From positions 19,276 through 83,275 of the forward strand of contig JAGWBJ010000005.1 of the NCBI GenBank assembly GCA_021295955.1: a stretch of 64,000 nucleotides of DNA. The letters run 5' to 3'. The notes beneath the pieces are model-generated. The model was given only the letters and a program-made list of their open reading frames with translations. It was not told where the DNA came from and ran no database searches. Position 1 is the first letter of the stretch, and the number at the start of each line of letters is the position of its first letter. This DNA is from Dehalococcoidia bacterium (GTDB lineage: Bacteria > Chloroflexota > Dehalococcoidia > Lucifugimonadales > JAGWBF01). The position numbers were made by a program, and so were the translations under genes. Shown one piece after another: positions 1 through 64,000 of the stretch.

Positions 1-442
1 CCGGCGGCAGGGCCCCCGATTCCTTGAACTGGTCCAGGCGCATCTTGACCGCCTCAACGTCGTCTATCAGGGTAACGATGATGTCGGGTTGGAGGTCCCT
101 GACCTCCGGGAGCTCGAAGGCCCTGAACAGGCGGTTGTTCCAACGAAATACGGCGTGGGAGTTGACGAACACGTTCTGCGTGCCCGAGCCTTGGTTGCGG
201 CCCAACCCGTTGCGGATCAGGTTGAACGCGCCGAGGCGAAGGGCGCCTAGCTGGGCCAGGGGCAGGTCCAGAATCTTCCCTTCCTTCAGGGTGGTGCCGG
301 ACTTTTGGCTCTCCTCATACATCATGTCGCCGATATTGAACACCGCGTCGATGGTCCTGCCCCTTTGGGCGCAGTAGTCCCTGAGCCCGTGGAGCTGGGC
401 CTTCTTGTCTATGCCCGTCTGACCGGTGAACAGTATCCGCAT
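1..442 (-). CDS. hypothetical protein, N-terminal 147 aa only (gene continues past the window start)
   Basis: Uninterrupted reverse frame from ATG at 442 to position 1 (MRILFTGQTGIDKKAQLHGLRDYCAQRGRTIDAVFNIGDMMYEE...). It is missing from the ORF track only because it is truncated. GQTGIDKK resembles a degenerate P-loop. Family not recognised. Confidence 0.5.
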   Translation of the reverse strand, partial: MRILFTGQTGIDKKAQLHGLRDYCAQRGRTIDAVFNIGDMMYEESQKSGTTLKEGKILDLPLAQLGALRLGAFNLIRNGLGRNQGSGTQNVFVNSHAVFRWNNRLFRAFELPEVRDLQPDIIVTLIDDVEAVKMRLDQFKESGALPP

Positions 443-994
443 GTCGTGACCTCCGCGTCCCCTGAGGGGGTCCGCGTTGGCAGATTCATTCTGCGTGAGC
501 GGTTGGTTGCATCATACTTGACTCGCCTCGGCGAGGAGATCGTTTGAAGACATCCGACGCACTCCACTGCGCGACAGCTTTCCGCGCCGGTTGATAGCGC
601 CCCATCACCTCTGCACATGCCCAGTCGTCGATACGTTGCTGGGTCATATCCGGCGTCTCGCAACTTACGAATGTCCAATGGGGGCATGTCCGGGCGGTAT
701 CAGGCCTACCAACAGCCTATCAGCGCAAGGTATAGCATTCAAGCCGCTGCTCGGAGACACTCCCTCGTGGGACGGTCCCCGGGTGGACCTTTCATGCCTG
801 GAAGTGGGACCACCGGCGGCCAGAACCAGCAAGCCGCGGGGGTAACTCGGAAGCGGTGCTCCACAAAACGACCTGGTTGTTATACAATAGCCGCCGTGCA
901 GCCGACATGGTTCATCTTGATGTAGACTGACCCGAATGGAGTTGGGCCGCCAGTTCTCATGTAGCAGGGCAGCGACCCCTTCCTGCGTAGGAGT

Positions 995-2416
995 GTGCTT
1001 GTGACATATCTTGTACACTTTCTCTCTTACCGCCGGCCGGCAGCCATCCTTGCAGCTACGGGTATCGGGTTCCTCCTCCTCTTTCTGGCCAGACCGGCCA
1101 TAGCCCACGCGGCGGGTCCCGACGAAGAGACTGCCTTCGTCTTCAACACCTTCGCCTTTCTCGTCTGGGGCGCCCTGGTCATGTGGATGTGCGCCGGATT
1201 CACCATGCTGGAGTCCGGCTCCGTGCGCACCAAGAACGCGGCCATGATCTGCCTGAAGAACATCGGCCTCTACTCCATCGCCGGGCTGGCCTTCTTCATC
1301 ATCGGCTACAACCTGATGTACGGCGACAGCCTTGGGGGCATCATCGGCACGCCGGGGTTCATGTACGGGTCGACGGCGGCGGAGGTAGCCCTGGTCGAGG
1401 CCGAGGGCGCCGTGGCCGAGGGCGCCGTGGCCGCGGTCGTGGGGGAAGAAGGCGCCGGATACGCCACCATGTCCGACTGGTTCTTCCAGATGGTCTTCGT
1501 GGCGACCACCGCTTCCATCGTATCGGGGGCCCTGGCCGAACGGGTCAAGATGTGGTCCTTCTTCCTGTTCATACTGGTGCTGACCGCCGTCATATATCCC
1601 GTCGTGGGAGCATGGACGTGGGCGGACGGCGGCTGGCTGAACGAATTGGGTTTCAGCGACTTCGCCGGCTCGACCATAGTGCACAGCACCGGGGGTTGGG
1701 CGGCGCTGGCGGGCATACTGGTCGTCGGACCGCGGCTGGGTAAGTTCCGTCGCAACGGCACCGTAAGGCTCACGCCACCCTCCAACATCCTGGTGGTGAC
1801 CCTGGGTGTCTTCATCCTGTGGCTTGGCTGGTTCGGCTTCAACGGGGGGTCTCAGCTGGCCCTGTCCAGCGCCCTGGACGCCGTGGCGATGAGCATCGTG
1901 CTGGTCAACACGAACCTTGGCGCCGCCGCCGGAGTGATGGCGGCCCTCATCGTCTCCCGCCCCATCCTGGGACGCATCGACCTGTTCGCGGGACTTAACG
2001 GCGCCATCGCGGGGCTCGTCTCCATCACGGCCGCTCCAGATATAGTCGACCACCACTGGGCCGTGGTCATCGGCGCCGTGGGCGGAGTCCTGTGCGTGGG
2101 CGGGCTGAAATTCATGGAAATGGTCAAGCTGGACGACGTGGTGGGAGCGGTGCCCGCGCACATGTTCGCCGGAGTATGGGGGACCGTGGCCGTCTGCATC
2201 GCCGGTGGGGCCACCTTCCACGTCCAGCTCATCGGCGTGCTCTCGATAGGGGCCTTCGTGTTCCTGGTCTCGTACGGACTCTGGCAGCTTCTGGACAAGA
2301 CGCTGGGCGCCCGTGTTTCCACTTCGGTGGAGCGTCTGGGCCAGGACGCCGGGGAGCTGGGTATGGAGTCCTACCCCGAGTTCGTTCTCATGCCCGAGGT
2401 GGAAGATGACGACTAG
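995..2416 (+). CDS. amt: ammonium transporter (Amt/MEP family)
   Basis: 473-aa multi-TM ORF with Amt-type blocks (FTMLESGSVRTKNAAMICLKN, DFAGSTIVHSTGGWAALAG, PAHMFAGVWGT). GTG start at 995; the GTG at 1001 is better spaced from AGGAG at 988-992. Confidence 0.93.
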   Translation: MLVTYLVHFLSYRRPAAILAATGIGFLLLFLARPAIAHAAGPDEETAFVFNTFAFLVWGALVMWMCAGFTMLESGSVRTKNAAMICLKNIGLYSIAGLAFFIIGYNLMYGDSLGGIIGTPGFMYGSTAAEVALVEAEGAVAEGAVAAVVGEEGAGYATMSDWFFQMVFVATTASIVSGALAERVKMWSFFLFILVLTAVIYPVVGAWTWADGGWLNELGFSDFAGSTIVHSTGGWAALAGILVVGPRLGKFRRNGTVRLTPPSNILVVTLGVFILWLGWFGFNGGSQLALSSALDAVAMSIVLVNTNLGAAAGVMAALIVSRPILGRIDLFAGLNGAIAGLVSITAAPDIVDHHWAVVIGAVGGVLCVGGLKFMEMVKLDDVVGAVPAHMFAGVWGTVAVCIAGGATFHVQLIGVLSIGAFVFLVSYGLWQLLDKTLGARVSTSVERLGQDAGELGMESYPEFVLMPEVEDDD

Positions 2417-2449
2417 TTTCCGGCTGCCCTCCGGCAGTACCGCTGCAAG

Positions 2450-3388
2450 TTGACACCGCAGAGCGAGGGAGCGTCCTCCCCGGCCATCGCGGTGCGGGGG
2501 CTCCGGAAGTCCTACGGCGCCGTGGAGGCGGTGCGGGGCATAGACCTGGACGTGATGAGGGGAGAGGTCTTTGCCCTTTTGGGGCCCAATGGCGCCGGCA
2601 AGACGACCACGGTGGAGATCCTGGAGGGACACCGTGACCGGACCGCCGGCGAGGTGTCGGTCCTGGGCTACGATCCGGCGCGAAGCCAACGGGACCTGAA
2701 GGAGCGCATCGGCATCGTGCTCCAGTCCACGGGCGTGGAGCCGTACCTCAAGGTCGAGGAGACCATCGACCTGTTCCGGGGCTACTATCCCCATCCGCTG
2801 CCCCTGGATGAGATCCTGGACGTGATCGGGCTGGAGGAGCAGCGGCGCACCCCGGTGAAACGACTGTCCGGAGGCCAGCAGCGGCGGCTGGACGTGGCCA
2901 TCGGGCTGGCGGGGGACCCGGAGCTGCTGTTCCTGGACGAGCCCACCACCGGGTTCGACCCCTCGGCACGCCGCGGCGCCTGGGAGATGGTGCGCAACCT
3001 CCAGTCCCTGGGCAAGACCATTGTGCTTACCACCCACTACATGGACGAGGCGGAGCACCTGGCCGACCGCGTAGCCATCATGGTGCACGGGAGGATCGTC
3101 GCCCAAGGCACGCCCGGCGACCTGGTGCGGCGGGAGGACTCTACCACCATACGGTTCAGGCTGGCCACCTGGCCCGAGGACCTGCCTCCCGGCCTCGAAG
3201 CCCGGTCAACGGGCGGCGGTCAGTACACCATTGTCACCGACGCGCCGACCCACAGGCTGCACCTACTGACGGGTTGGGCCACGGACCGCGGCCTGGAGCT
3301 GGAGGACCTGACCGTGTCCCGCCCGTCGCTGGAGGACGTGTTCATGGAGCTCACCGCCCCGCCGGAGCTCGGCCAGGGACGGGAATGA
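2450..3388 (+). CDS. ABC transporter ATP-binding protein (ABC-2 / DrrA-like exporter)
   Basis: Walker A GPNGAGKTTT, signature LSGGQQRRL, Walker B LLFLDEPTTGFD. Its stop overlaps the start of the permease gene (ATGA). Confidence 0.92.
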   Translation: MTPQSEGASSPAIAVRGLRKSYGAVEAVRGIDLDVMRGEVFALLGPNGAGKTTTVEILEGHRDRTAGEVSVLGYDPARSQRDLKERIGIVLQSTGVEPYLKVEETIDLFRGYYPHPLPLDEILDVIGLEEQRRTPVKRLSGGQQRRLDVAIGLAGDPELLFLDEPTTGFDPSARRGAWEMVRNLQSLGKTIVLTTHYMDEAEHLADRVAIMVHGRIVAQGTPGDLVRREDSTTIRFRLATWPEDLPPGLEARSTGGGQYTIVTDAPTHRLHLLTGWATDRGLELEDLTVSRPSLEDVFMELTAPPELGQGRE

Positions 3389-4158
3389 ACTCCCTCGCCC
3401 TGGCGCTGAGGCAGGTCCGGTTCGAAAACAGGGCCTTCTGGCGCAACCCGATAGCCGCGTTCTTCGTGTTCGCATTCCCCCTGCTGTTCCTGGTCATCTT
3501 CAACCTGCTCTTCGGCAACAGGGACCTGGAGCTCCCCGGGGGCACGGTGAGCACGTCCACGTTCTACGTCCCCGCCATAGTCGCGCTTTCGGTCATCTAC
3601 GCCTGCTACAACAACGTGGCCGTCGGCATGTCCTTTGCCAGGGAGATGGGCCTGCTGAAACGGGTCCACGGCACGCCTCTGCCCGGCTGGTCGTACATGT
3701 TCGGCAGGATCGCTCACTCGGTGCTGGTGTCGGTCCTGCTGGTCGCCATCGTCACGGCGGCGGGGGTACTGTTCTACAACGTGGACGTGCCTACCAACAC
3801 GGCGCCGGCGTTCCTGGTGAGCCTGGTGGTCGGGGCGGCCACGTTCTGTGCTCTGGGCATGGCGGTCATGACAGTTATACCCAATGCCGACGCGTCTCCC
3901 GCCATTGTCAACGTATCCATACTGCCCCTTCTGTTCATATCCGACGTCTTCATCCCGCTGCAGGACGCGCCGGGCTGGCTCATTGCCTTTGCCGACATCT
4001 TCCCGGTGCGGCACTTCGCCATGGCGATGCACGCGGCCTTCGACCCCTTCGAGAAGGGGGCCGGTTTCGAGCCGGTGCATCTGCTGGTGATGGCGGCGTG
4101 GATGGTGGGCGGGGTGGCGGTGGCCGTGCGGTTCTTCTCCTGGGAGCCGCGGCGGTAG
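3385..4158 (+). CDS. ABC-2 type transporter permease
   Basis: ATG at 3385 overlaps the upstream stop by 4 nt. Starts MNSLALALRQVRFENRAFWRNP, followed by about six hydrophobic segments. The track ORF start at 3274 is an upstream extension overlapping the ATPase gene. Confidence 0.85.
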   Translation: MNSLALALRQVRFENRAFWRNPIAAFFVFAFPLLFLVIFNLLFGNRDLELPGGTVSTSTFYVPAIVALSVIYACYNNVAVGMSFAREMGLLKRVHGTPLPGWSYMFGRIAHSVLVSVLLVAIVTAAGVLFYNVDVPTNTAPAFLVSLVVGAATFCALGMAVMTVIPNADASPAIVNVSILPLLFISDVFIPLQDAPGWLIAFADIFPVRHFAMAMHAAFDPFEKGAGFEPVHLLVMAAWMVGGVAVAVRFFSWEPRR

Positions 4159-4283
4159 CGGGCGGTCGGGGCACGGAGGGGCCTCGAGGGCCTCGGGTAC
4201 TTCACGCCTGCCCCGGTGGTATAGTAGGATGTGCCTATGCCCGGCGGCGGGCAAGTTGGCGTTAGGATTGGAGGGCCCGGCCT

Positions 4284-7200
4284 ATGCTGCGAGTCGGCGT
4301 CGATATCGGGGGTACCTTTACCGACCTGATGACCTTCGACGAGGAGGCGGGGACCGTTGCTCGGAACAAGGTCTTGACGACGCCCAGGGCGCCGGAGGAG
4401 GGGCTGCTGGAAGCCTGCCGGTCGGCGGGTGTGGAAGTGGAGGGGGTGTCCCACTTCGTCCACGGCACCACGCTGGTCACCAACCTGGTGATCGAGCGCC
4501 AGGGGGCCACGGTCGGGCTGATAACCACCAGGGGGTTCCGAGATATCCTGCTCTTCCAAACGGGCATGCGCGAGGAGAGCTTCGACCTGCAGTGGGAGCG
4601 CCGCAAGGCCCTGGTGCCCCGGCACCTGATCGTCGAAGTGTCCGAGAGGATGGGCAAGGAGGGGAAGCCCGTAGCCTCCCTCGACGAGGCCGAGGTCGCC
4701 CGGGCCGTCCATTACCTGGTGGCAAAGGGTGTCGACTCCATCGCCGTGTGCCTGTTCAACTCCTACGCCAACGGCCGGCATGAGATCGAGGCAGGCCGGA
4801 TCATCGCCCGCGAGGCGCCGCAGCTATACGTGTCGCTGTCCTGCCAGGTGGACCCCCGGATAAGGGAGTATCCCAGGGCCAGCACCACGGTGCTGAACTC
4901 CTACGCCATGCCCAGGGTGTACGGCTACGTGGACCGGCTGGACAGGGCCCTGGAGATCCAGCGGGGAATCAAGTACATGCACTCCGGCGGGGGTCTCATC
5001 TCCTCCACGGCGGCCCAGGAGCGGCCCATCGCCCTGGTGGAATCAGGGCCTGCCGCGGGGGTGCTGGCCTGCCGATACTTGGGCGAGAAGCTGGGCATCG
5101 AGCAGATTATCACCGCGGACATGGGGGGCACCAGCTTCGACGTCTGCATGATCCGCGACGGGGTGCCAGAGATAAAGGACACCACCGACGTGGAGTTCGG
5201 CATCCCGGTCCGGAGCGACAGCATCGACGTGGTGTCCATCGGGGCTGGGGGCGGCAGCATCGCTTGGATCGACGAGGGTGGAAGCCTAAGGGTCGGTCCT
5301 CGCAGCGCCGGCGCGGACCCCGGACCGGCCTGCTACGACTTTGGCGGCACGGAGCCTACCACCACCGACGCCAACATGATCCTGGGGACCCTCAACCCGG
5401 AGAACTTCCTGGGCGGCGGCTCCATGAAGCTGGCCCCGGACAGGTCGTGGCGGGCGATGCAGCCCATAGCCGACCACTTCGGCCTCACGGTGCCCGAGGC
5501 GGCCCAGGGCGTGTACAAGGTCGTCAACGCCAGCATGGCCCAGGCGGTGCGGCAGGTCACGGTGAAAAAGGGCATCGACCCCCGGGAGTTCACCCTCATG
5601 CCCTTCGGCGGGGCCGGGGCCCAGCACGCCATAGACGTGGCGAAGGAGCTTGACATAACCTCCGTGCTGTTCCCCGTCAACGCCAGCACGCTGTCGGCCC
5701 TGGGCATGATGACCGCCGACATCAGCTACAACGAGTCCCGGACGGTGTCGTCGCCCCTGGCGGAGCTGTCCATGGACCAGGTGGAGGCGGACTTCCGGGA
5801 GCTGGAGGCCCGGGCCCTGGGATACCTGCAGGCCGACGAGAGCCATGTCGTCGGCACCGGCGTCCAGTGGAAGGCCGACGTCCGATACGTGGGCCAGTCC
5901 TTCGAGCTGCGGGTCCCCCTGGCCAGGGGCAAGGTGACCAGGGAGCAGGTCTACCAGGAGTTCGAAAGGGTGTACCGGGAGAGGTACGGCATGGTGCTGG
6001 GCGACCCCGCCGAGGTGGTCAACATCCACGCCACGGCCACCGGATACATACAGTCGCTGGAGCTTCCCAAGAGCGGCGGCTCCGGCCGCGGCGCGCCCTC
6101 CCCCAAGGGGCACCGGAAGATGGCTTTCTACGACTCGCCGGTGCCCGTATACGACCGGGAGACGCTGGGACACGGCATGGTGCTGGAGAGCCCCTGCATC
6201 GTCGAGGAGGTGGACAACACCATCTTCCTGCCCCAGGGCTGCGAGTCCCGGGTGGACGAGTACGGCAACATAAGGACCACGGTGAGCTCCACTCCCCAGC
6301 AGGAGGACGCGGAGCTGGATCCCTTCACCGCCGAGATCATTCGCAGCTACCTGCTGTCCACGGTCGAAGAGATGATGAAGAGCACGACGGCTGTTGCCTA
6401 CTCCAGCACCTTCGCCGAGCGGTTGGACTTCACCGGCGCCATCTTCGACAGCCGGGGCCGGATGGTCGCCCAGGCCCAGGGAGTGCCGATCCACGCGGGC
6501 ACCATGACCGACTCCCTGGAGGCGATCATAGAGGCCTTCGACGGCAAGTTCGACGAAGGCGACGTGATGATCCTCAACGACGTCTACGCCGGCGGCTCAC
6601 ACCAGCCCGACGTCATGGTGGCGCGGCCCATCTTCCATGGAGACAGGCTGGTGGGCTACACGGCCAACCGGGGCCACTGGACGGACATCGGCGGCATGGC
6701 CGCCGGCGGCTTCTCGGGTACGGCCCGGCACGTCGTACAGGAGGCCCTCACCATTCCTCCCGCCAAGCTGTACGAGGCGGGGGTCCTCAACGCTACCGTA
6801 AGGGAGTTCATCCTCCGAAACGTGCGAGTGTCCCGGCAGATATGGGGCGACATCCAGTCCCAGATCACCGCCAACCTCACCGGCGAGCGGCGGGTCAAGG
6901 CGCTGGTCGACAAGTACGGGGTGGACATGGTGCTGGCGGGCATGGACGCCACCCTGGAGTACGGCCGCAGACGGTTCAGGCAGAAGCTGTTGGAGATGCC
7001 CGATGGCAAGGGCGCCGACCACGACTTCGTCGACACCGACGGGTACACCGACCGCATGTACAAGATCAACGTGGCGGTGGAGAAGAAGGGCGACAGGCTG
7101 ATGGTGGACTGCTCGGGCAGCTCCGACCAGGACTTCTCCATGGTCAACTGCAGCAAGGTGGTGGCCAAGGGGGCCATCTTCGTGGCGGTAATCTCCATGG

Positions 7201-8087
7201 TCGACCCAGAGGGGGTGATGAACTCCGGCGTGCTGGAGCAGATCGACCTCTTCATCCCCGACGGGTCTATACTGAATCCCCACCATCCGGCCCCGGTAGC
7301 CGCGGGAATCTACCATATCCCGGCGCTCACCGACACGGTCATCAGGGCCTTTGGCGACTGGCTTCCCGAGCGGGTCATCGGCTCCAGCAACGGGGACCGG
7401 GACAACACCACCTACTGGGGGTTCCATCCCGAGACCGGCAACGAATGGGTCTGGTACCTGAGCCAGAGCGGAGGCTACGGGGCCCGGGCCACCAAGGACG
7501 GCGAGCCCGTGGCCCCCGACCCACGGAACAACTGCCGTTTCTCCTCCCTGGAGGTATGGGAACGGGAGTTTCCCGCCCTGTTCATACGGTGGGAGATGGC
7601 AACCGACTCGGGAGGGGACGGGAAGTTCCGCGGGGGCCTGGCCTCGCGCCAGGAGTTCGAGCTTCTGGGAGACGCCCTGTACTCGGCCGCGGCCACGCGG
7701 CACATCCTGCCTCCGAGGGGCATCTTCGGCGGCGGCGATGCCCACTGCCACTCCTTCCACCTGACCAGGAGCGGCAAGCGGACCACCCTCCAGGAGGCCT
7801 TCGGACTGCCGTCGCCCTCCAAGTTCGCCAACGTGTCGCTGCAGAAAGGCGACATCTTCGCCGTGGAATCCGGCGGAGGCGGCGGCTATGGCGACCCACT
7901 GGACCGGGACGTCGCCATGGTGGAGATGGACGTGCTGGAGGGCTACGTGTCCCCGGAGAAAGCCCGGAAGGTGTACGGCGTCGCCGTCGACCCGGCCACC
8001 CTCGAGGCCGACCCCAAGGAGACAGCGGACCTCAGACGAAAGCTGGCGGCCGCCCGCAGTGGACAGGCGCCGGCCGCCGGTGGCTGA
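4284..8087 (+). CDS. fused hydantoinase A / hydantoinase B family protein (OPLAH-type 5-oxoprolinase / N-methylhydantoinase-like)
   Basis: 1267 aa. The N-terminal half begins VGVDIGGTFTDL (HyuA-type ATPase fold). The second half begins around DPFTAEIIRSYLLSTVEEMM (HyuB-type). It is colinear with the split hyuA/hyuB pair at 44507-48570. Confidence 0.9.
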   Translation: MLRVGVDIGGTFTDLMTFDEEAGTVARNKVLTTPRAPEEGLLEACRSAGVEVEGVSHFVHGTTLVTNLVIERQGATVGLITTRGFRDILLFQTGMREESFDLQWERRKALVPRHLIVEVSERMGKEGKPVASLDEAEVARAVHYLVAKGVDSIAVCLFNSYANGRHEIEAGRIIAREAPQLYVSLSCQVDPRIREYPRASTTVLNSYAMPRVYGYVDRLDRALEIQRGIKYMHSGGGLISSTAAQERPIALVESGPAAGVLACRYLGEKLGIEQIITADMGGTSFDVCMIRDGVPEIKDTTDVEFGIPVRSDSIDVVSIGAGGGSIAWIDEGGSLRVGPRSAGADPGPACYDFGGTEPTTTDANMILGTLNPENFLGGGSMKLAPDRSWRAMQPIADHFGLTVPEAAQGVYKVVNASMAQAVRQVTVKKGIDPREFTLMPFGGAGAQHAIDVAKELDITSVLFPVNASTLSALGMMTADISYNESRTVSSPLAELSMDQVEADFRELEARALGYLQADESHVVGTGVQWKADVRYVGQSFELRVPLARGKVTREQVYQEFERVYRERYGMVLGDPAEVVNIHATATGYIQSLELPKSGGSGRGAPSPKGHRKMAFYDSPVPVYDRETLGHGMVLESPCIVEEVDNTIFLPQGCESRVDEYGNIRTTVSSTPQQEDAELDPFTAEIIRSYLLSTVEEMMKSTTAVAYSSTFAERLDFTGAIFDSRGRMVAQAQGVPIHAGTMTDSLEAIIEAFDGKFDEGDVMILNDVYAGGSHQPDVMVARPIFHGDRLVGYTANRGHWTDIGGMAAGGFSGTARHVVQEALTIPPAKLYEAGVLNATVREFILRNVRVSRQIWGDIQSQITANLTGERRVKALVDKYGVDMVLAGMDATLEYGRRRFRQKLLEMPDGKGADHDFVDTDGYTDRMYKINVAVEKKGDRLMVDCSGSSDQDFSMVNCSKVVAKGAIFVAVISMVDPEGVMNSGVLEQIDLFIPDGSILNPHHPAPVAAGIYHIPALTDTVIRAFGDWLPERVIGSSNGDRDNTTYWGFHPETGNEWVWYLSQSGGYGARATKDGEPVAPDPRNNCRFSSLEVWEREFPALFIRWEMATDSGGDGKFRGGLASRQEFELLGDALYSAAATRHILPPRGIFGGGDAHCHSFHLTRSGKRTTLQEAFGLPSPSKFANVSLQKGDIFAVESGGGGGYGDPLDRDVAMVEMDVLEGYVSPEKARKVYGVAVDPATLEADPKETADLRRKLAAARSGQAPAAGG

Positions 8088-8108
8088 TGGACGGGGCTGA
8101 GGGCTGAC

Positions 8109-9374
8109 ATGACGATCACCGACCGGGTGCTGGAGCGAGTCGACCGCGCCGCCGTAGTGGAGCTTGCGTCGGACCTGGTCCGCATACCCAGCTTCAAGCC
8201 AGACGAGACCCCCGTGGCTCGGTACCTGGCCGGCTTCTTCGGCAGCCGCGGATACCAGGTCGAACTGCAGGAGGTGGAGCCCGGGCGCTTCCAGACGGTG
8301 GCCACTCTGGAGGGCTCCGGCGGCGGGCCCAGCCTGATGCTCAACGGCCACATAGACATCAACTCCCTAGGGATGCGGTGGCGCCGGGACCCGTGGACCC
8401 CCACCGTCGAGGGAGACCGCCTCTATGGCCACGGCGTGCAGAACATGAAAGGCGGCCTGGCCAGCGTCGTCATGGCCGCCGAGGCCCTCCGGCTCTCCCG
8501 GACCCGGCTGAAGGGGGACCTCGTGGTGGCCTGCGTGGTGGGGGAGACCCAAGGCGGAGAGGGCACCAAGCACCTCGTGGATACGGGCTTGCGGACGGAT
8601 ATGGCGGTGGTTGCCGAGCCCTTCGGCCTTGGCAACCTGGTCACGGTACACGCCGGCATCGTGCACATGGCCATTCACGCCTACGGGGTCACAGGCCACA
8701 TGGCGCGCAGCGACCACACGGTGCACGCCGTACGGAACATGTCCCGGATCATGGACACCCTGGAGAGGGTGGAGTTCACCTGCACCCCCAGGTCCGACAT
8801 GCCGGCTCTGCCCAAGCTCAACGTCGGCAGCATCATCGGAGGCCGCGGGCGGGAGTACGTGCTGGTGGAGCCGCCCTACGTCCCCGACCTGTGCACCATC
8901 ATCGTCGACGTCCACTTCCTCCCGGGGCAAACGGTGGAGGGCATCGTCGCGGACATCCGCCGGGCGCTGGACCCGCTGGCGGACGCGGACCCGGACCTGC
9001 GATACGAGATCGAGATACCTCCCCCGGACTCCTTCAGGGGCCGCCGCAGGCTGGTGATGGACCCCCTGGACGTCCCTCAGGATGAGTACATAGTCCAAGC
9101 CGTCGCCCGCAGCCACGAAAGGGTGACGGGGCGGCCTCCCTCCTCCATCGGGGCCATCATCCCCGACTCCTACAGCGCCAACGACACGTGCCATCTGTGG
9201 AAGGCCGGTATTCCCTGCCTCATCTACGGGCCGACGGTCGGCAGAGGGACCAGGGACGAGGACGACTCCTACGTGGTCATCAGCGATATGGTAGAGTGCA
9301 CCAAGGTCCTGGCGATTACCGCCCTGGAAGTGTGCAGCTCGGACCGGGCACGTGACGGCGCCGGGACAACCTGA
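8109..9374 (+). CDS. M20 family metallopeptidase (ArgE/DapE/carbamoylase-like)
   Basis: 421 aa with blocks LMLNGHIDI, DRLYGHGVQNMKGGLA and GETQGGEG typical of M20 dinuclear-metal hydrolases. Confidence 0.85.
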   Translation: MTITDRVLERVDRAAVVELASDLVRIPSFKPDETPVARYLAGFFGSRGYQVELQEVEPGRFQTVATLEGSGGGPSLMLNGHIDINSLGMRWRRDPWTPTVEGDRLYGHGVQNMKGGLASVVMAAEALRLSRTRLKGDLVVACVVGETQGGEGTKHLVDTGLRTDMAVVAEPFGLGNLVTVHAGIVHMAIHAYGVTGHMARSDHTVHAVRNMSRIMDTLERVEFTCTPRSDMPALPKLNVGSIIGGRGREYVLVEPPYVPDLCTIIVDVHFLPGQTVEGIVADIRRALDPLADADPDLRYEIEIPPPDSFRGRRRLVMDPLDVPQDEYIVQAVARSHERVTGRPPSSIGAIIPDSYSANDTCHLWKAGIPCLIYGPTVGRGTRDEDDSYVVISDMVECTKVLAITALEVCSSDRARDGAGTT

Positions 9375-9396
9375 CGTCCGGCCTGCTGGTCAGCCC

Positions 9397-10809
9397 ATGA
9401 GAAGAACGAAGATAGTTTGCACCATAGGCCCGGCCTCCCGCTCCCCGGCGGTCCTGGAACGTCTCATAGAGGCCGGGATGGACGTTGCCCGGCTGAACTT
9501 CTCCCACGGGACCCATGCGGACCACCGCGATGTCGTCGAGGCTATCCGGCGCATCTCCACGGCCCATGGACGGCCCGTGGCCGTCCTCCAGGACCTGTCC
9601 GGTCCCAAGATCAGAATAGGGCCCATGGCCGAGGGAACAGTCGATATCGAGACCGGCTCCATGCTCACCCTGACCGCGCGACAGGTGCCCGGCGACGCCC
9701 GCGAGGTCTCGGTGAGCCACCCGGCCCTGCCCAGGGGCGTGTCCTCAGGCGACACGATTCTGCTGGCCGATGGGGCCCTGGAGCTGGAGGTGCTCGAGAC
9801 CACCGCCGAAGACATCAGATGCGACGTCCGGATCGGCGGGCCTCTTAGCTCCCACAAGGGCGTCAACATCCCCACCAGCTCCCTGGACGTCCCCTCCTTG
9901 ACGGACAAGGACATGACCGACCTGGCCTTCGGGATCCAGTGCGGCGTGGACTACATAGGCCTCTCCTTCGTAAGAACGGCGACGGACCTGCACGAGGCGA
10001 GAAGGATCGTAGAGGCGCACGGCCGCGCTGTCCCGCTGGTTGCCAAGATCGAGAAGCACGAAGCAGTGGCCAACATGGACGAGATCATCGACGCCGCAGA
10101 CGGGATAATGGTCGCCCGGGGCGACCTGGGGGTCGAGACTCCGCTGGAAAGGGGGCCCCTGGTCCAGAAGCGGCTGATCGAGAGGTCCAACCTGGCGGGA
10201 AAGCCGGTCATCACCGCCACCCAGATGCTGCGCTCCATGGTGGAAAACCCCCGTCCCACCCGCGCCGAGGTCACCGACGTCGCCAACGCCGTCCTGGACG
10301 GCACCGACGCGGTGATGCTGTCGGAGGAGACCGCCGTCGGGGCGTACCCTGTGGAGTCCGTCGCCATGATGGCCAGGATCGCTCAGGACGCAGAGTCAGC
10401 CCTGGCCTTCACGTCCCGGCCCTGGGACGCCGGTCCCCAGGTCGCGGCGTCGCTGGGCGAGTCGGTGGGCCGCGCCGCCTGCGATCTGGCCAGGCACATC
10501 GACGCGGCGGCCATCATAACGTTCACCCAGTCCGGCAGCACCCCGAAGCTGGTGGCCAAGCACCGTCCCCGCCAGCTCATCCTGGCCCCGACGCCCCTGG
10601 AGAGCAGCTACAGGCGGCTCTCCCTGGTCTGGGGGGTGGTGCCCATCCTTAGCGAGGCGGCCAAGGACACCGACGAGATGCTCAGGAAAGCCCTGGACGA
10701 GTCGCTGAAGTCGGGGCTGGTGCGGAAAGGCCAACGAGTGGTGATAACGTCGGGAGTGCCCATGGGGGTGCCAGGCTCGACCAACCTCATCGAGGTCCAC
10801 GTCCTATAG
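9397..10809 (+). CDS. pyk: pyruvate kinase
   Basis: Contains MRRTKIVCTIGPAS, ARLNFSHG, MVARGDLGVE and VMLSEETAVG. The ATG at 9397 gives a canonical N-terminus; the track start at 9352 overlaps the upstream gene. Confidence 0.95.
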   Translation: MRRTKIVCTIGPASRSPAVLERLIEAGMDVARLNFSHGTHADHRDVVEAIRRISTAHGRPVAVLQDLSGPKIRIGPMAEGTVDIETGSMLTLTARQVPGDAREVSVSHPALPRGVSSGDTILLADGALELEVLETTAEDIRCDVRIGGPLSSHKGVNIPTSSLDVPSLTDKDMTDLAFGIQCGVDYIGLSFVRTATDLHEARRIVEAHGRAVPLVAKIEKHEAVANMDEIIDAADGIMVARGDLGVETPLERGPLVQKRLIERSNLAGKPVITATQMLRSMVENPRPTRAEVTDVANAVLDGTDAVMLSEETAVGAYPVESVAMMARIAQDAESALAFTSRPWDAGPQVAASLGESVGRAACDLARHIDAAAIITFTQSGSTPKLVAKHRPRQLILAPTPLESSYRRLSLVWGVVPILSEAAKDTDEMLRKALDESLKSGLVRKGQRVVITSGVPMGVPGSTNLIEVHVL

Positions 10810-10942
10810 CACCGGAGGTGGGGGGCCTTGGCCCTTTCGTAGCCCGTTCGTAGCCCTTTCGTAGATGGGGGATGTCGGATAGAATGGGCCAGGGAACCCC
10901 CGGCCCCCTTTCCGCCCGGGCCCCTTTCGGGAGGACACGCAG

Positions 10943-11842
10943 ATGGCAATACGCACCCTTCTATACGCGCCCGGCAACGAGCCGAGGAAGGTGTCCAAGG
11001 TGGGCACCTGCGGAGCCGACGCGGCCATTCTGGACCTGGAGGACGCCGTCGCGGTCGACCAGAAGGTGGCGGCCAGGGACGCTGTCAGGCAGGCCATTCC
11101 CGCCGTCAGGGAAACGGGGACTCAGGTGTACGTCCGGATCAACCCCACCGCCGAGAAGACCGACTTCTCCCTGAACGTGGGCCTCGCCGACATCGAAGAA
11201 GTGCTCTGCGCCGAGCTCGGCGGCCTGGTGGTGCCCAAGGTGGAGTCGGCCGAGGAGATGGACGACGTCGAGCGGGTCCTGGCCGCCCGTGAGAGGGCGC
11301 TGGGGCTGGAGCCGGGCAGCGTGGAGGTCGTCCCCATAATAGAGACGGCCCTGGGACTGTGGCGGGCCTACGAGATCGCCCGCAGCAGCCCGCGCATCAA
11401 GTCCCTCCACTTTGGGGCGGGCGACTTCACCAGGGACGTGAGCATCGACTGGAGCAGGGACGAGGCGGAGCTGGCATACGCCCGCTCCCGCCTGGTGGTA
11501 ATCTCCCGCGCCGCCGGGATCGACCCCCCCACCGACTCGGTGTGGGTCCGCCTGGACGACGAGGATGGGTTCGTGGAGTCCGCCCAACGGGCCAGGCGCA
11601 TGGGGTTCCAGGGCAAGAGCTGCATCCACCCCAGGCAGGTGCCCCTGGCCAACCGGGTCTTCTCCTACGTGTCCCCGGAGGAGCTGGCCCAGGCGAGGAG
11701 AATCGTGGAGGCGTTCGCCCAGGCACAGGCCGGCGGGAGCGCGTCCATCCGGGTGGACGGCCAGTTCGTCGACTATCCACTGGTGGAGAACGCCAGACGC
11801 GTCATCGAGCTCCACGCCGGGGCCCAAGAGGGGGAGGGTTAG
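10943..11842 (+). CDS. HpcH/HpaI aldolase / citrate lyase beta (CitE)-like acyl-CoA lyase (malyl-CoA / citramalyl-CoA lyase type)
   Basis: 299 aa. RTLLYAPGNEPRKV...ADAAILDLEDAVA is the typical CitE-like N-terminus, and GFQGKSCIHPRQV is also present. Confidence 0.85.
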   Translation: MAIRTLLYAPGNEPRKVSKVGTCGADAAILDLEDAVAVDQKVAARDAVRQAIPAVRETGTQVYVRINPTAEKTDFSLNVGLADIEEVLCAELGGLVVPKVESAEEMDDVERVLAARERALGLEPGSVEVVPIIETALGLWRAYEIARSSPRIKSLHFGAGDFTRDVSIDWSRDEAELAYARSRLVVISRAAGIDPPTDSVWVRLDDEDGFVESAQRARRMGFQGKSCIHPRQVPLANRVFSYVSPEELAQARRIVEAFAQAQAGGSASIRVDGQFVDYPLVENARRVIELHAGAQEGEG

Positions 11843-11846
11843 ACAC

Positions 11847-13073
11847 ATGGTCTCGTCTGCCAGGGCTGACAATGTCGCTGACGGTGACGCCTTGAGCGGG
11901 ATTCGCGTGCTGGACCTGGCCACATTCATCGCCGCGCCCTTCTCGGCGACCATGATGGCAGAGTTCGGGGCCGACGTCATCAAGGTGGAGATGCCGGGGC
12001 GCGGCGACCCCTGCCGTCAACTGGGCGAAAAGTACAACGGCGTCGGGCTCATCTGGGCCCAGGAGAACCGGAACAAGCGGGGCATCACCTGCGACCTGAG
12101 ACAGGAGAAGGGACAGGAGATCATCAGGGAGCTGGTCATACGTTCCGACGTCCTGGTGGAGAACTTCAGGCCGGGCACCATGGAACGCTGGAACATGGGA
12201 TACGAGGTGCTCAAGGAGTTGAACCCGGGGCTGGTCATGGTCAGGGTGTCCGCCTACGGCCAGACGGGGCCGTACAGGGAGAAGGCCGGGTTCGGGCGGA
12301 TCGCCCAGGCCTTCGGGGGCCTGAGCTACCTGGCCGGTTATCCCGACCGCCCCCCCGTGAACCCGGGGTCGGCCACCATCGCCGACTATGCGGCGGGGCT
12401 CTTCGGCTCCTTCTCCATCATGGTTGCCCTGGAGCACCGGCGCCGGACGGGGGAGGGCCAGTGCATCGACATCTCCCTGTACGAGAGCATATTCCGGCTC
12501 CTGGACAACCTGGCCTCGGCCTACGACAAGCTCGGGTTCGTCCGTGAGCGGCAGGGCACCGCCACAGCCCACGCCGTGCCCCACAACCACTACCCCACCA
12601 GGGACGGGAAGTGGGTCGCAATCGCGTGCACCAGCGACCGGATCTTCCAACGGCTGACCAAGGCAATGAAACGGGACGACCTGGGCTCGGACCCCCGTTA
12701 CACCACCAGCGCGGGCCGGGTGGAGCACCGCGACGAGCTGGACGGCGTCGTATCGGCGTGGACCCAGACCTACGACATGACGGATCTGATACACCTCCTG
12801 GACTCGGAGGAGGTCCCCGTTGGTGCGATCAACAGCATAGCCGACATCTTCGGGGACCCCCAGTTCGCCGCCAGGGGGTCTATGGTCGAGGTCGACGACC
12901 CCATCGTGGGCAAGCTCAAGATGCCGGCCATCGTGCCAAGGATGAGCAGCGGCCTGGGCCGGGTGAAGCACCTTGCGCCTTCCCTGGGCCAGCACAACGA
13001 CGACATATACGCCGGTCTCCTGGGGTTTAGCCCCGAAAAGCTGGCCACCCTGAAAGGCGAAGGCGTCGTCTAG
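11847..13073 (+). CDS. family III CoA-transferase (CaiB/BaiF)
   Basis: From the ATG at 11847: ...LSGIRVLDLATFIAAPFSATMMAEFGADVIKVE..GRGDP; also ENFRPGTMERW. The upstream part of the track ORF (11565-11846) overlaps the CitE-like gene in another frame. Confidence 0.9.
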   Translation: MVSSARADNVADGDALSGIRVLDLATFIAAPFSATMMAEFGADVIKVEMPGRGDPCRQLGEKYNGVGLIWAQENRNKRGITCDLRQEKGQEIIRELVIRSDVLVENFRPGTMERWNMGYEVLKELNPGLVMVRVSAYGQTGPYREKAGFGRIAQAFGGLSYLAGYPDRPPVNPGSATIADYAAGLFGSFSIMVALEHRRRTGEGQCIDISLYESIFRLLDNLASAYDKLGFVRERQGTATAHAVPHNHYPTRDGKWVAIACTSDRIFQRLTKAMKRDDLGSDPRYTTSAGRVEHRDELDGVVSAWTQTYDMTDLIHLLDSEEVPVGAINSIADIFGDPQFAARGSMVEVDDPIVGKLKMPAIVPRMSSGLGRVKHLAPSLGQHNDDIYAGLLGFSPEKLATLKGEGVV

Positions 13074-13125
13074 GGGCCGATGCCGCCAGCCCACGCCCGG
13101 AGGTTAGGCCGGCCCGGAGGTTAGA

Positions 13126-13839
13126 ATGGAGACCCCTCTCGGAATCGAGTTCCACACCTTCTCCCTGGTCGGCCGGTGCGCCCGTACGGGAATGCTTGGC
13201 GTGGGCATCACCACCAGCGAGATCGCAGTCGGCTCCCGGTGCCCCTTCGTGCGGTCCAAGGTCGGGGCCGTCGCCACCCAGGCCATGACCAACCCCAGGC
13301 TCGGGACCGCGGCCCTGGATCTGCTGGCCGCGGGAGCGCAGGCGGTGGACGTGGTATCCAGGCTGGCGGAGGAGGACTCGCACATCGAGCGGCGGCAGAT
13401 CGGGGTCGTCGATGCCCTGGGCAGGTCCGCCGCCCGGACGGGGGCGCTGATCCACCCCTGGGCGGGCCACCTGACCGGCGACGGCTACGTCGCCATGGGC
13501 AACGGCCTGGTGGGAGAGGGCGTAGTCACCGCGATGGCCGAGGCCTTCCAGGGCTCTGCGGAAGAGGACCTGGAGGAGCGGCTAATGCGGGCGGTGGAGG
13601 CGGGTGAGGAGGCGGGAGGAGAGGCGGCGCCGTTCACCCCCTACCACTCGGCTGCCCTGGTCGTATTCGGCGACGACTCCTTCTCCCGGGTTGACCTGCG
13701 GGTCGACGACCACCCCGAGCCCCTGACGGAGCTCCGGCGGCTGCTGGAGCTTCTGAAGCCCAGGATCGATTACTACGCAATAAGGGCCAGGGACCCGGAC
13801 AGCGCCGTCAGGCCGGGACCGCCCCAGGACGCCAGGTGA
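13126..13839 (+). CDS. DUF1028 family protein (Ntn-hydrolase-like fold)
   Basis: TFSLVGRCARTGMLGVGITTSEIAVGSRCPFVRSKVGAVATQAMTNP matches the characteristic DUF1028 N-terminus. Confidence 0.8.
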   Translation: METPLGIEFHTFSLVGRCARTGMLGVGITTSEIAVGSRCPFVRSKVGAVATQAMTNPRLGTAALDLLAAGAQAVDVVSRLAEEDSHIERRQIGVVDALGRSAARTGALIHPWAGHLTGDGYVAMGNGLVGEGVVTAMAEAFQGSAEEDLEERLMRAVEAGEEAGGEAAPFTPYHSAALVVFGDDSFSRVDLRVDDHPEPLTELRRLLELLKPRIDYYAIRARDPDSAVRPGPPQDAR

Positions 13840-13901
13840 CGGGGCCGGAGAACACTGGGCCCGAAGGTCCAAGGCACGGAAAGCAAAAAGGAGGGACAAT
13901 C

Positions 13902-14804
13902 ATGGTCGAAGTCGGCTCGGGGCCATACAGGTACGACGTGATAGAGGGCTGGGGGGCGCTGCCCGAGGGGATCTCCTTCGGAGTCGTGACGGGAGTGGTC
14001 GTGGACTCCCAGGAGCGGGTCATCGTATGCCAGCAGCAGATGGAGCCCCCGGTGATCGTCTTCGACCGGGAGGGCAACTACCTCACATCCTGGGGCGCAG
14101 GTCTGCTTCCCGAGCCCCACACCCTGTTCATCGACTCCAATGACATCGTCTACGTTCCCGACAGAGCGGCCCACGTGGCGATGAAGTTCACCGTCGAGGG
14201 CGAGCCCCTGATGGAGCTGGGCAACCGGGGCCAAGCCTCGGACACGGGATGCGAGGAGCACGAAGGGCCGGTGCTGAGAGCCGGGGGTCCCTTCAACGTG
14301 CCGACGCGCATGTCCCCGTCTCCCTCGGGGGACATCTACGTCTCCGACGGCTACAGGAACTGCCGGGTCCACCGGTTCTCGCCCGACGGCCAGCTCATCT
14401 CGTCGTGGGGGAAACCGGGCGAGACCGCCCCGGGAGAGATCCGCTCCCCCCACTGCCTCTGGGTCATGCCCGATGGAAAGGTCTACGTCTGCGACCGGCT
14501 GAACAACCGGATACAGATCTTCTCGCAGACCGGGGAGTTCATCGACCAGTGGAAGGGCCTCGACTGGCCCACTGACCTGTTCGTGGACGCCAACGGGGAC
14601 TTCTTCGTGGCCGAGAGGCCCAACCACGAGGCCCAGACCAACTCGATGGTCGTGCGCGACGGCTCGGGGCGCGAGAAGGCCCGCTGGGACACGCCCCGGA
14701 ACCACCAGACGTGGCACGATTCCCACGGCAACATGTTCCTGGTCATGGGGCAGCTCGCCGAGCCCCGGGACAAGGCCATCTACAAGTACGTCAGGAAGAC
14801 GTAG
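13902..14804 (+). CDS. NHL-repeat six-bladed beta-propeller protein, peptidyl-alpha-hydroxyglycine lyase (PAL)-like
   Basis: ATG at 13902 follows AAGGAGGG. Repeated propeller blades are present. VSDGYRNCRVHRF and VCDRLNNRIQIF resemble PAL-type motifs. No signal peptide. Confidence 0.8.
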   Translation: MVEVGSGPYRYDVIEGWGALPEGISFGVVTGVVVDSQERVIVCQQQMEPPVIVFDREGNYLTSWGAGLLPEPHTLFIDSNDIVYVPDRAAHVAMKFTVEGEPLMELGNRGQASDTGCEEHEGPVLRAGGPFNVPTRMSPSPSGDIYVSDGYRNCRVHRFSPDGQLISSWGKPGETAPGEIRSPHCLWVMPDGKVYVCDRLNNRIQIFSQTGEFIDQWKGLDWPTDLFVDANGDFFVAERPNHEAQTNSMVVRDGSGREKARWDTPRNHQTWHDSHGNMFLVMGQLAEPRDKAIYKYVRKT

Positions 14805-14815
14805 ACCGGCGGGGC

Positions 14816-15670
14816 CTACAGTACGCCCAGCTCCTCCAGGAACCTGGTGACCTCGGCGGCGCACTCCTGGGACCGGGCGTAGCCCAGGTCGTAGCTGGGC
14901 CCCTCCAGGGTCACAGTCCGGACGTTGGGGGAGTTGACCAGGGCCTCCCGCTCGTCTTCGGGAAGCAGCGCGTCACGGGTCCCCTCCAGGTAGAGGGTGG
15001 GCACTCCGATGTCCTTCAGCTCGGGGACCATGTCGACCGGCCCCATCCCGCGGTAGAACTCGGCCGCCAGCAGCGGGTCGTTCTGGGCGATCTGGTCGAC
15101 GTACCAGTCGACGTAGCCGGCGGGGGCTTCGCGCATCCGGGGGCGCGCCCGGACCGACACCTGGGCCCATGCCCGCATTCCCCTGGCCAGCATCAGGTCG
15201 ATGCTCCCCTGACCCTGCACCGTCTCCCCAGGCTCGAGGTCTGCGGCGTTCCTGTCCAGCTGAGACCGGCCGGGCCTCAGGGGGATGCTCATTATCACCA
15301 GGGCGTGCAACGCCTGGGGGGCCCTGGTGGCCAGGCTCAGCCCCGTCAACGCTCCCGTGGCCTCACCGATCCAGACGACCTTTCCCGTCTTCAGGTGCTC
15401 GAACAGGGCAAGGGCGTCCAGCAGCCTGGACTCGATGGAGTTCTTGAAGGTCTCGACGGGCACCCTGGAGAGGCCCAGGCCCCGGAGGTCGACGCGGGCG
15501 ACCTTGAGCCGCCGGGAGAGAAGGGGCACCCACTCGTACCACAGGTTGGAGTTCCTGGGATGGCCATGGCAGAGCACCGCCGTGGGCGCGTCCACCCATG
15601 GGTCCGTGAAGTCGTCGTACCGGTAGTAGAGCTGGGCGCCGCCGGGACCTCGATAGCTCTCCACGCTCAT
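14816..15670 (-). CDS. alpha/beta-fold hydrolase family protein (atypical nucleophile elbow)
   Basis: 284 aa with LCHGHPRNSNLWYEWVPLL...DLRGLGLS, typical of the fold. The expected GxSxG position reads GEATG. Confidence 0.75.
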   Translation of the reverse strand: MSVESYRGPGGAQLYYRYDDFTDPWVDAPTAVLCHGHPRNSNLWYEWVPLLSRRLKVARVDLRGLGLSRVPVETFKNSIESRLLDALALFEHLKTGKVVWIGEATGALTGLSLATRAPQALHALVIMSIPLRPGRSQLDRNAADLEPGETVQGQGSIDLMLARGMRAWAQVSVRARPRMREAPAGYVDWYVDQIAQNDPLLAAEFYRGMGPVDMVPELKDIGVPTLYLEGTRDALLPEDEREALVNSPNVRTVTLEGPSYDLGYARSQECAAEVTRFLEELGVL

Positions 15671-15815
15671 GGCGCACCTCCCTTCGTTCGTCGCCCCATA
15701 CTCCCGTCGCGGGCGATACGGGGGTGCGAGAAGTGTAGCACTAGGTACGGATGGGGTTCAACTCATGTATTTGCCAATGCAACCATCCCGCGCCCCGTTC
15801 CATTTCCCCGGTTCT

Positions 15816-16035
15816 CCGGTATACAATTGCCGGGCCGCGGCTACGTGGAGCCCCGGTATACAATCGCCGGGCCGCGGCTACGTGGAGCCCCGGTATACAA
15901 TCGCCGGGCCGCGGCTACGCGGAGCCCCGGTATACGATTGCCGGGCCGCGGCTACGCGGAGCCCCGGTATACAATTGCCGGGCCGCGGCTACGCGGAGCC
16001 CCGGTATACAATCGCCCAGCCGCGGCTACGCGGAG
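15816..16035. repeat. tandem direct repeat, 37-bp unit x 5.9 copies (CCGGTATACAATYGCCGGGCCGCGGCTACGYGGAGCC)
   Basis: Unit starts at 15816, 15853, 15890, 15927, 15964 and 16001, with an exact 37-bp period and 0-3 substitutions per copy. It lies in the divergent intergenic region between 15670 (-) and 16050 (+). Confidence 0.97.
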
Positions 16036-16049
16036 AAGGAGGCAGCCCA

Positions 16050-16607
16050 ATGCCAGCGTCCCACCGGATCAAGATACAGCCCCTGACCGACGAGGCGTTT
16101 CGGCCCTTCGGCGAGGTCCTCAGCCGGAAGGAGTCTGAACCCTTCTTCCAGATGACCGACGGCAGGGTCCAGGGATGGAAAGCGGACTTCTCCTGCGAGG
16201 GTCCGACGGAGGTCGCCTATATGAAGGTGGACTTCCAGTCGTGGGTCGTGGAGGACATGGAGAGACACTTCCAGGTGACCCAGACTTTCATACCCCTGAA
16301 GGGGAAGCCGATGATCATGGTGGTTGCCCGGGCAACCGACCCCGACGACAGGGATGCCGTGCCGCCTCCCCAGGAGTACAGCGCCTTCTACATGGACGGC
16401 GCCCAGGGCGTGATGCTGGGGGTTGGGACGTGGCACGCCTCGGCCCGCCTGGCCCTCTACCCGCCCGACTGCGAGTTCGTCTACCTCTCCTCCAGCAACA
16501 CGACCCAGGACCTGAAGCGGGTCGCAGCGGAGGGAGGCGAGCCCAGGCTCAGCCAGGTGGTGAACTACCGGGAGCGGTTCGGCCAGGCCGTCGAGCCCGT
16601 GTGGTAG
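16050..16607 (+). CDS. ureidoglycolate lyase/hydrolase (AllA-like cupin) family protein
   Basis: ATG at 16050 follows GAAGGAGG. IKIQPLTDEAFRPFGEVL is the typical AllA-family N-terminus. The track ORF (from 15669) reads through the non-coding 37-bp array. Confidence 0.7.
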   Translation: MPASHRIKIQPLTDEAFRPFGEVLSRKESEPFFQMTDGRVQGWKADFSCEGPTEVAYMKVDFQSWVVEDMERHFQVTQTFIPLKGKPMIMVVARATDPDDRDAVPPPQEYSAFYMDGAQGVMLGVGTWHASARLALYPPDCEFVYLSSSNTTQDLKRVAAEGGEPRLSQVVNYRERFGQAVEPVW

Positions 16608-16619
16608 CGGGGCCCGGCG

Positions 16620-17114
16620 CTACTCGAATGCGGGCCTGGAACGGTCCGACAGGTTGACGACGGCGGCGCCCGTGGCCCGCACCACGTCCTCGGGGGCGAT
16701 CATGATCTCGTTGCCCCAGACCCCTGCGCCGACGCCCAGTACGTCCTCCTCCATCAGGATCGCGTCGATGAAGGTGCGGAAGCCCGGGGGCTGCCAGTGG
16801 AACGGTGGAATGGAGCCGATCTCATAGCCGGTGGTCTCCAGGACGGCCTCTGGGGCCGCCAGCCGGATGTTGCGGGAGCCTATGGCCCGTTTCAGATGGC
16901 CCGAGACGGCGTTGCTGCTTGCCCCCAGCATGACCAGCACGCGCTCTCCCGTGTCCGCCTCGAAGATCAGCGTCTTCACCATCTGGCCCTCCCGGCACCC
17001 CAGGGATCGTGCCACGGCGGCGGCGCCCTTCTCGGTGGTGGGTGGAAAAGAGAGCCTGGTGTAGGGGATGGACCGCTCGTCCAGGAATTTATGGGCCGGC
17101 AGGTCGGCGCTCAT
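16620..17114 (-). CDS. YbaK/EbsC-type aminoacyl-tRNA deacylase domain protein
   Basis: 164 aa from the ATG at 17114 (MSADLPAHKFLDERSIPYTRLSF...VKTLIFEAD...YEIGSIPPF). ATGA overlap with the upstream gene's stop. Confidence 0.8.
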   Translation of the reverse strand: MSADLPAHKFLDERSIPYTRLSFPPTTEKGAAAVARSLGCREGQMVKTLIFEADTGERVLVMLGASSNAVSGHLKRAIGSRNIRLAAPEAVLETTGYEIGSIPPFHWQPPGFRTFIDAILMEEDVLGVGAGVWGNEIMIAPEDVVRATGAAVVNLSDRSRPAFE

Positions 17115-18151
17115 CGCACCACGGCGTCCAGCAGACGCGCCAGGGCCTCGTTCTCCCACCTGAGCCGGTTTTCCTGCACCCGGTCGTTGGTCCAAAACCC
17201 GGGGTTGTGCACGACGACCATGTCCAGGCTGGGGCATACCCATATGTGCCTGGCGCCCCCTCCCCACGCGGCGAAGGAGTCCCGCGGCGCGTCGGGCCAC
17301 GCCTTGCCATGGTCGTTCACCCAGAACCCGTGGCCGTACATCCATTTCTCTTCGGACTCGTTGGCCAGGATGTCCGGGTTGGTCACGGTGGCCTGCTTCA
17401 GATAGTCTGACGGGACGACCTGGACCCCGTCCCAATCGCCCCCGCTGAGCCACAGATGGCCCAGGCGGGCCGAGTCGTGCGCGGTGGCCAGTATCTGCAG
17501 CGAGTGGCCAAACACGTTCCTCTTCCTGCCTTCGCCCGGGCCGTACTGGAAGTCGGTGTAGTCGTGGCCCCAAGAGCCCCCTATGGGGTCGCGGAGCTTC
17601 TCCTCCACCAGGCGGGCGCAGCCCGGAAGCCGCCCGGGGTCGCCGCTGTCGTATAGGCCGTAGATGGTCGCCAGCGAGTTGCTGACGATGTTCATGCCGA
17701 AGGTCTGGTAGTGGAACCGCTTGCCGGGCTGCTCTCCGGGTTTCATGTATCCCGAGGTGTTGCAGATTAGCTGGCGAAAGGTTATCTCCCGGTCTTTGCC
17801 GAGGGCCCACCTGCCGGCCTTGGGACCCTGCCCCTCGGCCACGTCCATCATCTCCGGGTAGTAGTCGACCACCGGCGCGTCCAGGCTTGGGACCATCCCC
17901 TCGGACACGGCGATGCCCAGCAGGCAGGAGTAGGCCGACTTGACGGCCGAGGCCTGGGCAAGCTGCCGGGCGGGCTCGACTCCCTCGCTCCACTCTACGG
18001 CAAGATAGCCGTGCCGCGCCACCACGACCCGGAAGGGCTCCCCGAAGGAGCGGGCCCACGCCCCCACGGACTCCAGCTTGGAGGGGTCCAGACCCACGTC
18101 TCCCGGGGAACGGACCTGCCACCGGGCGCCCGGAAACACCCTGTCCATCAC
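17111..18151 (-). CDS. serine hydrolase (class C beta-lactamase / DD-peptidase fold)
   Basis: 346 aa. SxxK motif present (SAVKSAYSCLLG). Beta-lactamase-family architecture. Confidence 0.8.
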   Translation of the reverse strand: MMDRVFPGARWQVRSPGDVGLDPSKLESVGAWARSFGEPFRVVVARHGYLAVEWSEGVEPARQLAQASAVKSAYSCLLGIAVSEGMVPSLDAPVVDYYPEMMDVAEGQGPKAGRWALGKDREITFRQLICNTSGYMKPGEQPGKRFHYQTFGMNIVSNSLATIYGLYDSGDPGRLPGCARLVEEKLRDPIGGSWGHDYTDFQYGPGEGRKRNVFGHSLQILATAHDSARLGHLWLSGGDWDGVQVVPSDYLKQATVTNPDILANESEEKWMYGHGFWVNDHGKAWPDAPRDSFAAWGGGARHIWVCPSLDMVVVHNPGFWTNDRVQENRLRWENEALARLLDAVVR

Positions 18152-18537
18152 AGCCCTTCAGACGGCCCTTGGGTGGAATGGGACCGCAGCTCCTCGCACG
18201 TCTCCTGGTCGGCCTCGGCCAGGTCCGGCTGGTCGTTGAACAGGTACACCACGGAGCGCCAGGCGTAGAACCGGTCGTCCTTGGGGTCTAGCTGGATAGC
18301 CTTGCTCAGGTCGGCTAGGGCCTCCTCGTACCATCCCACCTCGTAGTAGGAGCCGCCGCGGTTGAAGTAGGCCTCGACGAAGGTCGAGTCCAGCTCTATG
18401 GCGCTGGTATAGTCTGAGATGGCCTTGCCGTATATGCCGGTCCGGCTATAGCGGTTGCCCCGCTCGTTGTATCCCCGTGCGTCCTGGGGCTCGGGCTCGC
18501 TCGTGGGGCCCCGTCTCGTTACGCGTTGGTCGGCCAC
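18148..18537 (-). CDS. tetratricopeptide (TPR) repeat protein
   Basis: 129 aa with TPR-like repeats (YNERGNRYSRTGIYGKAISDYTSAIELD, AYFNRGGSYYEVGWYEEALADLSKAIQLDP). 4-nt overlap with the downstream gene. Confidence 0.75.
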   Translation of the reverse strand: MADQRVTRRGPTSEPEPQDARGYNERGNRYSRTGIYGKAISDYTSAIELDSTFVEAYFNRGGSYYEVGWYEEALADLSKAIQLDPKDDRFYAWRSVVYLFNDQPDLAEADQETCEELRSHSTQGPSEGL

Positions 18538-18548
18538 GATGCTACGCC

Positions 18549-18764
18549 CTAGGAGCTGCCGGCCGGAGGGAGGCTATCCACCTCTCTCTGGATGGACTCG
18601 ACGCGCCCGGCCAGCTCCCTGAGCTCCGGTGTGTTGTCCTGGCAGCTAGGACACCAGACCCGGGCCCTGGACGAGAGCATCATGTTCTCCTGTTTCACGG
18701 AGAAAGAGCCGACCTGTTCATTGCAGACGCCGCACTTCTGGACCACGTCGATCTCTCCAGCCAT
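18549..18764 (-). CDS. small zinc-ribbon protein (CxxC...CxxC)
   Basis: 71 aa with CGVC and CPSC pairs 24 residues apart. GGGAGG precedes the ATG. First gene of the minus-strand block 18764-16620. Confidence 0.55.
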   Translation of the reverse strand: MAGEIDVVQKCGVCNEQVGSFSVKQENMMLSSRARVWCPSCQDNTPELRELAGRVESIQREVDSLPPAGSS

Positions 18765-18979
18765 AGACCTCCCTCGTTCCGCCGGACTTCTATGCGCCCC
18801 TCAAGGAGGATTATAGCAACCGGCATCAAGGTTTGCACATGGTCTACCGTCAGACCGGGTGTCCGGCGGCGCCGTGAGAAAGAACGCTGGCGGCGGATGG
18901 CGGGCCGTTGCCGGTCACCGATAGCGGCGGCTTGTAATCTGTAACAGCCATGTACTACTATTGGTGCAGGAGGTGCCCT

Positions 18980-20122
18980 ATGGCAGAGAGCCCCCATCGT
19001 CAGGAGGCGGAGCATCACGACGATTCCGCCCATGATGATCCCTCAGGCCGCGCCCGTGCCGATCACGAAGGGCACGGCCACGACGAGCACGAGGGGCATG
19101 GCCATGCAGAGCACGAGGGGCACGGCCACGACGAGCACGAGGGCCACGGCCACGATGAGCACGAGGGCCACGACGAGCACGGTCACGCAGGGCACGACCA
19201 CGCCCACGACTTACGGGGCGCCAGCCGCCGCAGCCTGATCGTCGCCCTGGTGCTGATTAGCACCTACATGGTGGCGGAGGTGGTCGGCGGCGTCCTGTCA
19301 GGCAGCCTGGCGTTGCTGGCGGACGCCGGGCACATGCTCACCGACGCGGCGGCCATCACCATGGCCCTGGTGGCCATGTGGATTGCCCAGAAAGAGCCCT
19401 CGGTAGAGCGTACTTTCGGGTATCACCGCACCGAGATCCTCGCCGCGCTGGCCAACACCTTCGCCTTGTGGCTCATCGCCGGGTGGATCGTCTGGGAGGC
19501 CTACCACCGGGCCTTCAGGGAAGATGTCGAGGTGGTCGGCTTGCCGGTCCTCCTGGTAGGCATAGGCGGCTTCGTGATAAACGTGATCGCCGCATGGGTA
19601 CTGCACCGCTCCTCGGGGGAGAGCCTCAACGTGGAGGGCGCTTTCCAGCACGTGCTGGCGGACCTGCTGGGGTCCGTGGGCGTCATAATCTCTGCCGTAC
19701 TGATCATCGCATTCGAGTGGCACATAGCGGACCCGATTCTCAGCGTCGTCATCGCGGTCCTCATCGTGTACAACACCCGGAAGCTGATCGTCAACATACT
19801 TAATGTGCTGCTGGAGGGGAGCCCCGAGCGTATCGACGTTTACAAGCTGTGCCACGACATAGAGGAAATGGAAGGAGTTACCCTGATCCACGACGTTCAC
19901 GTCTGGACCATAACCTCAGGCAACGAGGCCTTCACCGCCCACGTGCTGTTGGACCCCGCCTACCAGGGCAACCTGGACGGGCTGATCAAAGGGATGCAAG
20001 ACCTGCTGCACAACGAGTATGGCATCGGCCACGCCACCATACAGGTGGAGCGGTCCGTGGAGGGTTGCACCGAGAACCACCACGTGGGCCACCTGCTGGC
20101 CTACGCCCGCTCTACGGGTTAA
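18980..20122 (+). CDS. cation diffusion facilitator (CDF) metal efflux transporter (CzcD/ZitB-like) with a His-rich N-terminal tail
   Basis: ATG at 18980 lies 6 nt after AGGAGG. CDF core motifs present (LLADAGHMLTDAAA, FGYHRTEILAALAN, HVLADLLGS, HDVHVWT). N-terminal HEGHGHDE octapeptide repeats. Confidence 0.92.
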   Translation: MAESPHRQEAEHHDDSAHDDPSGRARADHEGHGHDEHEGHGHAEHEGHGHDEHEGHGHDEHEGHDEHGHAGHDHAHDLRGASRRSLIVALVLISTYMVAEVVGGVLSGSLALLADAGHMLTDAAAITMALVAMWIAQKEPSVERTFGYHRTEILAALANTFALWLIAGWIVWEAYHRAFREDVEVVGLPVLLVGIGGFVINVIAAWVLHRSSGESLNVEGAFQHVLADLLGSVGVIISAVLIIAFEWHIADPILSVVIAVLIVYNTRKLIVNILNVLLEGSPERIDVYKLCHDIEEMEGVTLIHDVHVWTITSGNEAFTAHVLLDPAYQGNLDGLIKGMQDLLHNEYGIGHATIQVERSVEGCTENHHVGHLLAYARSTG

Positions 20123-20160
20123 GAGAGACCGCAGCGGGCCAGCCCGTTGCGGTCTGAGGC

Positions 20161-20207
20161 AAAAGCAAAAGCCCCGCCGGACTGCAAGTCCGGCGGGGCC
20201 TCTTTTC
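20161..20207. terminator. bidirectional intrinsic terminator between convergent genes
   Basis: A 13-bp perfect stem GCCCCGCCGGACT (20171-20183) / AGTCCGGCGGGGC (20187-20199) with a 3-nt loop, flanked by AAAAGCAAAA upstream and CTCTTTTC downstream. A second long hairpin lies at 20126-20155. Confidence 0.8.
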
Positions 20208-20224
20208 AGGTCGGAAGGCTTCGT

Positions 20225-20464
20225 CTAGTGGGCGTGGCCCGCGTGTTCGTGGACGTGGTGCTCGTGCTCGTCACACTCGTGAAGGTCGTGCACGTGCCCG
20301 GGCTCATCCCCGTGGTGCTCGTGGGTGTCGCACTCGTGGGAGAGATGGTCGTGGGACTCAGTATGATGCTCGTGGGCATCGCACTCGTGCTCGGCGTGCA
20401 TGTGGCCGGGTTCGTTACCGTGGTGTTCGTGGGTATCACACTCGTGGACGTCGTGTTTCTGCAA
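20225..20464 (-). CDS. histidine/cysteine-rich repeat protein, putative metal-binding (79 aa)
   Basis: TTG start at 20464 lies 10 nt after GGAGGT, and an in-frame stop sits just upstream. Four repeats begin HECD(T/A/E)HEHH. 27 His and 4 Cys in 79 residues. Confidence 0.65.
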   Translation of the reverse strand: MQKHDVHECDTHEHHGNEPGHMHAEHECDAHEHHTESHDHLSHECDTHEHHGDEPGHVHDLHECDEHEHHVHEHAGHAH

Positions 20465-20494
20465 CCTTGCTCATACCTCCTAAAGTGATACTCT

Positions 20495-20545
20495 ATTCTC
20501 AACTACGGATGGGTCGCATGTCAAGCACCTCGGGCCCATGCGACC
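20495..20545 (-). promoter_or_regulatory. candidate promoter with a flanking 9-bp inverted repeat (operator) for the His-rich gene
   Basis: On the minus strand: TTGACA (plus coordinates 20519-20524), an 18-nt spacer, GAGAAT (20495-20500). Inverted repeat GGTCGCATG (20512-20520) / CATGCGACC (20537-20545) brackets the -35. Confidence 0.4.
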
Positions 20546-20718
20546 GAAAATGTGTCAATATGTGTCACGCTACCGCCAAAGACCTCTTGGCCACGCGGTT
20601 GTACAGGTAGTGAGCAGCCCAGCCACTGACTGCCCAGGGCACAATCGCAACGGCAAGCGCGGCGGCCCAGCCAAGCGGCCGTCCAGGCTGCCAGGCACCG
20701 GGGACGTAACGACGGCGG

Positions 20719-21927
20719 CTATCCTCCGAGGGCGCCGTGACAGTCGAGGACTCGGGCCAGCTCGGCGATCCCGTCGTACACGGTCTCGGCCGACGGGTGG
20801 CCGAAGCAGAGGCGGGCGCAGTTGACCCCCTTGCCCTCGGGGGAGAACTGGCTCCCGTTGTAGTAGGCCACGCCCTCGGCCATGGCCTGGGCCTGCACCG
20901 CGGCCAGGTCGGCGCCCTCGGGGAGCCTCAGCCAGACGTACAGCCCCCCCTCGGGGGCGTTCCATCTGGCGGAGCTACCGAAGCTCTCCCCCAGGGACGC
21001 CAGCATGGCGTCCCGCTTCACCCTGAGCGCCTCGTTCTCCTCGGCTATGTGGGAGTACATGTTGTGCTTCAGGTACTCCTCGATGGCCAGCGCCGAGAAC
21101 TGGCTGGGGCCGCCGCCGGGCCTGCCGCTCAACGCCCTATGAAGCACCTCCGGGGGCGCCACCATGTAACCCATGCGCATGCCCGGGGCAAGTATCTTGG
21201 AGAAGGAGCCCACGTAGATGACCCGGCCCGCGCCATCCATGGAGTGGAAGGAGGCAACGTCCTCGCCCTCGAATCGGAGGTCCACGTAGCAGTCGTCCTC
21301 GAACACCGGCACGCCGTGGTCCCCGGTAATCTCCAAGACAGCCTTACGGCGCTCCAGGCTCATGGTCCAGCCCAGGGGGTTTTGGAACGTGGGTATCGTG
21401 TACAGGAACTTCACGACGCTGTCCCGCCCGCGCAAGTCGGCCAGCGTCTCTTCCAGCGCCTCGGGCACGATCCCCCCGTCGTCACAGGCCACGCCCACCA
21501 CGTTGACGCCGTATCGGCGGAGCTGGCGCAGGGTCCCCAGGTAGACGTACTCCTCGGTCAGAACGGTGTCTCCGGGGTCCGTCAGGGCCTGTATCAGCAT
21601 CCCGATGGCCTCCGAGGAGCCCGAGGTCATGACGACGTGGTCCGGGTCGACGGTCATGCCCCGGTCTCGGGCCAGCTTCTTTGCCACAAGCTGGCGAAGG
21701 GAGAGGAGGCCCGCCGCATCGGGGTAGTAGGCCAGGTCCCTGCCCTCCCGGTCCAGGGCCGTCCTAAGGGAGTCCACGAGCCCCTCCAGCGGGATGGTGT
21801 CCGGGTCGGGGTAGGCCACGGCAAAGTCGTACTTGGCCGTGGGAAAGGGGGATGGGGGGCTGGCGGGCATGTCCTTGGAGAACAGCTCGTCGTAGCTGAA
21901 CCGCCCGGTCGTCGCCATGGGATGCAC
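20719..21927 (-). CDS. PLP-dependent aminotransferase, class I/II
   Basis: 402 aa. PLP-lysine block SFSKILAPGMRMGY. Typical fold-type I architecture. Confidence 0.88.
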   Translation of the reverse strand: MHPMATTGRFSYDELFSKDMPASPPSPFPTAKYDFAVAYPDPDTIPLEGLVDSLRTALDREGRDLAYYPDAAGLLSLRQLVAKKLARDRGMTVDPDHVVMTSGSSEAIGMLIQALTDPGDTVLTEEYVYLGTLRQLRRYGVNVVGVACDDGGIVPEALEETLADLRGRDSVVKFLYTIPTFQNPLGWTMSLERRKAVLEITGDHGVPVFEDDCYVDLRFEGEDVASFHSMDGAGRVIYVGSFSKILAPGMRMGYMVAPPEVLHRALSGRPGGGPSQFSALAIEEYLKHNMYSHIAEENEALRVKRDAMLASLGESFGSSARWNAPEGGLYVWLRLPEGADLAAVQAQAMAEGVAYYNGSQFSPEGKGVNCARLCFGHPSAETVYDGIAELARVLDCHGALGG

Positions 21928-22027
21928 CTCCCTCGGATATCGGCAGGCGGCCTGGAGCGCCCACCGTGGGGCCCATTATAGCAGGCGTCCACGCTGCTCC
22001 GGCTCGGGCGCTGGCAACGGCGGGCGA

Positions 22028-22057
22028 TTGACACTCCACGGCGCCCGCAACTATACT
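22028..22057 (+). promoter_or_regulatory. candidate sigma-70-type promoter upstream of DUF1800 copy 1
   Basis: TTGACA (22028-22033), an 18-nt spacer, TATACT (22052-22057), about 98 nt before the ATG at 22156. Confidence 0.45.
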
Positions 22058-22155
22058 CCCTACAGCACCCACACGTGTGCCATAGTGTTACGCAGACCGC
22101 ATCCATGCGTCGATAGGGGGCATGGGCAGCGGGGGTCGATAGCGGGAGGTAGGAG

Positions 22156-23592
22156 ATGGCGCAGGAGCAGATCGCGTTGATGGCCCACCTTATGCGCCGG
22201 GCCGGTTTCGGGGCTAACAGGGACGAGCTGGAACGGTACGCGGCCCAGGGATACGAAGCGACGGTGGAGGACCTGCTCCATCCAGAGAAGGCCCCGCCTG
22301 CCCTGGAGGACGAGGACCTGATCAAGCGGTATCACGTCGACGAGAACGGCCTCCAGCCCCTGGATAGCTGCCAGACCTACTGGATATACCGCATGATCAA
22401 CACCAGGCGGCCCCTGGAGGAGAAGATGGCCCTCTTCTGGCACGGCATATTCGCCACGGGCTACACCAAGCTCAACCAGCCCAAGGCCATCCTCAACCAG
22501 CTTGGCATGTTTCGCCGGCACGGGCTGGGCAAGTTCAGCAACCTGCTGGTGGAGCTGTCCAAGGACCCGGCCATGATCTTCTGGCTGGACAACAAGGACA
22601 GCCACCGTTACGAGCCCAACGAGAACTACGGGCGCGAGCTGCTGGAGCTGTTCTCCATGGGTGTCGGCAACTACACCGAGCAGGACGTGTTCGAGGCGTC
22701 CAGGGCCTTCACCGGATGGACCATCCGGAACGCGGAGCTCCACACCTCCCGGGTGTCGCGGGACTCGGTCTGGCCCTACGGACGGCTGGACTGGCAGTTC
22801 GAGTACCGGGAAGACGACCACGACGACACAGAGAAGACGTTCCTGGGGCATACGGGGAACCTCAACGGCGAGGACGTGATTGACATAATCTGCCGCCAGG
22901 ACGCCGCCGCCCGGTTCATCTGCCGCCACCTGTACAACTTCTTCGTGGCCGACGAGCCGCAGGTGCCCGCTTGGGAGACGGTGCCTCCCCGGGACCCCGA
23001 AGCGGTACGGACGCTGACGGAGGCGTACTTCGAGCACGATTACGAGATACGGCCGGTGCTCCGGGTGTTGTTCAACTCGGACTTCTTCAAAGAGGCCGTC
23101 TTCCAAAAGATCAAGAGCCCGGCGGAGCTGGTGGCGGGCACCGCGCGGATGTCCGGCGGGTACGGCTTTCCGGCCCTCAAGGACATCGACCTCTCTCAGA
23201 AGGCGACCTTCATGGGCCAGAGCCTGCTGGACCCGCCCAGCGTGGAGGGATGGCACACGGGCACCGAGTGGATATACACCGGGGCCCTGGTCGACCGGGT
23301 GAACTTCGCCGTAGACGAGGTTGGCGACGCCACGCGGCCCGGAGTTCGCGCCATCCTCGACCGGGTACGGGGCCGTGGGGAGGACCTTTCGCCCGCCGAG
23401 CTGGTTGACGTGTGCCTGGACCTGCTGGGGCCGATGGACGTGTCGGACCGGACACGCCGCGAGCTGGTCGACCAGGCCTCCAGGCGGGGCGGCGCCCGGT
23501 TCGGCTCCGCCGACGGTGACGAAGATGCCACCAGGACGGTGCTGGAGGTCCTTCAGACCATCGTATCCACCCGCGAGTACCAGCTCGCCTAG
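22156..23592 (+). CDS. DUF1800 domain-containing protein (copy 1)
   Basis: Contains LMRRAGFG, LFWHGIFATGY, IFWLDN and NENYGRELLELFSMGVGNYTEQDV. No N-terminal signal sequence. Confidence 0.88.
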   Translation: MAQEQIALMAHLMRRAGFGANRDELERYAAQGYEATVEDLLHPEKAPPALEDEDLIKRYHVDENGLQPLDSCQTYWIYRMINTRRPLEEKMALFWHGIFATGYTKLNQPKAILNQLGMFRRHGLGKFSNLLVELSKDPAMIFWLDNKDSHRYEPNENYGRELLELFSMGVGNYTEQDVFEASRAFTGWTIRNAELHTSRVSRDSVWPYGRLDWQFEYREDDHDDTEKTFLGHTGNLNGEDVIDIICRQDAAARFICRHLYNFFVADEPQVPAWETVPPRDPEAVRTLTEAYFEHDYEIRPVLRVLFNSDFFKEAVFQKIKSPAELVAGTARMSGGYGFPALKDIDLSQKATFMGQSLLDPPSVEGWHTGTEWIYTGALVDRVNFAVDEVGDATRPGVRAILDRVRGRGEDLSPAELVDVCLDLLGPMDVSDRTRRELVDQASRRGGARFGSADGDEDATRTVLEVLQTIVSTREYQLA

Positions 23593-23671
23593 GGGCTGAC
23601 CGCCACGCCGGGGGGGACCTGTTGCAACCCGGCGCCACCGGGCGCCGTGGGGGTACGAGGAGGTGCGCAAG

Positions 23672-24685
23672 GTGCTATCCTTTCGCTACAGCCACACCGT
23701 TGGTTTCTATGCGCTGAACGGCCGCGGCTTCAACAACCCCGTGGACGTGGCCCTGGGACGGGACGGCAAGATGTTCGTCGCCAACCGGGCGGGGGCGGAC
23801 GTGGCCGCGAGGATGTTCTACAAGCGCATAACCGTATGCAATGTGGACGAGGAGTACTTCGGGGAGTTCAGCAGCGGCGGCACCGAGGACGGCCAGATTA
23901 TGTGGCCGGTCTCCATTGCCGTCGACCCGGATGAGAACATCTACGTGGCCGACGAGGCCCTGCAGCGCATCTCCGTCTTCGACAGGGACTGGAACTTCGT
24001 GCGAAAGTGGGGCTCCCAGGGGAGCGGAGACGGCGAGTTCGACCGGCCCGCGGGAATGGTGCTGCACCCGGACGGCAACCTGCTGGTGGCGGACGCCCTG
24101 AACCACCGGGTACAGCGGTACACGCCCGAGGGCCGCTTCCTGGGCGCCTTCGGCGGGCCGGGCGCCGGAGACGGCCAACTCCAGTTCCCGTGGGGAGTGG
24201 CCGTGGACCGGGCCGGGAACATCTACGTGTGCGACTGGCGCAACGACCGGGTCCAGAAGTTCGATGCCTCCGGGGAGCATCTCGCCACCTGGGGAGGCCC
24301 GGGAAGTGGCGACGGTGAATTCAACAGGCCCGCCGGCGTGGCGGTGGACGGGGACGGGCTGGTGTACGTGGCGGACTGGGGCAACGAGCGGGTCCAGGTG
24401 CTGACCCCGGACGGCGGCTTTCTGGCCAAGTTCCGGGGAGAGTCGGGGGTCTCCCAATGGGGGATGGACTACTTCATCGCCAACGAGGACGAGCTGGAGG
24501 AGCGGCACAGGGCCAACATGGAGCCCGGCCTGGACCCGTGGGCCCGGGACATACCCGCCGAGCAGTCGGCCAGTGTCGAGAAGCTGTTCTGGGGCCCGTC
24601 TTCCGTGAAAGTGGATGACCAGGGCAGGATCTACGTCGTAGAGGTCTGCCGCGCCCGCATCCAGGTGTACGTGAAGGAGCCCTAG
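23672..24685 (+). CDS. NHL-repeat beta-propeller protein (partner of DUF1800 copy 1)
   Basis: The GTG at 23672 (MLSFRYSHTVG, parallel to MLTYRYSHTIG of the paralogue) lies 9 nt after GAGGAGG; the track start at 23663 is an upstream in-frame GTG. Recurring GDGEF(D/N)RPAG and VAD..N.RVQ blades. Confidence 0.85.
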   Translation: MLSFRYSHTVGFYALNGRGFNNPVDVALGRDGKMFVANRAGADVAARMFYKRITVCNVDEEYFGEFSSGGTEDGQIMWPVSIAVDPDENIYVADEALQRISVFDRDWNFVRKWGSQGSGDGEFDRPAGMVLHPDGNLLVADALNHRVQRYTPEGRFLGAFGGPGAGDGQLQFPWGVAVDRAGNIYVCDWRNDRVQKFDASGEHLATWGGPGSGDGEFNRPAGVAVDGDGLVYVADWGNERVQVLTPDGGFLAKFRGESGVSQWGMDYFIANEDELEERHRANMEPGLDPWARDIPAEQSASVEKLFWGPSSVKVDDQGRIYVVEVCRARIQVYVKEP

Positions 24686-24753
24686 CCGCCGGCCTCCGCC
24701 AGGACCCACGCACCGCACCGCACCGCGGGGTCAGCCAGTCCAGGAGTGTGACC

Positions 24754-26157
24754 ATGGAGAAGAAGGACATCCCCTTCCTGTCTGCCGCCGAGCTCTCCAC
24801 CCGGATAAGCACCCGGGAGTTGTCTCCCATTGAGGCTACGGAGGCGTATCTCCAGCGCATCGACCTGCTGAATCCCACCCTTCACGCCTACCTGACGGTC
24901 TGCGCCGACGAGGCCATGGCCGCCGCCCGAGAGTCCGAGGCGGCCATGGCAAGGGGCGAGCACCGGGGACCGATGCACGGCATCCCCGTGACGATAAAGG
25001 ACCAGGTGAAGTCCAAGGGCATCCGGACCACTTGCGGGTCGCCCATCTTCTGGGACAACGTTCCCGACGAGGACGGCACCGTGCTGGCCAACCTGAAGAA
25101 GGCCGGCGCCATCCTGCTGGGCAAGGCCAACATGACCGAGTTCGGGACGACGGGCCTCTCCCATGCCATCGAGTTCCCCCGCAACCCCTGGGACCTGGAG
25201 CGGCATACGGGAGGGTCCAGCAGCGGGTCCGGGGCCGCCACCGCCGCCTTCATGTGCGCCACCTCTTTGGGCGAGGACACGGGCGGCTCGGTCAGGTTCC
25301 CGGCCGCGTGGTGCGGGCTGGTGGGCCTGCGGCCGTCCTACGGGAGGGTCAGCCGCTACGGCGTCATGCCCGGGGTGTGGTCCATGGACGCCATCGGCCC
25401 AATATCCCGCACGGTGCGGGACTGCGCCATGACCCTGGGCGCCATCGCCGGCCACGACCCCAGGGACGGCTACACGTGGGACGCGCCCGTGCCCGACTAT
25501 GTTGCGGCGTTGACCGGGGAGGTCCGCGGCCTGCGCGTCGGCGTCGTCACCGAGCAGATGGAGAGCCCTCTGGTCGACCCGGAGGTCCGTGACTCCGTGG
25601 CGGCCGCGGTCTCGAAGCTCACCGACCTGGGCCTTGAGGTGGAGGAGGTCTCCATACCTCTCTCCGTGCACCAGGGGACCATCTCCGGCGGGCTCCGTGT
25701 GGAGGCGCCGACCAACTACCGGCGGCTTCTGCTGGACCGACTCCAGGACATCCGCCACGACAACCGGATAGGCTACCTGGTGGGCAGCATCCTGCCGGCC
25801 CAAGCCTACTACAAGACTCAGAAGCTCCGCACTCTCCTGCGCCGGCAGGTGTTCGAAGCCTTGGAGAGGGTGGACCTGCTGGCGATGCCCACCAGCGGCG
25901 AGGCCGCCCAGCCCATCGTGCCCGACCCCGTGATCACCGGCAAGGACGGCACCAACCGTATCGGCCGCCTGCTCACGCCCCTCTTCAGCCTCGCCAACGT
26001 GACCGCCATCAGCGTGCCCTGCGGGTTCACCGCCGACGGTCTGCCCATAGCCCTGCAGCTCGCGGCGAAGCCTTTCCAGGAGGCCACGGTCCTCAACGCC
26101 GCCTACGCCTACGAGCAGGCCACCCCGTGGCACACCAGGCGGCCTCCGAACGTGTGA
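24754..26157 (+). CDS. amidase (amidase-signature family)
   Basis: Contains GIPVTIKDQV (Lys), GGSSSGSGAATAA (cis-Ser/Ser) and EDTGGSVRFPAAWCG. The ATG at 24754 lies 8 nt after AGGAG; the track start is the GTG at 24748. Confidence 0.92.
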   Translation: MEKKDIPFLSAAELSTRISTRELSPIEATEAYLQRIDLLNPTLHAYLTVCADEAMAAARESEAAMARGEHRGPMHGIPVTIKDQVKSKGIRTTCGSPIFWDNVPDEDGTVLANLKKAGAILLGKANMTEFGTTGLSHAIEFPRNPWDLERHTGGSSSGSGAATAAFMCATSLGEDTGGSVRFPAAWCGLVGLRPSYGRVSRYGVMPGVWSMDAIGPISRTVRDCAMTLGAIAGHDPRDGYTWDAPVPDYVAALTGEVRGLRVGVVTEQMESPLVDPEVRDSVAAAVSKLTDLGLEVEEVSIPLSVHQGTISGGLRVEAPTNYRRLLLDRLQDIRHDNRIGYLVGSILPAQAYYKTQKLRTLLRRQVFEALERVDLLAMPTSGEAAQPIVPDPVITGKDGTNRIGRLLTPLFSLANVTAISVPCGFTADGLPIALQLAAKPFQEATVLNAAYAYEQATPWHTRRPPNV

Positions 26158-26173
26158 CCGTATTCCCCCGGCC

Positions 26174-27076
26174 CTACACGGACCAGATCTGGAGCCGCAT
26201 CTGGCCCCGGGCGGGGTTACGGGACCCGGCGAACCGCCGATCCAGCAGCCCGTTGACCCGCTTCAGCTTGTGCATGATGCCCTCGACCCGGTCCTGGACA
26301 CGGCGGGGCGCGTACGCCCCGGGATACAGCCGGCCGTAGGAGCGGGCCAGGGCGGGGTACTCCGCATTCAGGAACTCCAGGAAGTGCTCCTTGGTGCCCT
26401 CCTTCAGGTAGAGGGTGCTGCCGCCCAGGAACCGGGCCCCGTGGTCCGAGGCCGCCTTTGCCACGGCGCTCAGATTGCTCAACCCGTCGGTCATGCCGGG
26501 GATGATGGGGGCCACCAGCACGCCCGCGTTTACCCCCGCCTTCACCAGCATCTCCACGGCCCGCAGTCGCTGCGCCGGAGGCGCCGTCCCGGGCTCCAGT
26601 CTCCGCCACAGGTCCAAGTCCAGAGTCGTGATGCTGATGCAAACGGTGCCGCCGCCCCAGGCCGACAGGTCCGCCAGGACGTCCCGGTCCCTGACCACCA
26701 TGGTGCCCTTGGTGACCACACCCACGGGGCTGCCCCTGTCGGCGAAGGCCTGGAGGCACCGCCTAGTCAGGCGCCGGGCCCCCTCGATGGGCTGGTAAGG
26801 GTCCGTGGACGTGCCCACGGCCACCGTTTCGTACTTCCAGGAGGGCCGGGACAGCTCCTTCACGAGCAGCTCCGGGATGTTGGTCTTGATCGATATGACC
26901 CCCGTGAAGTCGCCGCCCGCCGTCATGTCCCGCAGCAGGTGGTAGCGCCGGGCGAAGCAGTAGTGGCAACCGTGGACGCACCCCTGGTAGGGGTTCAGGG
27001 ACCACCGGAAGTCCATCCCGTGGACCCGGTTGAGGGCGCTTGCCGACTGTATCTCTTCATACCGGACCCTGGTCAC
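26174..27076 (-). CDS. radical SAM protein (Rv2578c / SPL-like DNA-repair-photolyase-type family)
   Basis: CVHGCHYC (CxxxCxxC) near the N-terminus, preceded by LNPYQGC. 300 aa. Confidence 0.85.
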   Translation of the reverse strand: MTRVRYEEIQSASALNRVHGMDFRWSLNPYQGCVHGCHYCFARRYHLLRDMTAGGDFTGVISIKTNIPELLVKELSRPSWKYETVAVGTSTDPYQPIEGARRLTRRCLQAFADRGSPVGVVTKGTMVVRDRDVLADLSAWGGGTVCISITTLDLDLWRRLEPGTAPPAQRLRAVEMLVKAGVNAGVLVAPIIPGMTDGLSNLSAVAKAASDHGARFLGGSTLYLKEGTKEHFLEFLNAEYPALARSYGRLYPGAYAPRRVQDRVEGIMHKLKRVNGLLDRRFAGSRNPARGQMRLQIWSV

Positions 27077-27207
27077 TTTGCCACCTCCTCGCTCCTCTGG
27101 CCGTTCGTTGGGCTTGTGATAGAACAGACGTTCCGATTAGGAGAACACGCAGGCCCCGCCGGCGTCAATGACCGGGTGTCAGCCCGGCCCTCCTGGAGCG
27201 GCTCAGC

Positions 27208-27236
27208 TTTACAGACAACAGGCGATATGGTAGTCT
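27208..27236 (+). promoter_or_regulatory. candidate extended -10 promoter for the NHL triplet
   Basis: TTTACA (27208-27213), a 17-nt spacer ending in TGG, then TAGTCT (27231-27236). AAGGAGG lies just before the ATG at 27286. Confidence 0.45.
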
Positions 27237-27285
27237 GACCACGCCCCGAAGCCCACAGAAAACCCGCCTAGCAAGGAGGCTCCCC

Positions 27286-28122
27286 ATGCCCACGATGGTC
27301 GGAATGGGCGACTACGTCTACGAGTACCATGGAGACTGGGCCCGCCTTCCTGACGGACAGAGCTTCCAGACTCCCAGCGCGGTGGCCGTGGACTCCAGGG
27401 ACCGGGTGTACGTGTTCCAGAGGCAGGGGCCTCCCATCCTCGTCTTCGACCGGGACGGGTACCTGCGGGAGTCGTGGCCCCGGCGGCCGGGAGAGCTGGA
27501 GGACGCCCACTTCGTCTACGTCAGCCCCGACGACCACTTGTTCCTTACCGACCGGGACTCCCACCAGGTGCTCAAGTACACCACCGACGGGAAGCTGGTG
27601 ATGGCCCTGGGCAAGAGGTACCAAGCGGCCCTCCAGGCCCCCTTCAACCACCCGGCCGACGTGGGCGTGGCCCCCAACGGCGACCTGTACATCGCCGACG
27701 GGTACGGCAACTCCTCCGTCCACCGGTTTTCCAGCGACGGGGTCTACATCTCCTCCTTCGGCAGCCCCGGCACCGGGCCGGGGCAGTTCATGGTCCCCCA
27801 CGGCGTACGCGTGTCGAATGACGGCCGAGTGTTCGTCACCGACCGCGAGAACAACCGGGTGCAGGTCTTCGACTCCCGCGGCGAGTTCCTGACCCAGTGG
27901 ACTGGCCTCTACCGGCCCGCGGGCATACACATAGACGCCGCCCAGAACGTCTACGTCACCGACCACATCCCAAGGTTCAGCGTCCTGAACCTGGAGGGCG
28001 AGCTGCTGGCCCGCGGGCGCACCTTCGAGATCGGGCACAACATCTACAGCGACTCCAGGGGCGATCTCTACGCCGTGGACGTCCAGCTCTCCCGGGTCCA
28101 GAAGTTCGTGAAGGTGTCCTGA
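27286..28122 (+). CDS. PAL-like NHL-repeat beta-propeller protein, tandem paralogue 1 of 3 (278 aa)
   Basis: Contains IADGYGNSSVHRF and VTDRENNRVQVF. No signal peptide. Same length as the next two genes. Confidence 0.88.
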   Translation: MPTMVGMGDYVYEYHGDWARLPDGQSFQTPSAVAVDSRDRVYVFQRQGPPILVFDRDGYLRESWPRRPGELEDAHFVYVSPDDHLFLTDRDSHQVLKYTTDGKLVMALGKRYQAALQAPFNHPADVGVAPNGDLYIADGYGNSSVHRFSSDGVYISSFGSPGTGPGQFMVPHGVRVSNDGRVFVTDRENNRVQVFDSRGEFLTQWTGLYRPAGIHIDAAQNVYVTDHIPRFSVLNLEGELLARGRTFEIGHNIYSDSRGDLYAVDVQLSRVQKFVKVS

Positions 28123-28133
28123 AGGAGGCGCCA

Positions 28134-28970
28134 ATGGCCGTAGTCACCGGCACCGGCAACTACATGTACGAGCACCACCCCAACTGGGCCAGGCTTCCCC
28201 GGGGCCAGGACTGGCAGGGCCCCAGCTCCATCGCCGTCGACTCCAAGGACAGGGTGTACGTCTTCCAGCGTGGCGGACCTCCCATCCTGATATTCGAGCG
28301 CGAGGGGGACTTCGTCGGAGGCTGGCCCCGCAGGCCGAATCAGCTCGAGGACGCCCATCACATTTACATCAGCCCCGACGACTTCGTCTACCTGGCCGAC
28401 CGGGACGCCCACCAGGTGCTCAAGTTCACCACCGACGGGGAGCTGGTCATGGCCCTGGGGACCAGGCACCGTGCCTCACTCCAGGCGCCCTTCAACCACC
28501 CGTCGGATACCTGCGTGGCGCCCAACGGGGAGATATACATATCGGATGGGTACGGCAACTCCAGCGTCCACCGCTTCACTCCCGACGGCGAGCACATCGC
28601 CTCCTTCGGAAGTCCAGGAAGGGGGCCAGGGCAGTTCTGCGTGCCCCACAGCATCCGCGTCTCCGGCGACGGCCGCGTCTACGTGGCCGACCGGGAGAAC
28701 GACCGGGTCCAGGTGTTCACCCCCGAGGGGGAGTTCATCTCCCAGTGGACGGACCTGAAGTCCCCCATGGGGGTGCAGATCACGCCGGACAACGCGGTCA
28801 TAGTCACCGACCAGGTGCCTCGGTTCACGGTATTCTCCCTGGACGGCGACCTGCTGGCCCGGGGCCGGACCTTCGAGAATTGTCATAACGTCTTCACCAA
28901 CTCCAGGGGAGACTTCTACGGCGTGGACGCCCAACGGCGCCAGATCCAGCGGTTCGTCAAGATAACGTAA
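28134..28970 (+). CDS. PAL-like NHL-repeat beta-propeller protein, tandem paralogue 2 of 3 (278 aa)
   Basis: The ATG at 28134 lies 5 nt after AAGGAGG. Contains ISDGYGNSSVHRF and VADRENDRVQVF. The upstream part of the track ORF (27897-28133) is an out-of-frame overlap with paralogue 1. Confidence 0.88.
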   Translation: MAVVTGTGNYMYEHHPNWARLPRGQDWQGPSSIAVDSKDRVYVFQRGGPPILIFEREGDFVGGWPRRPNQLEDAHHIYISPDDFVYLADRDAHQVLKFTTDGELVMALGTRHRASLQAPFNHPSDTCVAPNGEIYISDGYGNSSVHRFTPDGEHIASFGSPGRGPGQFCVPHSIRVSGDGRVYVADRENDRVQVFTPEGEFISQWTDLKSPMGVQITPDNAVIVTDQVPRFTVFSLDGDLLARGRTFENCHNVFTNSRGDFYGVDAQRRQIQRFVKIT

Positions 28971-29002
28971 GGGCCCGGACATTCAAAAATAGGAGCAAGC
29001 TC

Positions 29003-29839
29003 ATGCCCATCGTCACCGGCACCGGCAACTACATGTACGAGCACCATCCCAACTGGGCCAAGCTCCCGCGCGGGCAGGACTGGCAGGGCCCCAGCTCCAT
29101 CGCCGTCGACTCCAAGGACCGGGTGTACGTCTTCCAGCGGGGCGGCCCCCCCATCCTTATATTCGAGAAGGACGGCGAGTTCGTGGGCGGCTGGCGGCGG
29201 AAGCCGGGCCAGCTGGACGACGCTCACCACATCTACATCAGCCCCGACGACTTCGTCTACCTGGCCGACCGAGACGCCCACCAGGTGCTCAAGTTCACCA
29301 CCGACGGGGAGCTGGTCATGGCCCTGGGGACCAGGCACCGGGCGTCGTTGCAAGCGCCATTCAACCACCCTTCGGACGCCTGCGTTGGGCCCAACGGCGA
29401 CATCTTCGTTTCCGACGGCTACGCCAACTCCAGCGTGCACCGCTTCAGCCCCGACGGCAAGCACATCGCCTCCTTCGGAAGCCCGGGCAGCGGCCCCGGA
29501 GAGTTCCGTGTGCCCCACAGCGTGCGGGTCTCCAGCGACGGCCGCGTCTACGTGGCCGACCGGGAGAACAGCCGGGTCCAGGTGTTCACCTCCGAGGGGG
29601 AGTTCCTCAGCGAGTGGACGGACATGAAGTCGCCCATGGGAGTGCAGATCACCCCGGACAACGCCGTAATCGTCACGGACCAGGTGCCGCGGTTCAGCGT
29701 CTTCTCTCTGGACGGCGAACTGCTGGCCCGCGGCCGCACCTTCGAGCAGTGCCACAACGTCTTCACCAACTCCGTTGGCGACTTCTACGGCGTGGACACC
29801 TCGCGGCGGCAGATCCAGCGGTACGTGAAGATCACCTGA
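29003..29839 (+). CDS. PAL-like NHL-repeat beta-propeller protein, tandem paralogue 3 of 3 (278 aa)
   Basis: The ATG at 29003 lies 7 nt after AGGAG. Contains VSDGYANSSVHRF and VADRENSRVQVF. Very similar to paralogue 2. Confidence 0.88.
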   Translation: MPIVTGTGNYMYEHHPNWAKLPRGQDWQGPSSIAVDSKDRVYVFQRGGPPILIFEKDGEFVGGWRRKPGQLDDAHHIYISPDDFVYLADRDAHQVLKFTTDGELVMALGTRHRASLQAPFNHPSDACVGPNGDIFVSDGYANSSVHRFSPDGKHIASFGSPGSGPGEFRVPHSVRVSSDGRVYVADRENSRVQVFTSEGEFLSEWTDMKSPMGVQITPDNAVIVTDQVPRFSVFSLDGELLARGRTFEQCHNVFTNSVGDFYGVDTSRRQIQRYVKIT

Positions 29840-30836
29840 AGCTGGGCATCACCCGGCCGGCGAACAGCTCCAGGGAGCGGAGCCCGGCCTCGAGGTCCAT
29901 GCCCGGCCAGATCATCCTGACCAGGGCGGTGTCGACTCCCAGGGAGCGGTACCGCTCCAGCTCCGCCGCGCACTCCTCGGGAGTGCCCACCAGGAACCGG
30001 TCCCTGGCAAGCTCGTCGAAGGACTGGTGGAAGGACTCGGCCCCGGGCAGGGCCTTGTCCTGCCCCCAACTTGCGTAGGCCTGGTACTTGCCTCCCAGGT
30101 ACGGCGCGGCTTGGCGCAGCGCCTCCCCGCGGTCTTCGTGCAGGTACACCTCCCGGCCCATGGGGAGGCCCGAAGGCGCCGCCCGTCCGGCCTGGGCGGC
30201 GGCCTCGTTGTACGCGCCGATCTGCTCCTTTATAGTCGCGTAGGTAGCGTGGGGGTTAATGTACCAGGTGTAGCCGTGGGCCGCCGCCCGCCTGATGGCC
30301 GGCTCCGAGTTGGCGGCCACCCACACGGGAGGGTGGGGCTTCTGCAGCGGCTTCAGCATGGAGCGGGCGCCCTTCAGCCGGAAGTGGGCTCCCTCGTGGG
30401 TCACCTCACCATCGGTCCACAGACGGGTCATCACCTCCAGGCACTCCATGAACCTGGAGACCCGCCGCCTGCGGTCGACGCCGAATGCCTGGTACTCCTC
30501 GTCCCGGTAGCCCAGGGCGGCGCTGAGTATGAACCTGCCGCCGGTGATGACGTCCATGGTGGCCACGCGCTCCGCCAGGTCCACGGGATGGTGGACCGGG
30601 ACCAGCAACGTCGCCACCATCTCCATCCCCTCGGCCTCGGCCGACAGCCTGGCCAGGAGGGGCATGACCTGGAGCTGCTGGTAGGGGTGGGTGAGGTAGT
30701 GCTGGCCCTGGTAGACGAGCTGGAAGCCCATGTCCCGGGCGGCCCTCACGTACTCGACGATCTCCTGGAACCGCCGACGCATGTCCTGGCCCGCGGGTTG
30801 CTGTCCCATCCCCGACAGGGATATTCCGAACTTCAT
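29832..30836 (-). CDS. LLM-class (luciferase-like) flavin-dependent oxidoreductase
   Basis: From the ATG at 30836 (after GGGAGG): MKFGISLSGMGQQ...GFQLVYQGQHYL, the typical LLM N-terminus. The track ORF extension to 31070 overlaps the end of fhs. Confidence 0.85.
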   Translation of the reverse strand: MKFGISLSGMGQQPAGQDMRRRFQEIVEYVRAARDMGFQLVYQGQHYLTHPYQQLQVMPLLARLSAEAEGMEMVATLLVPVHHPVDLAERVATMDVITGGRFILSAALGYRDEEYQAFGVDRRRRVSRFMECLEVMTRLWTDGEVTHEGAHFRLKGARSMLKPLQKPHPPVWVAANSEPAIRRAAAHGYTWYINPHATYATIKEQIGAYNEAAAQAGRAAPSGLPMGREVYLHEDRGEALRQAAPYLGGKYQAYASWGQDKALPGAESFHQSFDELARDRFLVGTPEECAAELERYRSLGVDTALVRMIWPGMDLEAGLRSLELFAGRVMPSFR

Positions 30837-30882
30837 ACGGCGCGCCTCCCGGTCCTCTTTTGCCCGTTCTCTTCCGAAGGCG

Positions 30883-32580
30883 CTAGGACAGGCCCACCGT
30901 GTTGCCGTCGGCGTCGACGTCGATGCGATGGGCGGCCATGTCCCGGCCCAGCCCGGGCATGGTGCTGATGTCCCCCGCCAGCGGGTACAGGAACCCTGCG
31001 CCGATGGAGGCCCGCACGTCCCGGATGGGGAAGAGGTAGTCCTTGGGCACGCCCTTCCACGAGGCCTCATGGGACAGGGACAGGGCGGTCTTGGCGATGC
31101 ACAGGGGCAGGTTGCCCCAGCCCAGGGCCTCGTAGCGGCGGATCTGCCGCTCCGCGGCCGGGTCGTAAGATGCCCCGTCGGCGTTGTACACCCTGGTCAC
31201 CAGGGCGTGGACCTTCTCCTTGATGGACGCGTCGTCCTCGTAGAGGAAGCGGAACTGGGAGGGCTGGGAGGCGGCCTGCCGGACCAGCTCGGCAAGCTCG
31301 GCGGCGCCCCTGCCGCCGTCGGCGAAGGCGGTGCTGGGGGCGCATCCCGCGGCCCCGGCTTCCAGGGCCTTCTCCCTCAGCAGGTCCACCTCCGCGTCGG
31401 TGTCTCCCTCGAACCGGTTTACCGCCACCACCACCGGCACCCCGAACTGCCGCGCGATCCCCACGGCCCACATCATGTTGGCCGCGCCCTTCTCCAGCGC
31501 GGGCAGATTCTCCTTGCCCAGCTCCTCGGGCAGCGGCCGGCCTGCGACCACGCGTCCCAGGCCCCCGTGCATCTTCAGGGCCCTCACGGTGCAGGTGACC
31601 ACGACGCAGCTTGGGCGCAGCCCAGATTGGCGGGCCACTATGTCCATGAACTTCTCCAGGCCGCAGTCGGCCCCGAACCCCGACTCGGTAACCACGTAGT
31701 CGGCCAGGCTCAGGGCGATGCGGTCCGCCAGCACCGAGTTGTTGCCCTGGGCGATATTGGCGAAGGGTCCCGCGTGGACCAGGCACGGTTGGCCCTCCAG
31801 GGTCTGCACCAGGTTGGGCTTGATGGCGTCCTTGAGGATCACCGTCATGGCCCCCGCGGCCCTGAGCTGCTCCACGTTGACCGGCTTACGGTCCCGGGTA
31901 TACCCGACGACGATGCGGGCCAGGCGCTCCCGCAGGTCCTTCTGGTCGCTGGTGAGGCCGATGATGGCCATGACCTCGGACGCGGCGGTGATGTCGAACC
32001 CCGTCTCCCGGGTGATCCCGTTGGTCCTGCCGCCCAGACCGGTGACGACGTTGCGAAGCACCCGGTCGTTCACGTCGATGACCCGCCGCCAGGTGACCGA
32101 CGCCGGGTCCATCTCCAGCGGGTTGCCGTGCATCAGGCTGGCGTCGAGGATGGCCGCCAGCAGGTTATGGGCCGCGCCCACCGCGTGGATGTCCCCCGTG
32201 AAGTGCAGGTTGATGTCCTCCATCGGGACCACCTGGGACCATCCGCCGCCGGTGCCTCCCCCCTTTATGCCGAACACGGGGCCCATGGAGGGCTCCCGGA
32301 TACACTCGATGACCCGCTCTCCCAGCGCGCCCAGGCCCTGGCTCAGCCCCGTGGTCGTGACCGTCTTCCCTTCGCCCAGGGGCGTGGGGGTGATCCCGGT
32401 GACCACCACCAGCTTGCCCTGGGGCCTGTCCTTCAGGCGCTCCAGGGAGTCCAGGGAAACCTTCGCCTTGTGACGGCCGTAGAGCTCCACCTCCTCGGGG
32501 AGCAGGCCCGCCTCCTCGGCCACCTGTAGGATGGGCTTGAGCGGGACGGACCGGGCGATCTCCAGGTCACTCGTCGGCAT
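30883..32580 (-). CDS. fhs: formate--tetrahydrofolate ligase
   Basis: 565 aa containing VTGITPTPLGEGKTVTTTGL, full length and colinear with Fhs. Confidence 0.95.
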   Translation of the reverse strand: MPTSDLEIARSVPLKPILQVAEEAGLLPEEVELYGRHKAKVSLDSLERLKDRPQGKLVVVTGITPTPLGEGKTVTTTGLSQGLGALGERVIECIREPSMGPVFGIKGGGTGGGWSQVVPMEDINLHFTGDIHAVGAAHNLLAAILDASLMHGNPLEMDPASVTWRRVIDVNDRVLRNVVTGLGGRTNGITRETGFDITAASEVMAIIGLTSDQKDLRERLARIVVGYTRDRKPVNVEQLRAAGAMTVILKDAIKPNLVQTLEGQPCLVHAGPFANIAQGNNSVLADRIALSLADYVVTESGFGADCGLEKFMDIVARQSGLRPSCVVVTCTVRALKMHGGLGRVVAGRPLPEELGKENLPALEKGAANMMWAVGIARQFGVPVVVAVNRFEGDTDAEVDLLREKALEAGAAGCAPSTAFADGGRGAAELAELVRQAASQPSQFRFLYEDDASIKEKVHALVTRVYNADGASYDPAAERQIRRYEALGWGNLPLCIAKTALSLSHEASWKGVPKDYLFPIRDVRASIGAGFLYPLAGDISTMPGLGRDMAAHRIDVDADGNTVGLS

Positions 32581-32727
32581 GGTTCTTGACTCCCTCTAAG
32601 CTACGGCCCAAGTGTATTGGCGTCGGACTCCGCCCCATAGCCGGCAGGCGCGTTCCCGGTAGATACGCCGCCTATCGGTCAGGCGGATTGCACCTGACCA
32701 TGATATACCAAAGAGGCCGCCCCAACG

Positions 32728-33612
32728 TCAAACGGCGGGGGGAGTCGAGCCGGCCGGGACATCCCCGGGGGGGCGGGCCGTGCGGCGCCTTCGGGACGCC
32801 CCGAACTGGCGTCTCAGGCCCGAGTAAACCAGGGCGGCGACGAAGAGGGCCGCCGACAGGAGGACCACGCTGGCGCCCGAGGAGACGTCGATCCACCAGC
32901 TCACGTATATGCCCGTCAACCCGCAGAATGCCCCCACGCCCGTGGACAGGACCACCATCCGGCGGAAGCTGTTGGTCAGGAGCCGCGCCACGATGGGGGG
33001 GATCACGATGGCCGCCGCGATGAGGGTGGCCCCCAGCACCTGCAGCGAGACTACGATGGTGGCTGCCAGCACGAGGGAGAACATGGCGTCTATCCAGCCG
33101 GTGGGCACGCCGTAGAACCGGGCCACCTCCTGGTCGAAGGTGGCGAAGAGCAGCAGCTTGAAGCCCAGGAAGACGATCACCACCGCGGCCGCGCTGACGG
33201 CCGCGATGGCCGCCAGGTCCCCCGGGGAGACCCCCAGGATGTTGCCGAAGAGGGCCGCCTCGAAGTCCCTGGTGAAGGTCTTGTACCGGCTGATAACGGC
33301 CACGCCGATGGCGAAGCTCGAGGTGGTTATGATGCCTATGGCCGCGTCGGCTCCGATCTGCCTCTTCCGGGTCGTGAGGGTGATGAGCAGGGCCGTCAGG
33401 AACCCCCAGATGCTGGCCCCCACGAAGAACCCCATGAAGGGTATCACGTAGCTGACCACGGCCCCCCCGAAGACCGCGTGGGCCATGCCGTGGCCGATGT
33501 ACGACATGCGCCGGAGGACTATGTAGACCCCCATCAGGCCGCACAGTCCGCCGGCCAGGGTCGTGGCCGCTATTCCCAGGACGAAGAAGTCGTACCGGAA
33601 GGGATCAAACAC
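32728..33612 (-). CDS. metal ABC transporter permease (ABC-3, ZnuB/MntB/TroC-like)
   Basis: 294 aa, highly hydrophobic, containing MSYIGHGMAHAVFGG. 8-nt overlap with the upstream ATPase gene. Confidence 0.88.
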   Translation of the reverse strand: MFDPFRYDFFVLGIAATTLAGGLCGLMGVYIVLRRMSYIGHGMAHAVFGGAVVSYVIPFMGFFVGASIWGFLTALLITLTTRKRQIGADAAIGIITTSSFAIGVAVISRYKTFTRDFEAALFGNILGVSPGDLAAIAAVSAAAVVIVFLGFKLLLFATFDQEVARFYGVPTGWIDAMFSLVLAATIVVSLQVLGATLIAAAIVIPPIVARLLTNSFRRMVVLSTGVGAFCGLTGIYVSWWIDVSSGASVVLLSAALFVAALVYSGLRRQFGASRRRRTARPPGDVPAGSTPPAV

Positions 33613-34483
33613 CGTCGGGTCCCTCCCCTATTCCCTCCTCCTGCTGTAGAGGCTGGCCCTCTCCGTTGGAGCCCCCGTTGGACCCAAAATGATGGGGGCT
33701 CTCGGCCACCAGGGTCATGCCCTGGTACCGGATCACGGGCATCTCGGCGCCGTACGTCAGGCGGAAGGTCTCCTCGGTGAACACCTGGGAGGGCGGCCCC
33801 TGGTCCACCAGTCGTCCGTTGAGGCACACCACCCACGGCAGGTGGGCGGCCACGGAGTTGATCTCGTGGGTCGTCATCACTATGGTCACGCCCTGGTGGT
33901 TCAGGTCGTGGAGGAGGTGCATCATGTCGTCCCGGGTCTTGATGTCCACCCCAGAGGTGGGCTCGTCCAGGAGCAGCAGCGACGGGCTGCTGACCAGGGC
34001 CCTGGCGAGGAACGCCCTCTGCTGCTGCCCGCCGGACAGCTCCTGGATGTGGCGCCCGGTCAGGTGGGAGATGCCCAGGCGCTCCAGCATCTCCAGGGCC
34101 AGCTTGCGCTCCCGGCGCCCGTACCACGGGAACAGCAGGTTCTCCATGGTGCGCCCCATCATGACGACCTCTTCCACCGTGACGGGGAAGTTCCAGTCGA
34201 TGGTCTCAAGCTGGGGCACGTAGCCGGCCCTGGGCCTGCGCCGGTCGGTGGGCGTCCCATCGACCAGGACCCTGCCCTCGTAGACATCCACCGCCCCCAG
34301 TATGGACCGCAGCAGGGTGGTCTTTCCCGACCCGCTGGGCCCCAGCAGCCCTACGAACTCGCCCGGGGCCACCGACAGGCTGACGTCGGACAGGACGGGC
34401 TGGCCGTCGTAGCCGCAGGTGAGGCCCTGGACCTCGATGATGGGCTCGGCGGCGGGGTGCTGGTGTGGAAACGGGTGAAGCAT
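33605..34483 (-). CDS. metal ABC transporter ATP-binding protein (ZnuC/MntA/TroB-like)
   Basis: Walker A GPSGSGKTTLL, signature LSGGQQQRAFLARAL, Walker B LLLLDEPTSGVD. Confidence 0.9.
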   Translation of the reverse strand: MLHPFPHQHPAAEPIIEVQGLTCGYDGQPVLSDVSLSVAPGEFVGLLGPSGSGKTTLLRSILGAVDVYEGRVLVDGTPTDRRRPRAGYVPQLETIDWNFPVTVEEVVMMGRTMENLLFPWYGRRERKLALEMLERLGISHLTGRHIQELSGGQQQRAFLARALVSSPSLLLLDEPTSGVDIKTRDDMMHLLHDLNHQGVTIVMTTHEINSVAAHLPWVVCLNGRLVDQGPPSQVFTEETFRLTYGAEMPVIRYQGMTLVAESPHHFGSNGGSNGEGQPLQQEEGIGEGPDGV

Positions 34484-34505
34484 CTGTATCCCCCTGTGAC
34501 TCGGG

Positions 34506-35525
34506 CTACTGGGGGTACCTTGCCTTGCTGGCGCCCTCGAACACGGGCCCGGGGTCGAACCCGGCCAGGGCGTCGGCGCTTCCTCCCAGGGCCCCGATCA
34601 TTACCTCCATGTTCTGCAGCATGAGGCCCAGGTACGAGTGCCTGGGACCGCCAGGCTCTCCCGGCAGGTCGTCGTCGGCAAGGCCGTCCACGAAGGCCGC
34701 GCCGCCCTCTTTGGCGATCCGCTCCATCACATCACTGGGGAACACCTCGGAGCCGAACACCGCCGGCACCCCCAGCTCTCCCACCTGGTCGATGAGCCGT
34801 CCCACCTCCCTGGCCGAGGGCTCGGAGAAGTCCGAGGGTTGGACGGCGCCGACCACCTCCATGCCGTAGCGGCCGGCGAAATAGGCCCACGAGTCGTGGT
34901 AGGTGAGGAGACGGCGGTTGGCGGCGGGGACCGTCTCCACGGCGGCGGCGATGCGTCCGTCCAGATCCTCTATGCGTGCCTCGAAGGCGTCGTAGTTTTC
35001 GCTGTAGTAGGCCTCGTTCCGCGGGTCCAGCCGCACCAGCTCGTCCCGGACCAGCTCGGCGTACCGGAGGCCGAGAAGCGGGTCCGGCCACAGGTGGGGG
35101 TTGGGATGCCCGCCGGACTCGGGAAAGGAGAAGTCGAACCGCCACTCCTCACGGGTGACCGTCCGCTCCCCCAGGGACAGAATGACGGCGTCGCTTCGCT
35201 TGCCTGCCTTTGCCAGCTCCAGGGTGGGCTCCTCCAGGAAGAGGCCGTTGAGGACTATGAGGTCCGCTTCGGCCAGGAGCCGGGACACCGAGGGGGCGGG
35301 CTCGAAGGTGTGGGAGTTGACCCCCTCGGGCACGACACCCTCCAGGTCTATCCGGGCCCCGCCGATGTTCTCGACGATGCTGGTGATGGGTGACACGGTG
35401 GTTATCACCTTCAGGGGGGCGGCGTCCGCCCCATCGCCTGGGGGCGGCGCCGTCGACTCGGCCCCGCAGCCCAGCAACGCCAGGAGCAGGAAGGGGACGA
35501 CGAATAGGGCCGGCCGGCGGATCAC
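34506..35525 (-). CDS. metal ABC transporter substrate-binding lipoprotein (ZnuA/TroA family)
   Basis: The GTG at 35525 gives (M)IRRPALFVVPFLLLALLGCGAES, a lipoprotein signal with a lipobox Cys. The track start (TTG at 35624) lies upstream of a good promoter -10 and is therefore unlikely. Confidence 0.85.
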   Translation of the reverse strand: MIRRPALFVVPFLLLALLGCGAESTAPPPGDGADAAPLKVITTVSPITSIVENIGGARIDLEGVVPEGVNSHTFEPAPSVSRLLAEADLIVLNGLFLEEPTLELAKAGKRSDAVILSLGERTVTREEWRFDFSFPESGGHPNPHLWPDPLLGLRYAELVRDELVRLDPRNEAYYSENYDAFEARIEDLDGRIAAAVETVPAANRRLLTYHDSWAYFAGRYGMEVVGAVQPSDFSEPSAREVGRLIDQVGELGVPAVFGSEVFPSDVMERIAKEGGAAFVDGLADDDLPGEPGGPRHSYLGLMLQNMEVMIGALGGSADALAGFDPGPVFEGASKARYPQ

Positions 35526-35603
35526 GATACGGTACGGCTTGGCGCTAGTCCGCAAATATAGCCTAATGCGATTATTGGCATGTGCAACGCCTTTCGCCTG
35601 CCG

Positions 35604-35631
35604 AGTATAGCACATAGCCTGCAATTGTCAA
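35604..35631 (-). promoter_or_regulatory. candidate promoter of the metal ABC operon
   Basis: On the minus strand: TTGACA (35626-35631), a 16-nt spacer ending in TGC, TATACT (35604-35609). The AT-rich palindrome TAATGCGATTA (35564-35574) lies in the predicted leader. Confidence 0.4.
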
Positions 35632-35794
35632 ATGGGCGAGGCGCCCAAGGGCCCTATGCAAACGACTCACGTACGAGAGTGACGAAGAGGCGGGCTCGGA
35701 GCGACCTTCACGGCAAAGGGCAAGAAAGGGGGGCGGTTTTGGCGCCGAGCCAAAGTCGCCCCGGAACGGGCCCCGAGACGGACGTCGCCCGCGC

Positions 35795-36682
35795 CTAGGA
35801 CTTGGCCGGCCCGGCCTCTTCGGCCAGGAAACGGCGCAGTATCCGGGAAAGCTCGGCGGGCTTGTGGTAGCCGATGTCGTGGATGGTATCCGGGACCCAC
35901 TCCACGCGGCAGTCGGGGATGGCCGTACAGGCCGCCTCGGCCATCTCCTCCCTCATGCGGGCGAACTGGGACGCGGCGGACCGCTCTCCGGGTCCCGCGG
36001 GCACCACCAGGGCCGGACATTCGACCCTGTGGAACATGGTCGACGGGGGCTCGGTCCACAGGGCGTCCAACACCTGGGCGTGGTTGGCCGGGTCGAGTAT
36101 GTCCCGTACCTGGCCGTCCTCTCCAGTGTGGACCATACTCATGACGATGGGCTCGAGCTCCGGGGACCAGCAGTTGGCCAGATGGGCCTGTTGGGACGCC
36201 AGGTACTCCTCCGGGCCCCCCGTCACGCGCCGTGGCTTCAGCAGGTTCTCGAACCAATCCCGGTCGGCCCCCGGCCAGCGGGTCCAGTCCATGAACCCAC
36301 CGTCGATGAGCACGAGGCGGGAGAGACTCCGGGGGAACTTGGCCGCCAGCGCCAGGGCTACGTAGCCGCCCCACGAGTGGCCCAGCACCGCCGGCCTGTC
36401 CAGACCGACGGTCTCCATGAGCTCCACCACGTCGGCGGCCAGGCTCTGCCAATCGTACCCGGTGGAGGGATGCTCGCTGCGGCCATGGCCCCTCTGGTCG
36501 GGTGCGACGATGCGGTGTGTGTCCGTCAGCAGCGGGGCGACCAGGTCGTACCAGCGGGAGGAGGACGCCAGCCCGTGCAACGCGACGACGGGGATGCCCG
36601 CAGGCGAACCGGGGCCCCAGTCCCGGTAGTACATGCTCAGCCGGGAGGTCTGGACCCACCGCTCCCGGGGTGACTCAGCCAT
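35795..36682 (-). CDS. alpha/beta hydrolase
   Basis: 295 aa with VVALHGLASSSRWY and the nucleophile elbow LGHSWGG. Confidence 0.85.
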   Translation of the reverse strand: MAESPRERWVQTSRLSMYYRDWGPGSPAGIPVVALHGLASSSRWYDLVAPLLTDTHRIVAPDQRGHGRSEHPSTGYDWQSLAADVVELMETVGLDRPAVLGHSWGGYVALALAAKFPRSLSRLVLIDGGFMDWTRWPGADRDWFENLLKPRRVTGGPEEYLASQQAHLANCWSPELEPIVMSMVHTGEDGQVRDILDPANHAQVLDALWTEPPSTMFHRVECPALVVPAGPGERSAASQFARMREEMAEAACTAIPDCRVEWVPDTIHDIGYHKPAELSRILRRFLAEEAGPAKS

Positions 36683-36796
36683 CCTTACCCTCCCATCCAG
36701 GCCTCAGCCCCCGGCCATTGGCCCAGCCGGCCTTGCCGGGACCCGGCCAAGAGTATATCCTCCGCCGGCCCGGGTGTCTAACCCCCGCCGTCGCGG

Positions 36797-36825
36797 TTGA
36801 CGCCGGCTTACGGGATGGCTATATT
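36797..36825 (+). promoter_or_regulatory. candidate sigma-70-type promoter
   Basis: TTGACG (36797-36802), a 17-nt spacer, TATATT (36820-36825), 43 nt before the TTG start at 36868. Confidence 0.4.
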
Positions 36826-36867
36826 GGGGCCGCCTCAGACCGACCACGGACTCCCGCGAGGTGATGT

Positions 36868-37572
36868 TTGTACGCGCTGGTACTGGCCGGCGGCCGCGGA
36901 GAGCGGCTGCGCCCCCTGACCGACGACCTGCCCAAGCCTATGGTGCCCCTGCACGAGAGGCCCATCCTGTGGCACCAGGCACGGTGGCTTACGGCCGCGG
37001 GAGTCACCGATATCGTGTTCCTGGCCGGGTATCGCTGGGAGGCCATCCGGCGCTACTTTGGCGATGGAGCCGAGTTCGGCTTCCGCGCCCACTACAGCAT
37101 CGAGGAGACGCCTCTGGGCCGGGGTGGGGCCATACGGATGGGCATGGAGCGGGTGCCCGCGACCGAAACCGAGGTGGTCGTCACCAACGGAGACGTGGTC
37201 ACAAAAGAGGACCTGAGGAGCATCCACCGGCACTTCCTGGAGAGACGCAGGTCCGCGCCCGACCACCAGGCCACCATAATGGTGGTGCCCTTCGTCAGCC
37301 CCTACGGAGTGGTGGAGATGGACGGGAAGGGCGCCGTGACCGGGTTCGGCGAGAAGGCGGAGATGCCCTACTGGATCAACGGGGGAGTATACGTCCTGTC
37401 CCGGGACATCGAGGGCGCCCTTCCCGAGCTGGGCGACCACGAGGACACGACCTTCCCCTCTCTGGCGGCCAGGGGCCGGTTGACCGCGTTCAAGTCCCGG
37501 GCATTCTGGAGGAGCATAGACTCCTTCAAGGACCTGAGAGAGGCCGAAGAGGTGATGGGTGGCGGGGGATAG
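36868..37572 (+). CDS. nucleotidyltransferase (sugar-1-phosphate NTP-transferase family)
   Basis: YALVLAGGRGERLRPLTDDLPKPMVPL is the classic GxGxR NTP-transferase N-terminus. TTG start. The last 14 codons lie in the first copy of the 47-bp repeat. Confidence 0.85.
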   Translation: MYALVLAGGRGERLRPLTDDLPKPMVPLHERPILWHQARWLTAAGVTDIVFLAGYRWEAIRRYFGDGAEFGFRAHYSIEETPLGRGGAIRMGMERVPATETEVVVTNGDVVTKEDLRSIHRHFLERRRSAPDHQATIMVVPFVSPYGVVEMDGKGAVTGFGEKAEMPYWINGGVYVLSRDIEGALPELGDHEDTTFPSLAARGRLTAFKSRAFWRSIDSFKDLREAEEVMGGGG

Positions 37573-37666
37573 GCAAGGACCTGAGAGAGCCCGAGGAGGT
37601 GATGGGCGGCGGGGGATAGGCAAGGACCTGAGAGAGCCCGAAGAGGTGATGGGCGGCGGGGGATAG
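37527..37666. repeat. tandem direct repeat, 47-bp unit x 3 (CAAGGACCTGAGAGAGSCCGARGAGGTGATGGGYGGCGGGGGATAGG)
   Basis: Copies start at 37527, 37574 and 37621. Copy 1 contains the last 14 codons and the TAG stop (37570-37572) of the NTP-transferase gene. Copies 2 and 3 are intergenic. Confidence 0.95.
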
Positions 37667-37675
37667 ACGGCGGCT

Positions 37676-38362
37676 CTAGACGTGGCCGGGCAGGAGGTCT
37701 CTGTGGTGGAAGGCCCTCCACGACCCCCCTTCGTACAGGACCACCCTCCCCGGGCCGAGGACCGTCCACCGGCCCGGTGACCCGAAGCACCCGGACCCGG
37801 CGTCTATGCCCAGCACCTTCAGGCCGGCGGGGGCGTCCGAGACCAGCTCCGACGCCACTCGCTCCGGGTCCCTGGTCTCGTGATGGGGCAGTACGGCGAC
37901 GCCCCCGGCCAACCCCAGGGCCGGCGCCCAACGTCCGTCCGAGGGGACCCGCATCATCGAGCCCATGACCATCGCCCCCGCGCTGGACCCTCCCACCACG
38001 GCGCCGGCGGCCATACACTCCCGGAGCTGCTCCAGCAGCCGTGAGCCATCCAGGGTGGCCAGCAGATGGTCGGGGCTCCCTCCGGTGAAGTACACCAGCG
38101 AGGCCCCCGCAGCCCCGGCTACGAGGTGCGGGTCGTCCGCATCCTGCCGGTCCAGCACCATCAGCTCCGCCGCCGCCGCGCCCAGGCCTGAGAAGTAGGC
38201 GACGCCGTTGGCGGCCGCCTTGGCGGCCCCCCTGCGGGCGGCGGTGGGGACTATCAGCACACGGGGCGGATCCTGGCCAGTCGACTGCAGGACGGCGGCG
38301 TCCATGACCTCGCACCCCGCCCGGAACTCGTCGCCTCCGGCGAGGACTATCCCCCCCGTCAC
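37676..38362 (-). CDS. peptidase S51 / cyanophycinase-like (type 1 glutamine-amidotransferase-like fold)
   Basis: 228 aa with LVYFTGGSPDHLL and VVGGSSAGAMVMG (nucleophile Ser context of the S51 family). Confidence 0.75.
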   Translation of the reverse strand: MTGGIVLAGGDEFRAGCEVMDAAVLQSTGQDPPRVLIVPTAARRGAAKAAANGVAYFSGLGAAAAELMVLDRQDADDPHLVAGAAGASLVYFTGGSPDHLLATLDGSRLLEQLRECMAAGAVVGGSSAGAMVMGSMMRVPSDGRWAPALGLAGGVAVLPHHETRDPERVASELVSDAPAGLKVLGIDAGSGCFGSPGRWTVLGPGRVVLYEGGSWRAFHHRDLLPGHV

Positions 38363-38366
38363 GGGG

Positions 38367-39185
38367 TCATCCCCGGGGCTGCCAGCTCACCACCATGGGG
38401 GTGAGCTCAGGCGTGCCCCGTATCCGGAAGATGCCGTCCTCTTCCACCAGCAAGCCCGGCAGGCTCTCCTCCAGCAGTTTCTGCTTCTCGCCTCCGGGAG
38501 CCAGGTACAGACGCGCTGTAAGCTGCCCCACGGCGTCCTCTACGGAGTCGAAGCCCCTGGAGGGGTGGGGCGGGAGGGGGTCGAACCGGGCGTCCACGCC
38601 CATCTCCTGCAGGACCTCTCTGAGCTCCGGGACGGCGGGAAGCTGCAGCCGCTCTTCTCCGTGGACAAGCTCCCACAGGGGCGAGTTCTGGAACTGGGGC
38701 GATCGGTCGTACAGGACGACCTGCACCTTGCGGCGGGCATGGTCGTTCAGCTTCCTCACGAATACGTCGACGTCGTGGACCACGTACAGTACGTGACAGC
38801 ACAGGACCACGTCGGCCGGCTCCACCTCCGCGTCCTCCCACCGGGCCTCGACCAGGGACACGTTGCCGATGCCGTGGGTCCGGGCCTCGTCCAGGAGGAC
38901 CGAGCCCATGCTCTGGGAGGGTTCCACCGCTACTACCTGGCCGCAACTGAGGGCCAGGGCCAGGGCCAGCCTGCCCCCTCCGGCGCCCACGTCCATCACC
39001 CGGTCTTCGGGCCTGACATCCTCCAACAGCCGGTCCAAGAGCTCATCGTCGGTCCTGAGCGGGTCGGCCCGAAAGTTCTCGGCGTAGGGCTTCCAGTGAT
39101 CGGAGGGAGGGGCCTCCCACCGGGCCCTGTCCGATTGGGCGTGCTCGGCCTCGACCATCCGCTGCCAGCGTTCCGCAGCGTTCAC
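38367..39185 (-). CDS. class I SAM-dependent methyltransferase
   Basis: Motif [16 protein letters not shown]. The GTG at 39185 overlaps the upstream stop (GTGA). The track ORF extension to 39440 overlaps the MsrB domain region in another frame. Confidence 0.82.
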
Positions 39186-40399
39186 AGGGACCCCTCGCGC
39201 ACGAACCTCATGGAGATGGAGTTGACGCAATGACGGGTGTTGGTCCCGGTAAGCCCCTCTCCCACGAACACGTGACCCAGGTGCCCGCCACAGGCGGCGC
39301 ACTCGATCTCCGTCCGGAATCCGTCCGGATCGGGCAAACGGTTCACCGCTCCGGGCACCTCCCTGTCGAAGGCGGGCCAGCCGCAACGGGCGTCGAACTT
39401 GTCGGCCGACCTGTACAACTCGGCGTCGCACCTGCGACACACGTAGGTGCCCGGCTCGTAGAAGTCGTCGTACTCCCCCGTGAAGGGAGGTTCCGTGCCC
39501 TTGCGCTCGATTACGTACCGCTCCCGGTCGGACAGGGGGTTGTAGCTTGGCTTCCGCGTCTCCATCAGCCAGCCACGGACCGCCGCCAGGAAGCCTCCCG
39601 GGTTATCCTCGAACACCATGTGGGCCGCCTGCGGGACCTCGGCCAGCCGGCCGTCGGGCAGTACGTCCAGCATGCGCCGGGCAACCTCGGGAGCCAGCAG
39701 GTCCGTTTCCACGCCGCGGACTATCAGGGTGGGACACTCGACCGACGCCAGCAGGGGCCACATGTCGGGAGGCTGGGCTCCCGTGCCGTGCCGCACCTGC
39801 TCTCGGATGGCCAGGTCGTACAGCCAGCCGATCTTTCCGCCGTCCATCTTCCGCGTCGAGTGGGCGAGCCTGCGGCGCAGAAGGGGCTCCGGTGTAAGGG
39901 GGTTCTCGGCGCTCATGTACTCGACCACGTCCTCGAAGGAGTCGAACTCCTCGGGCACGGCCACCATCTCGGCGCGTATCCGGTCGATGCCCCGCTGGTC
40001 GGACTCGGCGCCGACGTCCACCATGACCAGCTTCTCCACTCTGTCGGGGAACCGCGCGGCGAAGTTGACCGCATTCTGGCCTCCCATGGAGTGCCCCACC
40101 AGCACGAAGGGCTCCAAAGCGAGTGCCTCGCTGAGGGCCTCCAGGTCGGCCACGTAGGCCTGGGTGCTGTAGTCGCCGTCCGAGGCCCAATCGCTGCCGC
40201 CTCGGCCCCGCTGGTCCACCGCCAGGACGTGGTAGTCGCCGCACATGGCCGAAGAGAAGTCGTCCCACGAGTGGCGATGGCCCCGCAGTCCGTGGAGCAG
40301 CACCATGGGGGTCTTCCCTTCAGTGCCCCAGTCCAGGTAGCTGAGCCTGATGCCATTGGCGGTGACGGTCCTCTCCCGGGCCTGCTTCAGGGTGGTCAT
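39182..40399 (-). CDS. msrB: alpha/beta hydrolase fused in frame to peptide-methionine (R)-S-oxide reductase MsrB
   Basis: From the ATG at 40399: [25 protein letters not shown]...VGHSMGG...FLAAVRGWL, followed directly by [11 protein letters not shown]...CRRC...[12 protein letters not shown]...RHCVNS (MsrB zinc CxxC pairs and catalytic Cys). No stop codon between the two domains. Confidence 0.8.
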
Positions 40400-40473
40400 G
40401 CCTAGCCTCCCGACATTCGATGGGGTGGTCCGAGGCCAGTATAACACGGGGGGGCCGGAGCCCCTCACCCCAA

Positions 40474-40496
40474 CCCCTCTCCCCCGGGGAGAGGGG
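40474..40496. repeat. 23-bp near-perfect palindrome CCCCTCTCCCC-C-GGGGAGAGGGG in a divergent intergenic region
   Basis: Arms at 40474-40484 and 40486-40496 are exact reverse complements. Preceded by CCCCTCACCCCAA. Confidence 0.9.
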
Positions 40497-40679
40497 CTAT
40501 GGACGGCGTTGACTGGCTGTCTCGGGCGCACTAGACTGGGAACAATCCCAGACGCCTGACTACGGCTGTCGCCGTCGCGCGGGAGCACGATTCCATGCAG
40601 CAAACAATCTCCCCTGCGGGAAGCCATGCACCACGGGGCCGTCGCCCGCGATGCCGCCCGCAGTCCCACTCCAAGACCG

Positions 40680-41204
40680 ATGAAGGGTAGGTGGGCTGTA
40701 GTCCTGCTGCTGGTGGCGGCCGCCTGCGGGGGTGGGGAGAGCGGGGAGCCGCTGCCGACGGCCGCGCCGCAGGAGGGCGTGCAGGTCACGGCAGTGGTGG
40801 AGGGCGACAGCTTCGACGTCCTCTTCCACGACGGCTCCACCGACCGGGTCAGGCTGCTCGGCATCGACGTCCCCGACACGTCCCCGGAGAGCAGCCTGGA
40901 CGAGTACGGGGACATTGCCGACCGGGACTGCCTGAAAGACTGGGGAGAGCTGGCAACGGAGTTTGCCACGGCCAGTATGGCCGGCAGGGATGTCACCCTG
41001 ATCGAGGACCCCGCAGCCGGGGGGCGGGACGACTCCGGGGCACTGCTGGCCTACGTGGAGGTCGACGGGCGCGATTTCGGCACAATACTGGTGGAGCAGG
41101 GTCTGGCCCGGGCCTACGTCGAGGGGACCGGCGGCCTCAAGAGGGACTACCTGGCCTCCGAGGCCCTGGTCCGCACCAGCGGAGTGGGCCTGTGGTCGTG
41201 TTAG
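40680..41204 (+). CDS. thermonuclease (staphylococcal nuclease, SNase-like) lipoprotein
   Basis: The ATG at 40680 gives [18 protein letters not shown] (lipobox). Contains DGDSFDV...[10 protein letters not shown] and [25 protein letters not shown]. Confidence 0.82.
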
Positions 41205-41260
41205 CTCGCTGGGGGTCACTCCCGGAGCTCCAGACGCGCGACGGCTTCGCCAGACGTCGC

Positions 41261-41698
41261 CTAGCCCAAATGGACGATCTCGACGTCGCCCCAGTGGCGC
41301 TGGAGATACTCGGCGACCAACCGGCGGTGACACCGGTCGGGTCTGTCCTCACTGCACAGCAGGCATCCGTTGGAGACCGTCCTCTTTATCGGCATCTTCC
41401 CAACTCGCCGCTGGTCCATGAGGGCGAGGAACCGGCGTTCGTAGGTGGCCCAGTCGCACTGGCCATTTCGATAGGCCCGCAGCAGCTCCTTGGTGGGGGC
41501 CAGCTCGGGCAAATGGACGTATCTCATCCGGCATATCTTATCTACCAGGTATTCGAGGTCGCCTTTCTTGGTGAATCCGGCCAGCTGGGAGAGGTTACTC
41601 ACCCGCACGTCCACCAGGCGCTTGGCCCCCGACCCGCGAATCAGCTCGAAGAAGTCGGAGGCGGACTTCTTCGTGAACCCGATGGTATACACTTTCAC
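41261..41698 (-). CDS. DUF488 domain-containing protein
   Basis: From the GTG at 41698: VKVYTIGFTKKSASDFFELI...LLCSEDRPDRCHRRLVAEYL, typical of DUF488. Confidence 0.8.
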   Translation of the reverse strand: MKVYTIGFTKKSASDFFELIRGSGAKRLVDVRVSNLSQLAGFTKKGDLEYLVDKICRMRYVHLPELAPTKELLRAYRNGQCDWATYERRFLALMDQRRVGKMPIKRTVSNGCLLCSEDRPDRCHRRLVAEYLQRHWGDVEIVHLG

Positions 41699-41811
41699 GG
41701 GGCGTTCTCCAACCGTCAACCACGGGGGATTGGTCCTGATGCGGACCTCCGAGGCTGATGGTAACACACGGGAGAAGGACACTCTCGCCGCCTGCGGGCA
41801 GCCCGGAACGC

Positions 41812-41841
41812 TTGACGAAACATCGATAGCTCGACTACAAT
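41812..41841 (+). promoter_or_regulatory. candidate sigma-70-type promoter upstream of DUF1800 copy 2
   Basis: TTGACG (41812-41817), an 18-nt spacer containing TCGATAG, TACAAT (41836-41841). A further TATAAT lies at 41867-41872. Confidence 0.45.
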
Positions 41842-41916
41842 CGGCCCCGATTCAGTAGATGCACTTTATAATGTGCTAGCATTTGCCGCGATTCGGCGGG
41901 AAGGCGGGTCTGTAAC

Positions 41917-43350
41917 ATGTCCCAGCAGGAAATAGAGCTCATGGCCCATCTGATGCGCCGTGCCGGCTTCGGGGCCACCAGGGACGAGTTGGAGAGCTAC
42001 GTTGCCCAGGGGTACGAAGCGGTGGTGGAGCAGCTCCTGGATCCCCAGCACGCCCCCGCCGAGCTGGACGACGAGGACCTCATCAGGCGCTACCACACCG
42101 ACGCCAACGACATGCCGGTGAAGGACAGCGGCCAGTCCTACTGGCTGTACCGCATGATCAACACCCGGCGGCCCCTGGAGGAGAAGCTGGCCCTCTTCTG
42201 GCACGGGCTGCTTCCGTCCGGATACACCAAGGTCTCCCGGACGATGGTCCTCCTGCGGCAGATCGAGATGTTCCGCCGCTTCGGGATGGGCAGTTTTCAC
42301 ACCCTGCTGATGGAGCTGTCCCAAGACCCGGCCATGCTGTTCTGGCTGGACAACAAGGACAACCACAAGGACGAGCCCAACGAGAACTACGGCCGGGAGC
42401 TGCTGGAGCTGTTCTCCATGGGAGTGGGCAACTACACCGAGCAGGACGTGTACGAGGCGTCCCGGGCGTTCACCGGATGGACCATATACAACGCCGACCT
42501 GCACACCGTCCGGACCAACATGATGACGAACCACCCCTATGGGAAGCTGGACTGGCAGTTCCAGTACCTGAACGAGGACCACGATGACGGCGAGAAGGCC
42601 TTCCTCGGCCAGCGGGGCGCCCTCAACGGAGAGGATGTCATTGACATAATATGCCGGCAACCCGCCACCGCCCGGTTCCTCTCCCGCCACCTGTACAACT
42701 TCTTCGTCGCCGACGAGCCCCAGGTGCCCGCCTGGCAAACCGTGCCCCCCAGGGACCCGGAGGCGATCCAGACCTTGGTCGACGCGTATTTCGAGAACGA
42801 CTACCACATCCGCCCCATCCTGCGGGTCCTGTTCAACTCCGACTTCTTCAAGAAGGCCGCCTTCGCCAAGGTCAAGAGCCCCACGGAGGTGGTCGTCGGC
42901 ACCGTCCGCCTCGTCGGCGGGCACCGGTTCCCGGCGTTGGAGGATATGAAGCTGGCGGGCCAGATAGGCCTGATGGGCCAGGAAATCCTCGACCCTCCCA
43001 GCGTCGAAGGGTGGCATACGGGGACCGAGTGGATCAACAGCGGTGCGCTGGTACAGCGGGTCAATTTCGCCGTGGAGCAGCTCGCAGACCCGGACAAGCC
43101 GGGGGTGAGGTCCATCATCGACCGGATCGCGTCCATGGGCGCGGTATCTCCCGAACGGTTGGTGGACACGTGCCTCGACCTGGTGGGCCCCATGCGGGTC
43201 TCCGACGACACCCGTCAACAGCTGGTGGGCCAGGCTGAGGCCGGCGGCGAGATAAGGTTCGACTCCGAGCCCGTGAGCCGCCGGGCGGCGGAGTCCGTCA
43301 AGAGGCTCCTCCAGCTCATCGTATCGACCCGGGAATACCAGCTTTGCTGA
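41917..43350 (+). CDS. DUF1800 domain-containing protein (copy 2)
   Basis: 477 aa, colinear with 22156-23592 (LMRRAGFG, LFWHGLLPSGY, LFWLDN, NENYGRELLELFSMGVGNYTEQDV). Confidence 0.88.
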   Translation: MSQQEIELMAHLMRRAGFGATRDELESYVAQGYEAVVEQLLDPQHAPAELDDEDLIRRYHTDANDMPVKDSGQSYWLYRMINTRRPLEEKLALFWHGLLPSGYTKVSRTMVLLRQIEMFRRFGMGSFHTLLMELSQDPAMLFWLDNKDNHKDEPNENYGRELLELFSMGVGNYTEQDVYEASRAFTGWTIYNADLHTVRTNMMTNHPYGKLDWQFQYLNEDHDDGEKAFLGQRGALNGEDVIDIICRQPATARFLSRHLYNFFVADEPQVPAWQTVPPRDPEAIQTLVDAYFENDYHIRPILRVLFNSDFFKKAAFAKVKSPTEVVVGTVRLVGGHRFPALEDMKLAGQIGLMGQEILDPPSVEGWHTGTEWINSGALVQRVNFAVEQLADPDKPGVRSIIDRIASMGAVSPERLVDTCLDLVGPMRVSDDTRQQLVGQAEAGGEIRFDSEPVSRRAAESVKRLLQLIVSTREYQLC

Positions 43351-44366
43351 CCTACAGGTACAGCCACACCATAGGCCTCTTCTCCAACATGGGAGGGCTG
43401 GGGTTCTGCCATCCCGTGGACCTGGCCCTGGGACGCGACGGAGTGATATACGTGGTGAGCCGGGGCAACTTCGACACCGAGGTCCAGTGGCCGGGCAAGC
43501 GGGTCACCATGTGCACGCTGGACGAGGAGTACCTGGGGGAGATGAGCGGCGGCGGCACCGGAGACGGGCAGATAATGTGGCCCGCGGGCGTCGCCCTGGA
43601 CGGAGATGGGAACGTCTACGTCTCCGACGAGGCCCTGAACCGGGTATCGGTGTTCGCACCCGACGGGGACCTCCTCTGTAGCTGGGGGAACGAGGGTTCC
43701 GGCAAAGGAGACTTCAACCGGCCTGCCGGCATCGCCTTCGACGGGGAGGATAACCTGCTGGTGGCCGACGGCCTCAACTGCCGTATCCAGAGATACACCA
43801 AGGACGGACGCTACCTGGGCGGTTGGGGCAGGCCGGGGCGCGCCGACGGGGAGCTCAACGTGCCTTGGGGCGTCCATGTGGACCGGGCCGGCAATGTCTA
43901 CGTCGCCGATTGGCGCAACGACCGCGTCCAGAAGTTCGACGCCGATGGACGCCATCTGGATACCTGGGGAGGACCCGGCCAGGGCGACGGCGAGTTCTCC
44001 CGGCCCGCAGGGGTCACCGTCGACGAGGACGGCGACATATACGTCGCCGACTGGGGGAACGAGCGAGTCCAGGTGCTGGGCCCGGAGGGAGAGTTCCGGG
44101 CCGTCCTCTACGGCGAGTCCGGGCTCTCCAAGTGGGCCAAGGAGTGGTTCGCCGCCAACCAGGACGAGTACAGGGCGAGGCTGACCGCGGATATGGAGCC
44201 ACCCCCGGACCGGCTGTCTCCAGGCTCCGTCAGGCACCGGTCGGCCAGCACGGAAAAGCTGTTCTGGGGACCCACCTCGGTCAGGGTGGACGGCCAGGGT
44301 AGGGTCTACGTAGTGGACAGCATGCGACATCGAATCCAGATATACCAGAAGGGCGCTGCCACGTGA
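43344..44366 (+). CDS. NHL-repeat beta-propeller protein (partner of DUF1800 copy 2)
   Basis: The TTG start at 43344 overlaps the DUF1800 stop by 7 nt. 340 aa, colinear with 23672-24685. Confidence 0.85.
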   Translation: MLTYRYSHTIGLFSNMGGLGFCHPVDLALGRDGVIYVVSRGNFDTEVQWPGKRVTMCTLDEEYLGEMSGGGTGDGQIMWPAGVALDGDGNVYVSDEALNRVSVFAPDGDLLCSWGNEGSGKGDFNRPAGIAFDGEDNLLVADGLNCRIQRYTKDGRYLGGWGRPGRADGELNVPWGVHVDRAGNVYVADWRNDRVQKFDADGRHLDTWGGPGQGDGEFSRPAGVTVDEDGDIYVADWGNERVQVLGPEGEFRAVLYGESGLSKWAKEWFAANQDEYRARLTADMEPPPDRLSPGSVRHRSASTEKLFWGPTSVRVDGQGRVYVVDSMRHRIQIYQKGAAT

Positions 44367-44506
44367 CGTCCACGCCTGGCGGCGAATGTGGGTGATTCCG
44401 CAGCCCCCCCGCCGGTCGTCTGCGATCTCACGACCCATGATATCGGTGAGCAGTGGTGGAGGACTCGACCCCAAGATAGCCGGAAGCTCCGGAAAGGAAC
44501 GTGTCG

Positions 44507-46549
44507 ATGCGTAGCGTCGGCGTAGATATCGGGGGCACCTTCACCGACATAGTCCTCTTCAACCAGGAAACGGGCGACATCCAGGTGGCCAAGGTCCCGT
44601 CTACGCCGCGGAACCAGGCCGTGGGCTTTGCCGAAGGGGTCGAGGCGGTGGGCACGCGGTTCTCCCAGGTCCAGAGGGTCGTACACGGGACCACCGTAGC
44701 CACCAATGCGGCCATCGAACGCAGGGGAGCCAAGACGGCGTTGGTAACCACGGCCGGCTATGGGGACCTGCTGGAGATAGGCCGCGGGCAACGGCTCACC
44801 GGAGGCCTCTTCGACCCCAAGTTCGTCCGTACCCCTCCCCTGGTGCCGCGCCCTCTGCGGTTCGAGGTCGAGGAGCGCATGGACGCCACCGGAGACGTGT
44901 ACGCCCCCCTGGACGAGGACGGCGTCCGCCAGATCGGACGCCGCCTGGCAGAGCTGGAGGTCGACGCCGTCGCCATCTGCTCCCTGCACTCCTACGCCAA
45001 CGGCTCACACGAACGGCGTATCGGGGAGCTGCTGGCGGAGCACCTCCCCGGGGCCTTCCTGTGCCTGTCCTCGGAGGTCTTGGCGGAGTACCGGGAATAC
45101 GAGCGGTTCTCAACCACCGTGTTCAACGCCTATCTGGGCCCGTTGATGCGCCGCTATCTCAACGGCATGCAGGAGTGGCTCCACGACCGCGGCTACGGAG
45201 GCGACCTGCAGATAATGACCTCCAACGCGGGGATGGTGTCGGCGGAGGTGGCCGCGGAGTTCCCCGTACTCACCATCCTCTCGGGGCCGGCCGCAGGCGT
45301 GAGCGGGGCGGTGGCCGTGGCGGAGGCGGCGGGACTCGAGAACGTAATCACCTATGACATGGGAGGCACCAGCACGGACGTCTGCCTGCTGAAGGACCTC
45401 AGGCCCACGGCGTCTCCGGCCAGGGTGGTCGGAGGGCTGCCCCTGAAGACATCCCAGTTGGATATCAACAGCATAGGCGCCGGAGGCGGCAGCATCGGAT
45501 GGCTGGATACCGACGGGAGCTTCCGCGTGGGGCCCCGGAGCGCTGGGGCGGAGCCGGGGCCGGCCTGTTACGGGAGGGGCGGCCGGGAAGCGACTGTAGC
45601 CGACGCGAACCTGGTGCTCCAGCGCCTGGGCCGTTCTACTCTCCTGGGCAACCGCATGAGGATGCACCCGGACCTGGCCCTGGCGGCGATGGAGAGCCTG
45701 GCGGCGCAGCTTGGCGTCCCCGACGTTCACCACGCCGCCGACGGCGTCATAAAGGTGGCCGTGGCCAACATGGTCAGCGCCATCCGCACGATCTCCATAG
45801 AGATCGGCGAGGACCCCCGGGACTTCGCACTCATTCCCTTCGGAGGGGCGGGGCCGTTGCACGCCTGCCTGGTGGCCGAGGAAACAGGCATCTCGACGGT
45901 CGTGGTGCCCCCGCACCCGGGCAACCTTTCCGCGTTGGGCCTCCTCACCTCCGACCTGAAACACGAGTTGGTGCGCACCTATCTGACCATCCTGCACGAG
46001 GGCGACGTGGACCGGGTCCACGCCCTGCTGGACAGCATGGAGCAGGAGGGGCGCGACATGCTCTCCCGGGAAGGCATGCCCGAGGACCGGATGGCGTTCC
46101 TGTACTCCGCAGACATGCGGTACGTTGGCCAGGGGCACGAGCTCAACGTCTGGCTGACCAGGGAGGAGTTCGACGTCCAGGTCATGGCGCAGAGGTTCCA
46201 CGACGCCCACCTGGACAGGTTCACCTACTCCCGCAACGAGCTGCCCATCCAGCTCGTGAACCTGCGCGCGACGGCCACCGGCAGGGTGAGCAAACTGCGT
46301 GTGCATCCGCTGGACTCCAGCGACACCCCCGATCCCCGCACGGCATTGAAGGAGACCCGAGACGTCCACCTCTGCGGGCAATGGATGAGCACCCGCGTCT
46401 ACCAACGGGAGGGCCTCCTGGCGGGGATGGAGCTGGGGGCGCCGGCCATCGTGGAGGAGATGGGCTCCACCACCCTGATACCGCCCGGCTGGACGGGGCG
46501 CTTGGACTCTAACGGCAACATCCTGCTGGTGGCCGGAGGTGAGGCGTGA
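44507..46549 (+). CDS. hyuA: hydantoinase/oxoprolinase family protein, A subunit
   Basis: Starts MRSVGVDIGGTFTDIV. The ATG at 44507 lies 8 nt after AAGGA (the track start is the GTG at 44501). Colinear with the N-terminal half of 4284-8087. Confidence 0.9.
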   Translation: MRSVGVDIGGTFTDIVLFNQETGDIQVAKVPSTPRNQAVGFAEGVEAVGTRFSQVQRVVHGTTVATNAAIERRGAKTALVTTAGYGDLLEIGRGQRLTGGLFDPKFVRTPPLVPRPLRFEVEERMDATGDVYAPLDEDGVRQIGRRLAELEVDAVAICSLHSYANGSHERRIGELLAEHLPGAFLCLSSEVLAEYREYERFSTTVFNAYLGPLMRRYLNGMQEWLHDRGYGGDLQIMTSNAGMVSAEVAAEFPVLTILSGPAAGVSGAVAVAEAAGLENVITYDMGGTSTDVCLLKDLRPTASPARVVGGLPLKTSQLDINSIGAGGGSIGWLDTDGSFRVGPRSAGAEPGPACYGRGGREATVADANLVLQRLGRSTLLGNRMRMHPDLALAAMESLAAQLGVPDVHHAADGVIKVAVANMVSAIRTISIEIGEDPRDFALIPFGGAGPLHACLVAEETGISTVVVPPHPGNLSALGLLTSDLKHELVRTYLTILHEGDVDRVHALLDSMEQEGRDMLSREGMPEDRMAFLYSADMRYVGQGHELNVWLTREEFDVQVMAQRFHDAHLDRFTYSRNELPIQLVNLRATATGRVSKLRVHPLDSSDTPDPRTALKETRDVHLCGQWMSTRVYQREGLLAGMELGAPAIVEEMGSTTLIPPGWTGRLDSNGNILLVAGGEA

Positions 46550-48570
46550 AAGGGGTCGATCCCATCACCGTCGAGGTGGTCCGCAACGCCTTCATCACCC
46601 TCATCCAGGAGATGCGTGCAAGCATCGGACGCGCCGCCTTTTCTCCCATAATCTACGAGTCCCACGACTTCTCCTGCGCCCTGCTGAACGCCCGGGGGGA
46701 GATAACGGCCATCTCCGACGACCTGCCGGCCCACATCCTGCCCACGGCCCTGGGCGTGACGGCCGCCCAGGAGAAGTTCGGAGACGACATCCACCCCGGG
46801 GATGTCATAATGATGAACGACCCCTACGTCCTGGGGTCCCACATGAACGACACAGCGACCCTGCATCCCTACTTCCTGGGAGACCGCCTCATGGCCTGGG
46901 TCGCAGTGCGCGTGCACTACCTGGACGTCGGCGGCATGACCCCCGGCAGCATCGCCATCCAGGCCACGGAGGTTCACCAGGAGGGCACGCGCATACCCCC
47001 CATCAAGCTGTACGACCGCGGGGAGCCCAACCGGGCGGCCATGGACCTGCTTCTGGCCAACGTGCGCCAGCATCGCGAGTTCGAGGGCGACCTGATGGCG
47101 GTGGTCGGAGCGGCCAACCTCGCCCACACGCGCCTGGCAGAGACCTACGACAAGTATAGCCCCGAGGTGGTGGAAAGGTGCTCCGAGCTCATCCTGGACC
47201 GGGGGGAGAGGCGGATGCGGGAGGCGATTTCTCGCGCCAAGCCCGGCGAGTACAGCCACGAGCCCTACATGGAGTCGCCCCAGGACCGCGAGCCGTTGCT
47301 CATCCGAGTGCGCCTCTCCGGCCGCGGGGACAACATCGTGGTGGACTTCTCCGAGTCCGCTCCCCAAACCTCCGGGGCCATCAATGGCGGGCTCGCCTCG
47401 GCGCGCAGCGGCGCTTTCGTGGCCATCAAGGCGGCCCTGGACCCCCACTCTCCGGTCAACGCGGGAGCGTTCAGGCCCATCACCGTCATCACGAGGCCCG
47501 GCTCGATGCTCCAGGCCGAGTACCCCGCCGCCTGCTGCGGCGCCATGAACGTGATCAACGCGACCACCGAGGCGGTGATGAAGAACCTGGCGTCTCCCTA
47601 CGCCGACGGTGTGATCGCCGGAGCGGTCCCCATCTACGCCATGCTCGTGCTGGCCGGATGGGATGACCAGCGGGGCAGGTCGTTCATCCACTTCGAGAGC
47701 AATATCGGGGGCACGGGAGCGGTCAAGGAGCACGATGGAAACAACGTAGTGGCGGGGTACGAGCGCAGCGATTTCCCGAGAATCTTCCCCGCCGAGGTCG
47801 CCGAGACCCAGTACCCCCTGAGACTGGAGACGACCGAGCTGGTCCCCGACAGCGGGGGCCCCGGCCAGCGGCGGGGCGGCCTGGGACTGCGCCGCGTCAT
47901 TCGCATAATGTGCGAGAGGGCGGTGCTCACGACCAACCTGGAGCCGTCGGTGTACCCCTCCACCGGCCTGTTCGGAGGAGCGGGCGCGGGGACGGTGTAC
48001 CAGGTTAACGTGACGCGAAACGGCCGGCGCCTGGACCTGCGGTCGGTGAACGGCAAGACCGTCGGTTTCCCCTTGGAACGGGGCGACCTGGTGGAGCAGA
48101 TCACCACCACGGGCGCGGGGTACGGCGACCCGCTGACCCGAGAAGTGGACCTGGTGCTCCACGACCTTTCCAACGGCTACATCACCGAGGACCACGCCCG
48201 GTCGGCCTACGGAGTGGTGATCCGGGACGGGTCCGTGGACCTGGAGGCCACCGACTTGCTAAGGGCCGATCTGGCCGGCCGCCGCAGGTATCTGAGGGGA
48301 AGGGACGACGAGGAAGGGGACTTCGCCTTCGGCCGGCGAGTGGCCAGGATGAAGAAAGAGCTTGCCGACGACCTGGACCTGCGGCAGGGAGACGTGGTGG
48401 AGCTGGTCACAACCAACGCGGCTGCTCTCCGGGCGTGGGTGGACATCGACGATGGGGCTCCCGCCGACTCGGTCCCCATGGGTCCCGCGGAGGGGCGGGA
48501 CCCAAGTGAGGCCCCCGAAGAGATGGTATGGGTGAGACCCCTGGCAGCAAGGGAATTCCCGGCGGAGTGA
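46546..48570 (+). CDS. hyuB: hydantoinase B/oxoprolinase family protein, B subunit, with a C-terminal extension
   Basis: The GTG start overlaps the hyuA stop (GTGA). DPITVEVVRNAFITLIQEM is the typical HyuB N-terminus. About 90 extra C-terminal residues. Confidence 0.9.
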   Translation: MKGVDPITVEVVRNAFITLIQEMRASIGRAAFSPIIYESHDFSCALLNARGEITAISDDLPAHILPTALGVTAAQEKFGDDIHPGDVIMMNDPYVLGSHMNDTATLHPYFLGDRLMAWVAVRVHYLDVGGMTPGSIAIQATEVHQEGTRIPPIKLYDRGEPNRAAMDLLLANVRQHREFEGDLMAVVGAANLAHTRLAETYDKYSPEVVERCSELILDRGERRMREAISRAKPGEYSHEPYMESPQDREPLLIRVRLSGRGDNIVVDFSESAPQTSGAINGGLASARSGAFVAIKAALDPHSPVNAGAFRPITVITRPGSMLQAEYPAACCGAMNVINATTEAVMKNLASPYADGVIAGAVPIYAMLVLAGWDDQRGRSFIHFESNIGGTGAVKEHDGNNVVAGYERSDFPRIFPAEVAETQYPLRLETTELVPDSGGPGQRRGGLGLRRVIRIMCERAVLTTNLEPSVYPSTGLFGGAGAGTVYQVNVTRNGRRLDLRSVNGKTVGFPLERGDLVEQITTTGAGYGDPLTREVDLVLHDLSNGYITEDHARSAYGVVIRDGSVDLEATDLLRADLAGRRRYLRGRDDEEGDFAFGRRVARMKKELADDLDLRQGDVVELVTTNAAALRAWVDIDDGAPADSVPMGPAEGRDPSEAPEEMVWVRPLAAREFPAE

Positions 48571-48590
48571 ATACGAGCGGGGGGCGAGTG

Positions 48591-49331
48591 ATGGTGGAAG
48601 AGCATAGGGAAAGGGAGGACGCCGTAGAGCCGCCGGCTTACACCACCATGATCCGTGACCTGCCCCAGGGCGAGCGGCCCCGGGAACGCCTGCGGGACTA
48701 CGGCGCGGCGGCGTTGAGCAACGCCGAGCTGATCGCCATACTCCTGCGCACCGGCTTGGTGGGAGAGAGCGTCTTGAACATGGCGACCCGGCTGCTCTCC
48801 AAGAAAGAGGGCCTGGACGGACTGGGGGGCCTGGGTCGGGCCACCTTCGCCGAGATATGCTCCATCAGGGGAATCAGCGAGGCCAAGGCATGCCAGCTCC
48901 TGGCGGCCCTGGAGCTGGGGCGGCGGCTGGTCTCCCTGCACCCCGAGGACCGCCCCGTCATAAACAGTCCCGAGGACGTGAACAACCTGGTTGGCGCCGA
49001 GATGTCCCTGCTGGACCAGGAGCACCTGAAAGTCCTGCGTCTCGACACCAAGAGTCGCGTGAACGGGGTCAACGACATATACATCGGGAACGTCAACGCG
49101 TCCATCGTCAGGCCGGCGGAGGTGCTGCGTCCCGCCGTTCGGGACAACTCGCCTCGCATCATCGTGGTCCACAACCACCCGTCCAGGGACCCCACGCCCA
49201 GCCCCGAGGACGTGGCCATCACCCGACAGATCAGGGAGTCGGGAGAGCTGCTGGGAATCGAGGTGCTGGACCACATCATCCTGGCAGGAGGGCGCTACGT
49301 CAGCTTGAAAGAGTGCTCCCTGGGGTTCTGA
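48591..49331 (+). CDS. radC: RadC-family JAB/MPN domain protein
   Basis: Contains ERPRERLRDYGAAALSNAELIAILLRTG and HNHPSRDPTPSPEDV (JAMM-like motif). Confidence 0.88.
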   Translation: MVEEHREREDAVEPPAYTTMIRDLPQGERPRERLRDYGAAALSNAELIAILLRTGLVGESVLNMATRLLSKKEGLDGLGGLGRATFAEICSIRGISEAKACQLLAALELGRRLVSLHPEDRPVINSPEDVNNLVGAEMSLLDQEHLKVLRLDTKSRVNGVNDIYIGNVNASIVRPAEVLRPAVRDNSPRIIVVHNHPSRDPTPSPEDVAITRQIRESGELLGIEVLDHIILAGGRYVSLKECSLGF

Positions 49332-49346
49332 CTCCCATCCCTCGCC

Positions 49347-50174
49347 ATGCCTACGCTGTACGTGGTGGCCACCCCCATAGGCAACCTGGAGGACGTGACG
49401 CTACGCGCCCTGCGGACCCTGAGTGAGGTGGCTCTCATCGCCGCCGAGGACACCAGGACCACGCGCAAGCTGCTGTCCCGCCACGGCATCAAGACCCCCA
49501 TGGTCAGCTACAACGAACACAACCGCACGTCGAGGATACCGGAGCTCCTGTCCGCGCTGGATACCGGAGACGTTGCGTTGGTCTCCGATGCCGGCACGCC
49601 CGCCGTAAGCGATCCCGGATGTGAGCTCGTCGGCGCCGTCATGGACTCGGGCGGAAGGGTCGTCCCGGTGCCCGGTCCCTCGGCCCTGACGGTGTGCATG
49701 GCCGTCGGATTGCAGGGGAAGGACGGAGTCCTCTTCCTGGGATTCCTACCGAGACGCAAGGGGGACAGGCGGCGCCTGCTGGACTCGGTGGCGGCCCTTC
49801 CTTACTCCCTCGTGGTGTTCGAGGCCCCCCATCGCTTGAGAGCGGCCCTCCAAGCGGTGGTGGAAGCCCTTGGAGACCGGCGGATCACGGCGTGCCGGGA
49901 GCTCACCAAGGTCCACGAAGAGGTCTTCAGGGGCACCGTCTCCGAGGCGCTGGAACACTTCGACCGGCCCCGCGGCGAGTTCACCATCATGATCGAGGGC
50001 GCGCGGACGCCGGAGGCCGGTCCGGACGACTCCTGGGCCTCCGCCGAGCTGGGCCGGTTGAAGGCAGAGGGGGCAAGGGCCAGGGACGCAGTGGATGCCG
50101 TGGCCGCCGCAACGGGCAGACGCAAGACGGAGCTGTACAAGCTGTGGCTAGACACGCCCCGCGGGTCGCGCTGA
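49347..50174 (+). CDS. rsmI: 16S rRNA (cytidine1402-2'-O)-methyltransferase
   Basis: LYVVATPIGNLEDVTLRALRTLSEVALIAAEDTR is the canonical RsmI N-terminus. Confidence 0.92.
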   Translation: MPTLYVVATPIGNLEDVTLRALRTLSEVALIAAEDTRTTRKLLSRHGIKTPMVSYNEHNRTSRIPELLSALDTGDVALVSDAGTPAVSDPGCELVGAVMDSGGRVVPVPGPSALTVCMAVGLQGKDGVLFLGFLPRRKGDRRRLLDSVAALPYSLVVFEAPHRLRAALQAVVEALGDRRITACRELTKVHEEVFRGTVSEALEHFDRPRGEFTIMIEGARTPEAGPDDSWASAELGRLKAEGARARDAVDAVAAATGRRKTELYKLWLDTPRGSR

Positions 50175-50231
50175 TCTGCCCAAGCCCGAACAGTCCACTG
50201 TGACAGCATCGTAGACCGTGAACGCGGCGCC

Positions 50232-50261
50232 TTGACAGTTTCGAAGCATGGGACGTACTCT
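50232..50261 (+). promoter_or_regulatory. candidate sigma-70-type promoter
   Basis: TTGACA (50232-50237), an 18-nt spacer, TACTCT (50256-50261), about 100 nt before the ATG at 50363. Confidence 0.4.
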
Positions 50262-50362
50262 ACCGTTAGGCCCAATGGGGCCAAGGTCCCGGAACGGTAT
50301 TCGATGTTCACCGTCGAGCGGGCCCTCGTTTCTCGAGGCGTCGGCGTCACGGGAGGGCAATC

Positions 50363-51022
50363 ATGGAGATGACCGAGGAGCGGTTCCTGAAGGGGATGAC
50401 CCCCACGGAGCACGTCGGCCGCATGAAGGTCAACCGGGGCCGTTTCGTCGAGGTGATGTCGGCGGTGGAGATACCACAGGAGGACCGGGAGTACTTCGCG
50501 GACCTCACCTCTCCGCTCAGGGTGGCGGTGGTGACCGAGGACTGGTGCGGGGACCACGTGAGCACGGTGCCGGTGCTCTATCGCCTTGCGGTGGAGTCGG
50601 GCAAGCTGGACGTGCGCGTGTTCATGCGGGACGAGAGCTGGGACCTGGCCGATGCCTTTCTGCCCCCGCATCGCCGGGACACAGTTCCGGTGTTCGCCTT
50701 CTTCACAGGGGGCGACATGCGGTGGATCGCCGTCTTCATCGAGACATCCAGGGGCTTGGTGCCCGTTCTGGACGGGATGGACGACGCCATCCGCGACTCC
50801 CTGGCCCATCTCCCGGACATCCGGGCCGACGTGAACGACATGAGCCAGGAGACCCGGACCGCGCTGCGAAGGGAGCGCGGACTGTACCGGGTGAACCACG
50901 CCGCGGAGTGGGGGCGCGTCATATCCGGCGATTTCAGGGACGTCGTGGCCGACGGCCTCTCCCGCGGACCCAACAGCCCTCCCGCCGAGGCGGGCACCGA
51001 GTGGCCCGTTCCCGTAGCTTAG
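50363..51022 (+). CDS. thioredoxin-fold family protein
   Basis: 219 aa. VAVVTEDWCGDHVSTVPVL, with a single-Cys WCGD in a thioredoxin-like context. GGGAGGG precedes the ATG. Confidence 0.6.
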   Translation: MEMTEERFLKGMTPTEHVGRMKVNRGRFVEVMSAVEIPQEDREYFADLTSPLRVAVVTEDWCGDHVSTVPVLYRLAVESGKLDVRVFMRDESWDLADAFLPPHRRDTVPVFAFFTGGDMRWIAVFIETSRGLVPVLDGMDDAIRDSLAHLPDIRADVNDMSQETRTALRRERGLYRVNHAAEWGRVISGDFRDVVADGLSRGPNSPPAEAGTEWPVPVA

Positions 51023-51026
51023 ACAC

Positions 51027-52709
51027 ATGCCCGATCGCATTCTCGTAGCCGTCGCCTGGCCGTACGCCAACGGTTCCCTACACTTGGGACACCTCGCCGG
51101 CTGTTATCTGCCCGCGGACATCTTCGCCCGCTATCACCGTCTCAAGGGCGACGACGTGCTGATGGTGTCGGGCAGCGACCAGCACGGCACGCCCGTGACC
51201 ATCCGGGCGGAGCAGGAGGGGACCAGCCCGCAAGAGGTCGTCTCCAAGTATCACGCCGAGTTCCTGGACTCCTGGGAACGGATGGGAATCAGCTTCGACC
51301 TGTTTACGACCACCGGCACAGAGAACCACCGCAAGGTCGTCCACGACCTGTTCCTCAGCCTGTACCACAAGGGGAACATCTACAAGGACACCATGCTGCT
51401 GCCCCACTGCGCCAGGTGCACCCGGTTCCTCCCGGACCGGTACGTGGAGGGCGTGTGCCCCCACTGCGACAATCCCAACGCACGGGGCGATCAGTGCGAC
51501 AACTGCGGCAAGACGTTGAACCCGGAGGACCTGGTCGCGCCCAGGTGCGGCATATGCGGCTCCGCCCCCGAGTTTCGAGACTCGGAGCACTTCTTCCTGC
51601 GCCTCAGCGCCTTTCAGGAGCCGCTCATCGAATGGGTGCGGCAACAGGACCACTGGCGGTCCAACGTACTCAACTTCACCCGCAGCTATCTCCACGACGG
51701 ATTGAAGGACCGGGCCATAACCCGCGACATCTCGTGGGGAGTCCCGGTGCCCCTGGACGGTTACGACGACAAACGCATCTACGTGTGGTTCGAGGCGGTC
51801 ACCGGGTACCTGTCGGCGTCCGCCGAGTGGGCCCAGCGGCAAGGACGGCCCGAGGGTTGGCAGGAATACTGGCAGGCCCCCGACGCCAAGGCCTACTACT
51901 TCATCGGCAAGGACAACATACCCTTCCACTCCATCATCTGGCCCGCCATGCTCATCGGCCGCGGGGGCCTGAATCTCCCCTACGACGTTCCCGCCAACGA
52001 GTTCCTCAGCCTCGAGAACCGGCAGTTCTCCACCAGCCGCCAGTGGGCCGTCTGGCTGCCCGACTATCTGGACAGGTACGAACCGGACCCGCTGCGCTAC
52101 TACCTGTCCATAAACATGCCCGAGTCCGGCGACTCGGACTTCTCATGGTCGGAGTACGTCCGCCGCAACAACGACGAGCTGGTCGCCACCTACGGCAACC
52201 TGGTAAACCGCGTCCTCACGTTCACATACCGGAACTTCGGCGGGGCCGTACCCGCTCCTTCCGAGCTGGACGCGGAGAGCGCGGCGCTCCTGTCCCGGGC
52301 ATCGGAAACGCTGGAGTCGGTGGGCGGAAGCCTGGAAAGGTGCCGGTTCAGATTGGCCATCGGCCAGGCCATGGGCCTTGCCCAGGACGCCAACCGGTAC
52401 CTGAACGACAAGGCGCCGTGGAAGACCCTGAAGGAAGACCGCGACTCCACGGCCACCGTCCTGTGGGTGGCGCTGAGCGTGATCGGCTGCCTGAAGACCA
52501 TCCTTTCCCCGTTTCTGCCCTTCTCGTCGGCGCGACTTCATGAGATGATGGGGTTCTCCGGAGATGTGAGAGACGGGGGATGGTCTTGGTCGGCGACCAC
52601 GGACTTCCTTCCCCCGGGGCAGCAGCTAGGCAAGCCCGAGCCCCTCTACGTCAAGCTGGACGAAGCCGTTGTGGAGCGGGAGACGGCGCGGTTGGGAGCC
52701 GAGGCGTAG
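51027..52709 (+). CDS. metG: methionine--tRNA ligase
   Basis: Contains AWPYANGSLHLGHLAG (HIGH motif) and the zinc knuckles CPHCDNP...CDNCG. 560 aa. Confidence 0.95.
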   Translation: MPDRILVAVAWPYANGSLHLGHLAGCYLPADIFARYHRLKGDDVLMVSGSDQHGTPVTIRAEQEGTSPQEVVSKYHAEFLDSWERMGISFDLFTTTGTENHRKVVHDLFLSLYHKGNIYKDTMLLPHCARCTRFLPDRYVEGVCPHCDNPNARGDQCDNCGKTLNPEDLVAPRCGICGSAPEFRDSEHFFLRLSAFQEPLIEWVRQQDHWRSNVLNFTRSYLHDGLKDRAITRDISWGVPVPLDGYDDKRIYVWFEAVTGYLSASAEWAQRQGRPEGWQEYWQAPDAKAYYFIGKDNIPFHSIIWPAMLIGRGGLNLPYDVPANEFLSLENRQFSTSRQWAVWLPDYLDRYEPDPLRYYLSINMPESGDSDFSWSEYVRRNNDELVATYGNLVNRVLTFTYRNFGGAVPAPSELDAESAALLSRASETLESVGGSLERCRFRLAIGQAMGLAQDANRYLNDKAPWKTLKEDRDSTATVLWVALSVIGCLKTILSPFLPFSSARLHEMMGFSGDVRDGGWSWSATTDFLPPGQQLGKPEPLYVKLDEAVVERETARLGAEA

Positions 52710-52732
52710 ACCATGCGGGTAGGAACGTAGTC

Positions 52733-53722
52733 TTGGTCGACGGTTTGGACTCGCGCACAGCCCAGATATACGGGCCCATCGTGGAGCGGTTGGAGCAGGT
52801 GGAGGAGCGCCTCCACGGCATATCCGACGTAAAGACGCCCTTTCTCCCGGACCTCCTGGACTACGTCTTCCGCACCCAGGGCAAGAGGGTCCGGCCGGCA
52901 ATCACCCTGCTGGCGTCCCAGTTCCATCCCCATGACCACGACCAGCCGGTGACCATGGCAACGGCGGTGGAGCTGCTGCACATGGCAACCCTCATCCACG
53001 ACGACACCGTGGACAACTCGCCCCTGAGGCGAGGAAAGGCCACCGTCAGCGACGTGTGGGGCAAGGACGTGGCCGTCCTCCTGGGCGACTACGTATTCGC
53101 CACCTCAGCCACCTTCGTCTGCGACACGGAGAACGTGCGGGTCATCCGACGGTTCTCCGAGACCATCATGCAGCTCTCCAGCGGCGAGCTGCTGGAGTTC
53201 TTCAATACCAACAACTGGCGGCAGAGCAGGGACGACTACAACAACCGGATCTATCGGAAGACCGCCTCCCTCTTTCACACAGCGGCGGAGTCCGGCGCCA
53301 TCCTGAGCGGGGCCCCCGAGGAGACAGTCCAGGCCCTGGAGGGGTATGGGTACAACATCGGCATGGCCTTTCAGATCGTCGACGACATCCTGGACGTTCA
53401 GGGAAGCGCCGAGGAGATCGGGAAGCCGGTGGGCAACGACCTGCTCCAGGGGGTGCTCACTCTGCCCACCATCATGCTGTTGGAGCGGTACCCTGACGGG
53501 AACCCGGTGAAAGAGCTGTTCGCCCGGGGCAGGAACGGCTCCGGCGACCAGCTCAAGACCGTGCTGGAGATGATCCAGAACTCGGAGATAATCGAGGACT
53601 GCTACGACGTCGTAGGTGACCACTGCCGGAAGGCCGCCCGGTCCCTGGAGTCCCTCGACGACATTCCGGCCCGGGCCTCGCTCCTGATGCTCAGCGAATA
53701 CATCATGGAGCGCACTCACTAG
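52733..53722 (+). CDS. polyprenyl diphosphate synthase (trans-IPPS, hepta/octaprenyl type)
   Basis: LIHDDTVDNSPLRRG (first Asp-rich motif) and FQIVDDILD (second). The start is uncertain (TTG at 52733 or 52745); the track start at 52580 lies inside metG. Confidence 0.85.
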   Translation: MVDGLDSRTAQIYGPIVERLEQVEERLHGISDVKTPFLPDLLDYVFRTQGKRVRPAITLLASQFHPHDHDQPVTMATAVELLHMATLIHDDTVDNSPLRRGKATVSDVWGKDVAVLLGDYVFATSATFVCDTENVRVIRRFSETIMQLSSGELLEFFNTNNWRQSRDDYNNRIYRKTASLFHTAAESGAILSGAPEETVQALEGYGYNIGMAFQIVDDILDVQGSAEEIGKPVGNDLLQGVLTLPTIMLLERYPDGNPVKELFARGRNGSGDQLKTVLEMIQNSEIIEDCYDVVGDHCRKAARSLESLDDIPARASLLMLSEYIMERTH

Positions 53723-55302
53723 GCCTCCCACACGGTCCTTCCTCCCACCAGCGTCATCGCCACGCGGACCTCCCTCAACGCTTCGGTCTCCAAGCGAGTC
53801 GGGTCCTGGTCCAATAGCACCAGGTCGGCAAGCTTCCCTGGAGCGATGGACCCGGTCACCCCTTCCTGAAACCCGGCATACGCGCCGCCTGAGGCGTGCA
53901 TCGCCAGCGCGGCGGCGGCGGTCATGCCTTGGGGCTCACCCACGTCGAAGGGCGCCCCGCGCCGGGTCACGCGGGACACGGCGGCATAGACACTCAGCAA
54001 CGGGTCGGGAGTCGCAACCGGCGCGTCGGAGCCCGCAGCCAGGGCCACCGAGGCCCGCCGGAGGGAGCCCAACGGATACAGGTGCGGACGCAGCCTTTCC
54101 GCCGTCAGGGACAGGTACCGGTCGCCGTACAGGTGGGTGAAGAGGGGCTGCGTCACCACCAGGGCGCCGCTTCGCCCCACCTTGTCCAATGTCGAGGGAA
54201 GACACTCACAGCAGTGCTCGATGCGATGACGGGCATCGCCCCGGGGCCACCGCTCCTGAAGGTACGTGATCGTATCCGCCGCCACCTCCACAGCCTCATG
54301 CTCGACGGCGTGGAACGCGAGCTGGTATCCGGCCCGGTGGGGGCCCTCCGTAAGGTGGCGCAGCTCTTCGGCGCCCGGAAGCAGGGCGCCGGTGGCCATG
54401 CTCAGCACCACCTTCACCGCCCCCAGACGCATGCCGTCGTCCCCGGACCCCGTCGCCATCCCGGCTTGCCGGAACGACTCCCAATAAGCGGCGCCGGCCA
54501 TCATCACGACGCGCGGGGCCAGGTACCCGCCGTCCCTCAGGTCCCTGACGGCCCGCCAGCGTTCCAGGTTGTTGGCGGGGCTGGCGTCGTGAACGGTGGT
54601 CACGCCCATGGACCGGAGCAGCCGGTCGGCCTCCCTGACCCCGTCCAGCAGGGCTTTGTCCCGGGAGACGCCGCCAGCCGGAGGAGCGGCGGCCCGGCGC
54701 AGGCGGTCGGCCATTTCGAACAGGACTCCCGTGGGCTCTCCCGTCTCGTCCCGCTCGATTATGCCGTGGGGCGGGTCGGGCGTGTCCCGCCGGATGCCCA
54801 CGGCTTCGAGCCCGCGGCTGTTCAGCACTGATGCGTGCCCGGTGCGGTGGTCCAGGCGCAGGGGATGCCCGGCCGTAGCCCGGTCCAGGTCCACCCGCGT
54901 CGGATGCCGCCCCTCGGCAAGGTAGAACTCGTCGTATCCGGACCCTCTGACCCATTCCCCCGGCGCGGTGGCCCCGGCCCGGACCCTCAACAGGTCCACG
55001 ATCCGGGAGACGGACCCGGCAGCCTCTGCCCGGCAGTCCACGGCGCGTAGGCTGGACGCCAACGCCAGCAGGTGGCAGTGGGCGTCCACGAACCCGGGCA
55101 TCAGGGTCATTCCCGCGCAGTCGACGGTCCCTGTGGCCGGACCCAGCAGGTCCTTCCACCCATCACCGCCGCCCAGGGCCAGGATGCGCCCTGCCCTCAC
55201 CGCGACCCAGCTTTCGGGGGGCCGCGCGTTCTCCATGGACAGCACCCGGGCATTCGTCAGGAGGATGTCGGCCCTGTCACTCCCGAATCCGTATCCGCGC
55301 AT
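53719..55302 (-). CDS. amidohydrolase-3 family metal-dependent hydrolase (YtcJ-like)
   Basis: Contains ADILLTNARVLSM...GFVDAHCHLL. The ATG at 55302 is preferred over 55341. Its 5' end overlaps the last 26 nt of the DUF5615 gene. Confidence 0.85.
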   Translation of the reverse strand: MRGYGFGSDRADILLTNARVLSMENARPPESWVAVRAGRILALGGGDGWKDLLGPATGTVDCAGMTLMPGFVDAHCHLLALASSLRAVDCRAEAAGSVSRIVDLLRVRAGATAPGEWVRGSGYDEFYLAEGRHPTRVDLDRATAGHPLRLDHRTGHASVLNSRGLEAVGIRRDTPDPPHGIIERDETGEPTGVLFEMADRLRRAAAPPAGGVSRDKALLDGVREADRLLRSMGVTTVHDASPANNLERWRAVRDLRDGGYLAPRVVMMAGAAYWESFRQAGMATGSGDDGMRLGAVKVVLSMATGALLPGAEELRHLTEGPHRAGYQLAFHAVEHEAVEVAADTITYLQERWPRGDARHRIEHCCECLPSTLDKVGRSGALVVTQPLFTHLYGDRYLSLTAERLRPHLYPLGSLRRASVALAAGSDAPVATPDPLLSVYAAVSRVTRRGAPFDVGEPQGMTAAAALAMHASGGAYAGFQEGVTGSIAPGKLADLVLLDQDPTRLETEALREVRVAMTLVGGRTVWEA

Positions 55303-55630
55303 CTTCCACAATCCACAGTTGCCCTTGTAGTGATGCCCCACCCAGCGAACCCAGAAGGCTTACGCTGATCTCCAACAGATGCCTCCGTGCGTGGGTGCTA
55401 ACGCGGAAGACCACCATCCCTGGGTAGCGCTGCGGCGGATAGGCCCTGATATCGGCAAAGTCCGCGTCCAGCGTCACGAGAATGCGGTCTTCGCTGAGAC
55501 AAATGGCCACTATCGCATCGTCATTCGCGCCGGCCATCCCCTCGTCCAGCACCGTGGTTGCATCGTGCCCTGACTCAGCAAAAAGCCGTGCCATTTCGCC
55601 GGGCAGGTTGCCGTCAAACTTGAACCACAC
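55277..55630 (-). CDS. DUF5615 family PIN-like (Mut7-C-like) putative toxin
   Basis: 117 aa. MWFKFDGNLP...GHDATTVLDEGMAGANDDAIVAICLSEDRILVTLDADF is typical of DUF5615. 8 nt downstream of a DUF433 gene. Confidence 0.7.
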   Translation of the reverse strand: MWFKFDGNLPGEMARLFAESGHDATTVLDEGMAGANDDAIVAICLSEDRILVTLDADFADIRAYPPQRYPGMVVFRVSTHARRHLLEISVSLLGSLGGASLQGQLWIVEDARIRIRE

Positions 55631-55638
55631 CGCGCCTT

Positions 55639-55875
55639 CTACTCGCCGAGCGGCAATACCCGCTCTTTGGCCAATTCGGCAGCGTAGAGCAAGGCGGCCT
55701 GCACAGCCTCCCGAGAGACGGTTGGATAGCTCTTCACGATCTCCTCGGCATCCAGCCCCGCTGCCAAGTTATCGAGAATCGTGGCGACCATGACCCGGGT
55801 GCCTGAGACACAAGCGGCGCCGTCGCATATTGCTGGATTACTGGAAATGTAGTCTTGCCAATTCATGGTCGGCAC
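55639..55875 (-). CDS. DUF433 domain protein (putative antitoxin)
   Basis: 78 aa. ICDGAACVSGTRVMVATILDNLAAGLDAEEIVKSYPTVSREAVQAAL is the DUF433 signature. Confidence 0.72.
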   Translation of the reverse strand: MPTMNWQDYISSNPAICDGAACVSGTRVMVATILDNLAAGLDAEEIVKSYPTVSREAVQAALLYAAELAKERVLPLGE

Positions 55876-55891
55876 CTATCCCAAACGTCAA

Positions 55892-56197
55892 CTAGCCTTT
55901 GGTCCCCACCTCTATGAAGACCTTGACCGCGTGCCAGACGAACATCTCGGGGGTCATGCCCAGCTCCGCGGAGTGTTCCTGGACCAGCTTGGCCATGGGC
56001 CCGGTGAAGTGAGCAACCACGGCGTCTTCCCGAACGGCCCAGGTCAGAAGATTGCGGAGGGTCTCCGGGTCCAGCCCCACGACCTGCTCGGCGCCGTCGA
56101 TTACGGACGTCCTGTGGATGAGGACCTCGCCGTTCTCGACCTCGGCCCAAGACCTGTGGCCCGGCGACGACTGGATCTGAAAGGTTCCCTTGGGCAT
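55892..56197 (-). CDS. hypothetical protein (101 aa)
   Basis: ORF 16 nt upstream of the DUF433 gene on the same strand. No family recognised. The C-terminal AKLVQEHSAELGMTPEMFVWHAVKVFIE is helix-rich, possibly DNA-binding. Confidence 0.45.
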   Translation of the reverse strand: MPKGTFQIQSSPGHRSWAEVENGEVLIHRTSVIDGAEQVVGLDPETLRNLLTWAVREDAVVAHFTGPMAKLVQEHSAELGMTPEMFVWHAVKVFIEVGTKG

Positions 56198-56286
56198 GGC
56201 TACTGTCCTCCTACCCGGCCCGGAGGTCCCTCGGAACTGGTTTACATAAGAACAGGCCGGTGCGCTCCGGGGAATGGCCCACGCCG

Positions 56287-57210
56287 CTAGAGCCCAGCGG
56301 CCGGGCTCGCGGCCGCCGCATCGTGCTGCTCGTCGGCGTGGTAGGAGGAGCGGACCAGGGGTCCCGAGGCCACGTGCTTGAACCCCAGCCCTTCGCCGAT
56401 GGCCCTGATGCGGTCGAACTCCTCGGGGCTATAGAACCGGTCTATGGGCAGGTGCTTCTGCGACGGGCGGAGATACTGGCCCACCGTGAGCAGGTCGCAG
56501 CCAACGCCCCGCAGGTCCTCCATGGTCTCTACCAGCTCGTCCCACTCCTCGCCCATTCCAACGATGATCCCCGACTTGGTGGGCATGTCGGGGTCCATCT
56601 CCTTGACCGCCGCCAGCAGGTCCAGGGAGCGGCGGTAGTCGCCCCTGGGCCGGACCCTGGGAAACACCCGCCGGACGGACTCGATGTTGTGGTTCAACAC
56701 GTTGGGACGGGCGCGGACGACGGTCTCCAGTGCGGGCGTCGAGCCGTCGAAGTCGGGTATCAGCACCTCGACCCTGCAACCGGGCGCCAGGTCGTTGACC
56801 CGCCGAATGCAGCGGGAGAAGATCAGCGCCCCGCCGTCGGCAAGGTCGTCCCGGTTCACCGACGTAATGACGCAGTAGCGAAGTCCCAGCTTCTGTACGG
56901 TCCGGGCCAGGCGTTCCGGCTCCATGACGTCGATGCCCATGGGAGTGCCGGTGGCCACGGCGCAGTAGTGGCACCGCCGCGTGCAGATGTCGCCGAGGAT
57001 CATGAACGTGGCGGCCCGGCGCTCCCAACACTCGCCTATGTTGGGGCAGCGGGCCTCCTCGCACACCGTGTGGAGGCTCGAGTCCCTGAGCAGGCGCTTC
57101 AGGTCGATGTAGTTGGGACCACCCGGCATGCGGACCTTCATCCAGCTTGGCAACCGGCGCGCCGCGTTCGGCCCTTGCACCCGTTCCTGCTTCACATCCC
57201 GCTTATCCAC
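56287..57210 (-). CDS. lipA: lipoyl synthase
   Basis: CEEARCPNIGEC (auxiliary cluster) and CTRRCHYC (radical SAM cluster). Confidence 0.95.
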   Translation of the reverse strand: MDKRDVKQERVQGPNAARRLPSWMKVRMPGGPNYIDLKRLLRDSSLHTVCEEARCPNIGECWERRAATFMILGDICTRRCHYCAVATGTPMGIDVMEPERLARTVQKLGLRYCVITSVNRDDLADGGALIFSRCIRRVNDLAPGCRVEVLIPDFDGSTPALETVVRARPNVLNHNIESVRRVFPRVRPRGDYRRSLDLLAAVKEMDPDMPTKSGIIVGMGEEWDELVETMEDLRGVGCDLLTVGQYLRPSQKHLPIDRFYSPEEFDRIRAIGEGLGFKHVASGPLVRSSYHADEQHDAAAASPAAGL

Positions 57211-57237
57211 AGGGACTCCCCGTACCCCTACGGTCGT

Positions 57238-57864
57238 TCACATCGACACCCGCCGGGGCGGTATACGGCACTTCTCGGCACGTATGATGGCCTCTATCGC
57301 CGCCACGGTCTCCTCCAGGCAGCCGTCGCGGTTCACCACCCGGTAGTCGAAGTCCGGCAGGCTCTCCATCTCCTGGAGGGCGATTTCCGTGCGAATCCTG
57401 AGGTCTCGTCTCGTCTCCGTGGCCCTTGCATGCAGCCGGCGCTCCAGCTCGGCCATCGAAGAGGAGACCAGAAAGATGGACACGGCGTCGGGAGCCAGGG
57501 CCTTGATGGACACCGCACCCTGCACATCCACCTTGAGGATGACGTCCCTGCCGGCGGCCATCGCCTCGCGGACCTGGCTCTTGGGAGAGCCATACCGGTT
57601 GCCGTATACCTCGGCGTGCTCCAGGAACTCGCCGCCCGCCACCATCCCCTCGAAGGTGTCCGCGTCGAGGAAGAGGTAGTCGACCCCGTCCGTTTCGCCG
57701 GGGCGTTTCGGGCGGGTGGTGGCGGTCACCACGATGCTCAACTGGCGGTCCAGGCGGCGGATCCAGTTGAGGGTGGCGTCCTTGCCCACACCCGAAGGAC
57801 CGGAGAGGACTATCAACAGGGGATACCGGGGCGGTTCGAGACATGGAGACGGGGGACCGCTCAC
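57238..57864 (-). CDS. gmk: guanylate kinase
   Basis: The GTG at 57864 overlaps the aroA stop (GTGA). Contains LSGPSGVGKD, TTRPKRPGE.DGVDY and VYGNRYG. The long track ORF (to 59022) is a spurious upstream extension. Confidence 0.9.
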   Translation of the reverse strand: MSGPPSPCLEPPRYPLLIVLSGPSGVGKDATLNWIRRLDRQLSIVVTATTRPKRPGETDGVDYLFLDADTFEGMVAGGEFLEHAEVYGNRYGSPKSQVREAMAAGRDVILKVDVQGAVSIKALAPDAVSIFLVSSSMAELERRLHARATETRRDLRIRTEIALQEMESLPDFDYRVVNRDGCLEETVAAIEAIIRAEKCRIPPRRVSM

Positions 57865-59183
57865 GTCGCCTTCTCCATTGCGGGAGCGGATACCTCCCCT
57901 TGGCCGCTCAGACCCCGCAGGTGCTCCCAGAACTGTGGGTAGGAAACGTCGGCAGCCTCGGCCCCCTCCACGACGGTGTGGCCTTGGCCCACGAGCCCGG
58001 CCACCGCCAGGGCCATGGCCAGGCGGTGGTCGCCATGACTCCGGCCGGCGTTCCCGGTGAGGCGGCCCGTGCCGTGCACCACCATACCGTCGGGCCGCTC
58101 CTCGATCCTGGCGCCCAGCGCCGAGAGCTCCCTCACCGTGGTGGCGATGCGGTCGGACTCCTTGACTCTCAGCTCCTGGGCGTCCCTGATGTTGGTGGTC
58201 CCGCCGGCGAAGCAGGCCGCCACGGCCAGCACCGGCAGCTCGTCGATGATCAGGGGGACCATATCGCCGTCCACGTCGATGGAGCTGAGCTCGCTGGACT
58301 CTACGAGGAGGTCGGCCACCGGCTCTCCCCCCTCGGTGCGGGAGTTCCTCTGAGTGATCCGGGCCCCCATGGCCTCCAGGGCCGTGAGTATGCCGGTGCG
58401 GGTCGGGTTGACCCCCACACCGGACACGGTCACGCGGGCGTTGGGGTGGCACAGGGCCGCCACTATCCAGAAGGCGGCGCTGCTGATGTCGCCGGGCACG
58501 TGGACGTCGACGGCCTCCAGCAACGCCGGCTCCATCTCCAGGGTCAGTCCGTCTACGCCTATACGGCCTCCCATGGCGGCTACCATGCGCTCGGTGTGGT
58601 CCCGGGAGTGGGCGGGCTGGTGGAGTACGGTCTTTCCCTCGGCGGCCAGGCCCGCCAGCAGTATCGAAGACTTCACCTGGGCGCTTGCCACGGGCATCGT
58701 GTACTCGACGCCCCTGAGAGAGCCGCCCCGGATGGCCAGAGGCGCCAGCGTGTCGTCGGCGCGACCCCGGATACGGGCGCCCATCCGCTTCAGAGGCTCG
58801 ATGACCCTCCCCATGGGCCTGGCACGGAGGGAGCCGTCCCCGGTCAACACGGAGAAGAAGGGCTGCCCGGACAGGAAACCGGACAAGAGCCGCATGGAGG
58901 TGCCGCTGTTGCCGGCGTCGAGGACGTCCTTGGGCTCCGTGAGCGCCCCGGAACGGCCCTGTACGACCCACGAGCCCTCCCCCTCGCCGGCCGTGATCTC
59001 CACGCCCAGGCACCTGAGGCAAGCCATGGTGGAGACTACGTCGGCGCCGCTGGACAGTCCGGCGACCCTGGCCCGGCCTCGGGCGATGGAGTTGAGCAGG
59101 AGCGCGCGGTGGGAAACGGACTTGTCTCCCGGGGGTGTGACGGCGCCCTCGAGGACCGGAGGGCTGCTGATTACCCGGCGCAC
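57861..59183 (-). CDS. aroA: 3-phosphoshikimate 1-carboxyvinyltransferase (EPSP synthase)
   Basis: Contains PPGDKSVSHRALLL, LDAGNSGTSMRLL and VKESDRI. 440 aa. Confidence 0.95.
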   Translation of the reverse strand: MRRVISSPPVLEGAVTPPGDKSVSHRALLLNSIARGRARVAGLSSGADVVSTMACLRCLGVEITAGEGEGSWVVQGRSGALTEPKDVLDAGNSGTSMRLLSGFLSGQPFFSVLTGDGSLRARPMGRVIEPLKRMGARIRGRADDTLAPLAIRGGSLRGVEYTMPVASAQVKSSILLAGLAAEGKTVLHQPAHSRDHTERMVAAMGGRIGVDGLTLEMEPALLEAVDVHVPGDISSAAFWIVAALCHPNARVTVSGVGVNPTRTGILTALEAMGARITQRNSRTEGGEPVADLLVESSELSSIDVDGDMVPLIIDELPVLAVAACFAGGTTNIRDAQELRVKESDRIATTVRELSALGARIEERPDGMVVHGTGRLTGNAGRSHGDHRLAMALAVAGLVGQGHTVVEGAEAADVSYPQFWEHLRGLSGQGEVSAPAMEKAT

Positions 59184-59201
59184 CTTTTACCCGTTCTCCG
59201 T

Positions 59202-60212
59202 CTAGTCCCTGGACCTTTTGTCTTTGCCAAAGTCCCTCAGCCGGCGGGCCTGGCGCTCTCCGATAAAGAGGGACATGAGACCCTCCGAGGCGGTGGGAAG
59301 ACGCTCCCGGTGGGCGTTGGCCTTGGCAACCGACTCGGGCGTGACCAGATCGTTGAGCCAGCTAATCCTCTTGTCCCAGGCGTCGCTCAAGAGCTGGTCC
59401 AGCTCCGCTCGGGATTCGTCACCCTCCTCGAGCGAGACCAGCCGCCGTATCGCGTAGAGCTCCTGGATGAAGGCGTCGATCCAGTAGACTATGGCGCCGT
59501 CGTTGGCGCCAAGGATCTCCTCCGCCTTGACCTCGGAGCCCGACGGGTCGGTGACGCTCCTGTAGCGGTCCGAGGCCAACTTGGCTATGTCGTCCCAGGA
59601 TGGACTGGTTGACGTGCACTGGAGCAGGGCCGCAGACAGCAGCACAGGCAGGTGGTTGACGGCTGCCACGAAGCTATCGTGCTCCGCCACGTCCATGTAG
59701 TAGGGTTTGGCGCCGATCAGGCGTATCATGTCGGTGAGGTCCTTGACGTCCTTCTCGTCCGCGGACTTGGCCGGCAGGATTGCGTAGGGACGGTCCTGGA
59801 AGAGCTTGGCCCGCGGTCCCCCGGCGCGGTCGGCGTTGCCCCCCAGCATCGGATGTCCGCCGATGAAGCTGACGTGCCGGGGAAGCAGCTCCTCGGCCCA
59901 TTCCAGCACCGGCCTCTTGGAGTCCCCCGTATCGGTGACCACGCACCCGTCTTTCAAGCGATAGGATATGGTCTCCATGACGTCCCGCACGGTCCTGGAG
60001 GGAGTGGTAATGATCACCAGGTCCGCGTCCCGGGCGGCATCGGCGAGGCGTCCCACGGTGCGGTCGATGGCCCCGGCCTTCTGGGCCTTCGTCGGGCGGT
60101 CCCTCTCCTTGTCGGTCCCCACGATCTCCAGGCCGGATATCCCGGCCTGTTTCAACGCCATCCCCAGGGAGGTGCCGATGAAACCGAGTCCGATTATGCC
60201 TACCTTGATCAC
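59202..60212 (-). CDS. tyrA: prephenate/arogenate dehydrogenase
   Basis: Rossmann N-terminus IKVGIIGLGFIGTSLG, and HPMLG. 336 aa. Confidence 0.88.
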   Translation of the reverse strand: MIKVGIIGLGFIGTSLGMALKQAGISGLEIVGTDKERDRPTKAQKAGAIDRTVGRLADAARDADLVIITTPSRTVRDVMETISYRLKDGCVVTDTGDSKRPVLEWAEELLPRHVSFIGGHPMLGGNADRAGGPRAKLFQDRPYAILPAKSADEKDVKDLTDMIRLIGAKPYYMDVAEHDSFVAAVNHLPVLLSAALLQCTSTSPSWDDIAKLASDRYRSVTDPSGSEVKAEEILGANDGAIVYWIDAFIQELYAIRRLVSLEEGDESRAELDQLLSDAWDKRISWLNDLVTPESVAKANAHRERLPTASEGLMSLFIGERQARRLRDFGKDKRSRD

Positions 60213-60273
60213 GGTTGCCCTCCTAAGTCCGCTGAGGACGGCCCCGGGTTACGCCGGGTGGCGCCTGACGCTT

Positions 60274-61056
60274 CTAGAAGTCCTCGTCGTCCTCTTCCGC
60301 ATGGGGGCTCGCCGGCGCCGCGTAGGAGTCCCGGGGCTGTATCGCGCCCGCCTTCCTGCCCCGATTTCGCTGGCGGCGAGAGAGGGACATCAGCCTGTCC
60401 TTCAGACCCCTCATCTCCTTGGCGGACGCCGTAGTGGCGTCCACCACCAGGCCGTCTACGCCCATCTCCTTCAACCCCTCCAGCTCGCCGCTGGTCAGCT
60501 CTGCCGGCACTTCCAGCAGGAAGTACTTGCTGAACGAACCCCTCACGGCCCCGATGGCCAGGAGGTGTTGGATGGTCAGAGGAGGCCCCAGCGAATCCAG
60601 AGCGAGGAGGACCGCGTCCACGGGCAGGTCCTCGATGGCCCTCAGTGCCTGCTCATCCATGTCCTGGGACACACAGAGAATGTACCCCGCGTCCTCGTCG
60701 CTGAGAGCCCCGACCTGGGCCCCCTCGGGCGCGAAGGCGAGGAAGTCGCAGCCCTTCTCCCGGAGACCGGTGACGGCGTCTCCCGTCAAGGCTGATGCGC
60801 GGACTCCCCAGGGCACGTCCCTCAGCGCCTCGGCCAGGTTCTTGGGGACCCCATCGGGGCCTTCTACCGGGACCAGGGCCCCATCTGCGCCTATCTTGGA
60901 GAGGGTCGCCGCCGCCTGGGCGGACCTCTTGCCCGAAGACAGGTCCCCCACCAGCAGCATGCCGGGGAGCTTCTCGGTCCTTCCTCCGGCTCCGAACCCC
61001 ATGGCCGTTGTTGGTCCACGGCTCAACCTGTCCAGTCTGTCCAAGAACTTGCTCAT
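60274..61056 (-). CDS. hypothetical protein (260 aa) heading the tyrA-aroA-gmk-lipA strand block
   Basis: ORF with good GC3 coding character and no recognisable family. Its tail combines a basic stretch (SRRQRNRGRK) and an acidic end (EEDDEDF). Confidence 0.6.
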   Translation of the reverse strand: MSKFLDRLDRLSRGPTTAMGFGAGGRTEKLPGMLLVGDLSSGKRSAQAAATLSKIGADGALVPVEGPDGVPKNLAEALRDVPWGVRASALTGDAVTGLREKGCDFLAFAPEGAQVGALSDEDAGYILCVSQDMDEQALRAIEDLPVDAVLLALDSLGPPLTIQHLLAIGAVRGSFSKYFLLEVPAELTSGELEGLKEMGVDGLVVDATTASAKEMRGLKDRLMSLSRRQRNRGRKAGAIQPRDSYAAPASPHAEEDDEDF

Positions 61057-61182
61057 CTACCCCTCTCGCGTCCGGTACCGGATTTCGTCGCCGGGTCCCA
61101 TACATGATATCACCGCCCGAAGGTCGAGGCCAGCGACGGCGCGGTCGATTTCAGCACCCCGTCGTCCTCAAGACACCTCGAT

Positions 61183-61211
61183 TTGACACCAGGTGGGCCC
61201 GAATCTACAAT
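61183..61211 (+). promoter_or_regulatory. near-consensus sigma-70-type promoter
   Basis: TTGACA (61183-61188), a 17-nt spacer, TACAAT (61206-61211), about 195 nt upstream of the ATG at 61407. Confidence 0.5.
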
Positions 61212-61406
61212 GGCCTCGCCGCGCCCATGGGACCGTCGCCGGCTCACACCGGAGCGGACCGCTCCCGGCGTCTGTCAACGGCGGACGGGCAGTTGACAAG
61301 CGGCAGCCCCATCACCGCTCCAGCACTCACACCGTCTGGGCACAGGAAAGGGTCCCGGCTTTTCTACGTGGAGTGGCCGGGATGGCGTATATAGGAGGAA
61401 ACCGGC

Positions 61407-61592
61407 ATGACTTTGTCCAGAGAAGACCGGGCCCTGGCGTTGGCCAAGCTCGCGGGAATCACCATCGCCCCGGATGAGGTCGAAGAGGTGGCCACCCGGT
61501 TCGAGAGCCTGATGCTGGAGCTGGAGCGCCTAAAGGAGCTGGACCTCAGCGACATTCAGGCGCCGGTAGTTTTCCCGGACGAGGGAGAGTAA
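61407..61592 (+). CDS. GatC-like small protein (61 aa), AtzG-like putative amidase partner
   Basis: LSREDRALALAKLAGITIAPDEVEEVATRFESLMLELERLKELDL resembles the GatC helix-loop-helix but is shorter than canonical GatC. AGGAGG lies 8 nt before the ATG. Stops 2 nt before the amidase start. Confidence 0.7.
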   Translation: MTLSREDRALALAKLAGITIAPDEVEEVATRFESLMLELERLKELDLSDIQAPVVFPDEGE

Positions 61593-61594
61593 GG

Positions 61595-63022
61595 ATGGCT
61601 GCTCAGGACATCGTCTTCTGGTCTGCTGCGGAGACAGCCGCGGCGGTGAGATCGCAACAGGTGTCGCCTGTGGAGGTGGTCCAGGCGTACCTGGACCGGA
61701 TAGACCGGCTGGACTCCAAGCTCAACTCCTACATCACGGTCTGCGGCGAGGAGGCCTTGGCGGCGGCCCGGGAGCTGGAGTCGTCGGTCCATCGCGGTGA
61801 CACCTCTGGTGCGCTTCTGGGGGTCCCCGTCGCGGTGAAGGACCAGTTCTGGACCAAGGGCATCCCCACCACCAACGGCTCCCGGGTGTACGAGGGCTTC
61901 GTCACCGAGGAGGACAGCACCGTAATCGAGAGGATCAAAGGCGCGGGCGCCGTCCTCATCGGCAAGCTGAACATGGCCGAGCTGGCCATGGGCGGCACCC
62001 AGAACCCTCCCTATGGCACCCCCCGGAACCCGTGGGACCTGGAGCGGACTCCCGGGGACTCCAGCAGCGGGTCCGGGGTGGCCCTTGCAGCCCACCTGTG
62101 CGCCGCCTCGGTGGGAGAGGACACGGGGGGCTCGGGCCGCGGCCCGGCGGCCTACTGCGGCGTAACCGGCTTGCGGCCCACCTACACCCGGGTCAGCAGG
62201 TACGGCATGACGGCCATGTGCTGGTACATGGACGCCGCGGCCCCCATGACCAAGCGGGTGGAGGACTGCGCCCTGGTCCTGGGAGCCATAGCCGGGCACG
62301 ACCCCAGAGACCCCTTCACGAGCAGGCGGCCCGTGCCGGACTACGCCGCGCGCCTGAGGGACGGCGTCAGGGGGCTTCGCTTCGGCCTCATAAAGGAGCT
62401 GCACGAGAGCCCGGACATGCATCCCGACGTCAAGTCGGCGATCGAGGCGTCGCTGGAGGTGTTCCGGGAGCAGGGCGCCGAAGTGAGGGAGATATCCATA
62501 CCCTTAACAGCGCTGGGCGGGCCTATCTTCGTCGGCATAGCCGACACCGAGGGGGCCGGCGCCCGTGACGAGATCCTGCGGACCCGGCCCATGGACCTGG
62601 ACCACGCCACCAGGACACGGCTTCAGTCGGCGGCCCTGGTGCCCAGCAAGGTGTTTAACCGGGCAACCAAGGCCAGAGTCCTGCTCCGGCGCCAGTTCGT
62701 GGACGCATTCAAAGAGGTGGACGTACTGGTATCGACGACCGCCCCCTTCCCGGCGCCAAAGCACACCACCCTTACGGCCTCCTTCGAGAGCGCCGACGCC
62801 GTCCGGGCGCGGTTCTTCTTCAGGCGTTCCTACCCGGGGTGCTATGCCCTGACGGGCATGCCCGCCATCTCCATTCCGGGGGGCTTCACGTCCCAGGAGA
62901 GGATGCCTATCGGCCTGCAGCTCGGGGCCGGCCCCTTCGCCGAGGAGACGGTCCTGCGAGCGGCCCAGGCCTACGAGTCGGCCACCGAGTGGCACCTGAG
63001 GCGCGCCCCCCACGCCGAGTAG
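61595..63022 (+). CDS. amidase-signature enzyme (GatA/AtzE-like)
   Basis: Contains GVPVAVKDQF (Lys), GDSSSGSGVALAA and EDTGGSGRGPAAYCG. 475 aa. No gatB follows it. Confidence 0.88.
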   Translation: MAAQDIVFWSAAETAAAVRSQQVSPVEVVQAYLDRIDRLDSKLNSYITVCGEEALAAARELESSVHRGDTSGALLGVPVAVKDQFWTKGIPTTNGSRVYEGFVTEEDSTVIERIKGAGAVLIGKLNMAELAMGGTQNPPYGTPRNPWDLERTPGDSSSGSGVALAAHLCAASVGEDTGGSGRGPAAYCGVTGLRPTYTRVSRYGMTAMCWYMDAAAPMTKRVEDCALVLGAIAGHDPRDPFTSRRPVPDYAARLRDGVRGLRFGLIKELHESPDMHPDVKSAIEASLEVFREQGAEVREISIPLTALGGPIFVGIADTEGAGARDEILRTRPMDLDHATRTRLQSAALVPSKVFNRATKARVLLRRQFVDAFKEVDVLVSTTAPFPAPKHTTLTASFESADAVRARFFFRRSYPGCYALTGMPAISIPGGFTSQERMPIGLQLGAGPFAEETVLRAAQAYESATEWHLRRAPHAE

Positions 63023-63072
63023 AGCGGCACGCCCTCGGGGCGTCCGGGCGGAGGGCGAAGCCCGGGCAGCCG

Positions 63073-63101
63073 TTTACGGATTTCGTCTGCTGGTTTATAA
63101 T
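63073..63101 (+). promoter_or_regulatory. candidate sigma-70-type promoter
   Basis: TTTACG (63073-63078), a 17-nt spacer, TATAAT (63096-63101), about 100 nt before the ATG at 63201. Two GC hairpins (63029-63043, 63044-63065) precede it, after the amidase stop. Confidence 0.45.
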
Positions 63102-63200
63102 ACGGCCAACGCATAGCCGGACCGGGGCCGGCAGGCCGTACGGGATACGCGCCCGTTTTGCGGCCTACGGGTACCCTCGTAGCTTGCGGGAAGGGGACAA

Positions 63201-64000
63201 ATGGCGAGGACCGGTGGGTCGGCGCCCGCCAGCGAGGGAGCACCGGCGAGACACGAGGCTCTCGCCCTCTCGGGCCAGGATGTGGTCGGCCTTTACAGGC
63301 AGATGGTGCTTGCCCGCACCCTCGACGAGCGTATCTGGACACTTAATCGCCAGGGCAAGGTCCCCATCGCCGCCTCCAGCCAGGGCCACGAGGCCGCAGA
63401 GCTGGGGAGCCTCCTGGCCGCGGTGAAGGACGGGGGCTGCTTCCTCTTTCCATACTACAGGTGCCTGGCCCTCAAGGTCTCCGCGGGCCTCACTCCCCTT
63501 CAGGCCATGCTTTCATTCATGGGCAAGGAGGGAGACCCCTACAGCGGCGGCAGGCAGTTTCCCCTGCAGGGAGCGAACATCCCCAACGGGCTGATTCAGC
63601 TCTCCAACGTGGTGGGAGCGGGCCTCACCCAGTCAGTGGGATACGCGCTGGCCTGCAGGCTGCGGGGAGAGGAAACGGTGGTCCTCTCCTACTTCGGCGA
63701 CGGCGCGTCCAGCCAGGGCGAGTGCCACGAGGCCATGAACTTCGCCGGAGTCCACCGGCTCCCGGTCGTGTTCATTTGTGAGAACAACCGGTACGCCATA
63801 TCCGTCCCCCTTCGGCTGCAGATGGCCGTGGATGACGTAGCGGACCGGGCCGCATCCTACGGCTTCCCGGGCCGCGTCGTCGACGGCATGGACCCCTTCG
63901 ACGTCTACGAGGCCACCCTGGACGCCATCTCCCACGCTCGAAGCACCGGGCCGGTGCTGCTGGAGATGAAGGTGGAGCGGTACATGCCCCACACCACCGA
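63201..64000 (+). CDS. thiamine-diphosphate-dependent 2-oxoacid dehydrogenase E1 alpha subunit (3' end outside the window)
   Basis: Open frame from the ATG at 63201 to the window end. Contains LYRQMVLARTLDERIW...SSQGHEA and the TPP motif YFGDGASSQGECHEAMNFAGVHRLPVVFICENNRYAIS. Confidence 0.9.
   Translation, partial: MARTGGSAPASEGAPARHEALALSGQDVVGLYRQMVLARTLDERIWTLNRQGKVPIAASSQGHEAAELGSLLAAVKDGGCFLFPYYRCLALKVSAGLTPLQAMLSFMGKEGDPYSGGRQFPLQGANIPNGLIQLSNVVGAGLTQSVGYALACRLRGEETVVLSYFGDGASSQGECHEAMNFAGVHRLPVVFICENNRYAISVPLRLQMAVDDVADRAASYGFPGRVVDGMDPFDVYEATLDAISHARSTGPVLLEMKVERYMPHTT

Follow-up and report, generated by a model that had tools for sequence, protein, structure and literature searches.

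The DNA stretch of 64 kb analysed here, referred to below as the window (G+C content of 66.8%), carries between two divergently transcribed genes a head-to-tail tandem array that extends on the plus strand from position 15816 to position 16035 and holds 5.9 copies of a 37-bp unit, as determined with Tandem Repeats Finder, by a pattern search and by direct reading. The gene to the right of the array (16050-16607, plus strand) encodes a 185-aa protein of the ureidoglycolate lyase family (Pfam PF04115, Ureidogly_lyase, E = 1.1e-23), and the gene to its left (14816-15670, minus strand) encodes an alpha/beta-hydrolase (Pfam Abhydrolase_1, E = 2.5e-15) that is syntenic in the relatives. These assignments agree with the alpha/beta-fold and AllA-like genes, the latter starting at the ATG at 16050, that a preliminary description of this DNA had proposed. 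The right-hand border of the array is the Shine-Dalgarno sequence of the lyase-family gene, GAAGGAGG (16035-16042, plus strand), which lies 7 nt from the ATG and is kept as (G/T)(G/A)AGGAGG, 7-8 nt from the ATG, in all of the relatives. No tRNA or tmRNA gene was found in the 64-kb window.

Tandem Repeats Finder reported a period of 37, 5.9 copies, 95% matches and no indels, with a score of 384 that was by a wide margin the highest in the window, and it gave CCGGTATACAATCGCCGGGCCGCGGCTACGCGGAGCC as the consensus of the unit. The array consists of five full copies (15816-15852, 15853-15889, 15890-15926, 15927-15963 and 15964-16000) followed by a truncated sixth copy (16001-16035) that runs into GAAGGAGG. 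The pattern search recovered the five full copies within 0-2 mismatches of the consensus and yielded no match in 100 dinucleotide-preserving shuffles. These data confirmed that some six copies of a 37-bp unit stand head to tail at this locus and that the last, truncated one enters the ribosome-binding site, both of which had been claimed beforehand. The array is not a CRISPR array, again as already stated, since the copies abut, the start-to-start spacing equals the unit length and there are no spacers. The long open reading frames that cross the array were likewise correctly taken to be noncoding, because the close homologues of the lyase-family protein are all 185 aa long and share an identical start Met. 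A small open reading frame or leader peptide within the array was also rejected, as no start codon stands at a Shine-Dalgarno distance and the reading frame shifts with each 37-nt copy.

The putative promoter of the divergent hydrolase gene lies beyond the array and exists as a single copy. It was located on the minus strand at 15732-15761, where the sequence TTGAAC (15756-15761) is separated by an 18-nt spacer from TGc-TACACT (15732-15740), an extended -10, and in an alignment of 11 relatives each of the two boxes proved conserved or invariant. Between the two divergent promoters, at 15771-15782, there is an imperfect inverted repeat, TTG(C/T)C-N3-TGCAA (TTGCCAATGCAA in the window), which an intergenic alignment showed to be conserved in the clade of the window and in the related loci L003 and L021. 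This inverted repeat, which also stands outside the array, is a candidate operator of a dimeric regulator for one or both genes.

The identity of the repeated unit became apparent when the locus was compared with 27 further loci of soil Dehalococcoidia obtained through homologues of the downstream protein, three of which come from deposited MAGs titled 'Dehalococcoidia bacterium'; the loci were reached from the protein homologues and the contigs that encode them, plus one genome scan. The conserved gene order (DUF1028, NHL, hydrolase, lyase-family gene, tRNA_edit, beta-lactamase-like, TPR) indicates that these 27 loci are orthologous. In 20 of them the same intergenic region contains exactly one invariant TATACAATTGCC, located 37-91 nt ahead of the ATG, with a short, variable leader and the conserved GAAGGAGG in between, and the TATACAATTGCC sequence is unchanged even where the rest of the intergenic region of the relatives is just 53-81% identical. 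In the window, the first copy of the array carries TATACAATTGCC at 15820-15831 with the hexamer TACAAT at 15822-15827, which we propose as the -10 of the primary promoter, P1, of the lyase-family gene. Hexamers of the type TANAAT occur outside the array nine times in the approximately 11 kb of intergenic DNA of the window versus none in the approximately 53 kb of genic DNA, and two of those in the window have a -35 box 17 nt upstream, TTGACA (at 61206) and TTGACG (at 41836). The restriction of TANAAT to intergenic DNA and its pairing with canonical -35 boxes indicate that TACAAT is a genuine housekeeping-type -10 hexamer and, together with the invariant single box of the relatives, that TATACAATTGCC is the -10 element of the lyase-family gene, a putative assignment based on conservation and consensus.

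In agreement with this assignment, the distance from the left edge of the box to the Shine-Dalgarno sequence in the single-unit relatives L003 and L008 is approximately 34-37 nt, i.e. one unit. At the sequence level, the 37-bp unit is thus a -10 box (TATACAAT) plus the discriminator/start region and a short GC hairpin of the leader, and we hold with considerable confidence that it originated as, and still represents, the native core-promoter/leader module of the lyase-family gene. Among the options put forward in the preliminary description, a stack of -10-like elements fits this picture, as the unit appears to combine a conserved -10 box with leader sequence in view of the 20 loci and of the distribution of TANAAT. 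The same description had pointed to a string shared with the putative amt promoter; TTATACAATAGCCG is indeed present there, at 880-893, but the match mostly reflects the generic -10 hexamer TACAAT and is less a special motif. The amt promoter (864-893) and copy 1 (15799-15831) have in common TCCA(C/T)(A/T) at the -35 position, a 17-nt spacer, TACAAT-N-GCCG and a TA preceding the hexamer, a likeness that may be due to chance among similar promoters or may mark a small promoter subclass, possibly nitrogen-related. Two other kinds of element were considered for the unit and rejected: a sigma-54 promoter, given that the unit has GG-N9-GC and not the required GG-N10-GC and that the relatives are without GG (GTTATAC), and an NtcA- or GntR/HutC-type operator at GTATAC, whose G/C flanks are not conserved in the relatives.

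The regular repeats with their short palindromes CCGG, GTATAC, CAATTG and CCGCGG would also suit an iteron-like array of binding sites on which a regulator is titrated or cooperatively loaded, and the conserved 12-mer exceeds what a -10 hexamer needs. The palindromes are, however, not as uniform as first described: CAATTG is present in only three of the six copies, position 13 being T or C, and GTATAC and CCGG are not conserved in the relatives (GTTATAC, GCTATAC). Moreover, the 20 related loci have a single copy, so that the multicopy arrangement is not conserved, and a period of 37 bp corresponds to 3.5 helical turns and would place successive sites on opposite faces of the DNA. None of the nine neighbouring proteins scanned (10943-20122, leaving out the tRNA_edit protein and a 71-aa open reading frame) matched a DNA-binding family, and TTGYC-N3-TGCAA, the better operator candidate, stands outside the array. 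Plasmid iterons resemble the array in being regularly spaced direct repeats in a noncoding control region, but the array has neither helical phasing nor a replicon context, nor a gene for a cognate binding protein among the nine neighbours scanned. We consequently regard an iteron-like function as very unlikely.

Six copies were found only in the window and in L006, a single contig from another sample (ERZ18545449) that is 99.1% identical to the window at the nucleotide level in the lyase-family gene and 96.3% in the hydrolase gene; as judged by sequence, the two belong to one species. The substitutions of the L006 array differ from those of the window, one of its units has 38 nt, and its units 3-4 are near-identical to units 5-6, i.e. 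a 74-bp higher-order duplication or conversion, all of which points to internal turnover of the array. Both genomes of the species have six copies (n = 2), and no strain-level variation was seen between them. A single copy is present in L002-L004, L008 and L011-L021, and one intact unit plus one degenerate second unit in L007, L009, L010, L027 and L028 (93-95% nucleotide identity). The degenerate unit no longer has the hairpin and carries a deletion of TATA, but its relationship to the 37-bp unit can still be recognised by alignment (z = 6.3 in L007 and 4.9 in L010; 0 of 500 shuffles). This copy-number series (one, one plus a decayed one, and six) fits a minisatellite modulating the expression of the flanking genes, another of the options raised initially. 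Absence from close relatives had been named beforehand as a result that would speak for neutrality; the array is absent at 93-95% nucleotide identity, yet the six copies are kept in the conspecific genome.

The same comparison bears on whether the array could be an assembly artefact, as the preliminary description had cautioned, or a member of a dispersed-repeat or mobile-element family (REP/MITE-like, or the remnant of an att site). One short-read contig, whose gene is identical, begins within the array, as a repeat would lead one to expect, and a related species has an integrase-bearing island exactly at the leader/Shine-Dalgarno border. Nevertheless, two independent assemblies of one species, obtained from different samples, each contain six copies with different internal substitutions, which excludes an assembly artefact. 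As to whether the unit is dispersed, a point also raised at the outset, the pattern search detected no second locus in the 64-kb window, exact-pattern scans of the genome and metagenome contig collections with the unit core TATACRATYGCCGGGCCGCGGCTACG gave zero exact matches, and a protein-guided metagenome scan gave no match. Dispersed repeats such as REP/BIME, MITE and MIRU elements occupy many loci; the search for the array unit covered the 64-kb window, in which it occurs at one locus. Furthermore, the unit is homologous to a single-copy native promoter, and integration and excision do not yield head-to-tail arrays devoid of spacers. An artefactual or mobile origin is in our opinion hardly credible.

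The island mentioned above is an integrative element located directly upstream of the same lyase-family gene in a related Dehalococcoidia species. It was observed at L022 and L023 (1300-1500), L025 (1-3235) and L026 (1-8732), with L021 and L024 representing the empty site, and it encodes a P4-type tyrosine integrase, an AlpA-like HTH protein, a Toprim primase, an AAA_25 helicase and IS21/rve fragments. The island junction (...TTAATTTGG / CGGAGAAGGAGG) coincides with the leader/Shine-Dalgarno border, the point at which the array of the window ends, and an insertion at this border displaces the native promoter. One sample, ERZ25067264, contains both the empty form (28x) and the occupied form (11x). 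An att-site remnant of this island was rejected as the origin of the array, the unit being homologous to the native single-copy promoter.

Duplications in this leader are not restricted to the 37-bp unit. Separate 16-bp tandem duplications in two copies were found in the L002 group (L002, 5953-5985; GCCACAGTTACCCAGA twice) and in L009 (2955-2986; GAGCCCCACCYACGCA twice), and the recurrence of duplications between the -10 box and the Shine-Dalgarno sequence marks the leader as a slippage hot spot across the clade. Among the loci compared, the array of six copies, confined to one species, is the most extreme instance of leader duplication. Elsewhere in the window there is a second recent tandem duplication at 37527-37666 (47 bp, 3.0 copies, 95% identity), whose repeat corresponds to the last approximately 14 codons plus the stop codon of a nucleotidyltransferase-like gene at 36868-37572 (...KDLREAEEVMGGGG*), leaving two extra copies of the gene tail in the 3' intergenic space. 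Imperfect tandem repeats of 24/48/72 bp also occur at 19046-19202, within a cation-diffusion-facilitator protein gene (18950-20122), where they encode an N-terminal stretch rich in His, Glu, Gly and Asp (...HEGHGHDEHEGHGH...); coding repeats of this composition are typical of metal-binding tails.

The six copies of the array are not equivalent with respect to their surroundings. A conserved block, GTTCCATTT (15797-15805, plus strand), occupies the -35 position of copy 1 only, and it can be read as TCCATT with a 17-nt spacer or as TTCCAT with an 18-nt spacer to TACAAT. In most of 11 distinct intergenic regions the spacing between this block (GTTCCATTT or GTTCCCTTT) and TACAAT is fixed and the sequence of the spacer varies, which is the signature of a -35/-10 pair. 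The remaining copies have further hexamers at the same place of the unit (TACAAT in copies 2, 3, 5 and 6, at 15859-15864, 15896-15901, 15970-15975 and 16007-16012, respectively; the degenerate TACGAT in copy 4, at 15933-15938; all on the plus strand), and none of these is preceded by the conserved block. Copies 2-6 show instead CCGCGG at the -35 position and have no TGn extended -10. The downstream copies also differ from the first one immediately after the hexamer: three of the five in the window carry C in place of an otherwise invariant T, as do 6 of the 10 downstream copies when both arrays are considered, and the first copy of each array keeps T13 (TACAATTG), matching every single-copy relative. 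Just two boxes have substitutions, TACGAT in the window and TATGCAAT in L006, both internal, and in the two-unit relatives the box was lost from the second unit, the one without a -35. Although these numbers are small, they suggest that the downstream copies are under relaxed constraint, and copy 1 is most likely the principal working promoter.

The alternative that all six units are active promoters, forming an additive stack selected for a higher expression of the downstream gene, has several observations in its favour. The five exact TACAAT hexamers and the one TACGAT represent over one-third of the TANAAT hexamers in the 64 kb, 10 of the 12 boxes are intact across both arrays, and in M. 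tuberculosis promoter copies in tandem are believed to increase expression. The TCCATT/TTCCAT block is moreover a poor match to TTGACA, and a simple sigma-70 scan of the array region reported no promoter; with such a poor -35 even in copy 1, a -35-independent initiation is plausible, and copy 1 may depend on an activator or be little better than copies 2-6. The stack is made less likely by the CCGCGG sequence and the missing extended -10 of copies 2-6, by the post-hexamer position, at which 6 of 10 downstream copies and neither of the two first copies carry a mutation, and by the loss of the box from the proximal copy of the two-unit relatives. That so many boxes are intact may be due to selection acting on every copy and not to their recent origin, but on the whole we judge a stack of six active promoters to be quite unlikely.

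If copy 1, which alone has the -35-position block and the exact box, is taken as the main promoter, the transcript would include units 2-6, and the structure that this leader could adopt was analysed. Each unit contains a core hairpin, CCGCG-GCTA-CGYGG (15835-15848 in unit 1, plus strand, and then every 37 nt), which is extended by GGG...CCC(C) in units 1-5 and is positioned where a transcript would begin. Two C-to-T substitutions in the stems retain G-U pairs in the plus-strand RNA, and the loops differ in the relatives (GCTA, GCTG and GCGA). Folding of the array RNA, one of the checks suggested beforehand, gave for the plus strand -130.5 kcal/mol with z = -2.6 (3 of 200 shuffles equal or better) and a Shine-Dalgarno sequence predicted to be unpaired, and for the minus strand a fold no better than shuffles (z = +0.26). 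The leaders of eight relatives folded no better than their shuffles (z between -1.8 and +0.7) and revealed no conserved structure. No Rfam family matched the window at the gathering threshold, and a search of 15600-16150 at E <= 1 returned only sub-threshold matches at chance level. A reading of the unit hairpin as an intrinsic terminator was discarded, as there is no U-run and a terminator scan found none in the array. Hence, the structured 5' leader considered in the preliminary description has in its favour the hairpins of the presumably transcribed units 2-6, but the predicted fold is modestly better than shuffles and no structure is conserved in relatives.

Taken together, these results lead us to favour, with an estimated probability of about 0.55, the reading that the array is a lineage-specific six-fold amplification of a promoter/leader module that tunes the expression of the downstream gene, with copy 1 acting as the main promoter. 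The array would have arisen in a duplication-prone leader, either from slipped-strand mispairing or from unequal recombination. Copy 1 would fire as the main promoter, as inferred at the sequence level, and its transcript would carry units 2-6 as approximately 185 extra nt of hairpin-rich 5' leader, in which the five downstream -10 hexamers could act as sigma-dependent pause sites or allow weak initiation independent of a -35. The expression of the downstream gene would then be tuned by copy number, and not switched, in the manner of the promoter tandem repeats of M. tuberculosis, and the change may be upward or downward. That the array has a real effect on expression through this mechanism we consider somewhat short of an even chance.

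The main rival to this reading is that of an effectively neutral minisatellite, i.e. a slippage accident that does not affect expression to any meaningful degree and is destined to drift or decay. It would account for most relatives having only one copy, for the decay of the second unit and the loss of its -10 box in L007, L010, L027 and L028, for the relaxed constraint in the downstream copies and, by a general tendency to duplication, for the recent threefold 47-bp duplication elsewhere in the window. Some 185 nt with five consensus -10 hexamers and five GC hairpins between promoter and Shine-Dalgarno sequence are, however, unlikely to be silent, and two strains with 1-4% divergence in the flanking genes both retain the six copies. 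The presence of six copies in both arrays despite their internal turnover could mean that copy number is under selection, something that near-neutrality would not lead one to expect. Neutrality is for us rather unlikely.

The closest described kind of element to the array as we read it, a promoter/leader amplification with copy 1 as main promoter, is the promoter tandem repeat (PTR), or promoter-associated VNTR, of Mycobacterium tuberculosis. The PTRs of dop (57 bp), lpdA (VNTR3690, 58 bp) and cysG (QUB15, 54-56 bp) lie just upstream of their genes, and their copy number varies between and within strains and has been proposed to alter promoter strength (PMC12817950). Strains engineered with a second copy at lpdA had increased biofilm, a phenotype linked to lpdA expression, and the lpdA and cysG promoters have been described as leaderless (PMC12817950). 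Both the PTRs and the array are noncoding head-to-tail repeats of tens of bp located directly upstream of a gene whose promoter element is part of the unit (in the array, TATACAAT, as predicted from sequence). In both, copy number differs between close relatives, and the repeats, formed by slippage or recombination, are collapsed or broken by short-read assembly. At the sequence level, the array thus matches a PTR in where it lies, in the promoter element that it contains and in the differing copy numbers of its relatives. It differs in its shorter unit of 37 bp, which includes a 5' leader hairpin of a leadered, Shine-Dalgarno-dependent mRNA, and in its host, an uncultured soil Dehalococcoidia of which both conspecific genomes have six copies (n = 2).

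Two other systems show a more partial likeness. The contingency-locus repeats of Neisseria and Haemophilus have units of 1-7 bp and act on the -35/-10 spacing or on how far apart promoters stand. They share with the array a variable copy number in a promoter region and, probably, slipped-strand mispairing, and they alter transcription, as the array may. The array, by contrast, multiplies a whole 37-bp -10/leader module and leaves the spacing of copy 1 unchanged. Sigma-70-dependent promoter-proximal pausing at -10-like elements, as at lambda PR', involves a single element at approximately +1 to +25. If copy 1 fires, the array would likewise place consensus -10 hexamers in a transcribed leader, but it would have five -10-like hexamers at +30 to +180, a parallel drawn from sequence.

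The array is real, and as a promoter minisatellite it is fairly ordinary, since other bacteria are already known to have such elements; it probably modulates expression, though it may be nearly neutral. Most work on promoter tandem repeats has concerned pathogens, and this locus extends the same process to uncultured soil Dehalococcoidia, with an evolutionary series of one copy, one copy plus a decayed one, and six copies that can be seen directly among the relatives. The leader region emerges as a hot spot of slippage as well as of the integration of a mobile island, and the comparison supplies a usable promoter model (TACAAT as -10, TTGACA as -35, 17-nt spacer) for a lineage without genetics. 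For the annotation and assembly of long-read MAGs the array represents a caution, and not a new mechanism. It is also conceivable, if unlikely, that the six-copy state was selected, either as a copy-number-tunable promoter amplifier or as a trap and pause train for RNA polymerase and sigma, to set the expression of the lyase-family gene. In that case, a promoter-tandem-repeat contingency locus would have been recognised for the first time among free-living soil Chloroflexota, and such regulation would extend beyond host-adapted pathogens.

Follow-up and report, generated by a model that had tools for sequence, protein, structure and literature searches.

A conserved gene for a small His/Cys-rich HECD-repeat protein, usually found beside a CDF exporter, and its putative part in bacterial zinc handling

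The DNA analysed here (the window, a stretch of 64,000 nucleotides in its entirety) contains a pair of convergent genes, one for a CDF exporter and the other for a small protein built from HECD repeats, with the following features:

18980..20122, plus strand: gene for a ZitB/CzcD-like CDF exporter with Cation_efflux and ZT_dimer domains, 380-390 amino acids
19046..19202, plus strand: His-rich cytosolic N-terminal tail of this exporter, in which 24-nt repeats encode HEGHGHDE
20147..20488, antisense to the HECD-repeat gene: Val-rich open reading frame overlapping that gene, one of the largely open frames with a pN/pS of 2.5-3.2
20167..20203, both strands: bidirectional terminator hairpin between the HECD-repeat gene and the CDF gene, 13-17 bp, GC-rich, with T-runs on both strands
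20225..20464, minus strand: HECD-repeat gene, TTG start, 79 amino acids, four HECDxHEHH modules
20475..20480, minus strand: Shine-Dalgarno sequence GGAGGT of the HECD-repeat gene, 10 nt 5' of the TTG
20495..20524, minus strand: promoter-like sequence TTGACA-18 nt-GAGAAT, 5' of the HECD-repeat gene

When the HECD-repeat gene was derived anew, its reading frame proved identical in sequence to that given in a preliminary description of the locus, with the same TTG start and the same GGAGGT 10 nt before it, and the stop codon said to lie directly upstream was located as an in-frame TGA at 20473-20471, two codons before the TTG. A recount of the residues was equally exact: four HECDxHEHH modules, 27 His and 4 Cys are packed into 79 amino acids (34% His; pI 5.5), along with 14 Glu and 8 Asp. 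The His residues never form a run longer than two, each module has one unpaired Cys, and the modules are laid out as two di-modules (module-GxEPGHxHx-module) linked via TESHDHLS. The protein is as poor in hydrophobic core as had been claimed (GRAVY -1.80), and sequence analysis detected neither a hydrophobic stretch nor a signal peptide, in agreement with the cytoplasmic location that had been proposed. The proposal of intrinsic disorder also agrees with structure prediction, in that AlphaFold2 (run with a 14-row alignment) returned a mean pLDDT of 49 and no secondary structure; the predicted disorder would be consistent with an apo form that becomes ordered only upon binding metal. A model with a pLDDT this low is itself no evidence for any fold.

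The gene converges, as originally described, with that of a CzcD/ZitB-like CDF (a Cation_efflux/ZT_dimer protein), and the two share the bidirectional hairpin at 20167-20203. At the other end of the gene, the nearest relatives (L012, L043 and L049) keep the promoter-like site where it is in the window, and its counterpart in two further loci (L039 and L050) reads TTGACA...TACGAT. An inverted repeat in the window promoter, GGTCGCATG-N16-CATGCGACC, was considered as an operator and dropped because it is not conserved in L012, L043 and L049. A search against Rfam found no RNA family within the window.

The preliminary description had named the lack of any conserved homologue as the mark of a chance open reading frame. 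Relatives were sought by a pattern scan of the GTDB collection, using one genome per species, and at least 263 stretches in these species-representative genomes were found to code for them; the best 80 of these stretches (labelled L012-L091) are the loci that we studied. Among 29 orthologues of equal length, third codon positions are 4.3 times more diverse than first and second positions, and pN/pS in the His frame is 0.115, as against 3.2, 2.8 and 2.5 for the other three largely open frames. Within the window gene itself, the four modules diverge mainly at synonymous third positions and Tandem Repeats Finder scarcely scores the gene as a DNA repeat, so that the repetition of modules must be old and kept at the level of the protein. 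The signals for expression recur as well: in most of the best 80 loci, a ribosome-binding site of the GGAGG/AGGAG type precedes the start codon by 5-10 nt and the start codon mostly lies 5-10 residues ahead of the first module, and in 77 of 81 loci there is a hairpin of -21 kcal/mol or lower within 130 nt of the HECD stop codon. The HECD open reading frame is thus a real and strongly conserved gene, far beyond what could arise by chance. Two other roles for so short a gene were considered and dropped: that of a leader peptide or attenuator, because HECD has its own terminator and mostly no co-directional gene downstream, and that of a RiPP precursor, because no maturation genes recur beside it.

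Comparison of 372 modules shows that the HECDxHEHH motif is nearly invariant (about 13 modules deviate) and that only its fifth position varies freely, being occupied by T, G, E or D. The modules are joined by linkers of three types (GDEPGHVHDx, AHVHDx and AExHDHDx), and since every one of these ends in HxHDx, the actual repeat unit is HxHDx-HECDxHEHH. Proteins of four modules are the commonest, with the modules paired into two di-modules around a Pro-Gly linker; over the family, copy number ranges from 2 to 10 (with proteins of 2, 3, 7, 8 and 10 modules represented) and protein size from 43 to 170 amino acids. The near-invariance of H, E, C, D, H, E, H and H over all 372 modules argues for defined sites as opposed to mere composition; and because Glu and Asp are as invariant as His and Cys, these would be defined coordination sites and not the product of a generic His-rich composition. 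His and Cys together supply 31 ligands among the 79 residues of the window protein, from which about six to eight tetrahedral sites are conceivable.

The exporter encoded next to this gene probably starts at ATG 18980, which follows AGGAGGTG (the listed open reading frame starts at 18950). In Pfam it scores 152 bits for Cation_efflux and 35 bits for ZT_dimer, and its best NCBIfam model is ZitB with 263.7 bits, compared to 95.3 bits for DmeF; because 263.7 bits is below the equivalog cut-off of 408, we call the protein ZitB-like and not an equivalog. It has HxxxD pairs in TM2 (HMLTD) and TM5 (HVLAD), i.e., an HD-HD site, and the C-terminal motif EGCTENHHVGHL; the two Pfam domains together with the His-Asp pairs in TM2 and TM5 are those by which a Zn-type CDF is recognised. 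An HD-HD site is typical of Zn-type CDFs, and CDFs with this site are also able to export Co or Cd. The tail of the window CDF contains no HECD motif, and the same is true of the other partner CDFs examined, apart from those of loci L058 and L081.

The preliminary description had suggested a search for HECD.HEHH repeats and their neighbours in related genomes, and this search found not only relatives but the same neighbour over and over again. A CDF gene lies within 1.6 kb of HECD in 65 of the 80 species-level loci (the best 80 of at least 263), in convergent orientation in 54 of them, downstream of HECD on the same strand in nine and upstream of it on the same strand in two, with a median gap of about 114 nt. 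In all of the partner CDFs, the N-terminus is extended into a long cytosolic tail made of His/Asp repeats (e.g., HDHDAHAG or HEGHGHDE) and containing 6-71 His. Counting Znu genes as well, 70 of the 80 loci have a CDF or Znu gene near HECD, ZnuA or ZnuB genes being present in 19. In nine loci (L035, L036, L060, L062, L066, L069, L074, L088 and L089), znuA(C)B is situated directly 5' of HECD on the same strand, and the ZnuA encoded directly upstream of HECD has the His/acid-rich loops that mark a zinc-specific ZnuA. Fur-family genes and ZnuABC also adjoin the HECD loci L002-4 and L059. The window has a ZnuA-like gene of its own, which is distant from HECD and has no His/acid-rich loop.

Clustering of the neighbouring open reading frames recovered the CDF and Znu genes, a lineage-specific synteny with a TPP enzyme and a STAS/PP2C/kinase trio; no regulator of the ArsR or MerR type was among the clusters, and the conserved neighbours included no genes for Ni/Co uptake, urease or hydrogenase. 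The other 15 of the 80 loci have no adjacent CDF, and in five of these that were sampled, the neighbours were non-metal, housekeeping genes wherever a family could be assigned.

In two loci from Acidimicrobiia, an HECD di-module (HECDTHEHH-GDxPxHVHDP-HECDxHEHH) is contained inside the N-terminal tail of a 408-amino-acid CDF (L058, 4737..5963; L081, 3533..2307), and in L058 a free HECD gene of four modules follows the fused CDF after 38 nt on the same strand. Judged from their sequences, these fusions are a link of the Rosetta-stone type between the module and the exporter, although no more than 2 of the roughly 68 partner CDFs have the module. A second line of evidence comes from a lineage in which both genes are reduced: in L002-5, the neighbouring CDF has shrunk to a ZT_dimer remnant of 119 amino acids and HECD to two modules, one of them without Cys (HEYDTHKHH), and in L001 the 3' end of HECD is disrupted beside IS elements. 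We read this joint reduction of CDF and HECD in the L001-5 lineage as co-decay, which would support their pairing.

That the HECD repeat was not recognisable as a described family, as first reported, is borne out by every comparison that we made. The 79-amino-acid protein had no match in Pfam or NCBIfam at E<=1, a sequence search of the PDB at E<=10 returned no relative, a literature search with HECD motif strings gave no match, and topic searches yielded no description of the family. By BLASTP there was no local alignment to Hpn at E<=100 and only an alignment with E=22, i.e., no similarity, to SmtA. The statement that the protein is unlike the Cys-rich metallothioneins is likewise upheld by its 4 Cys as against 27 His, by the lack of a Metallothio_Pro match and by the result for SmtA.

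Several known systems nevertheless resemble HECD in kind. Hpn has 60 amino acids, 28 of them His and 4 Cys, and binds Ni. Like HECD, Hpn and Hpn-like of Helicobacter pylori (which serve in Ni storage and detoxification) are small and cytosolic, lack a hydrophobic core, contain 4 Cys and a share of His between about one-third and one-half, and are presumed to bind multiple ions and to be disordered in the apo form; but they have poly-His runs and EEGCC motifs in place of a fixed 9-residue module, and their metal is Ni, whereas the genomic context of HECD points to Zn. Hpn is not known outside Helicobacter, nor is it known to be paired with a CDF. SmtA and BmtA (Pfam Metallothio_Pro) are also small cytosolic buffers or stores of zinc. 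They are dominated by Cys (a Cys9His2 cluster, with about 9 Cys in about 55 amino acids), unlike HECD proteins, in which His outnumbers Cys about 7:1 and the acidic residues are invariant. At the level of gene arrangement, the SmtA-Zur-znuABC logic of marine Synechococcus (PMC9337993) resembles the islands that combine Fur, ZnuABC, HECD and CDF.

CopZ/Atx1 and the N-terminal domains of CopA provide the parallel of a soluble protein beside an exporter with which it shares a module in the tail (here in L058 and L081), and the adjacency expected of a CopZ-type arrangement is what we find in the 65 of 80 loci with a CDF within 1.6 kb. The differences are that CopZ has a ferredoxin-like CxxC fold and HECD a disordered HECDxHEHH repeat, that CopA is a P-type ATPase and not a CDF antiporter, that the presumed metal is another one, and that the sharing of the HECD module is seen in two genomes only. 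The COG0523 proteins (ZagA, ZigA, YeiR and ZNG1), which are to our knowledge the only accepted bacterial Zn chaperones, are Zur-linked cytosolic handlers of Zn and often have His-rich stretches; they are, however, GTPases of about 300-400 amino acids that feed Zn to client enzymes under starvation, whereas HECD lacks an NTPase domain and its main genomic link is to an exporter. Closest in composition to the partner proteins themselves are the His-rich loops and tails of CDF/ZnT transporters (e.g., the His-loop of ZnT7 and the termini of CzcD/ZitB), of which all HECD partner CDFs carry an example; but these are low-complexity, poorly conserved parts of transporters, and HECD is a separate gene with a near-invariant motif that contains Cys. 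Such loops and tails have been proposed to recruit Zn and bring it to the site of transport, and also to coordinate changes of conformation, in a paper from the CDF field that also cites ZagA (PMC10617992). Small His/Cys-rich cytosolic metal binders are a known kind of protein, but no description seems to exist of this family, of its motif, or of the way in which it is almost obligately paired with a CDF and in places fused to one.

Our best reading, to which we assign a probability of about 0.5, is that HECD works in the cytosol as the partner of a His-tailed CDF, binding Zn(II) at several sites and acting as a buffer or metallochaperone. Without metal the protein would be unstructured, consisting only of the metal-ligand modules HxHDx-HECDxHEHH, and it would bind several divalent ions (most probably Zn(II), possibly Cd or Co too) by means of the imidazoles of His, the thiolate of the single Cys in each module and the carboxylates of Asp and Glu. 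It would be the independent form of a module for collecting metal which in some genomes is part of the exporter's N-terminal tail, buffering cytosolic zinc and handing it to the neighbouring CDF, and perhaps also receiving zinc from ZnuABC. By analogy, the logic of HECD and its CDF may be that of CopZ and the N-terminal domains of CopA, with unrelated chemistry. Metal binding, the identity of the metal and its hand-off to the transporter are what we infer from the modules and their genomic setting. The metals first proposed (Zn/Ni/Co/Cu) would thereby be narrowed towards Zn(II), which is favoured because the linked loci encode an HD-HD ZitB-like CDF, ZnuABC with His-rich ZnuA loops, and Fur; and the variable number of modules (2-10) would suit a device whose purpose is capacity, i.e., a buffer or a store.

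Some observations count against a protein paired with an exporter. The commonest layout is convergent and non-operonic, so that any co-regulation is no more than putative; the tail of the window CDF has no HECD module; and the 15 of 80 loci without a CDF have housekeeping neighbours. As to the metal, a single Cys in each module would also be compatible with Ni, Co or Cu.

Possible regulatory sites bear on the direction in which HECD acts. Exact palindromes of the form GATAC-N(1-9)-GTATC occur 19 times in the 1.1 Mb of loci, as against about 5 expected from base composition by our own estimate, and none of the 19 is inside a long coding gene. Four are upstream of fur (L001-4), others are upstream of HECD (L013, L026-28, L034, L063, L064, L067, L073, L079 and L080), three overlap a ribosome-binding site (L017, L019 and L020), and one lies just 3' of HECD (L083); in addition, copies of the 6-1-6 form with one mismatch are found immediately upstream of znuA in L036 and L074. 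The palindrome is of the type GATACT-N-AGTATC, with a spacing that depends on lineage (6-1-6, 6-4-6 or 6-7-6); HECD shares its box with a divergent FTHFS gene in L063, L073 and L080. The window has no box of the GATAC type, and a search for the longest substrings common to the upstream regions of znuA or fur and those of HECD gave nothing convincing. These putative boxes suggest that a Fur-family regulator, presumably Zur, controls HECD in several lineages. Zur can repress uptake genes and yet activate an exporter or a metallothionein (PMC11077047; PMC9337993), and in marine Synechococcus one and the same Zur represses znuABC and controls a metallothionein (PMC9337993). Because Zur both represses and activates, a Zur box alone does not tell whether HECD is expressed at low or at high zinc.

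The alternative that survives best, unlikely though we consider it, would turn the role of HECD around: as a member of the Zur regulon under zinc limitation, it would be a cytosolic Zn reserve, or an acceptor that distributes Zn from ZnuABC to zinc enzymes, and its adjacency to a CDF would merely reflect a shared zinc-homeostasis island. This would account for the nine loci in which HECD comes after a co-directional znuA(C)B (the stretch from znuB to HECD showing no promoter or terminator in L069 and L074, the two Acidimicrobiia loci scanned) and for the GATAC palindromes upstream of fur, HECD and, with one mismatch, znuA; and there is precedent in other bacteria, where Zur governs uptake genes plus a metallothionein or an exporter (PMC9337993; PMC11077047). 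Indeed, a low-zinc role explains the co-direction of znuB and HECD and the Fur-type palindromes no less well than does a role in efflux. Against this, the spacing of the boxes is inconsistent among lineages, some boxes are shared with the divergent FTHFS gene and the window has none; adjacency to a CDF (65/80) is far commoner than adjacency to Znu genes (19/80); the module is fused to an exporter and not to an importer; and since Zur also activates at high zinc, a box has no say on the direction of regulation.

If HECD does act with the exporter, it need not carry metal at all, and it could be a regulatory subunit or sensor whose zinc-dependent binding to the CDF gates transport. The same linkage (65/80 loci) and the same fusions (L058 and L081) would be expected, and the conformational role proposed for the His-rich loops and tails of CDFs (PMC10617992) would lend itself to such gating. 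We regard this as improbable, because a module number ranging from 2 to 10 is expected of a capacity device over a stoichiometric regulator, and nothing in the data specifically favours gating.

Still less probable is a store or detoxifier of Ni or Co (or Cu) after the manner of Helicobacter Hpn, unrelated to zinc. What speaks for it is the Hpn-like composition of a small cytosolic protein with 34% His and 4 Cys, as well as the general ability of HD-HD CDFs to export Co or Cd; but HECD has no sequence similarity to Hpn, its partner CDF matches ZitB far better than the Co/Ni exporter DmeF, the linked uptake system is ZnuABC, with zinc-type His-rich ZnuA loops and Fur-family genes, and Ni/Co uptake, urease and hydrogenase are all missing from the conserved neighbours.

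That HECD yields no functional protein, whether as a reading frame left open by chance in DNA rich in CAC/GTG, as a remnant of a CDF tail in decay or as the precursor peptide of a modified metallophore, might be argued from the openness of the antisense and +1 frames, from the habit of gene callers to overlook the family (28 clusters among 1.84 billion representatives) and from an exact look-up of the window protein that gave no record, but this has already been essentially refuted by purifying selection confined to the His frame, and the recurrence of Shine-Dalgarno sequence, start and terminator over the loci, the relatives in at least 263 stretches from two phyla and the lack of recurring maturation-enzyme genes alongside HECD leave it a negligible probability.

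Nearly all of the best 80 loci come from metagenome-assembled genomes (MAGs). Most belong to Dehalococcoidia, SAR202 or other Chloroflexota, a few to Tepidiformaceae and Anaerolineaceae, and about 15 to Acidimicrobiia (Actinomycetota), including Candidatus Spongiisocius and Spongiisociaceae. Sponges are known accumulators of metals. Two of the assemblies, MPMM bin22 and MPNA bin76, are symbiont bins of the sponge Aplysina aerophoba (PMC5649159), and the names of further records (RHO, IRC and Spongiisocius) hint at sponge hosts; going by the paper for the two bins and by names for the rest, the HECD family would seem to reside mostly in bacteria associated with marine sponges, which would indicate a metal-homeostasis trait common to two phyla of sponge symbionts. 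The partner CDFs of Acidimicrobiia are 66-70% identical to some CDFs of Chloroflexota, whereas distant Chloroflexota CDFs are merely 55-58% identical to the window CDF. These values suggest that the HECD/CDF pair has moved between phyla.

Taken together with the buffer or metallochaperone reading, this distribution allows a broader and more tentative proposal, which we hold possible but would not expect to be correct in full: that HECD is a cytosolic zinc metallochaperone dedicated to a CDF, the first of its kind, which collects chelated Zn through HxHDxHECDxHEHH and docks it on the His-rich tail, and that the unit of mini-protein and His-tailed CDF has spread horizontally between marine-sponge symbionts belonging to Chloroflexota and to Acidimicrobiia, adapting them to metal conditions inside the host. 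Zinc in the cytosol is almost wholly chelated, and there is very little evidence so far of Zn metallochaperones (PMC10617992). If HECD were a dedicated chaperone of this kind, it would address a recognised gap, namely the route by which zinc reaches CDF/ZnT exporters. At 43-170 amino acids, it is a concrete and easily expressed candidate for a CDF partner, and its conserved linkage, its natural fusion to a CDF and the natural variants with 2-10 modules make the question of Zn delivery directly testable. HECDxHEHH itself would add an apparently undescribed motif to the putative metal-binding ones.

The family has largely been missed by gene callers and protein databases. A word-indexed protein search returned 24 HECD-type proteins, all unnamed, and a profile search of 1.84 billion cluster representatives returned 28 clusters, none with a protein above 133 amino acids, compared to the at least 263 genomic stretches detected at the DNA level. 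The sole source name in the clusters that were checked, 'hypothetical protein', belonged to an unrelated sequence that had been mis-clustered.

Palindromes of the GATACT-N-AGTATC type are absent from the interior of long coding genes, and the sites adjoin fur, znuA or the HECD genes, which encode the His/Cys repeat proteins built of HECDxHEHH modules. Among the loci from other genomes that carry HECD relatives (numbered L001 to L091), such palindromes lie upstream of fur in L001-L004, and further examples occur in L013, L026-28, L034, L063, L064, L067, L073, L079, L080 and L083; their spacer length varies in an odd manner, being 1, 4 or 7. This palindrome is a candidate for the Zur box of these Chloroflexota and Acidimicrobiia.

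The lineage represented by L001-L005, whose flank contains Fur and ZnuABC, harbors a degenerate HECD gene of two modules, one of which has its Cys replaced by Tyr, together with a gene for the cation exporter (CDF) that has shrunk to a 119-aa remnant comprising only ZT_dimer:

6001-6132, HECD gene in L002-L005
6235-6594, CDF remnant in L002

The 3' end of the HECD gene has been replaced in L001 (6001-6255), where it sits beside IS1595 and IS4-type transposase genes. In L035 (6018-6620), two four-module HECD genes stand in tandem, flanked by znuABC and a convergent CDF gene.

In this CDF subfamily, the N-terminal tails on the cytosolic side are His/Asp repeat arrays, both at window 19046-19202 and in partner CDFs across L009-L091; the units include HEGHGHDE and HDHDAHAG among others, and a tail contains from 6 to 71 His. 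Tail length differs even among close relatives, and the arrays are fast-evolving; a conserved C-terminal motif, EGCTE(N/D)HHVGHL, also stands out. The true start of the window's CDF gene is probably the ATG at 18980, which is preceded by AGGAGGTG, rather than the listed ATG at 18950. A seemingly conserved 'CRRCP' peptide upstream of the CDF in relatives is the ribosome-binding site translated as protein.

A partner-switching trio (STAS, response-regulator-SpoIIE phosphatase and HATPase_c_2) recurs next to the HECD-CDF pair in genomes of both Acidimicrobiia and Tepidiformaceae/Anaerolineae (L010, L033, L045, L055, L056, L065, L068, L071, L078, L081, L086, L087 and L091).

The window also contains an uptake operon:

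32728..35627, minus strand, ZnuA/ABC_tran/ABC-3 uptake operon
30883..32595, minus strand, adjoining formate-tetrahydrofolate ligase (FTHFS)

Because its ZnuA is devoid of a His-rich loop, this may be a Mn/Fe-type system. FTHFS is likewise the upstream neighbor of HECD in L009 and L063.

Within the protein database, P0048, a 419-aa 'hypothetical protein', is grouped with the 53-aa P0009 in a 90% identity cluster; P0048 has no HECD module along its 419 residues, and the co-clustering looks like a database artefact.

Two tandem DNA repeats occur elsewhere in the window:

15816-16035, 5.9 head-to-tail copies of a 37-nt unit (CCGGTATACAATCGCCGGGCCGCGGCTACGCGGAGCC; 95% match), between a hydrolase-like ORF (14816..15670, minus strand) and ureidoglycolate lyase (16026..16607, plus strand)
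37527-37666, three copies of a 47-nt unit (95% match)

Since the 37-nt array lacks spacers, a CRISPR-like reading is ruled out. The 47-nt repeat covers the 3' end of a nucleotidyl-transferase gene (36865..37572, plus strand) and runs past the gene end.

Follow-up and report, generated by a model that had tools for sequence, protein, structure and literature searches.

Genes of the DUF1800 family, a large one (13,331 clusters at 50% identity) with neither an assigned function nor a solved structure, have DUF1501 as their classical partner. In the stretch of DNA analyzed here, 64,000 nt of a Dehalococcoidia contig (hereafter the window), a DUF1800 gene is followed by an NHL beta-propeller gene, which raises the questions of whether this pairing is genuine, how it relates to the canonical one, and what the two proteins could do together. 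The window holds two such pairs:

22156..23592, + strand, DUF1800 copy 1 (478 aa, all-alpha, without signal peptide)
23672..24685, + strand, NHL propeller copy 1 (337 aa from GTG 23672, six-bladed)
41917..43350, + strand, DUF1800 copy 2 (477 aa; PF08811, E = 3e-106, 356.5 bits)
43344..44366, + strand, NHL propeller copy 2 (340 aa; TTG start)

The 478-aa ORF of the first pair, assigned to DUF1800 in an earlier sequence-only reading, indeed matches PF08811 end to end (Pfam HMM; E = 1.6e-104, profile positions 1-419 of 419 covered; score 350.9 bits, cut-off 26.1 bits), with the domain starting at residue 11 and all motifs quoted in that reading present. Residues were scored as invariant when at least 90% of 103 diverse representatives share them, a set borne out by a 66-sequence alignment. 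Copy 1 has retained all of them, namely H11, R15, W76, E89, W95, H96, D137 and D145, then N155-E156-N157, R160, E161, E164, Y173, E175 and D177, and toward the C terminus H222-D223, W366, W372 and R381; the family motifs HLxRRxGFG, WH, D137, D145, NENYxRExxELF, YxExD, HD and PPxVxGW are likewise found. Its AF2 model is all-helical (pTM 0.84), and neither phmmer, nor a 66-sequence profile run against PDB sequences, nor Foldseek of the model against the PDB returned a PDB relative below E = 0.1. Ten long DUF1800 representatives showed no extra domains other than an EF-hand/dockerin in one secreted protein. The second pair (41917-44366) is paralogous to the first (67% identity between the DUF1800 copies and 59% between the NHL copies). 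It was overlooked in the first reading, as were four further NHL genes; the window thus contains six NHL genes, that is, the two pair partners plus four others (3 + 1 stand-alone).

The partner, described earlier as a protein of about 337 aa located 79 nt downstream on the same strand, was recognized by PF01436 (five repeats scored, E = 3.6e-41; Pfam HMM). Its mechanical ORF begins at GTG 23663 (340 aa), and a GGAGG at 23657-23661 is properly spaced for a start at GTG 23672, which yields the 337 aa also called for homologues and a 79-nt gap after DUF1800. At the second pair, the TTG start of the NHL gene overlaps the DUF1800 stop codon by 7 nt. The AF2 model of NHL copy 1 (pLDDT 89.7) displays six four-stranded blades and a helical insertion at residues 265-284; the insertion amounts to ~50 residues ahead of the last blade strands and is made up of two helices and a disordered loop. 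Foldseek placed the NHL domains of Thin, TRIM2, TRIM3 and TRIM71 as best matches (target-normalized TM ~0.9, E down to 6.5e-29). The SGL HMM (PF08450) also scored above its cut-off (57.5 bits), in three partial stretches beneath the much stronger NHL match, and the residues invariant in this NHL subfamily mostly correspond to the structural NHL motif.

The claim that the 64 kb lack DUF1501 stood up to a six-frame search with HMMs built from 3 and 69 DUF1501 sequences (best E = 3), which elsewhere recovered real DUF1501 genes with E down to 1e-195. Similarly, inspection of hydropathy and sequence showed that all four proteins of the two pairs are free of a hydrophobic N-terminal segment and of a Tat signal, as had been proposed for the first pair (maximum 19-residue Kyte-Doolittle mean of 1.02 for DUF1800 copy 1 and 0.51 for NHL copy 1). 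The RR of LMRRAGFG belongs to a conserved DUF1800 family motif and is not followed by a hydrophobic region. As positive controls, signals were seen on the canonical partners at loci L082 and L083 and on several DUF1800 representatives.

A neighborhood census, which the sequence-only reading had suggested as a check, was run over the 79 related loci with downstream DNA; public assemblies have no record of the exact window protein, and the closest genomes were located by genome scan. An orthologous NHL gene lies directly 3' of DUF1800 on the same strand at 78 of them, with a median gap of ~20 nt and several overlaps of 1-4 nt; the pair is duplicated in tandem at one locus, and at another (L058) an intact DUF1800 of the clade has no NHL neighbor. 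The hosts of two-gene loci are mostly Dehalococcoidia/SAR202 MAGs, along with Entotheonella and Nitrospinota (at least four lineages), and the thousands of uncultured bacteria bearing the cassette come from soil, ocean and sponge. Over 72 loci, the pairwise DUF1800 distances track those of NHL (r = 0.94; permutation maximum 0.14). Single genomes accumulate copies (six in one MAG and four in another), and the identities between same-genome paralogues, 62-72% for DUF1800 and 47-64% for NHL, indicate that the pair was duplicated as a unit. Matching 90%-identity clusters number >8000 for DUF1800 and 6239 for the NHL partner, with no DUF1800-NHL fusion protein among the matches listed. The pairing is a real, conserved and non-canonical module, not a product of chance. 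Coincidental adjacency or an annotation artefact, in whose favor it can be said that NHL genes are common here (6 in 64 kb) and nothing more, is hardly credible in view of the 78/79 conserved loci in at least four lineages, the second window pair and the correlated divergence. Its non-canonical character, also part of the earlier claim, is further apparent from three plasmids, each of a different phylum, on which a canonical DUF1800 gene has DUF1501 as the next gene downstream. In two of these three plasmid pairs DUF1800 carries no signal and the downstream DUF1501 has a twin-arginine signal, a layout that fits export as a complex.

The proposal that NHL stands instead of DUF1501 holds for the window, whose DUF1800 genes belong to the two-gene clade and whose cassettes both lack a DUF1501 between DUF1800 and NHL, and for that clade at large, in which 78 of 80 loci have no DUF1501 within 6 kb. 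It does not extend to a sister clade with the gene order DUF1800, signal-less DUF1501, NHL. There, DUF1800 is directly upstream of the signal-less DUF1501 at 63/63 loci and NHL follows downstream at 52/53. Pfam confirmed the DUF1501 identity of the middle gene, which retains the family motifs GGxDxxN, DTH, SEFGR and GTDHG; from the Pfam clans, we take DUF1501 to have an alkaline-phosphatase/sulfatase-superfamily fold. Even within the window's own clade, locus L073 carries a signal-less DUF1501 directly upstream, in the order DUF1501-DUF1800-NHL. A co-operonic DUF1501 elsewhere in the genome, which the sequence-only reading had named as contrary evidence, does occur in relatives: at least two genomes harbor both cassette types, CAXXGY (two-gene locus L025) and OZ242283 (two-gene locus L067), each with a cluster of a Fur-family regulator, DUF1800, DUF1501 and NHL on the contig of its two-gene locus. 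The Fur-family gene, whose best NCBIfam match is PerR, followed by Fur, with none reaching the cut-off, immediately precedes the three-gene cassette on the same strand at L087, L089, L090, L091, L157 and L164-L167; no two-gene locus has one nearby, and the window has none.

The DUF1800 clades are nonetheless separate, with identities of 70% within the two-gene clade, 61% within the three-gene clade, 54% between both and 30% to canonical members. An insertion at DUF1800 residues 268-281 is common to the two- and three-gene clades and missing in canonical members, another at ~191-209 is longest in the two-gene clade, and the C-terminal insertion of NHL is present in both clades; in the AF2 model, the DUF1800 insertions appear as low-confidence loops. 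The window pairs hence share with the three-gene cassette a DUF1800 with the 268-281 insertion and an NHL with the C-terminal helical insertion, all signal-less. Since the sister clade has all three genes and at least two genomes hold both types, comparative evidence indicates that the propeller probably joined a cytoplasmic DUF1800-DUF1501 system and that the two-gene clade then lost DUF1501. We found no published account of a cytoplasmic DUF1800-DUF1501-NHL cassette in the literature.

Candidate promoters and downstream genes flank the two window pairs:

22028..22057, + strand, sigma-70-like promoter candidate (TTGACA-18-TATACT, 11/12 consensus, ~100 nt upstream of DUF1800 copy 1)
24748/24754..26157, + strand, amidase-signature enzyme (PF01425, E = 5.5e-111)
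41812..41841, + strand, sigma-70-like promoter candidate (TTGACG-18-TACAAT, 75 nt upstream of DUF1800 copy 2)
44501-46549, + strand, hydantoinase/oxoprolinase A (Pfam Hydantoinase_A and Hydant_A_N; directly downstream of pair 2)
46546-48570, + strand, hydantoinase/oxoprolinase B (Pfam Hydantoinase_B; after the A subunit)

The promoter call at copy 1 is a match to the consensus and no more; upstream of related cassettes, 7-mers resembling TATAAT and TTGACA are the most frequent words. No + strand terminator was seen between pair 1 and the amidase gene, nor any terminator-like site in 41600-48800, from pair 2 through the hydantoinase A/B genes. Neither the window nor the two DUF1800 leaders gave an Rfam match when searched for riboswitches and other known RNAs. 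Three copies of the word TCGATAG lie no more than 100 nt ahead of the two window DUF1800 genes; we rejected it as an operator motif, as no related cassette has it upstream, not even the 97%-identical orthologues. The location directly upstream of an amidase, pointed out before, is correct here and recurs at 8/8 loci of the orthogroup of window pair 1, with varying position and orientation, but amidase retention beside the pair is limited to this orthogroup and does not hold family-wide. Across the whole family, amidases near the pair do not exceed background (~13/80 loci versus 2 amidases among the 56 genes of the window), and flanking genes are heterogeneous, with 83 Pfam families at position +1 and 68 at -1. 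The hydantoinase link of pair 2, for which there was no orthologue above 69% identity to compare, was seen in the window only. A conserved third gene was rejected on the mixed contexts that the Pfam census uncovered around 78 two-gene and ~60 three-gene loci, and so were APH and 2-hydroxyacid-dehydrogenase neighbors as a family feature, their counts stemming from sets of orthologous loci.

Our favored, still tentative, reading is that the locus is one of two self-contained DUF1800-NHL cassettes encoding a cytoplasmic complex tied to C-N hydrolases. The two-gene cassette would be the DUF1501-less branch of a cytoplasmic system whose sister branch has three genes, both probably derived from the classical exported pair of DUF1800 and Tat-signal DUF1501. 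The window DUF1800 and NHL proteins would form a stoichiometric cytoplasmic complex, docking through the insertions found only in NHL-associated DUF1800 clades and in this NHL subfamily. DUF1800 would act as its functional core, because every family-invariant polar residue has been kept, and the propeller as a binding or scaffolding subunit, because its nearest matches, by sequence as by fold, are binding-type TRIM NHL domains. The cassette has duplicated many times as a unit, and single paralogues have settled beside different catabolic genes. As the two window copies lie upstream of an amidase and of hydantoinase A/B, respectively, both amide-bond hydrolases, their location suggests action on, or preparation of, amide- or lactam-type substrates. 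In Entotheonella, DUF1800 proteins reach high expression (PMC12981691). It counts against the core role that conservation is what assigns it to DUF1800. The mixed family-wide neighbors, the lack of fusion proteins among the matches listed and the lone DUF1800 at L058 also weigh against this reading. The coexistence of a signal-less DUF1501 in related genomes counts against autonomy, and the pair may accordingly not be self-sufficient.

That last observation is the basis of a three-component alternative, in which another part of the genome, for example a three-gene cassette, supplies the signal-less DUF1501 on which the window pairs rely, and two-gene cassettes serve as additional modules that lend specificity to a single, shared catalytic DUF1501. 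The gene order at L073, the joint presence of both cassette types on one contig in CAXXGY and OZ242283, and the conserved motifs of the signal-less protein all speak for it. However, each DUF1501 found accompanies its own sister-clade DUF1800 and NHL, the gene is absent from the window and from the vicinity of nearly all clade loci as described above, and the co-divergence of cognate DUF1800 and NHL points to self-contained pairs; we regard this dependence in trans as unlikely, if well worth bearing in mind. Another view takes DUF1800 and NHL as separate soluble enzymes that catalyze consecutive pathway steps and are co-operonic for co-regulation only, the propeller being a lyase- or lactonase-type catalyst like PAL (peptidyl-alpha-hydroxyglycine alpha-amidating lyase) or SMP-30. 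NHL and related six-bladed propellers do include true enzymes, NHL copy 1 matches PAL (PDB 3fvz) in sequence (E = 1.5e-9) and in fold (E = 2.3e-17) besides its SGL score, and the stand-alone NHL genes of the window evidence that propellers need no DUF1800 partner. The PAL reaction releases a primary amide, and such a product of a PAL-like lyase would suit the adjacent amidase. Nevertheless, the closest matches by far are the non-catalytic binding propellers of TRIM71, Thin, TRIM2/3 and PknD, with PAL ranking only 22nd by fold (query-/target-normalized TM 0.67/0.69), the invariant residues of the subfamily are mostly structural, and subunits, more than separate enzymes, typically show such tight spacing, overlaps and strict one-to-one co-duplication. 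We consequently down-weighted a PAL-type lyase as the identity of the NHL partner, for binding-type NHL domains match far better, and hold the separate-enzymes view to be about as unlikely as the dependence in trans.

A non-catalytic role, in which DUF1800 systems bind, store or buffer metal or guard against oxidative stress, has a smaller chance. It would accommodate the Fur-family gene at the nine three-gene loci named above, the dominance of Asp, Glu and His among the DUF1800 invariants, and the TonB-dependent receptors near canonical loci L083 and L084. Two DUF1800 proteins also rank among the 15 most abundant proteins of the arsenic/barium-mineralizing vesicle fraction of Entotheonella (PMC12981691). 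Yet that record is at family level and not tied to the two-gene type, the Fur-family gene accompanies only ~9 of ~63 three-gene cassettes and neither the two-gene loci nor the window, and our DUF1800 profile and Foldseek searches against the PDB found no metal-binding motif or fold. More speculative still, and in our opinion doubtful, is that DUF1800 and NHL, with DUF1501 in the sister clade, make up a new cytoplasmic multi-subunit enzyme for the early breakdown of N-substituted amides or lactams, whose product would pass to the amidase or hydantoinase. An example would be N-dealkylation in the manner of the PHM/PAL route, leaving a primary amide, with refractory organic matter as substrate and DUF1800 providing a fold without solved relative. 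If so, the many paralogues per genome in SAR202-type Dehalococcoidia and in Entotheonella would reflect a new enzyme family that has diversified in its substrates and is important to the turnover of carbon and nitrogen in soils and oceans.

Returning to the self-contained cytoplasmic cassette, its recognition exposes a big, highly conserved cytoplasmic branch of DUF1800, with thousands of 90%-identity clusters and multiple copies in abundant uncultured lineages. In the two-gene form the classical DUF1501 partner appears lost and DUF1800 is tied to a dedicated NHL propeller instead, the three-gene form bridging both arrangements. A signal-less, soluble version of the DUF1800 system should express easily, and the natural comparison with and without DUF1501 separates the roles of the components; the amidase and hydantoinase neighbors and the Fur-family regulator can guide assays. 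SAR202 strains are now cultivated (PMC10444878), which makes these predictions testable in a native host, provided that the strains carry the cassette.

Among known systems, the propellers of TRIM-NHL proteins, Thin and PknD give the best sequence matches to NHL copy 1 (E down to 4.6e-91) and are six-bladed as well, but these occur within larger eukaryotic proteins or as an extracellular sensor domain and bind RNA or protein, whereas the window NHL is a stand-alone cytoplasmic bacterial protein with a ~50-residue insertion. PAL resembles the partner by overall similarity, as an NHL-type six-bladed propeller. SAR202/Dehalococcoidia carry paralogue expansions of catabolic enzymes (PMC5395668; PMC10444878); these concern the same lineages and, as here, old paralogues scattered among monooxygenase, amidohydrolase and dehydrogenase genes, but the enzymatic role of the window DUF1800/NHL is putative. 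A text search of this literature found no mention of DUF1800 or NHL. Planctomycetes and Verrucomicrobia possess DUF1501 modules that have PSCyt/PSD1 proteins as partners and in some cases a PSCyt1/WD40 propeller (PMC3542564); these modules are likewise multi-copy and of unassigned function, combine a DUF1501-type system with a large partner, and add a beta-propeller in their most complex clusters. Unlike the window cassettes, they are exported or membrane-targeted, and use cytochrome-c-motif PSCyt/PSD1 in place of DUF1800 and WD40 in place of NHL. The canonical DUF1800-DUF1501 operon, described as co-transferred (PMC5122149) and found in Pseudomonadota, Bacteroidota and Actinomycetota, has the same family with the same invariants, DUF1800 first and the partner immediately downstream on the same strand. 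It differs in that its partner is DUF1501, not NHL, and bears twin-arginine signals where the window proteins lack Tat and Sec ones, and in that identity between the window DUF1800 and canonical members is a mere ~30%, with two insertions in the former that the latter lack. The window cassettes differ from the three-gene cassette in being multi-copy, without DUF1501 and never beside a Fur-family regulator, and share with it a sister DUF1800 clade (54%), an orthologous NHL, the same lineages and sometimes the same genomes.

Profile searches of the window (G+C ~67%) bore out in every particular the sequence-only reading of a DUF1800 gene followed by an NHL propeller, since Pfam recognised both families and the 337-aa propeller protein and the 79-nt gap were recovered. 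This pair, copy 1, and its downstream neighbour read as follows.

22156-23592, plus strand: DUF1800 copy 1, 478 aa, complete (PF08811, E = 1.6e-104, profile positions 1-419 of 419)
23672-24685, plus strand: NHL-repeat protein, copy 1, 337 aa (PF01436, five repeats scored, E = 3.6e-41)
24748/24754-26157, plus strand: amidase-signature gene, 62-68 nt after the NHL gene (PF01425, E = 5.5e-111)

The mechanical ORF of the propeller opens at GTG 23663; GTG 23672, placed ~10 nt past a GGAGG motif, gives the 337-aa product, the length also called in homologues, and the 79-nt gap. Some 100 nt ahead of DUF1800, TTGACA-18-TATACT forms a strong sigma-70-like hexamer pair and is a candidate promoter, and no plus-strand terminator-like site occurs between the DUF1800, NHL and amidase genes. 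As also proposed, neither protein of the pair carries an N-terminal hydrophobic segment, and the RR of LMRRAGFG is part of a motif of the DUF1800 family itself, located right where the Pfam domain begins. The claimed absence of DUF1501 from the 64 kb was likewise upheld: HMMs trained on 3 and subsequently on 69 DUF1501 sequences retrieved none from the six-frame translation (best E = 3), with genuine DUF1501 genes scoring 1e-90 to 1e-195 as a control.

A crude gene call over the whole window uncovered a second pair, copy 2.

41812-41841: candidate promoter-like site of copy 2
41917-43350: DUF1800 copy 2, 477 aa, 67% identical to copy 1
43344-44366: NHL copy 2, 340 aa, 59% identical to copy 1
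44501-48570, same strand as copy 2: hydantoinase/oxoprolinase A and B genes

Here, the two genes share 7 nt, from the TTG start of NHL to the stop of DUF1800, and no terminator-like site separates the pair from the hydantoinase genes. The leaders of the two DUF1800 genes contain no Rfam element. Three copies of the heptamer TCGATAG fall within the 100 nt preceding these genes (22110-22116, 22136-22142 and 41823-41829, plus strand; six copies in the whole window versus 3.7 expected). The heptamer was considered as an operator; it is absent upstream of all related cassettes, including those of 97%-identical orthologues, and is therefore probably a coincidence.

In all, the window encodes exactly two DUF1800 proteins and six NHL propellers. 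Besides the two partners, the latter comprise a 300-aa NHL repeat protein (13902-14804, plus strand) right after a DUF1028 gene (13126-13839), and three tandem 278-aa paralogues (27286-28122, 28134-28970 and 29003-29839, plus strand). This trio shows 62-66% mutual identity (tblastn on L002, a homologous locus), lacks signal peptides and the C-terminal insertion of DUF1800's NHL partner, and matches peptidyl-alpha-hydroxyglycine alpha-amidating lyase (PAL, 3fvz) with E = 9e-19, more strongly than that partner does. It is flanked on the opposite strand by a radical-SAM gene upstream and a luciferase-like monooxygenase gene downstream, and occupies an equivalent position in the relatives L002, L003 and L168 (88-97% identical). 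Elsewhere in the window, a cation-diffusion-facilitator transporter (18950-20122, plus strand) bears a His-rich N-terminal repeat of HEGHGHD/HEGHGHA units spanning ~50 residues. Between it and an aminotransferase gene, a low-complexity stretch (20147-20502) contains overlapping Val-rich (plus) and Thr/Ser-rich (minus) ORFs that are probably non-coding. The minus strand encodes a ZnuABC-type uptake system (32728-35555) and an uncommon fusion, in one frame, of an alpha/beta-hydrolase to a C-terminal SelR/MsrB methionine-sulfoxide-reductase domain (39182-40399).

The subfamily of DUF1800 copy 1 is very large and tightly conserved, with all 8000 scored candidates at E <= 1e-5 and the best 120 relatives spanning 470-494 aa at 67-92% identity. 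A search restricted to one genome per species returned 314 relatives, and the best 80 loci, nearly all from Dehalococcoidia MAGs, were analysed; the remainder of these came from a SAR202 bin, a Nitrospinota MAG, two Chloroflexota MAGs and Candidatus Entotheonella TSY1. SAR202 also has cultivated strains (PMC10444878). Two DUF1800 proteins rank among the 15 most abundant in an Entotheonella vesicle fraction (PMC12981691). In 78 of the 80 loci, the gene immediately downstream, on the same strand, encodes an NHL protein with 52-94% identity to that of the window; one of the other two stops at a contig edge, and the second (L058) has an intact DUF1800 gene (6001-7434) followed by a RidA-like gene and an amidohydrolase gene instead of an NHL gene. 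By our gene calls the intergenic gap has a median of ~20 nt, with several overlaps of 1-4 nt. In L170 (6571-7620) the propeller is called as two genes (115 + 208 aa), owing to a frameshift or to misassembly. MAGs DAOUJG and CBDBMB carry a 97%-identical DUF1800 copy in the gene order of the window, which assigns the window to their Dehalococcoidia lineage; among the 80 loci they account for up to four and six copies, respectively; L065 (3337-8520) harbours two pairs in tandem. Same-genome paralogues are 62-72% (DUF1800) and 47-64% (NHL) identical, and the distances of the two proteins correlate across 72 loci (r = 0.94; permutation maximum 0.14). The conserved pair has thus long been duplicated and inherited as a unit.

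DUF1800-DUF1501 operons have been described (PMC5122149), and the gene order on plasmids of Miltoncostaea (Actinomycetota), Chondrinema (Bacteroidota) and Novosphingobium (Alphaproteobacteria) agrees, DUF1800 being followed immediately by an annotated DUF1501. In two of these three pairs DUF1800 is signal-less and DUF1501 has a twin-arginine signal; among DUF1800 representatives at large some possess their own Tat or Sec signal and many none. The sequence-only reading took the propeller to stand in place of DUF1501. This stood for the window's clade, in which the only DUF1501 among the 80 loci (L073) lies directly upstream of DUF1800-NHL and lacks a signal peptide, but not for its sister clade, which has both. 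A metagenome scan with the L073 DUF1501 as query yielded at least 589 relatives, and the 80 loci kept have the order DUF1800, signal-less DUF1501, NHL. In these three-gene cassettes DUF1800 is directly upstream of DUF1501 in all 63 loci with enough flank and NHL downstream in 52 of 53; their DUF1800 proteins are 47-59% and their NHL proteins, over the full length, 33-46% identical to the window's, and the signal-less DUF1501 retains the conserved motifs of its family. DUF1800 proteins of the two-gene and three-gene types form two clean clades relative to canonical sequences, and genomes CAXXGY (L025) and OZ242283 (L067), which have two-gene cassettes, carry a three-gene cassette on the same contig as well. 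The sister cassettes and the genomes with both types indicate that the propeller did not take the place of DUF1501. Rather, it joined a cytoplasmic DUF1800-DUF1501 system, from which the window's clade later dropped DUF1501.

The AF2 model of DUF1800 copy 1 is all-alpha (pTM 0.84, pLDDT 77), and no PDB relative was found by fold (best E = 0.83), by sequence or with a 66-sequence profile. Across 103 diverse DUF1800 representatives, conservation reaches 90% or more at about 27 polar or aromatic positions, and the window protein has every one of these residues (among them H11, R15, W76, E89, W95, H96, D137, D145, N155-E156-N157, R160, E161, E164, Y173, E175, D177, H222-D223, K227, W366, W372 and R381). 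Relative to canonical members, residues 268-281 (QVPAW..PPRDP), in a low-confidence loop of the model, form an insertion common to the two- and three-gene clades, and a second insertion, at ~191-209, reaches its greatest length in the two-gene clade; conservation of both within the clade is high. NHL copy 1 is modelled confidently with six blades (pLDDT 89.7) and a ~50-residue insertion before the closing strands, comprising helices at 265-284 and a disordered loop at 285-307, of which three-gene NHLs have a shorter form. Being confined to proteins of co-occurring DUF1800 and NHL genes, these insertions are obvious candidates for a mutual interface.

Neighbours beyond the pair are diverse, with 83 Pfam families among 78 downstream and 68 among 79 upstream neighbours of two-gene pairs, and 134 among 126 neighbours of three-gene cassettes. 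They make up the catabolic set usual for these lineages, with luciferase-like monooxygenases, amidohydrolases, hydantoinases, alpha/beta hydrolases, dehydrogenases and transporters. The proposed placement directly upstream of an amidase therefore has no family-wide counterpart, as amidases are not enriched beside DUF1800-NHL pairs, but an amidase-signature gene adjoins the pair in 8/8 loci of the window's orthogroup (DUF1800 at least 71% identical; amidases 57-94% identical to the window's). It lies downstream on the same strand in the window, L002, L003 and L168, and divergently upstream in L004, L005, L170 and L169, the last with an intervening isochorismatase gene; L004 and L005 are paralogues in the genomes of L002 and L003. 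That the amidase has stayed with the pair despite rearrangement and duplication speaks for a functional tie between them within this sub-clade. Copy 2 likewise precedes an amide-bond hydrolase, hydantoinase A/B; no close orthologue of copy 2 was found for checking this linkage. Genes for C-N bond hydrolases and lyases are unusually numerous in the window, which also encodes a fused 1267-aa 5-oxoprolinase-like hydantoinase A + B followed by an M20 peptidase/carbamoylase-type gene (4284-9374, plus strand), an amidase (61646-63022), an amidohydrolase (53719-55341, minus strand) and a ureidoglycolate lyase (16050-16607).

The evidence best supports a stoichiometric cytoplasmic DUF1800-NHL complex, as the DUF1501-less branch of a cytoplasmic DUF1800-DUF1501-NHL system. 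The analysis shows the cassette with its conservation, cytoplasmic location and place in evolution, whereas we infer the complex, its subunit roles and its substrate class. Contigs bearing both cassette types would offer a DUF1501 acting in trans, which, with DUF1501 absent from the window and from nearly all loci examined in its clade, we hold to be unlikely. About equally doubtful is that DUF1800 and NHL are two independent enzymes: PAL, an enzyme, does figure among the propeller's matches, only at rank 22, behind the binding-type NHL domains of Thin, TRIM2/3/71, Brat and PknD that top both sequence and fold searches, and the partners' distances are tightly correlated. A non-catalytic, metal- or stress-related role appears less probable still. 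It would fit the Fur-family gene found directly upstream, on the same strand, of at least nine three-gene cassettes (L087, L089, L090, L091, L157, L164, L165, L166 and L167; ~100-150 nt before the DUF1800 start), whose 140-170-aa product has HHHPH and two CxxC motifs and matches PerR best and Fur next in NCBIfam, all below cut-off; no such gene lies beside two-gene cassettes or in the window. In the favoured reading, the DUF1800-NHL unit has been duplicated whole, and each copy is bound up with specific catabolic genes nearby, in this window those of C-N hydrolases.

The literature searched assigns no function to DUF1800 and does not link it to NHL proteins. The cytoplasmic DUF1800-DUF1501-NHL system is newly recognised, and its abundant, conserved DUF1800-NHL cassette, now approachable by experiment, is a variant of a known, uncharacterised system. 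The closest precedent comes from some Planctomycetes-Verrucomicrobia clusters, in which a DUF1501 module includes a propeller, the PSCyt1/WD40 protein (PMC3542564).
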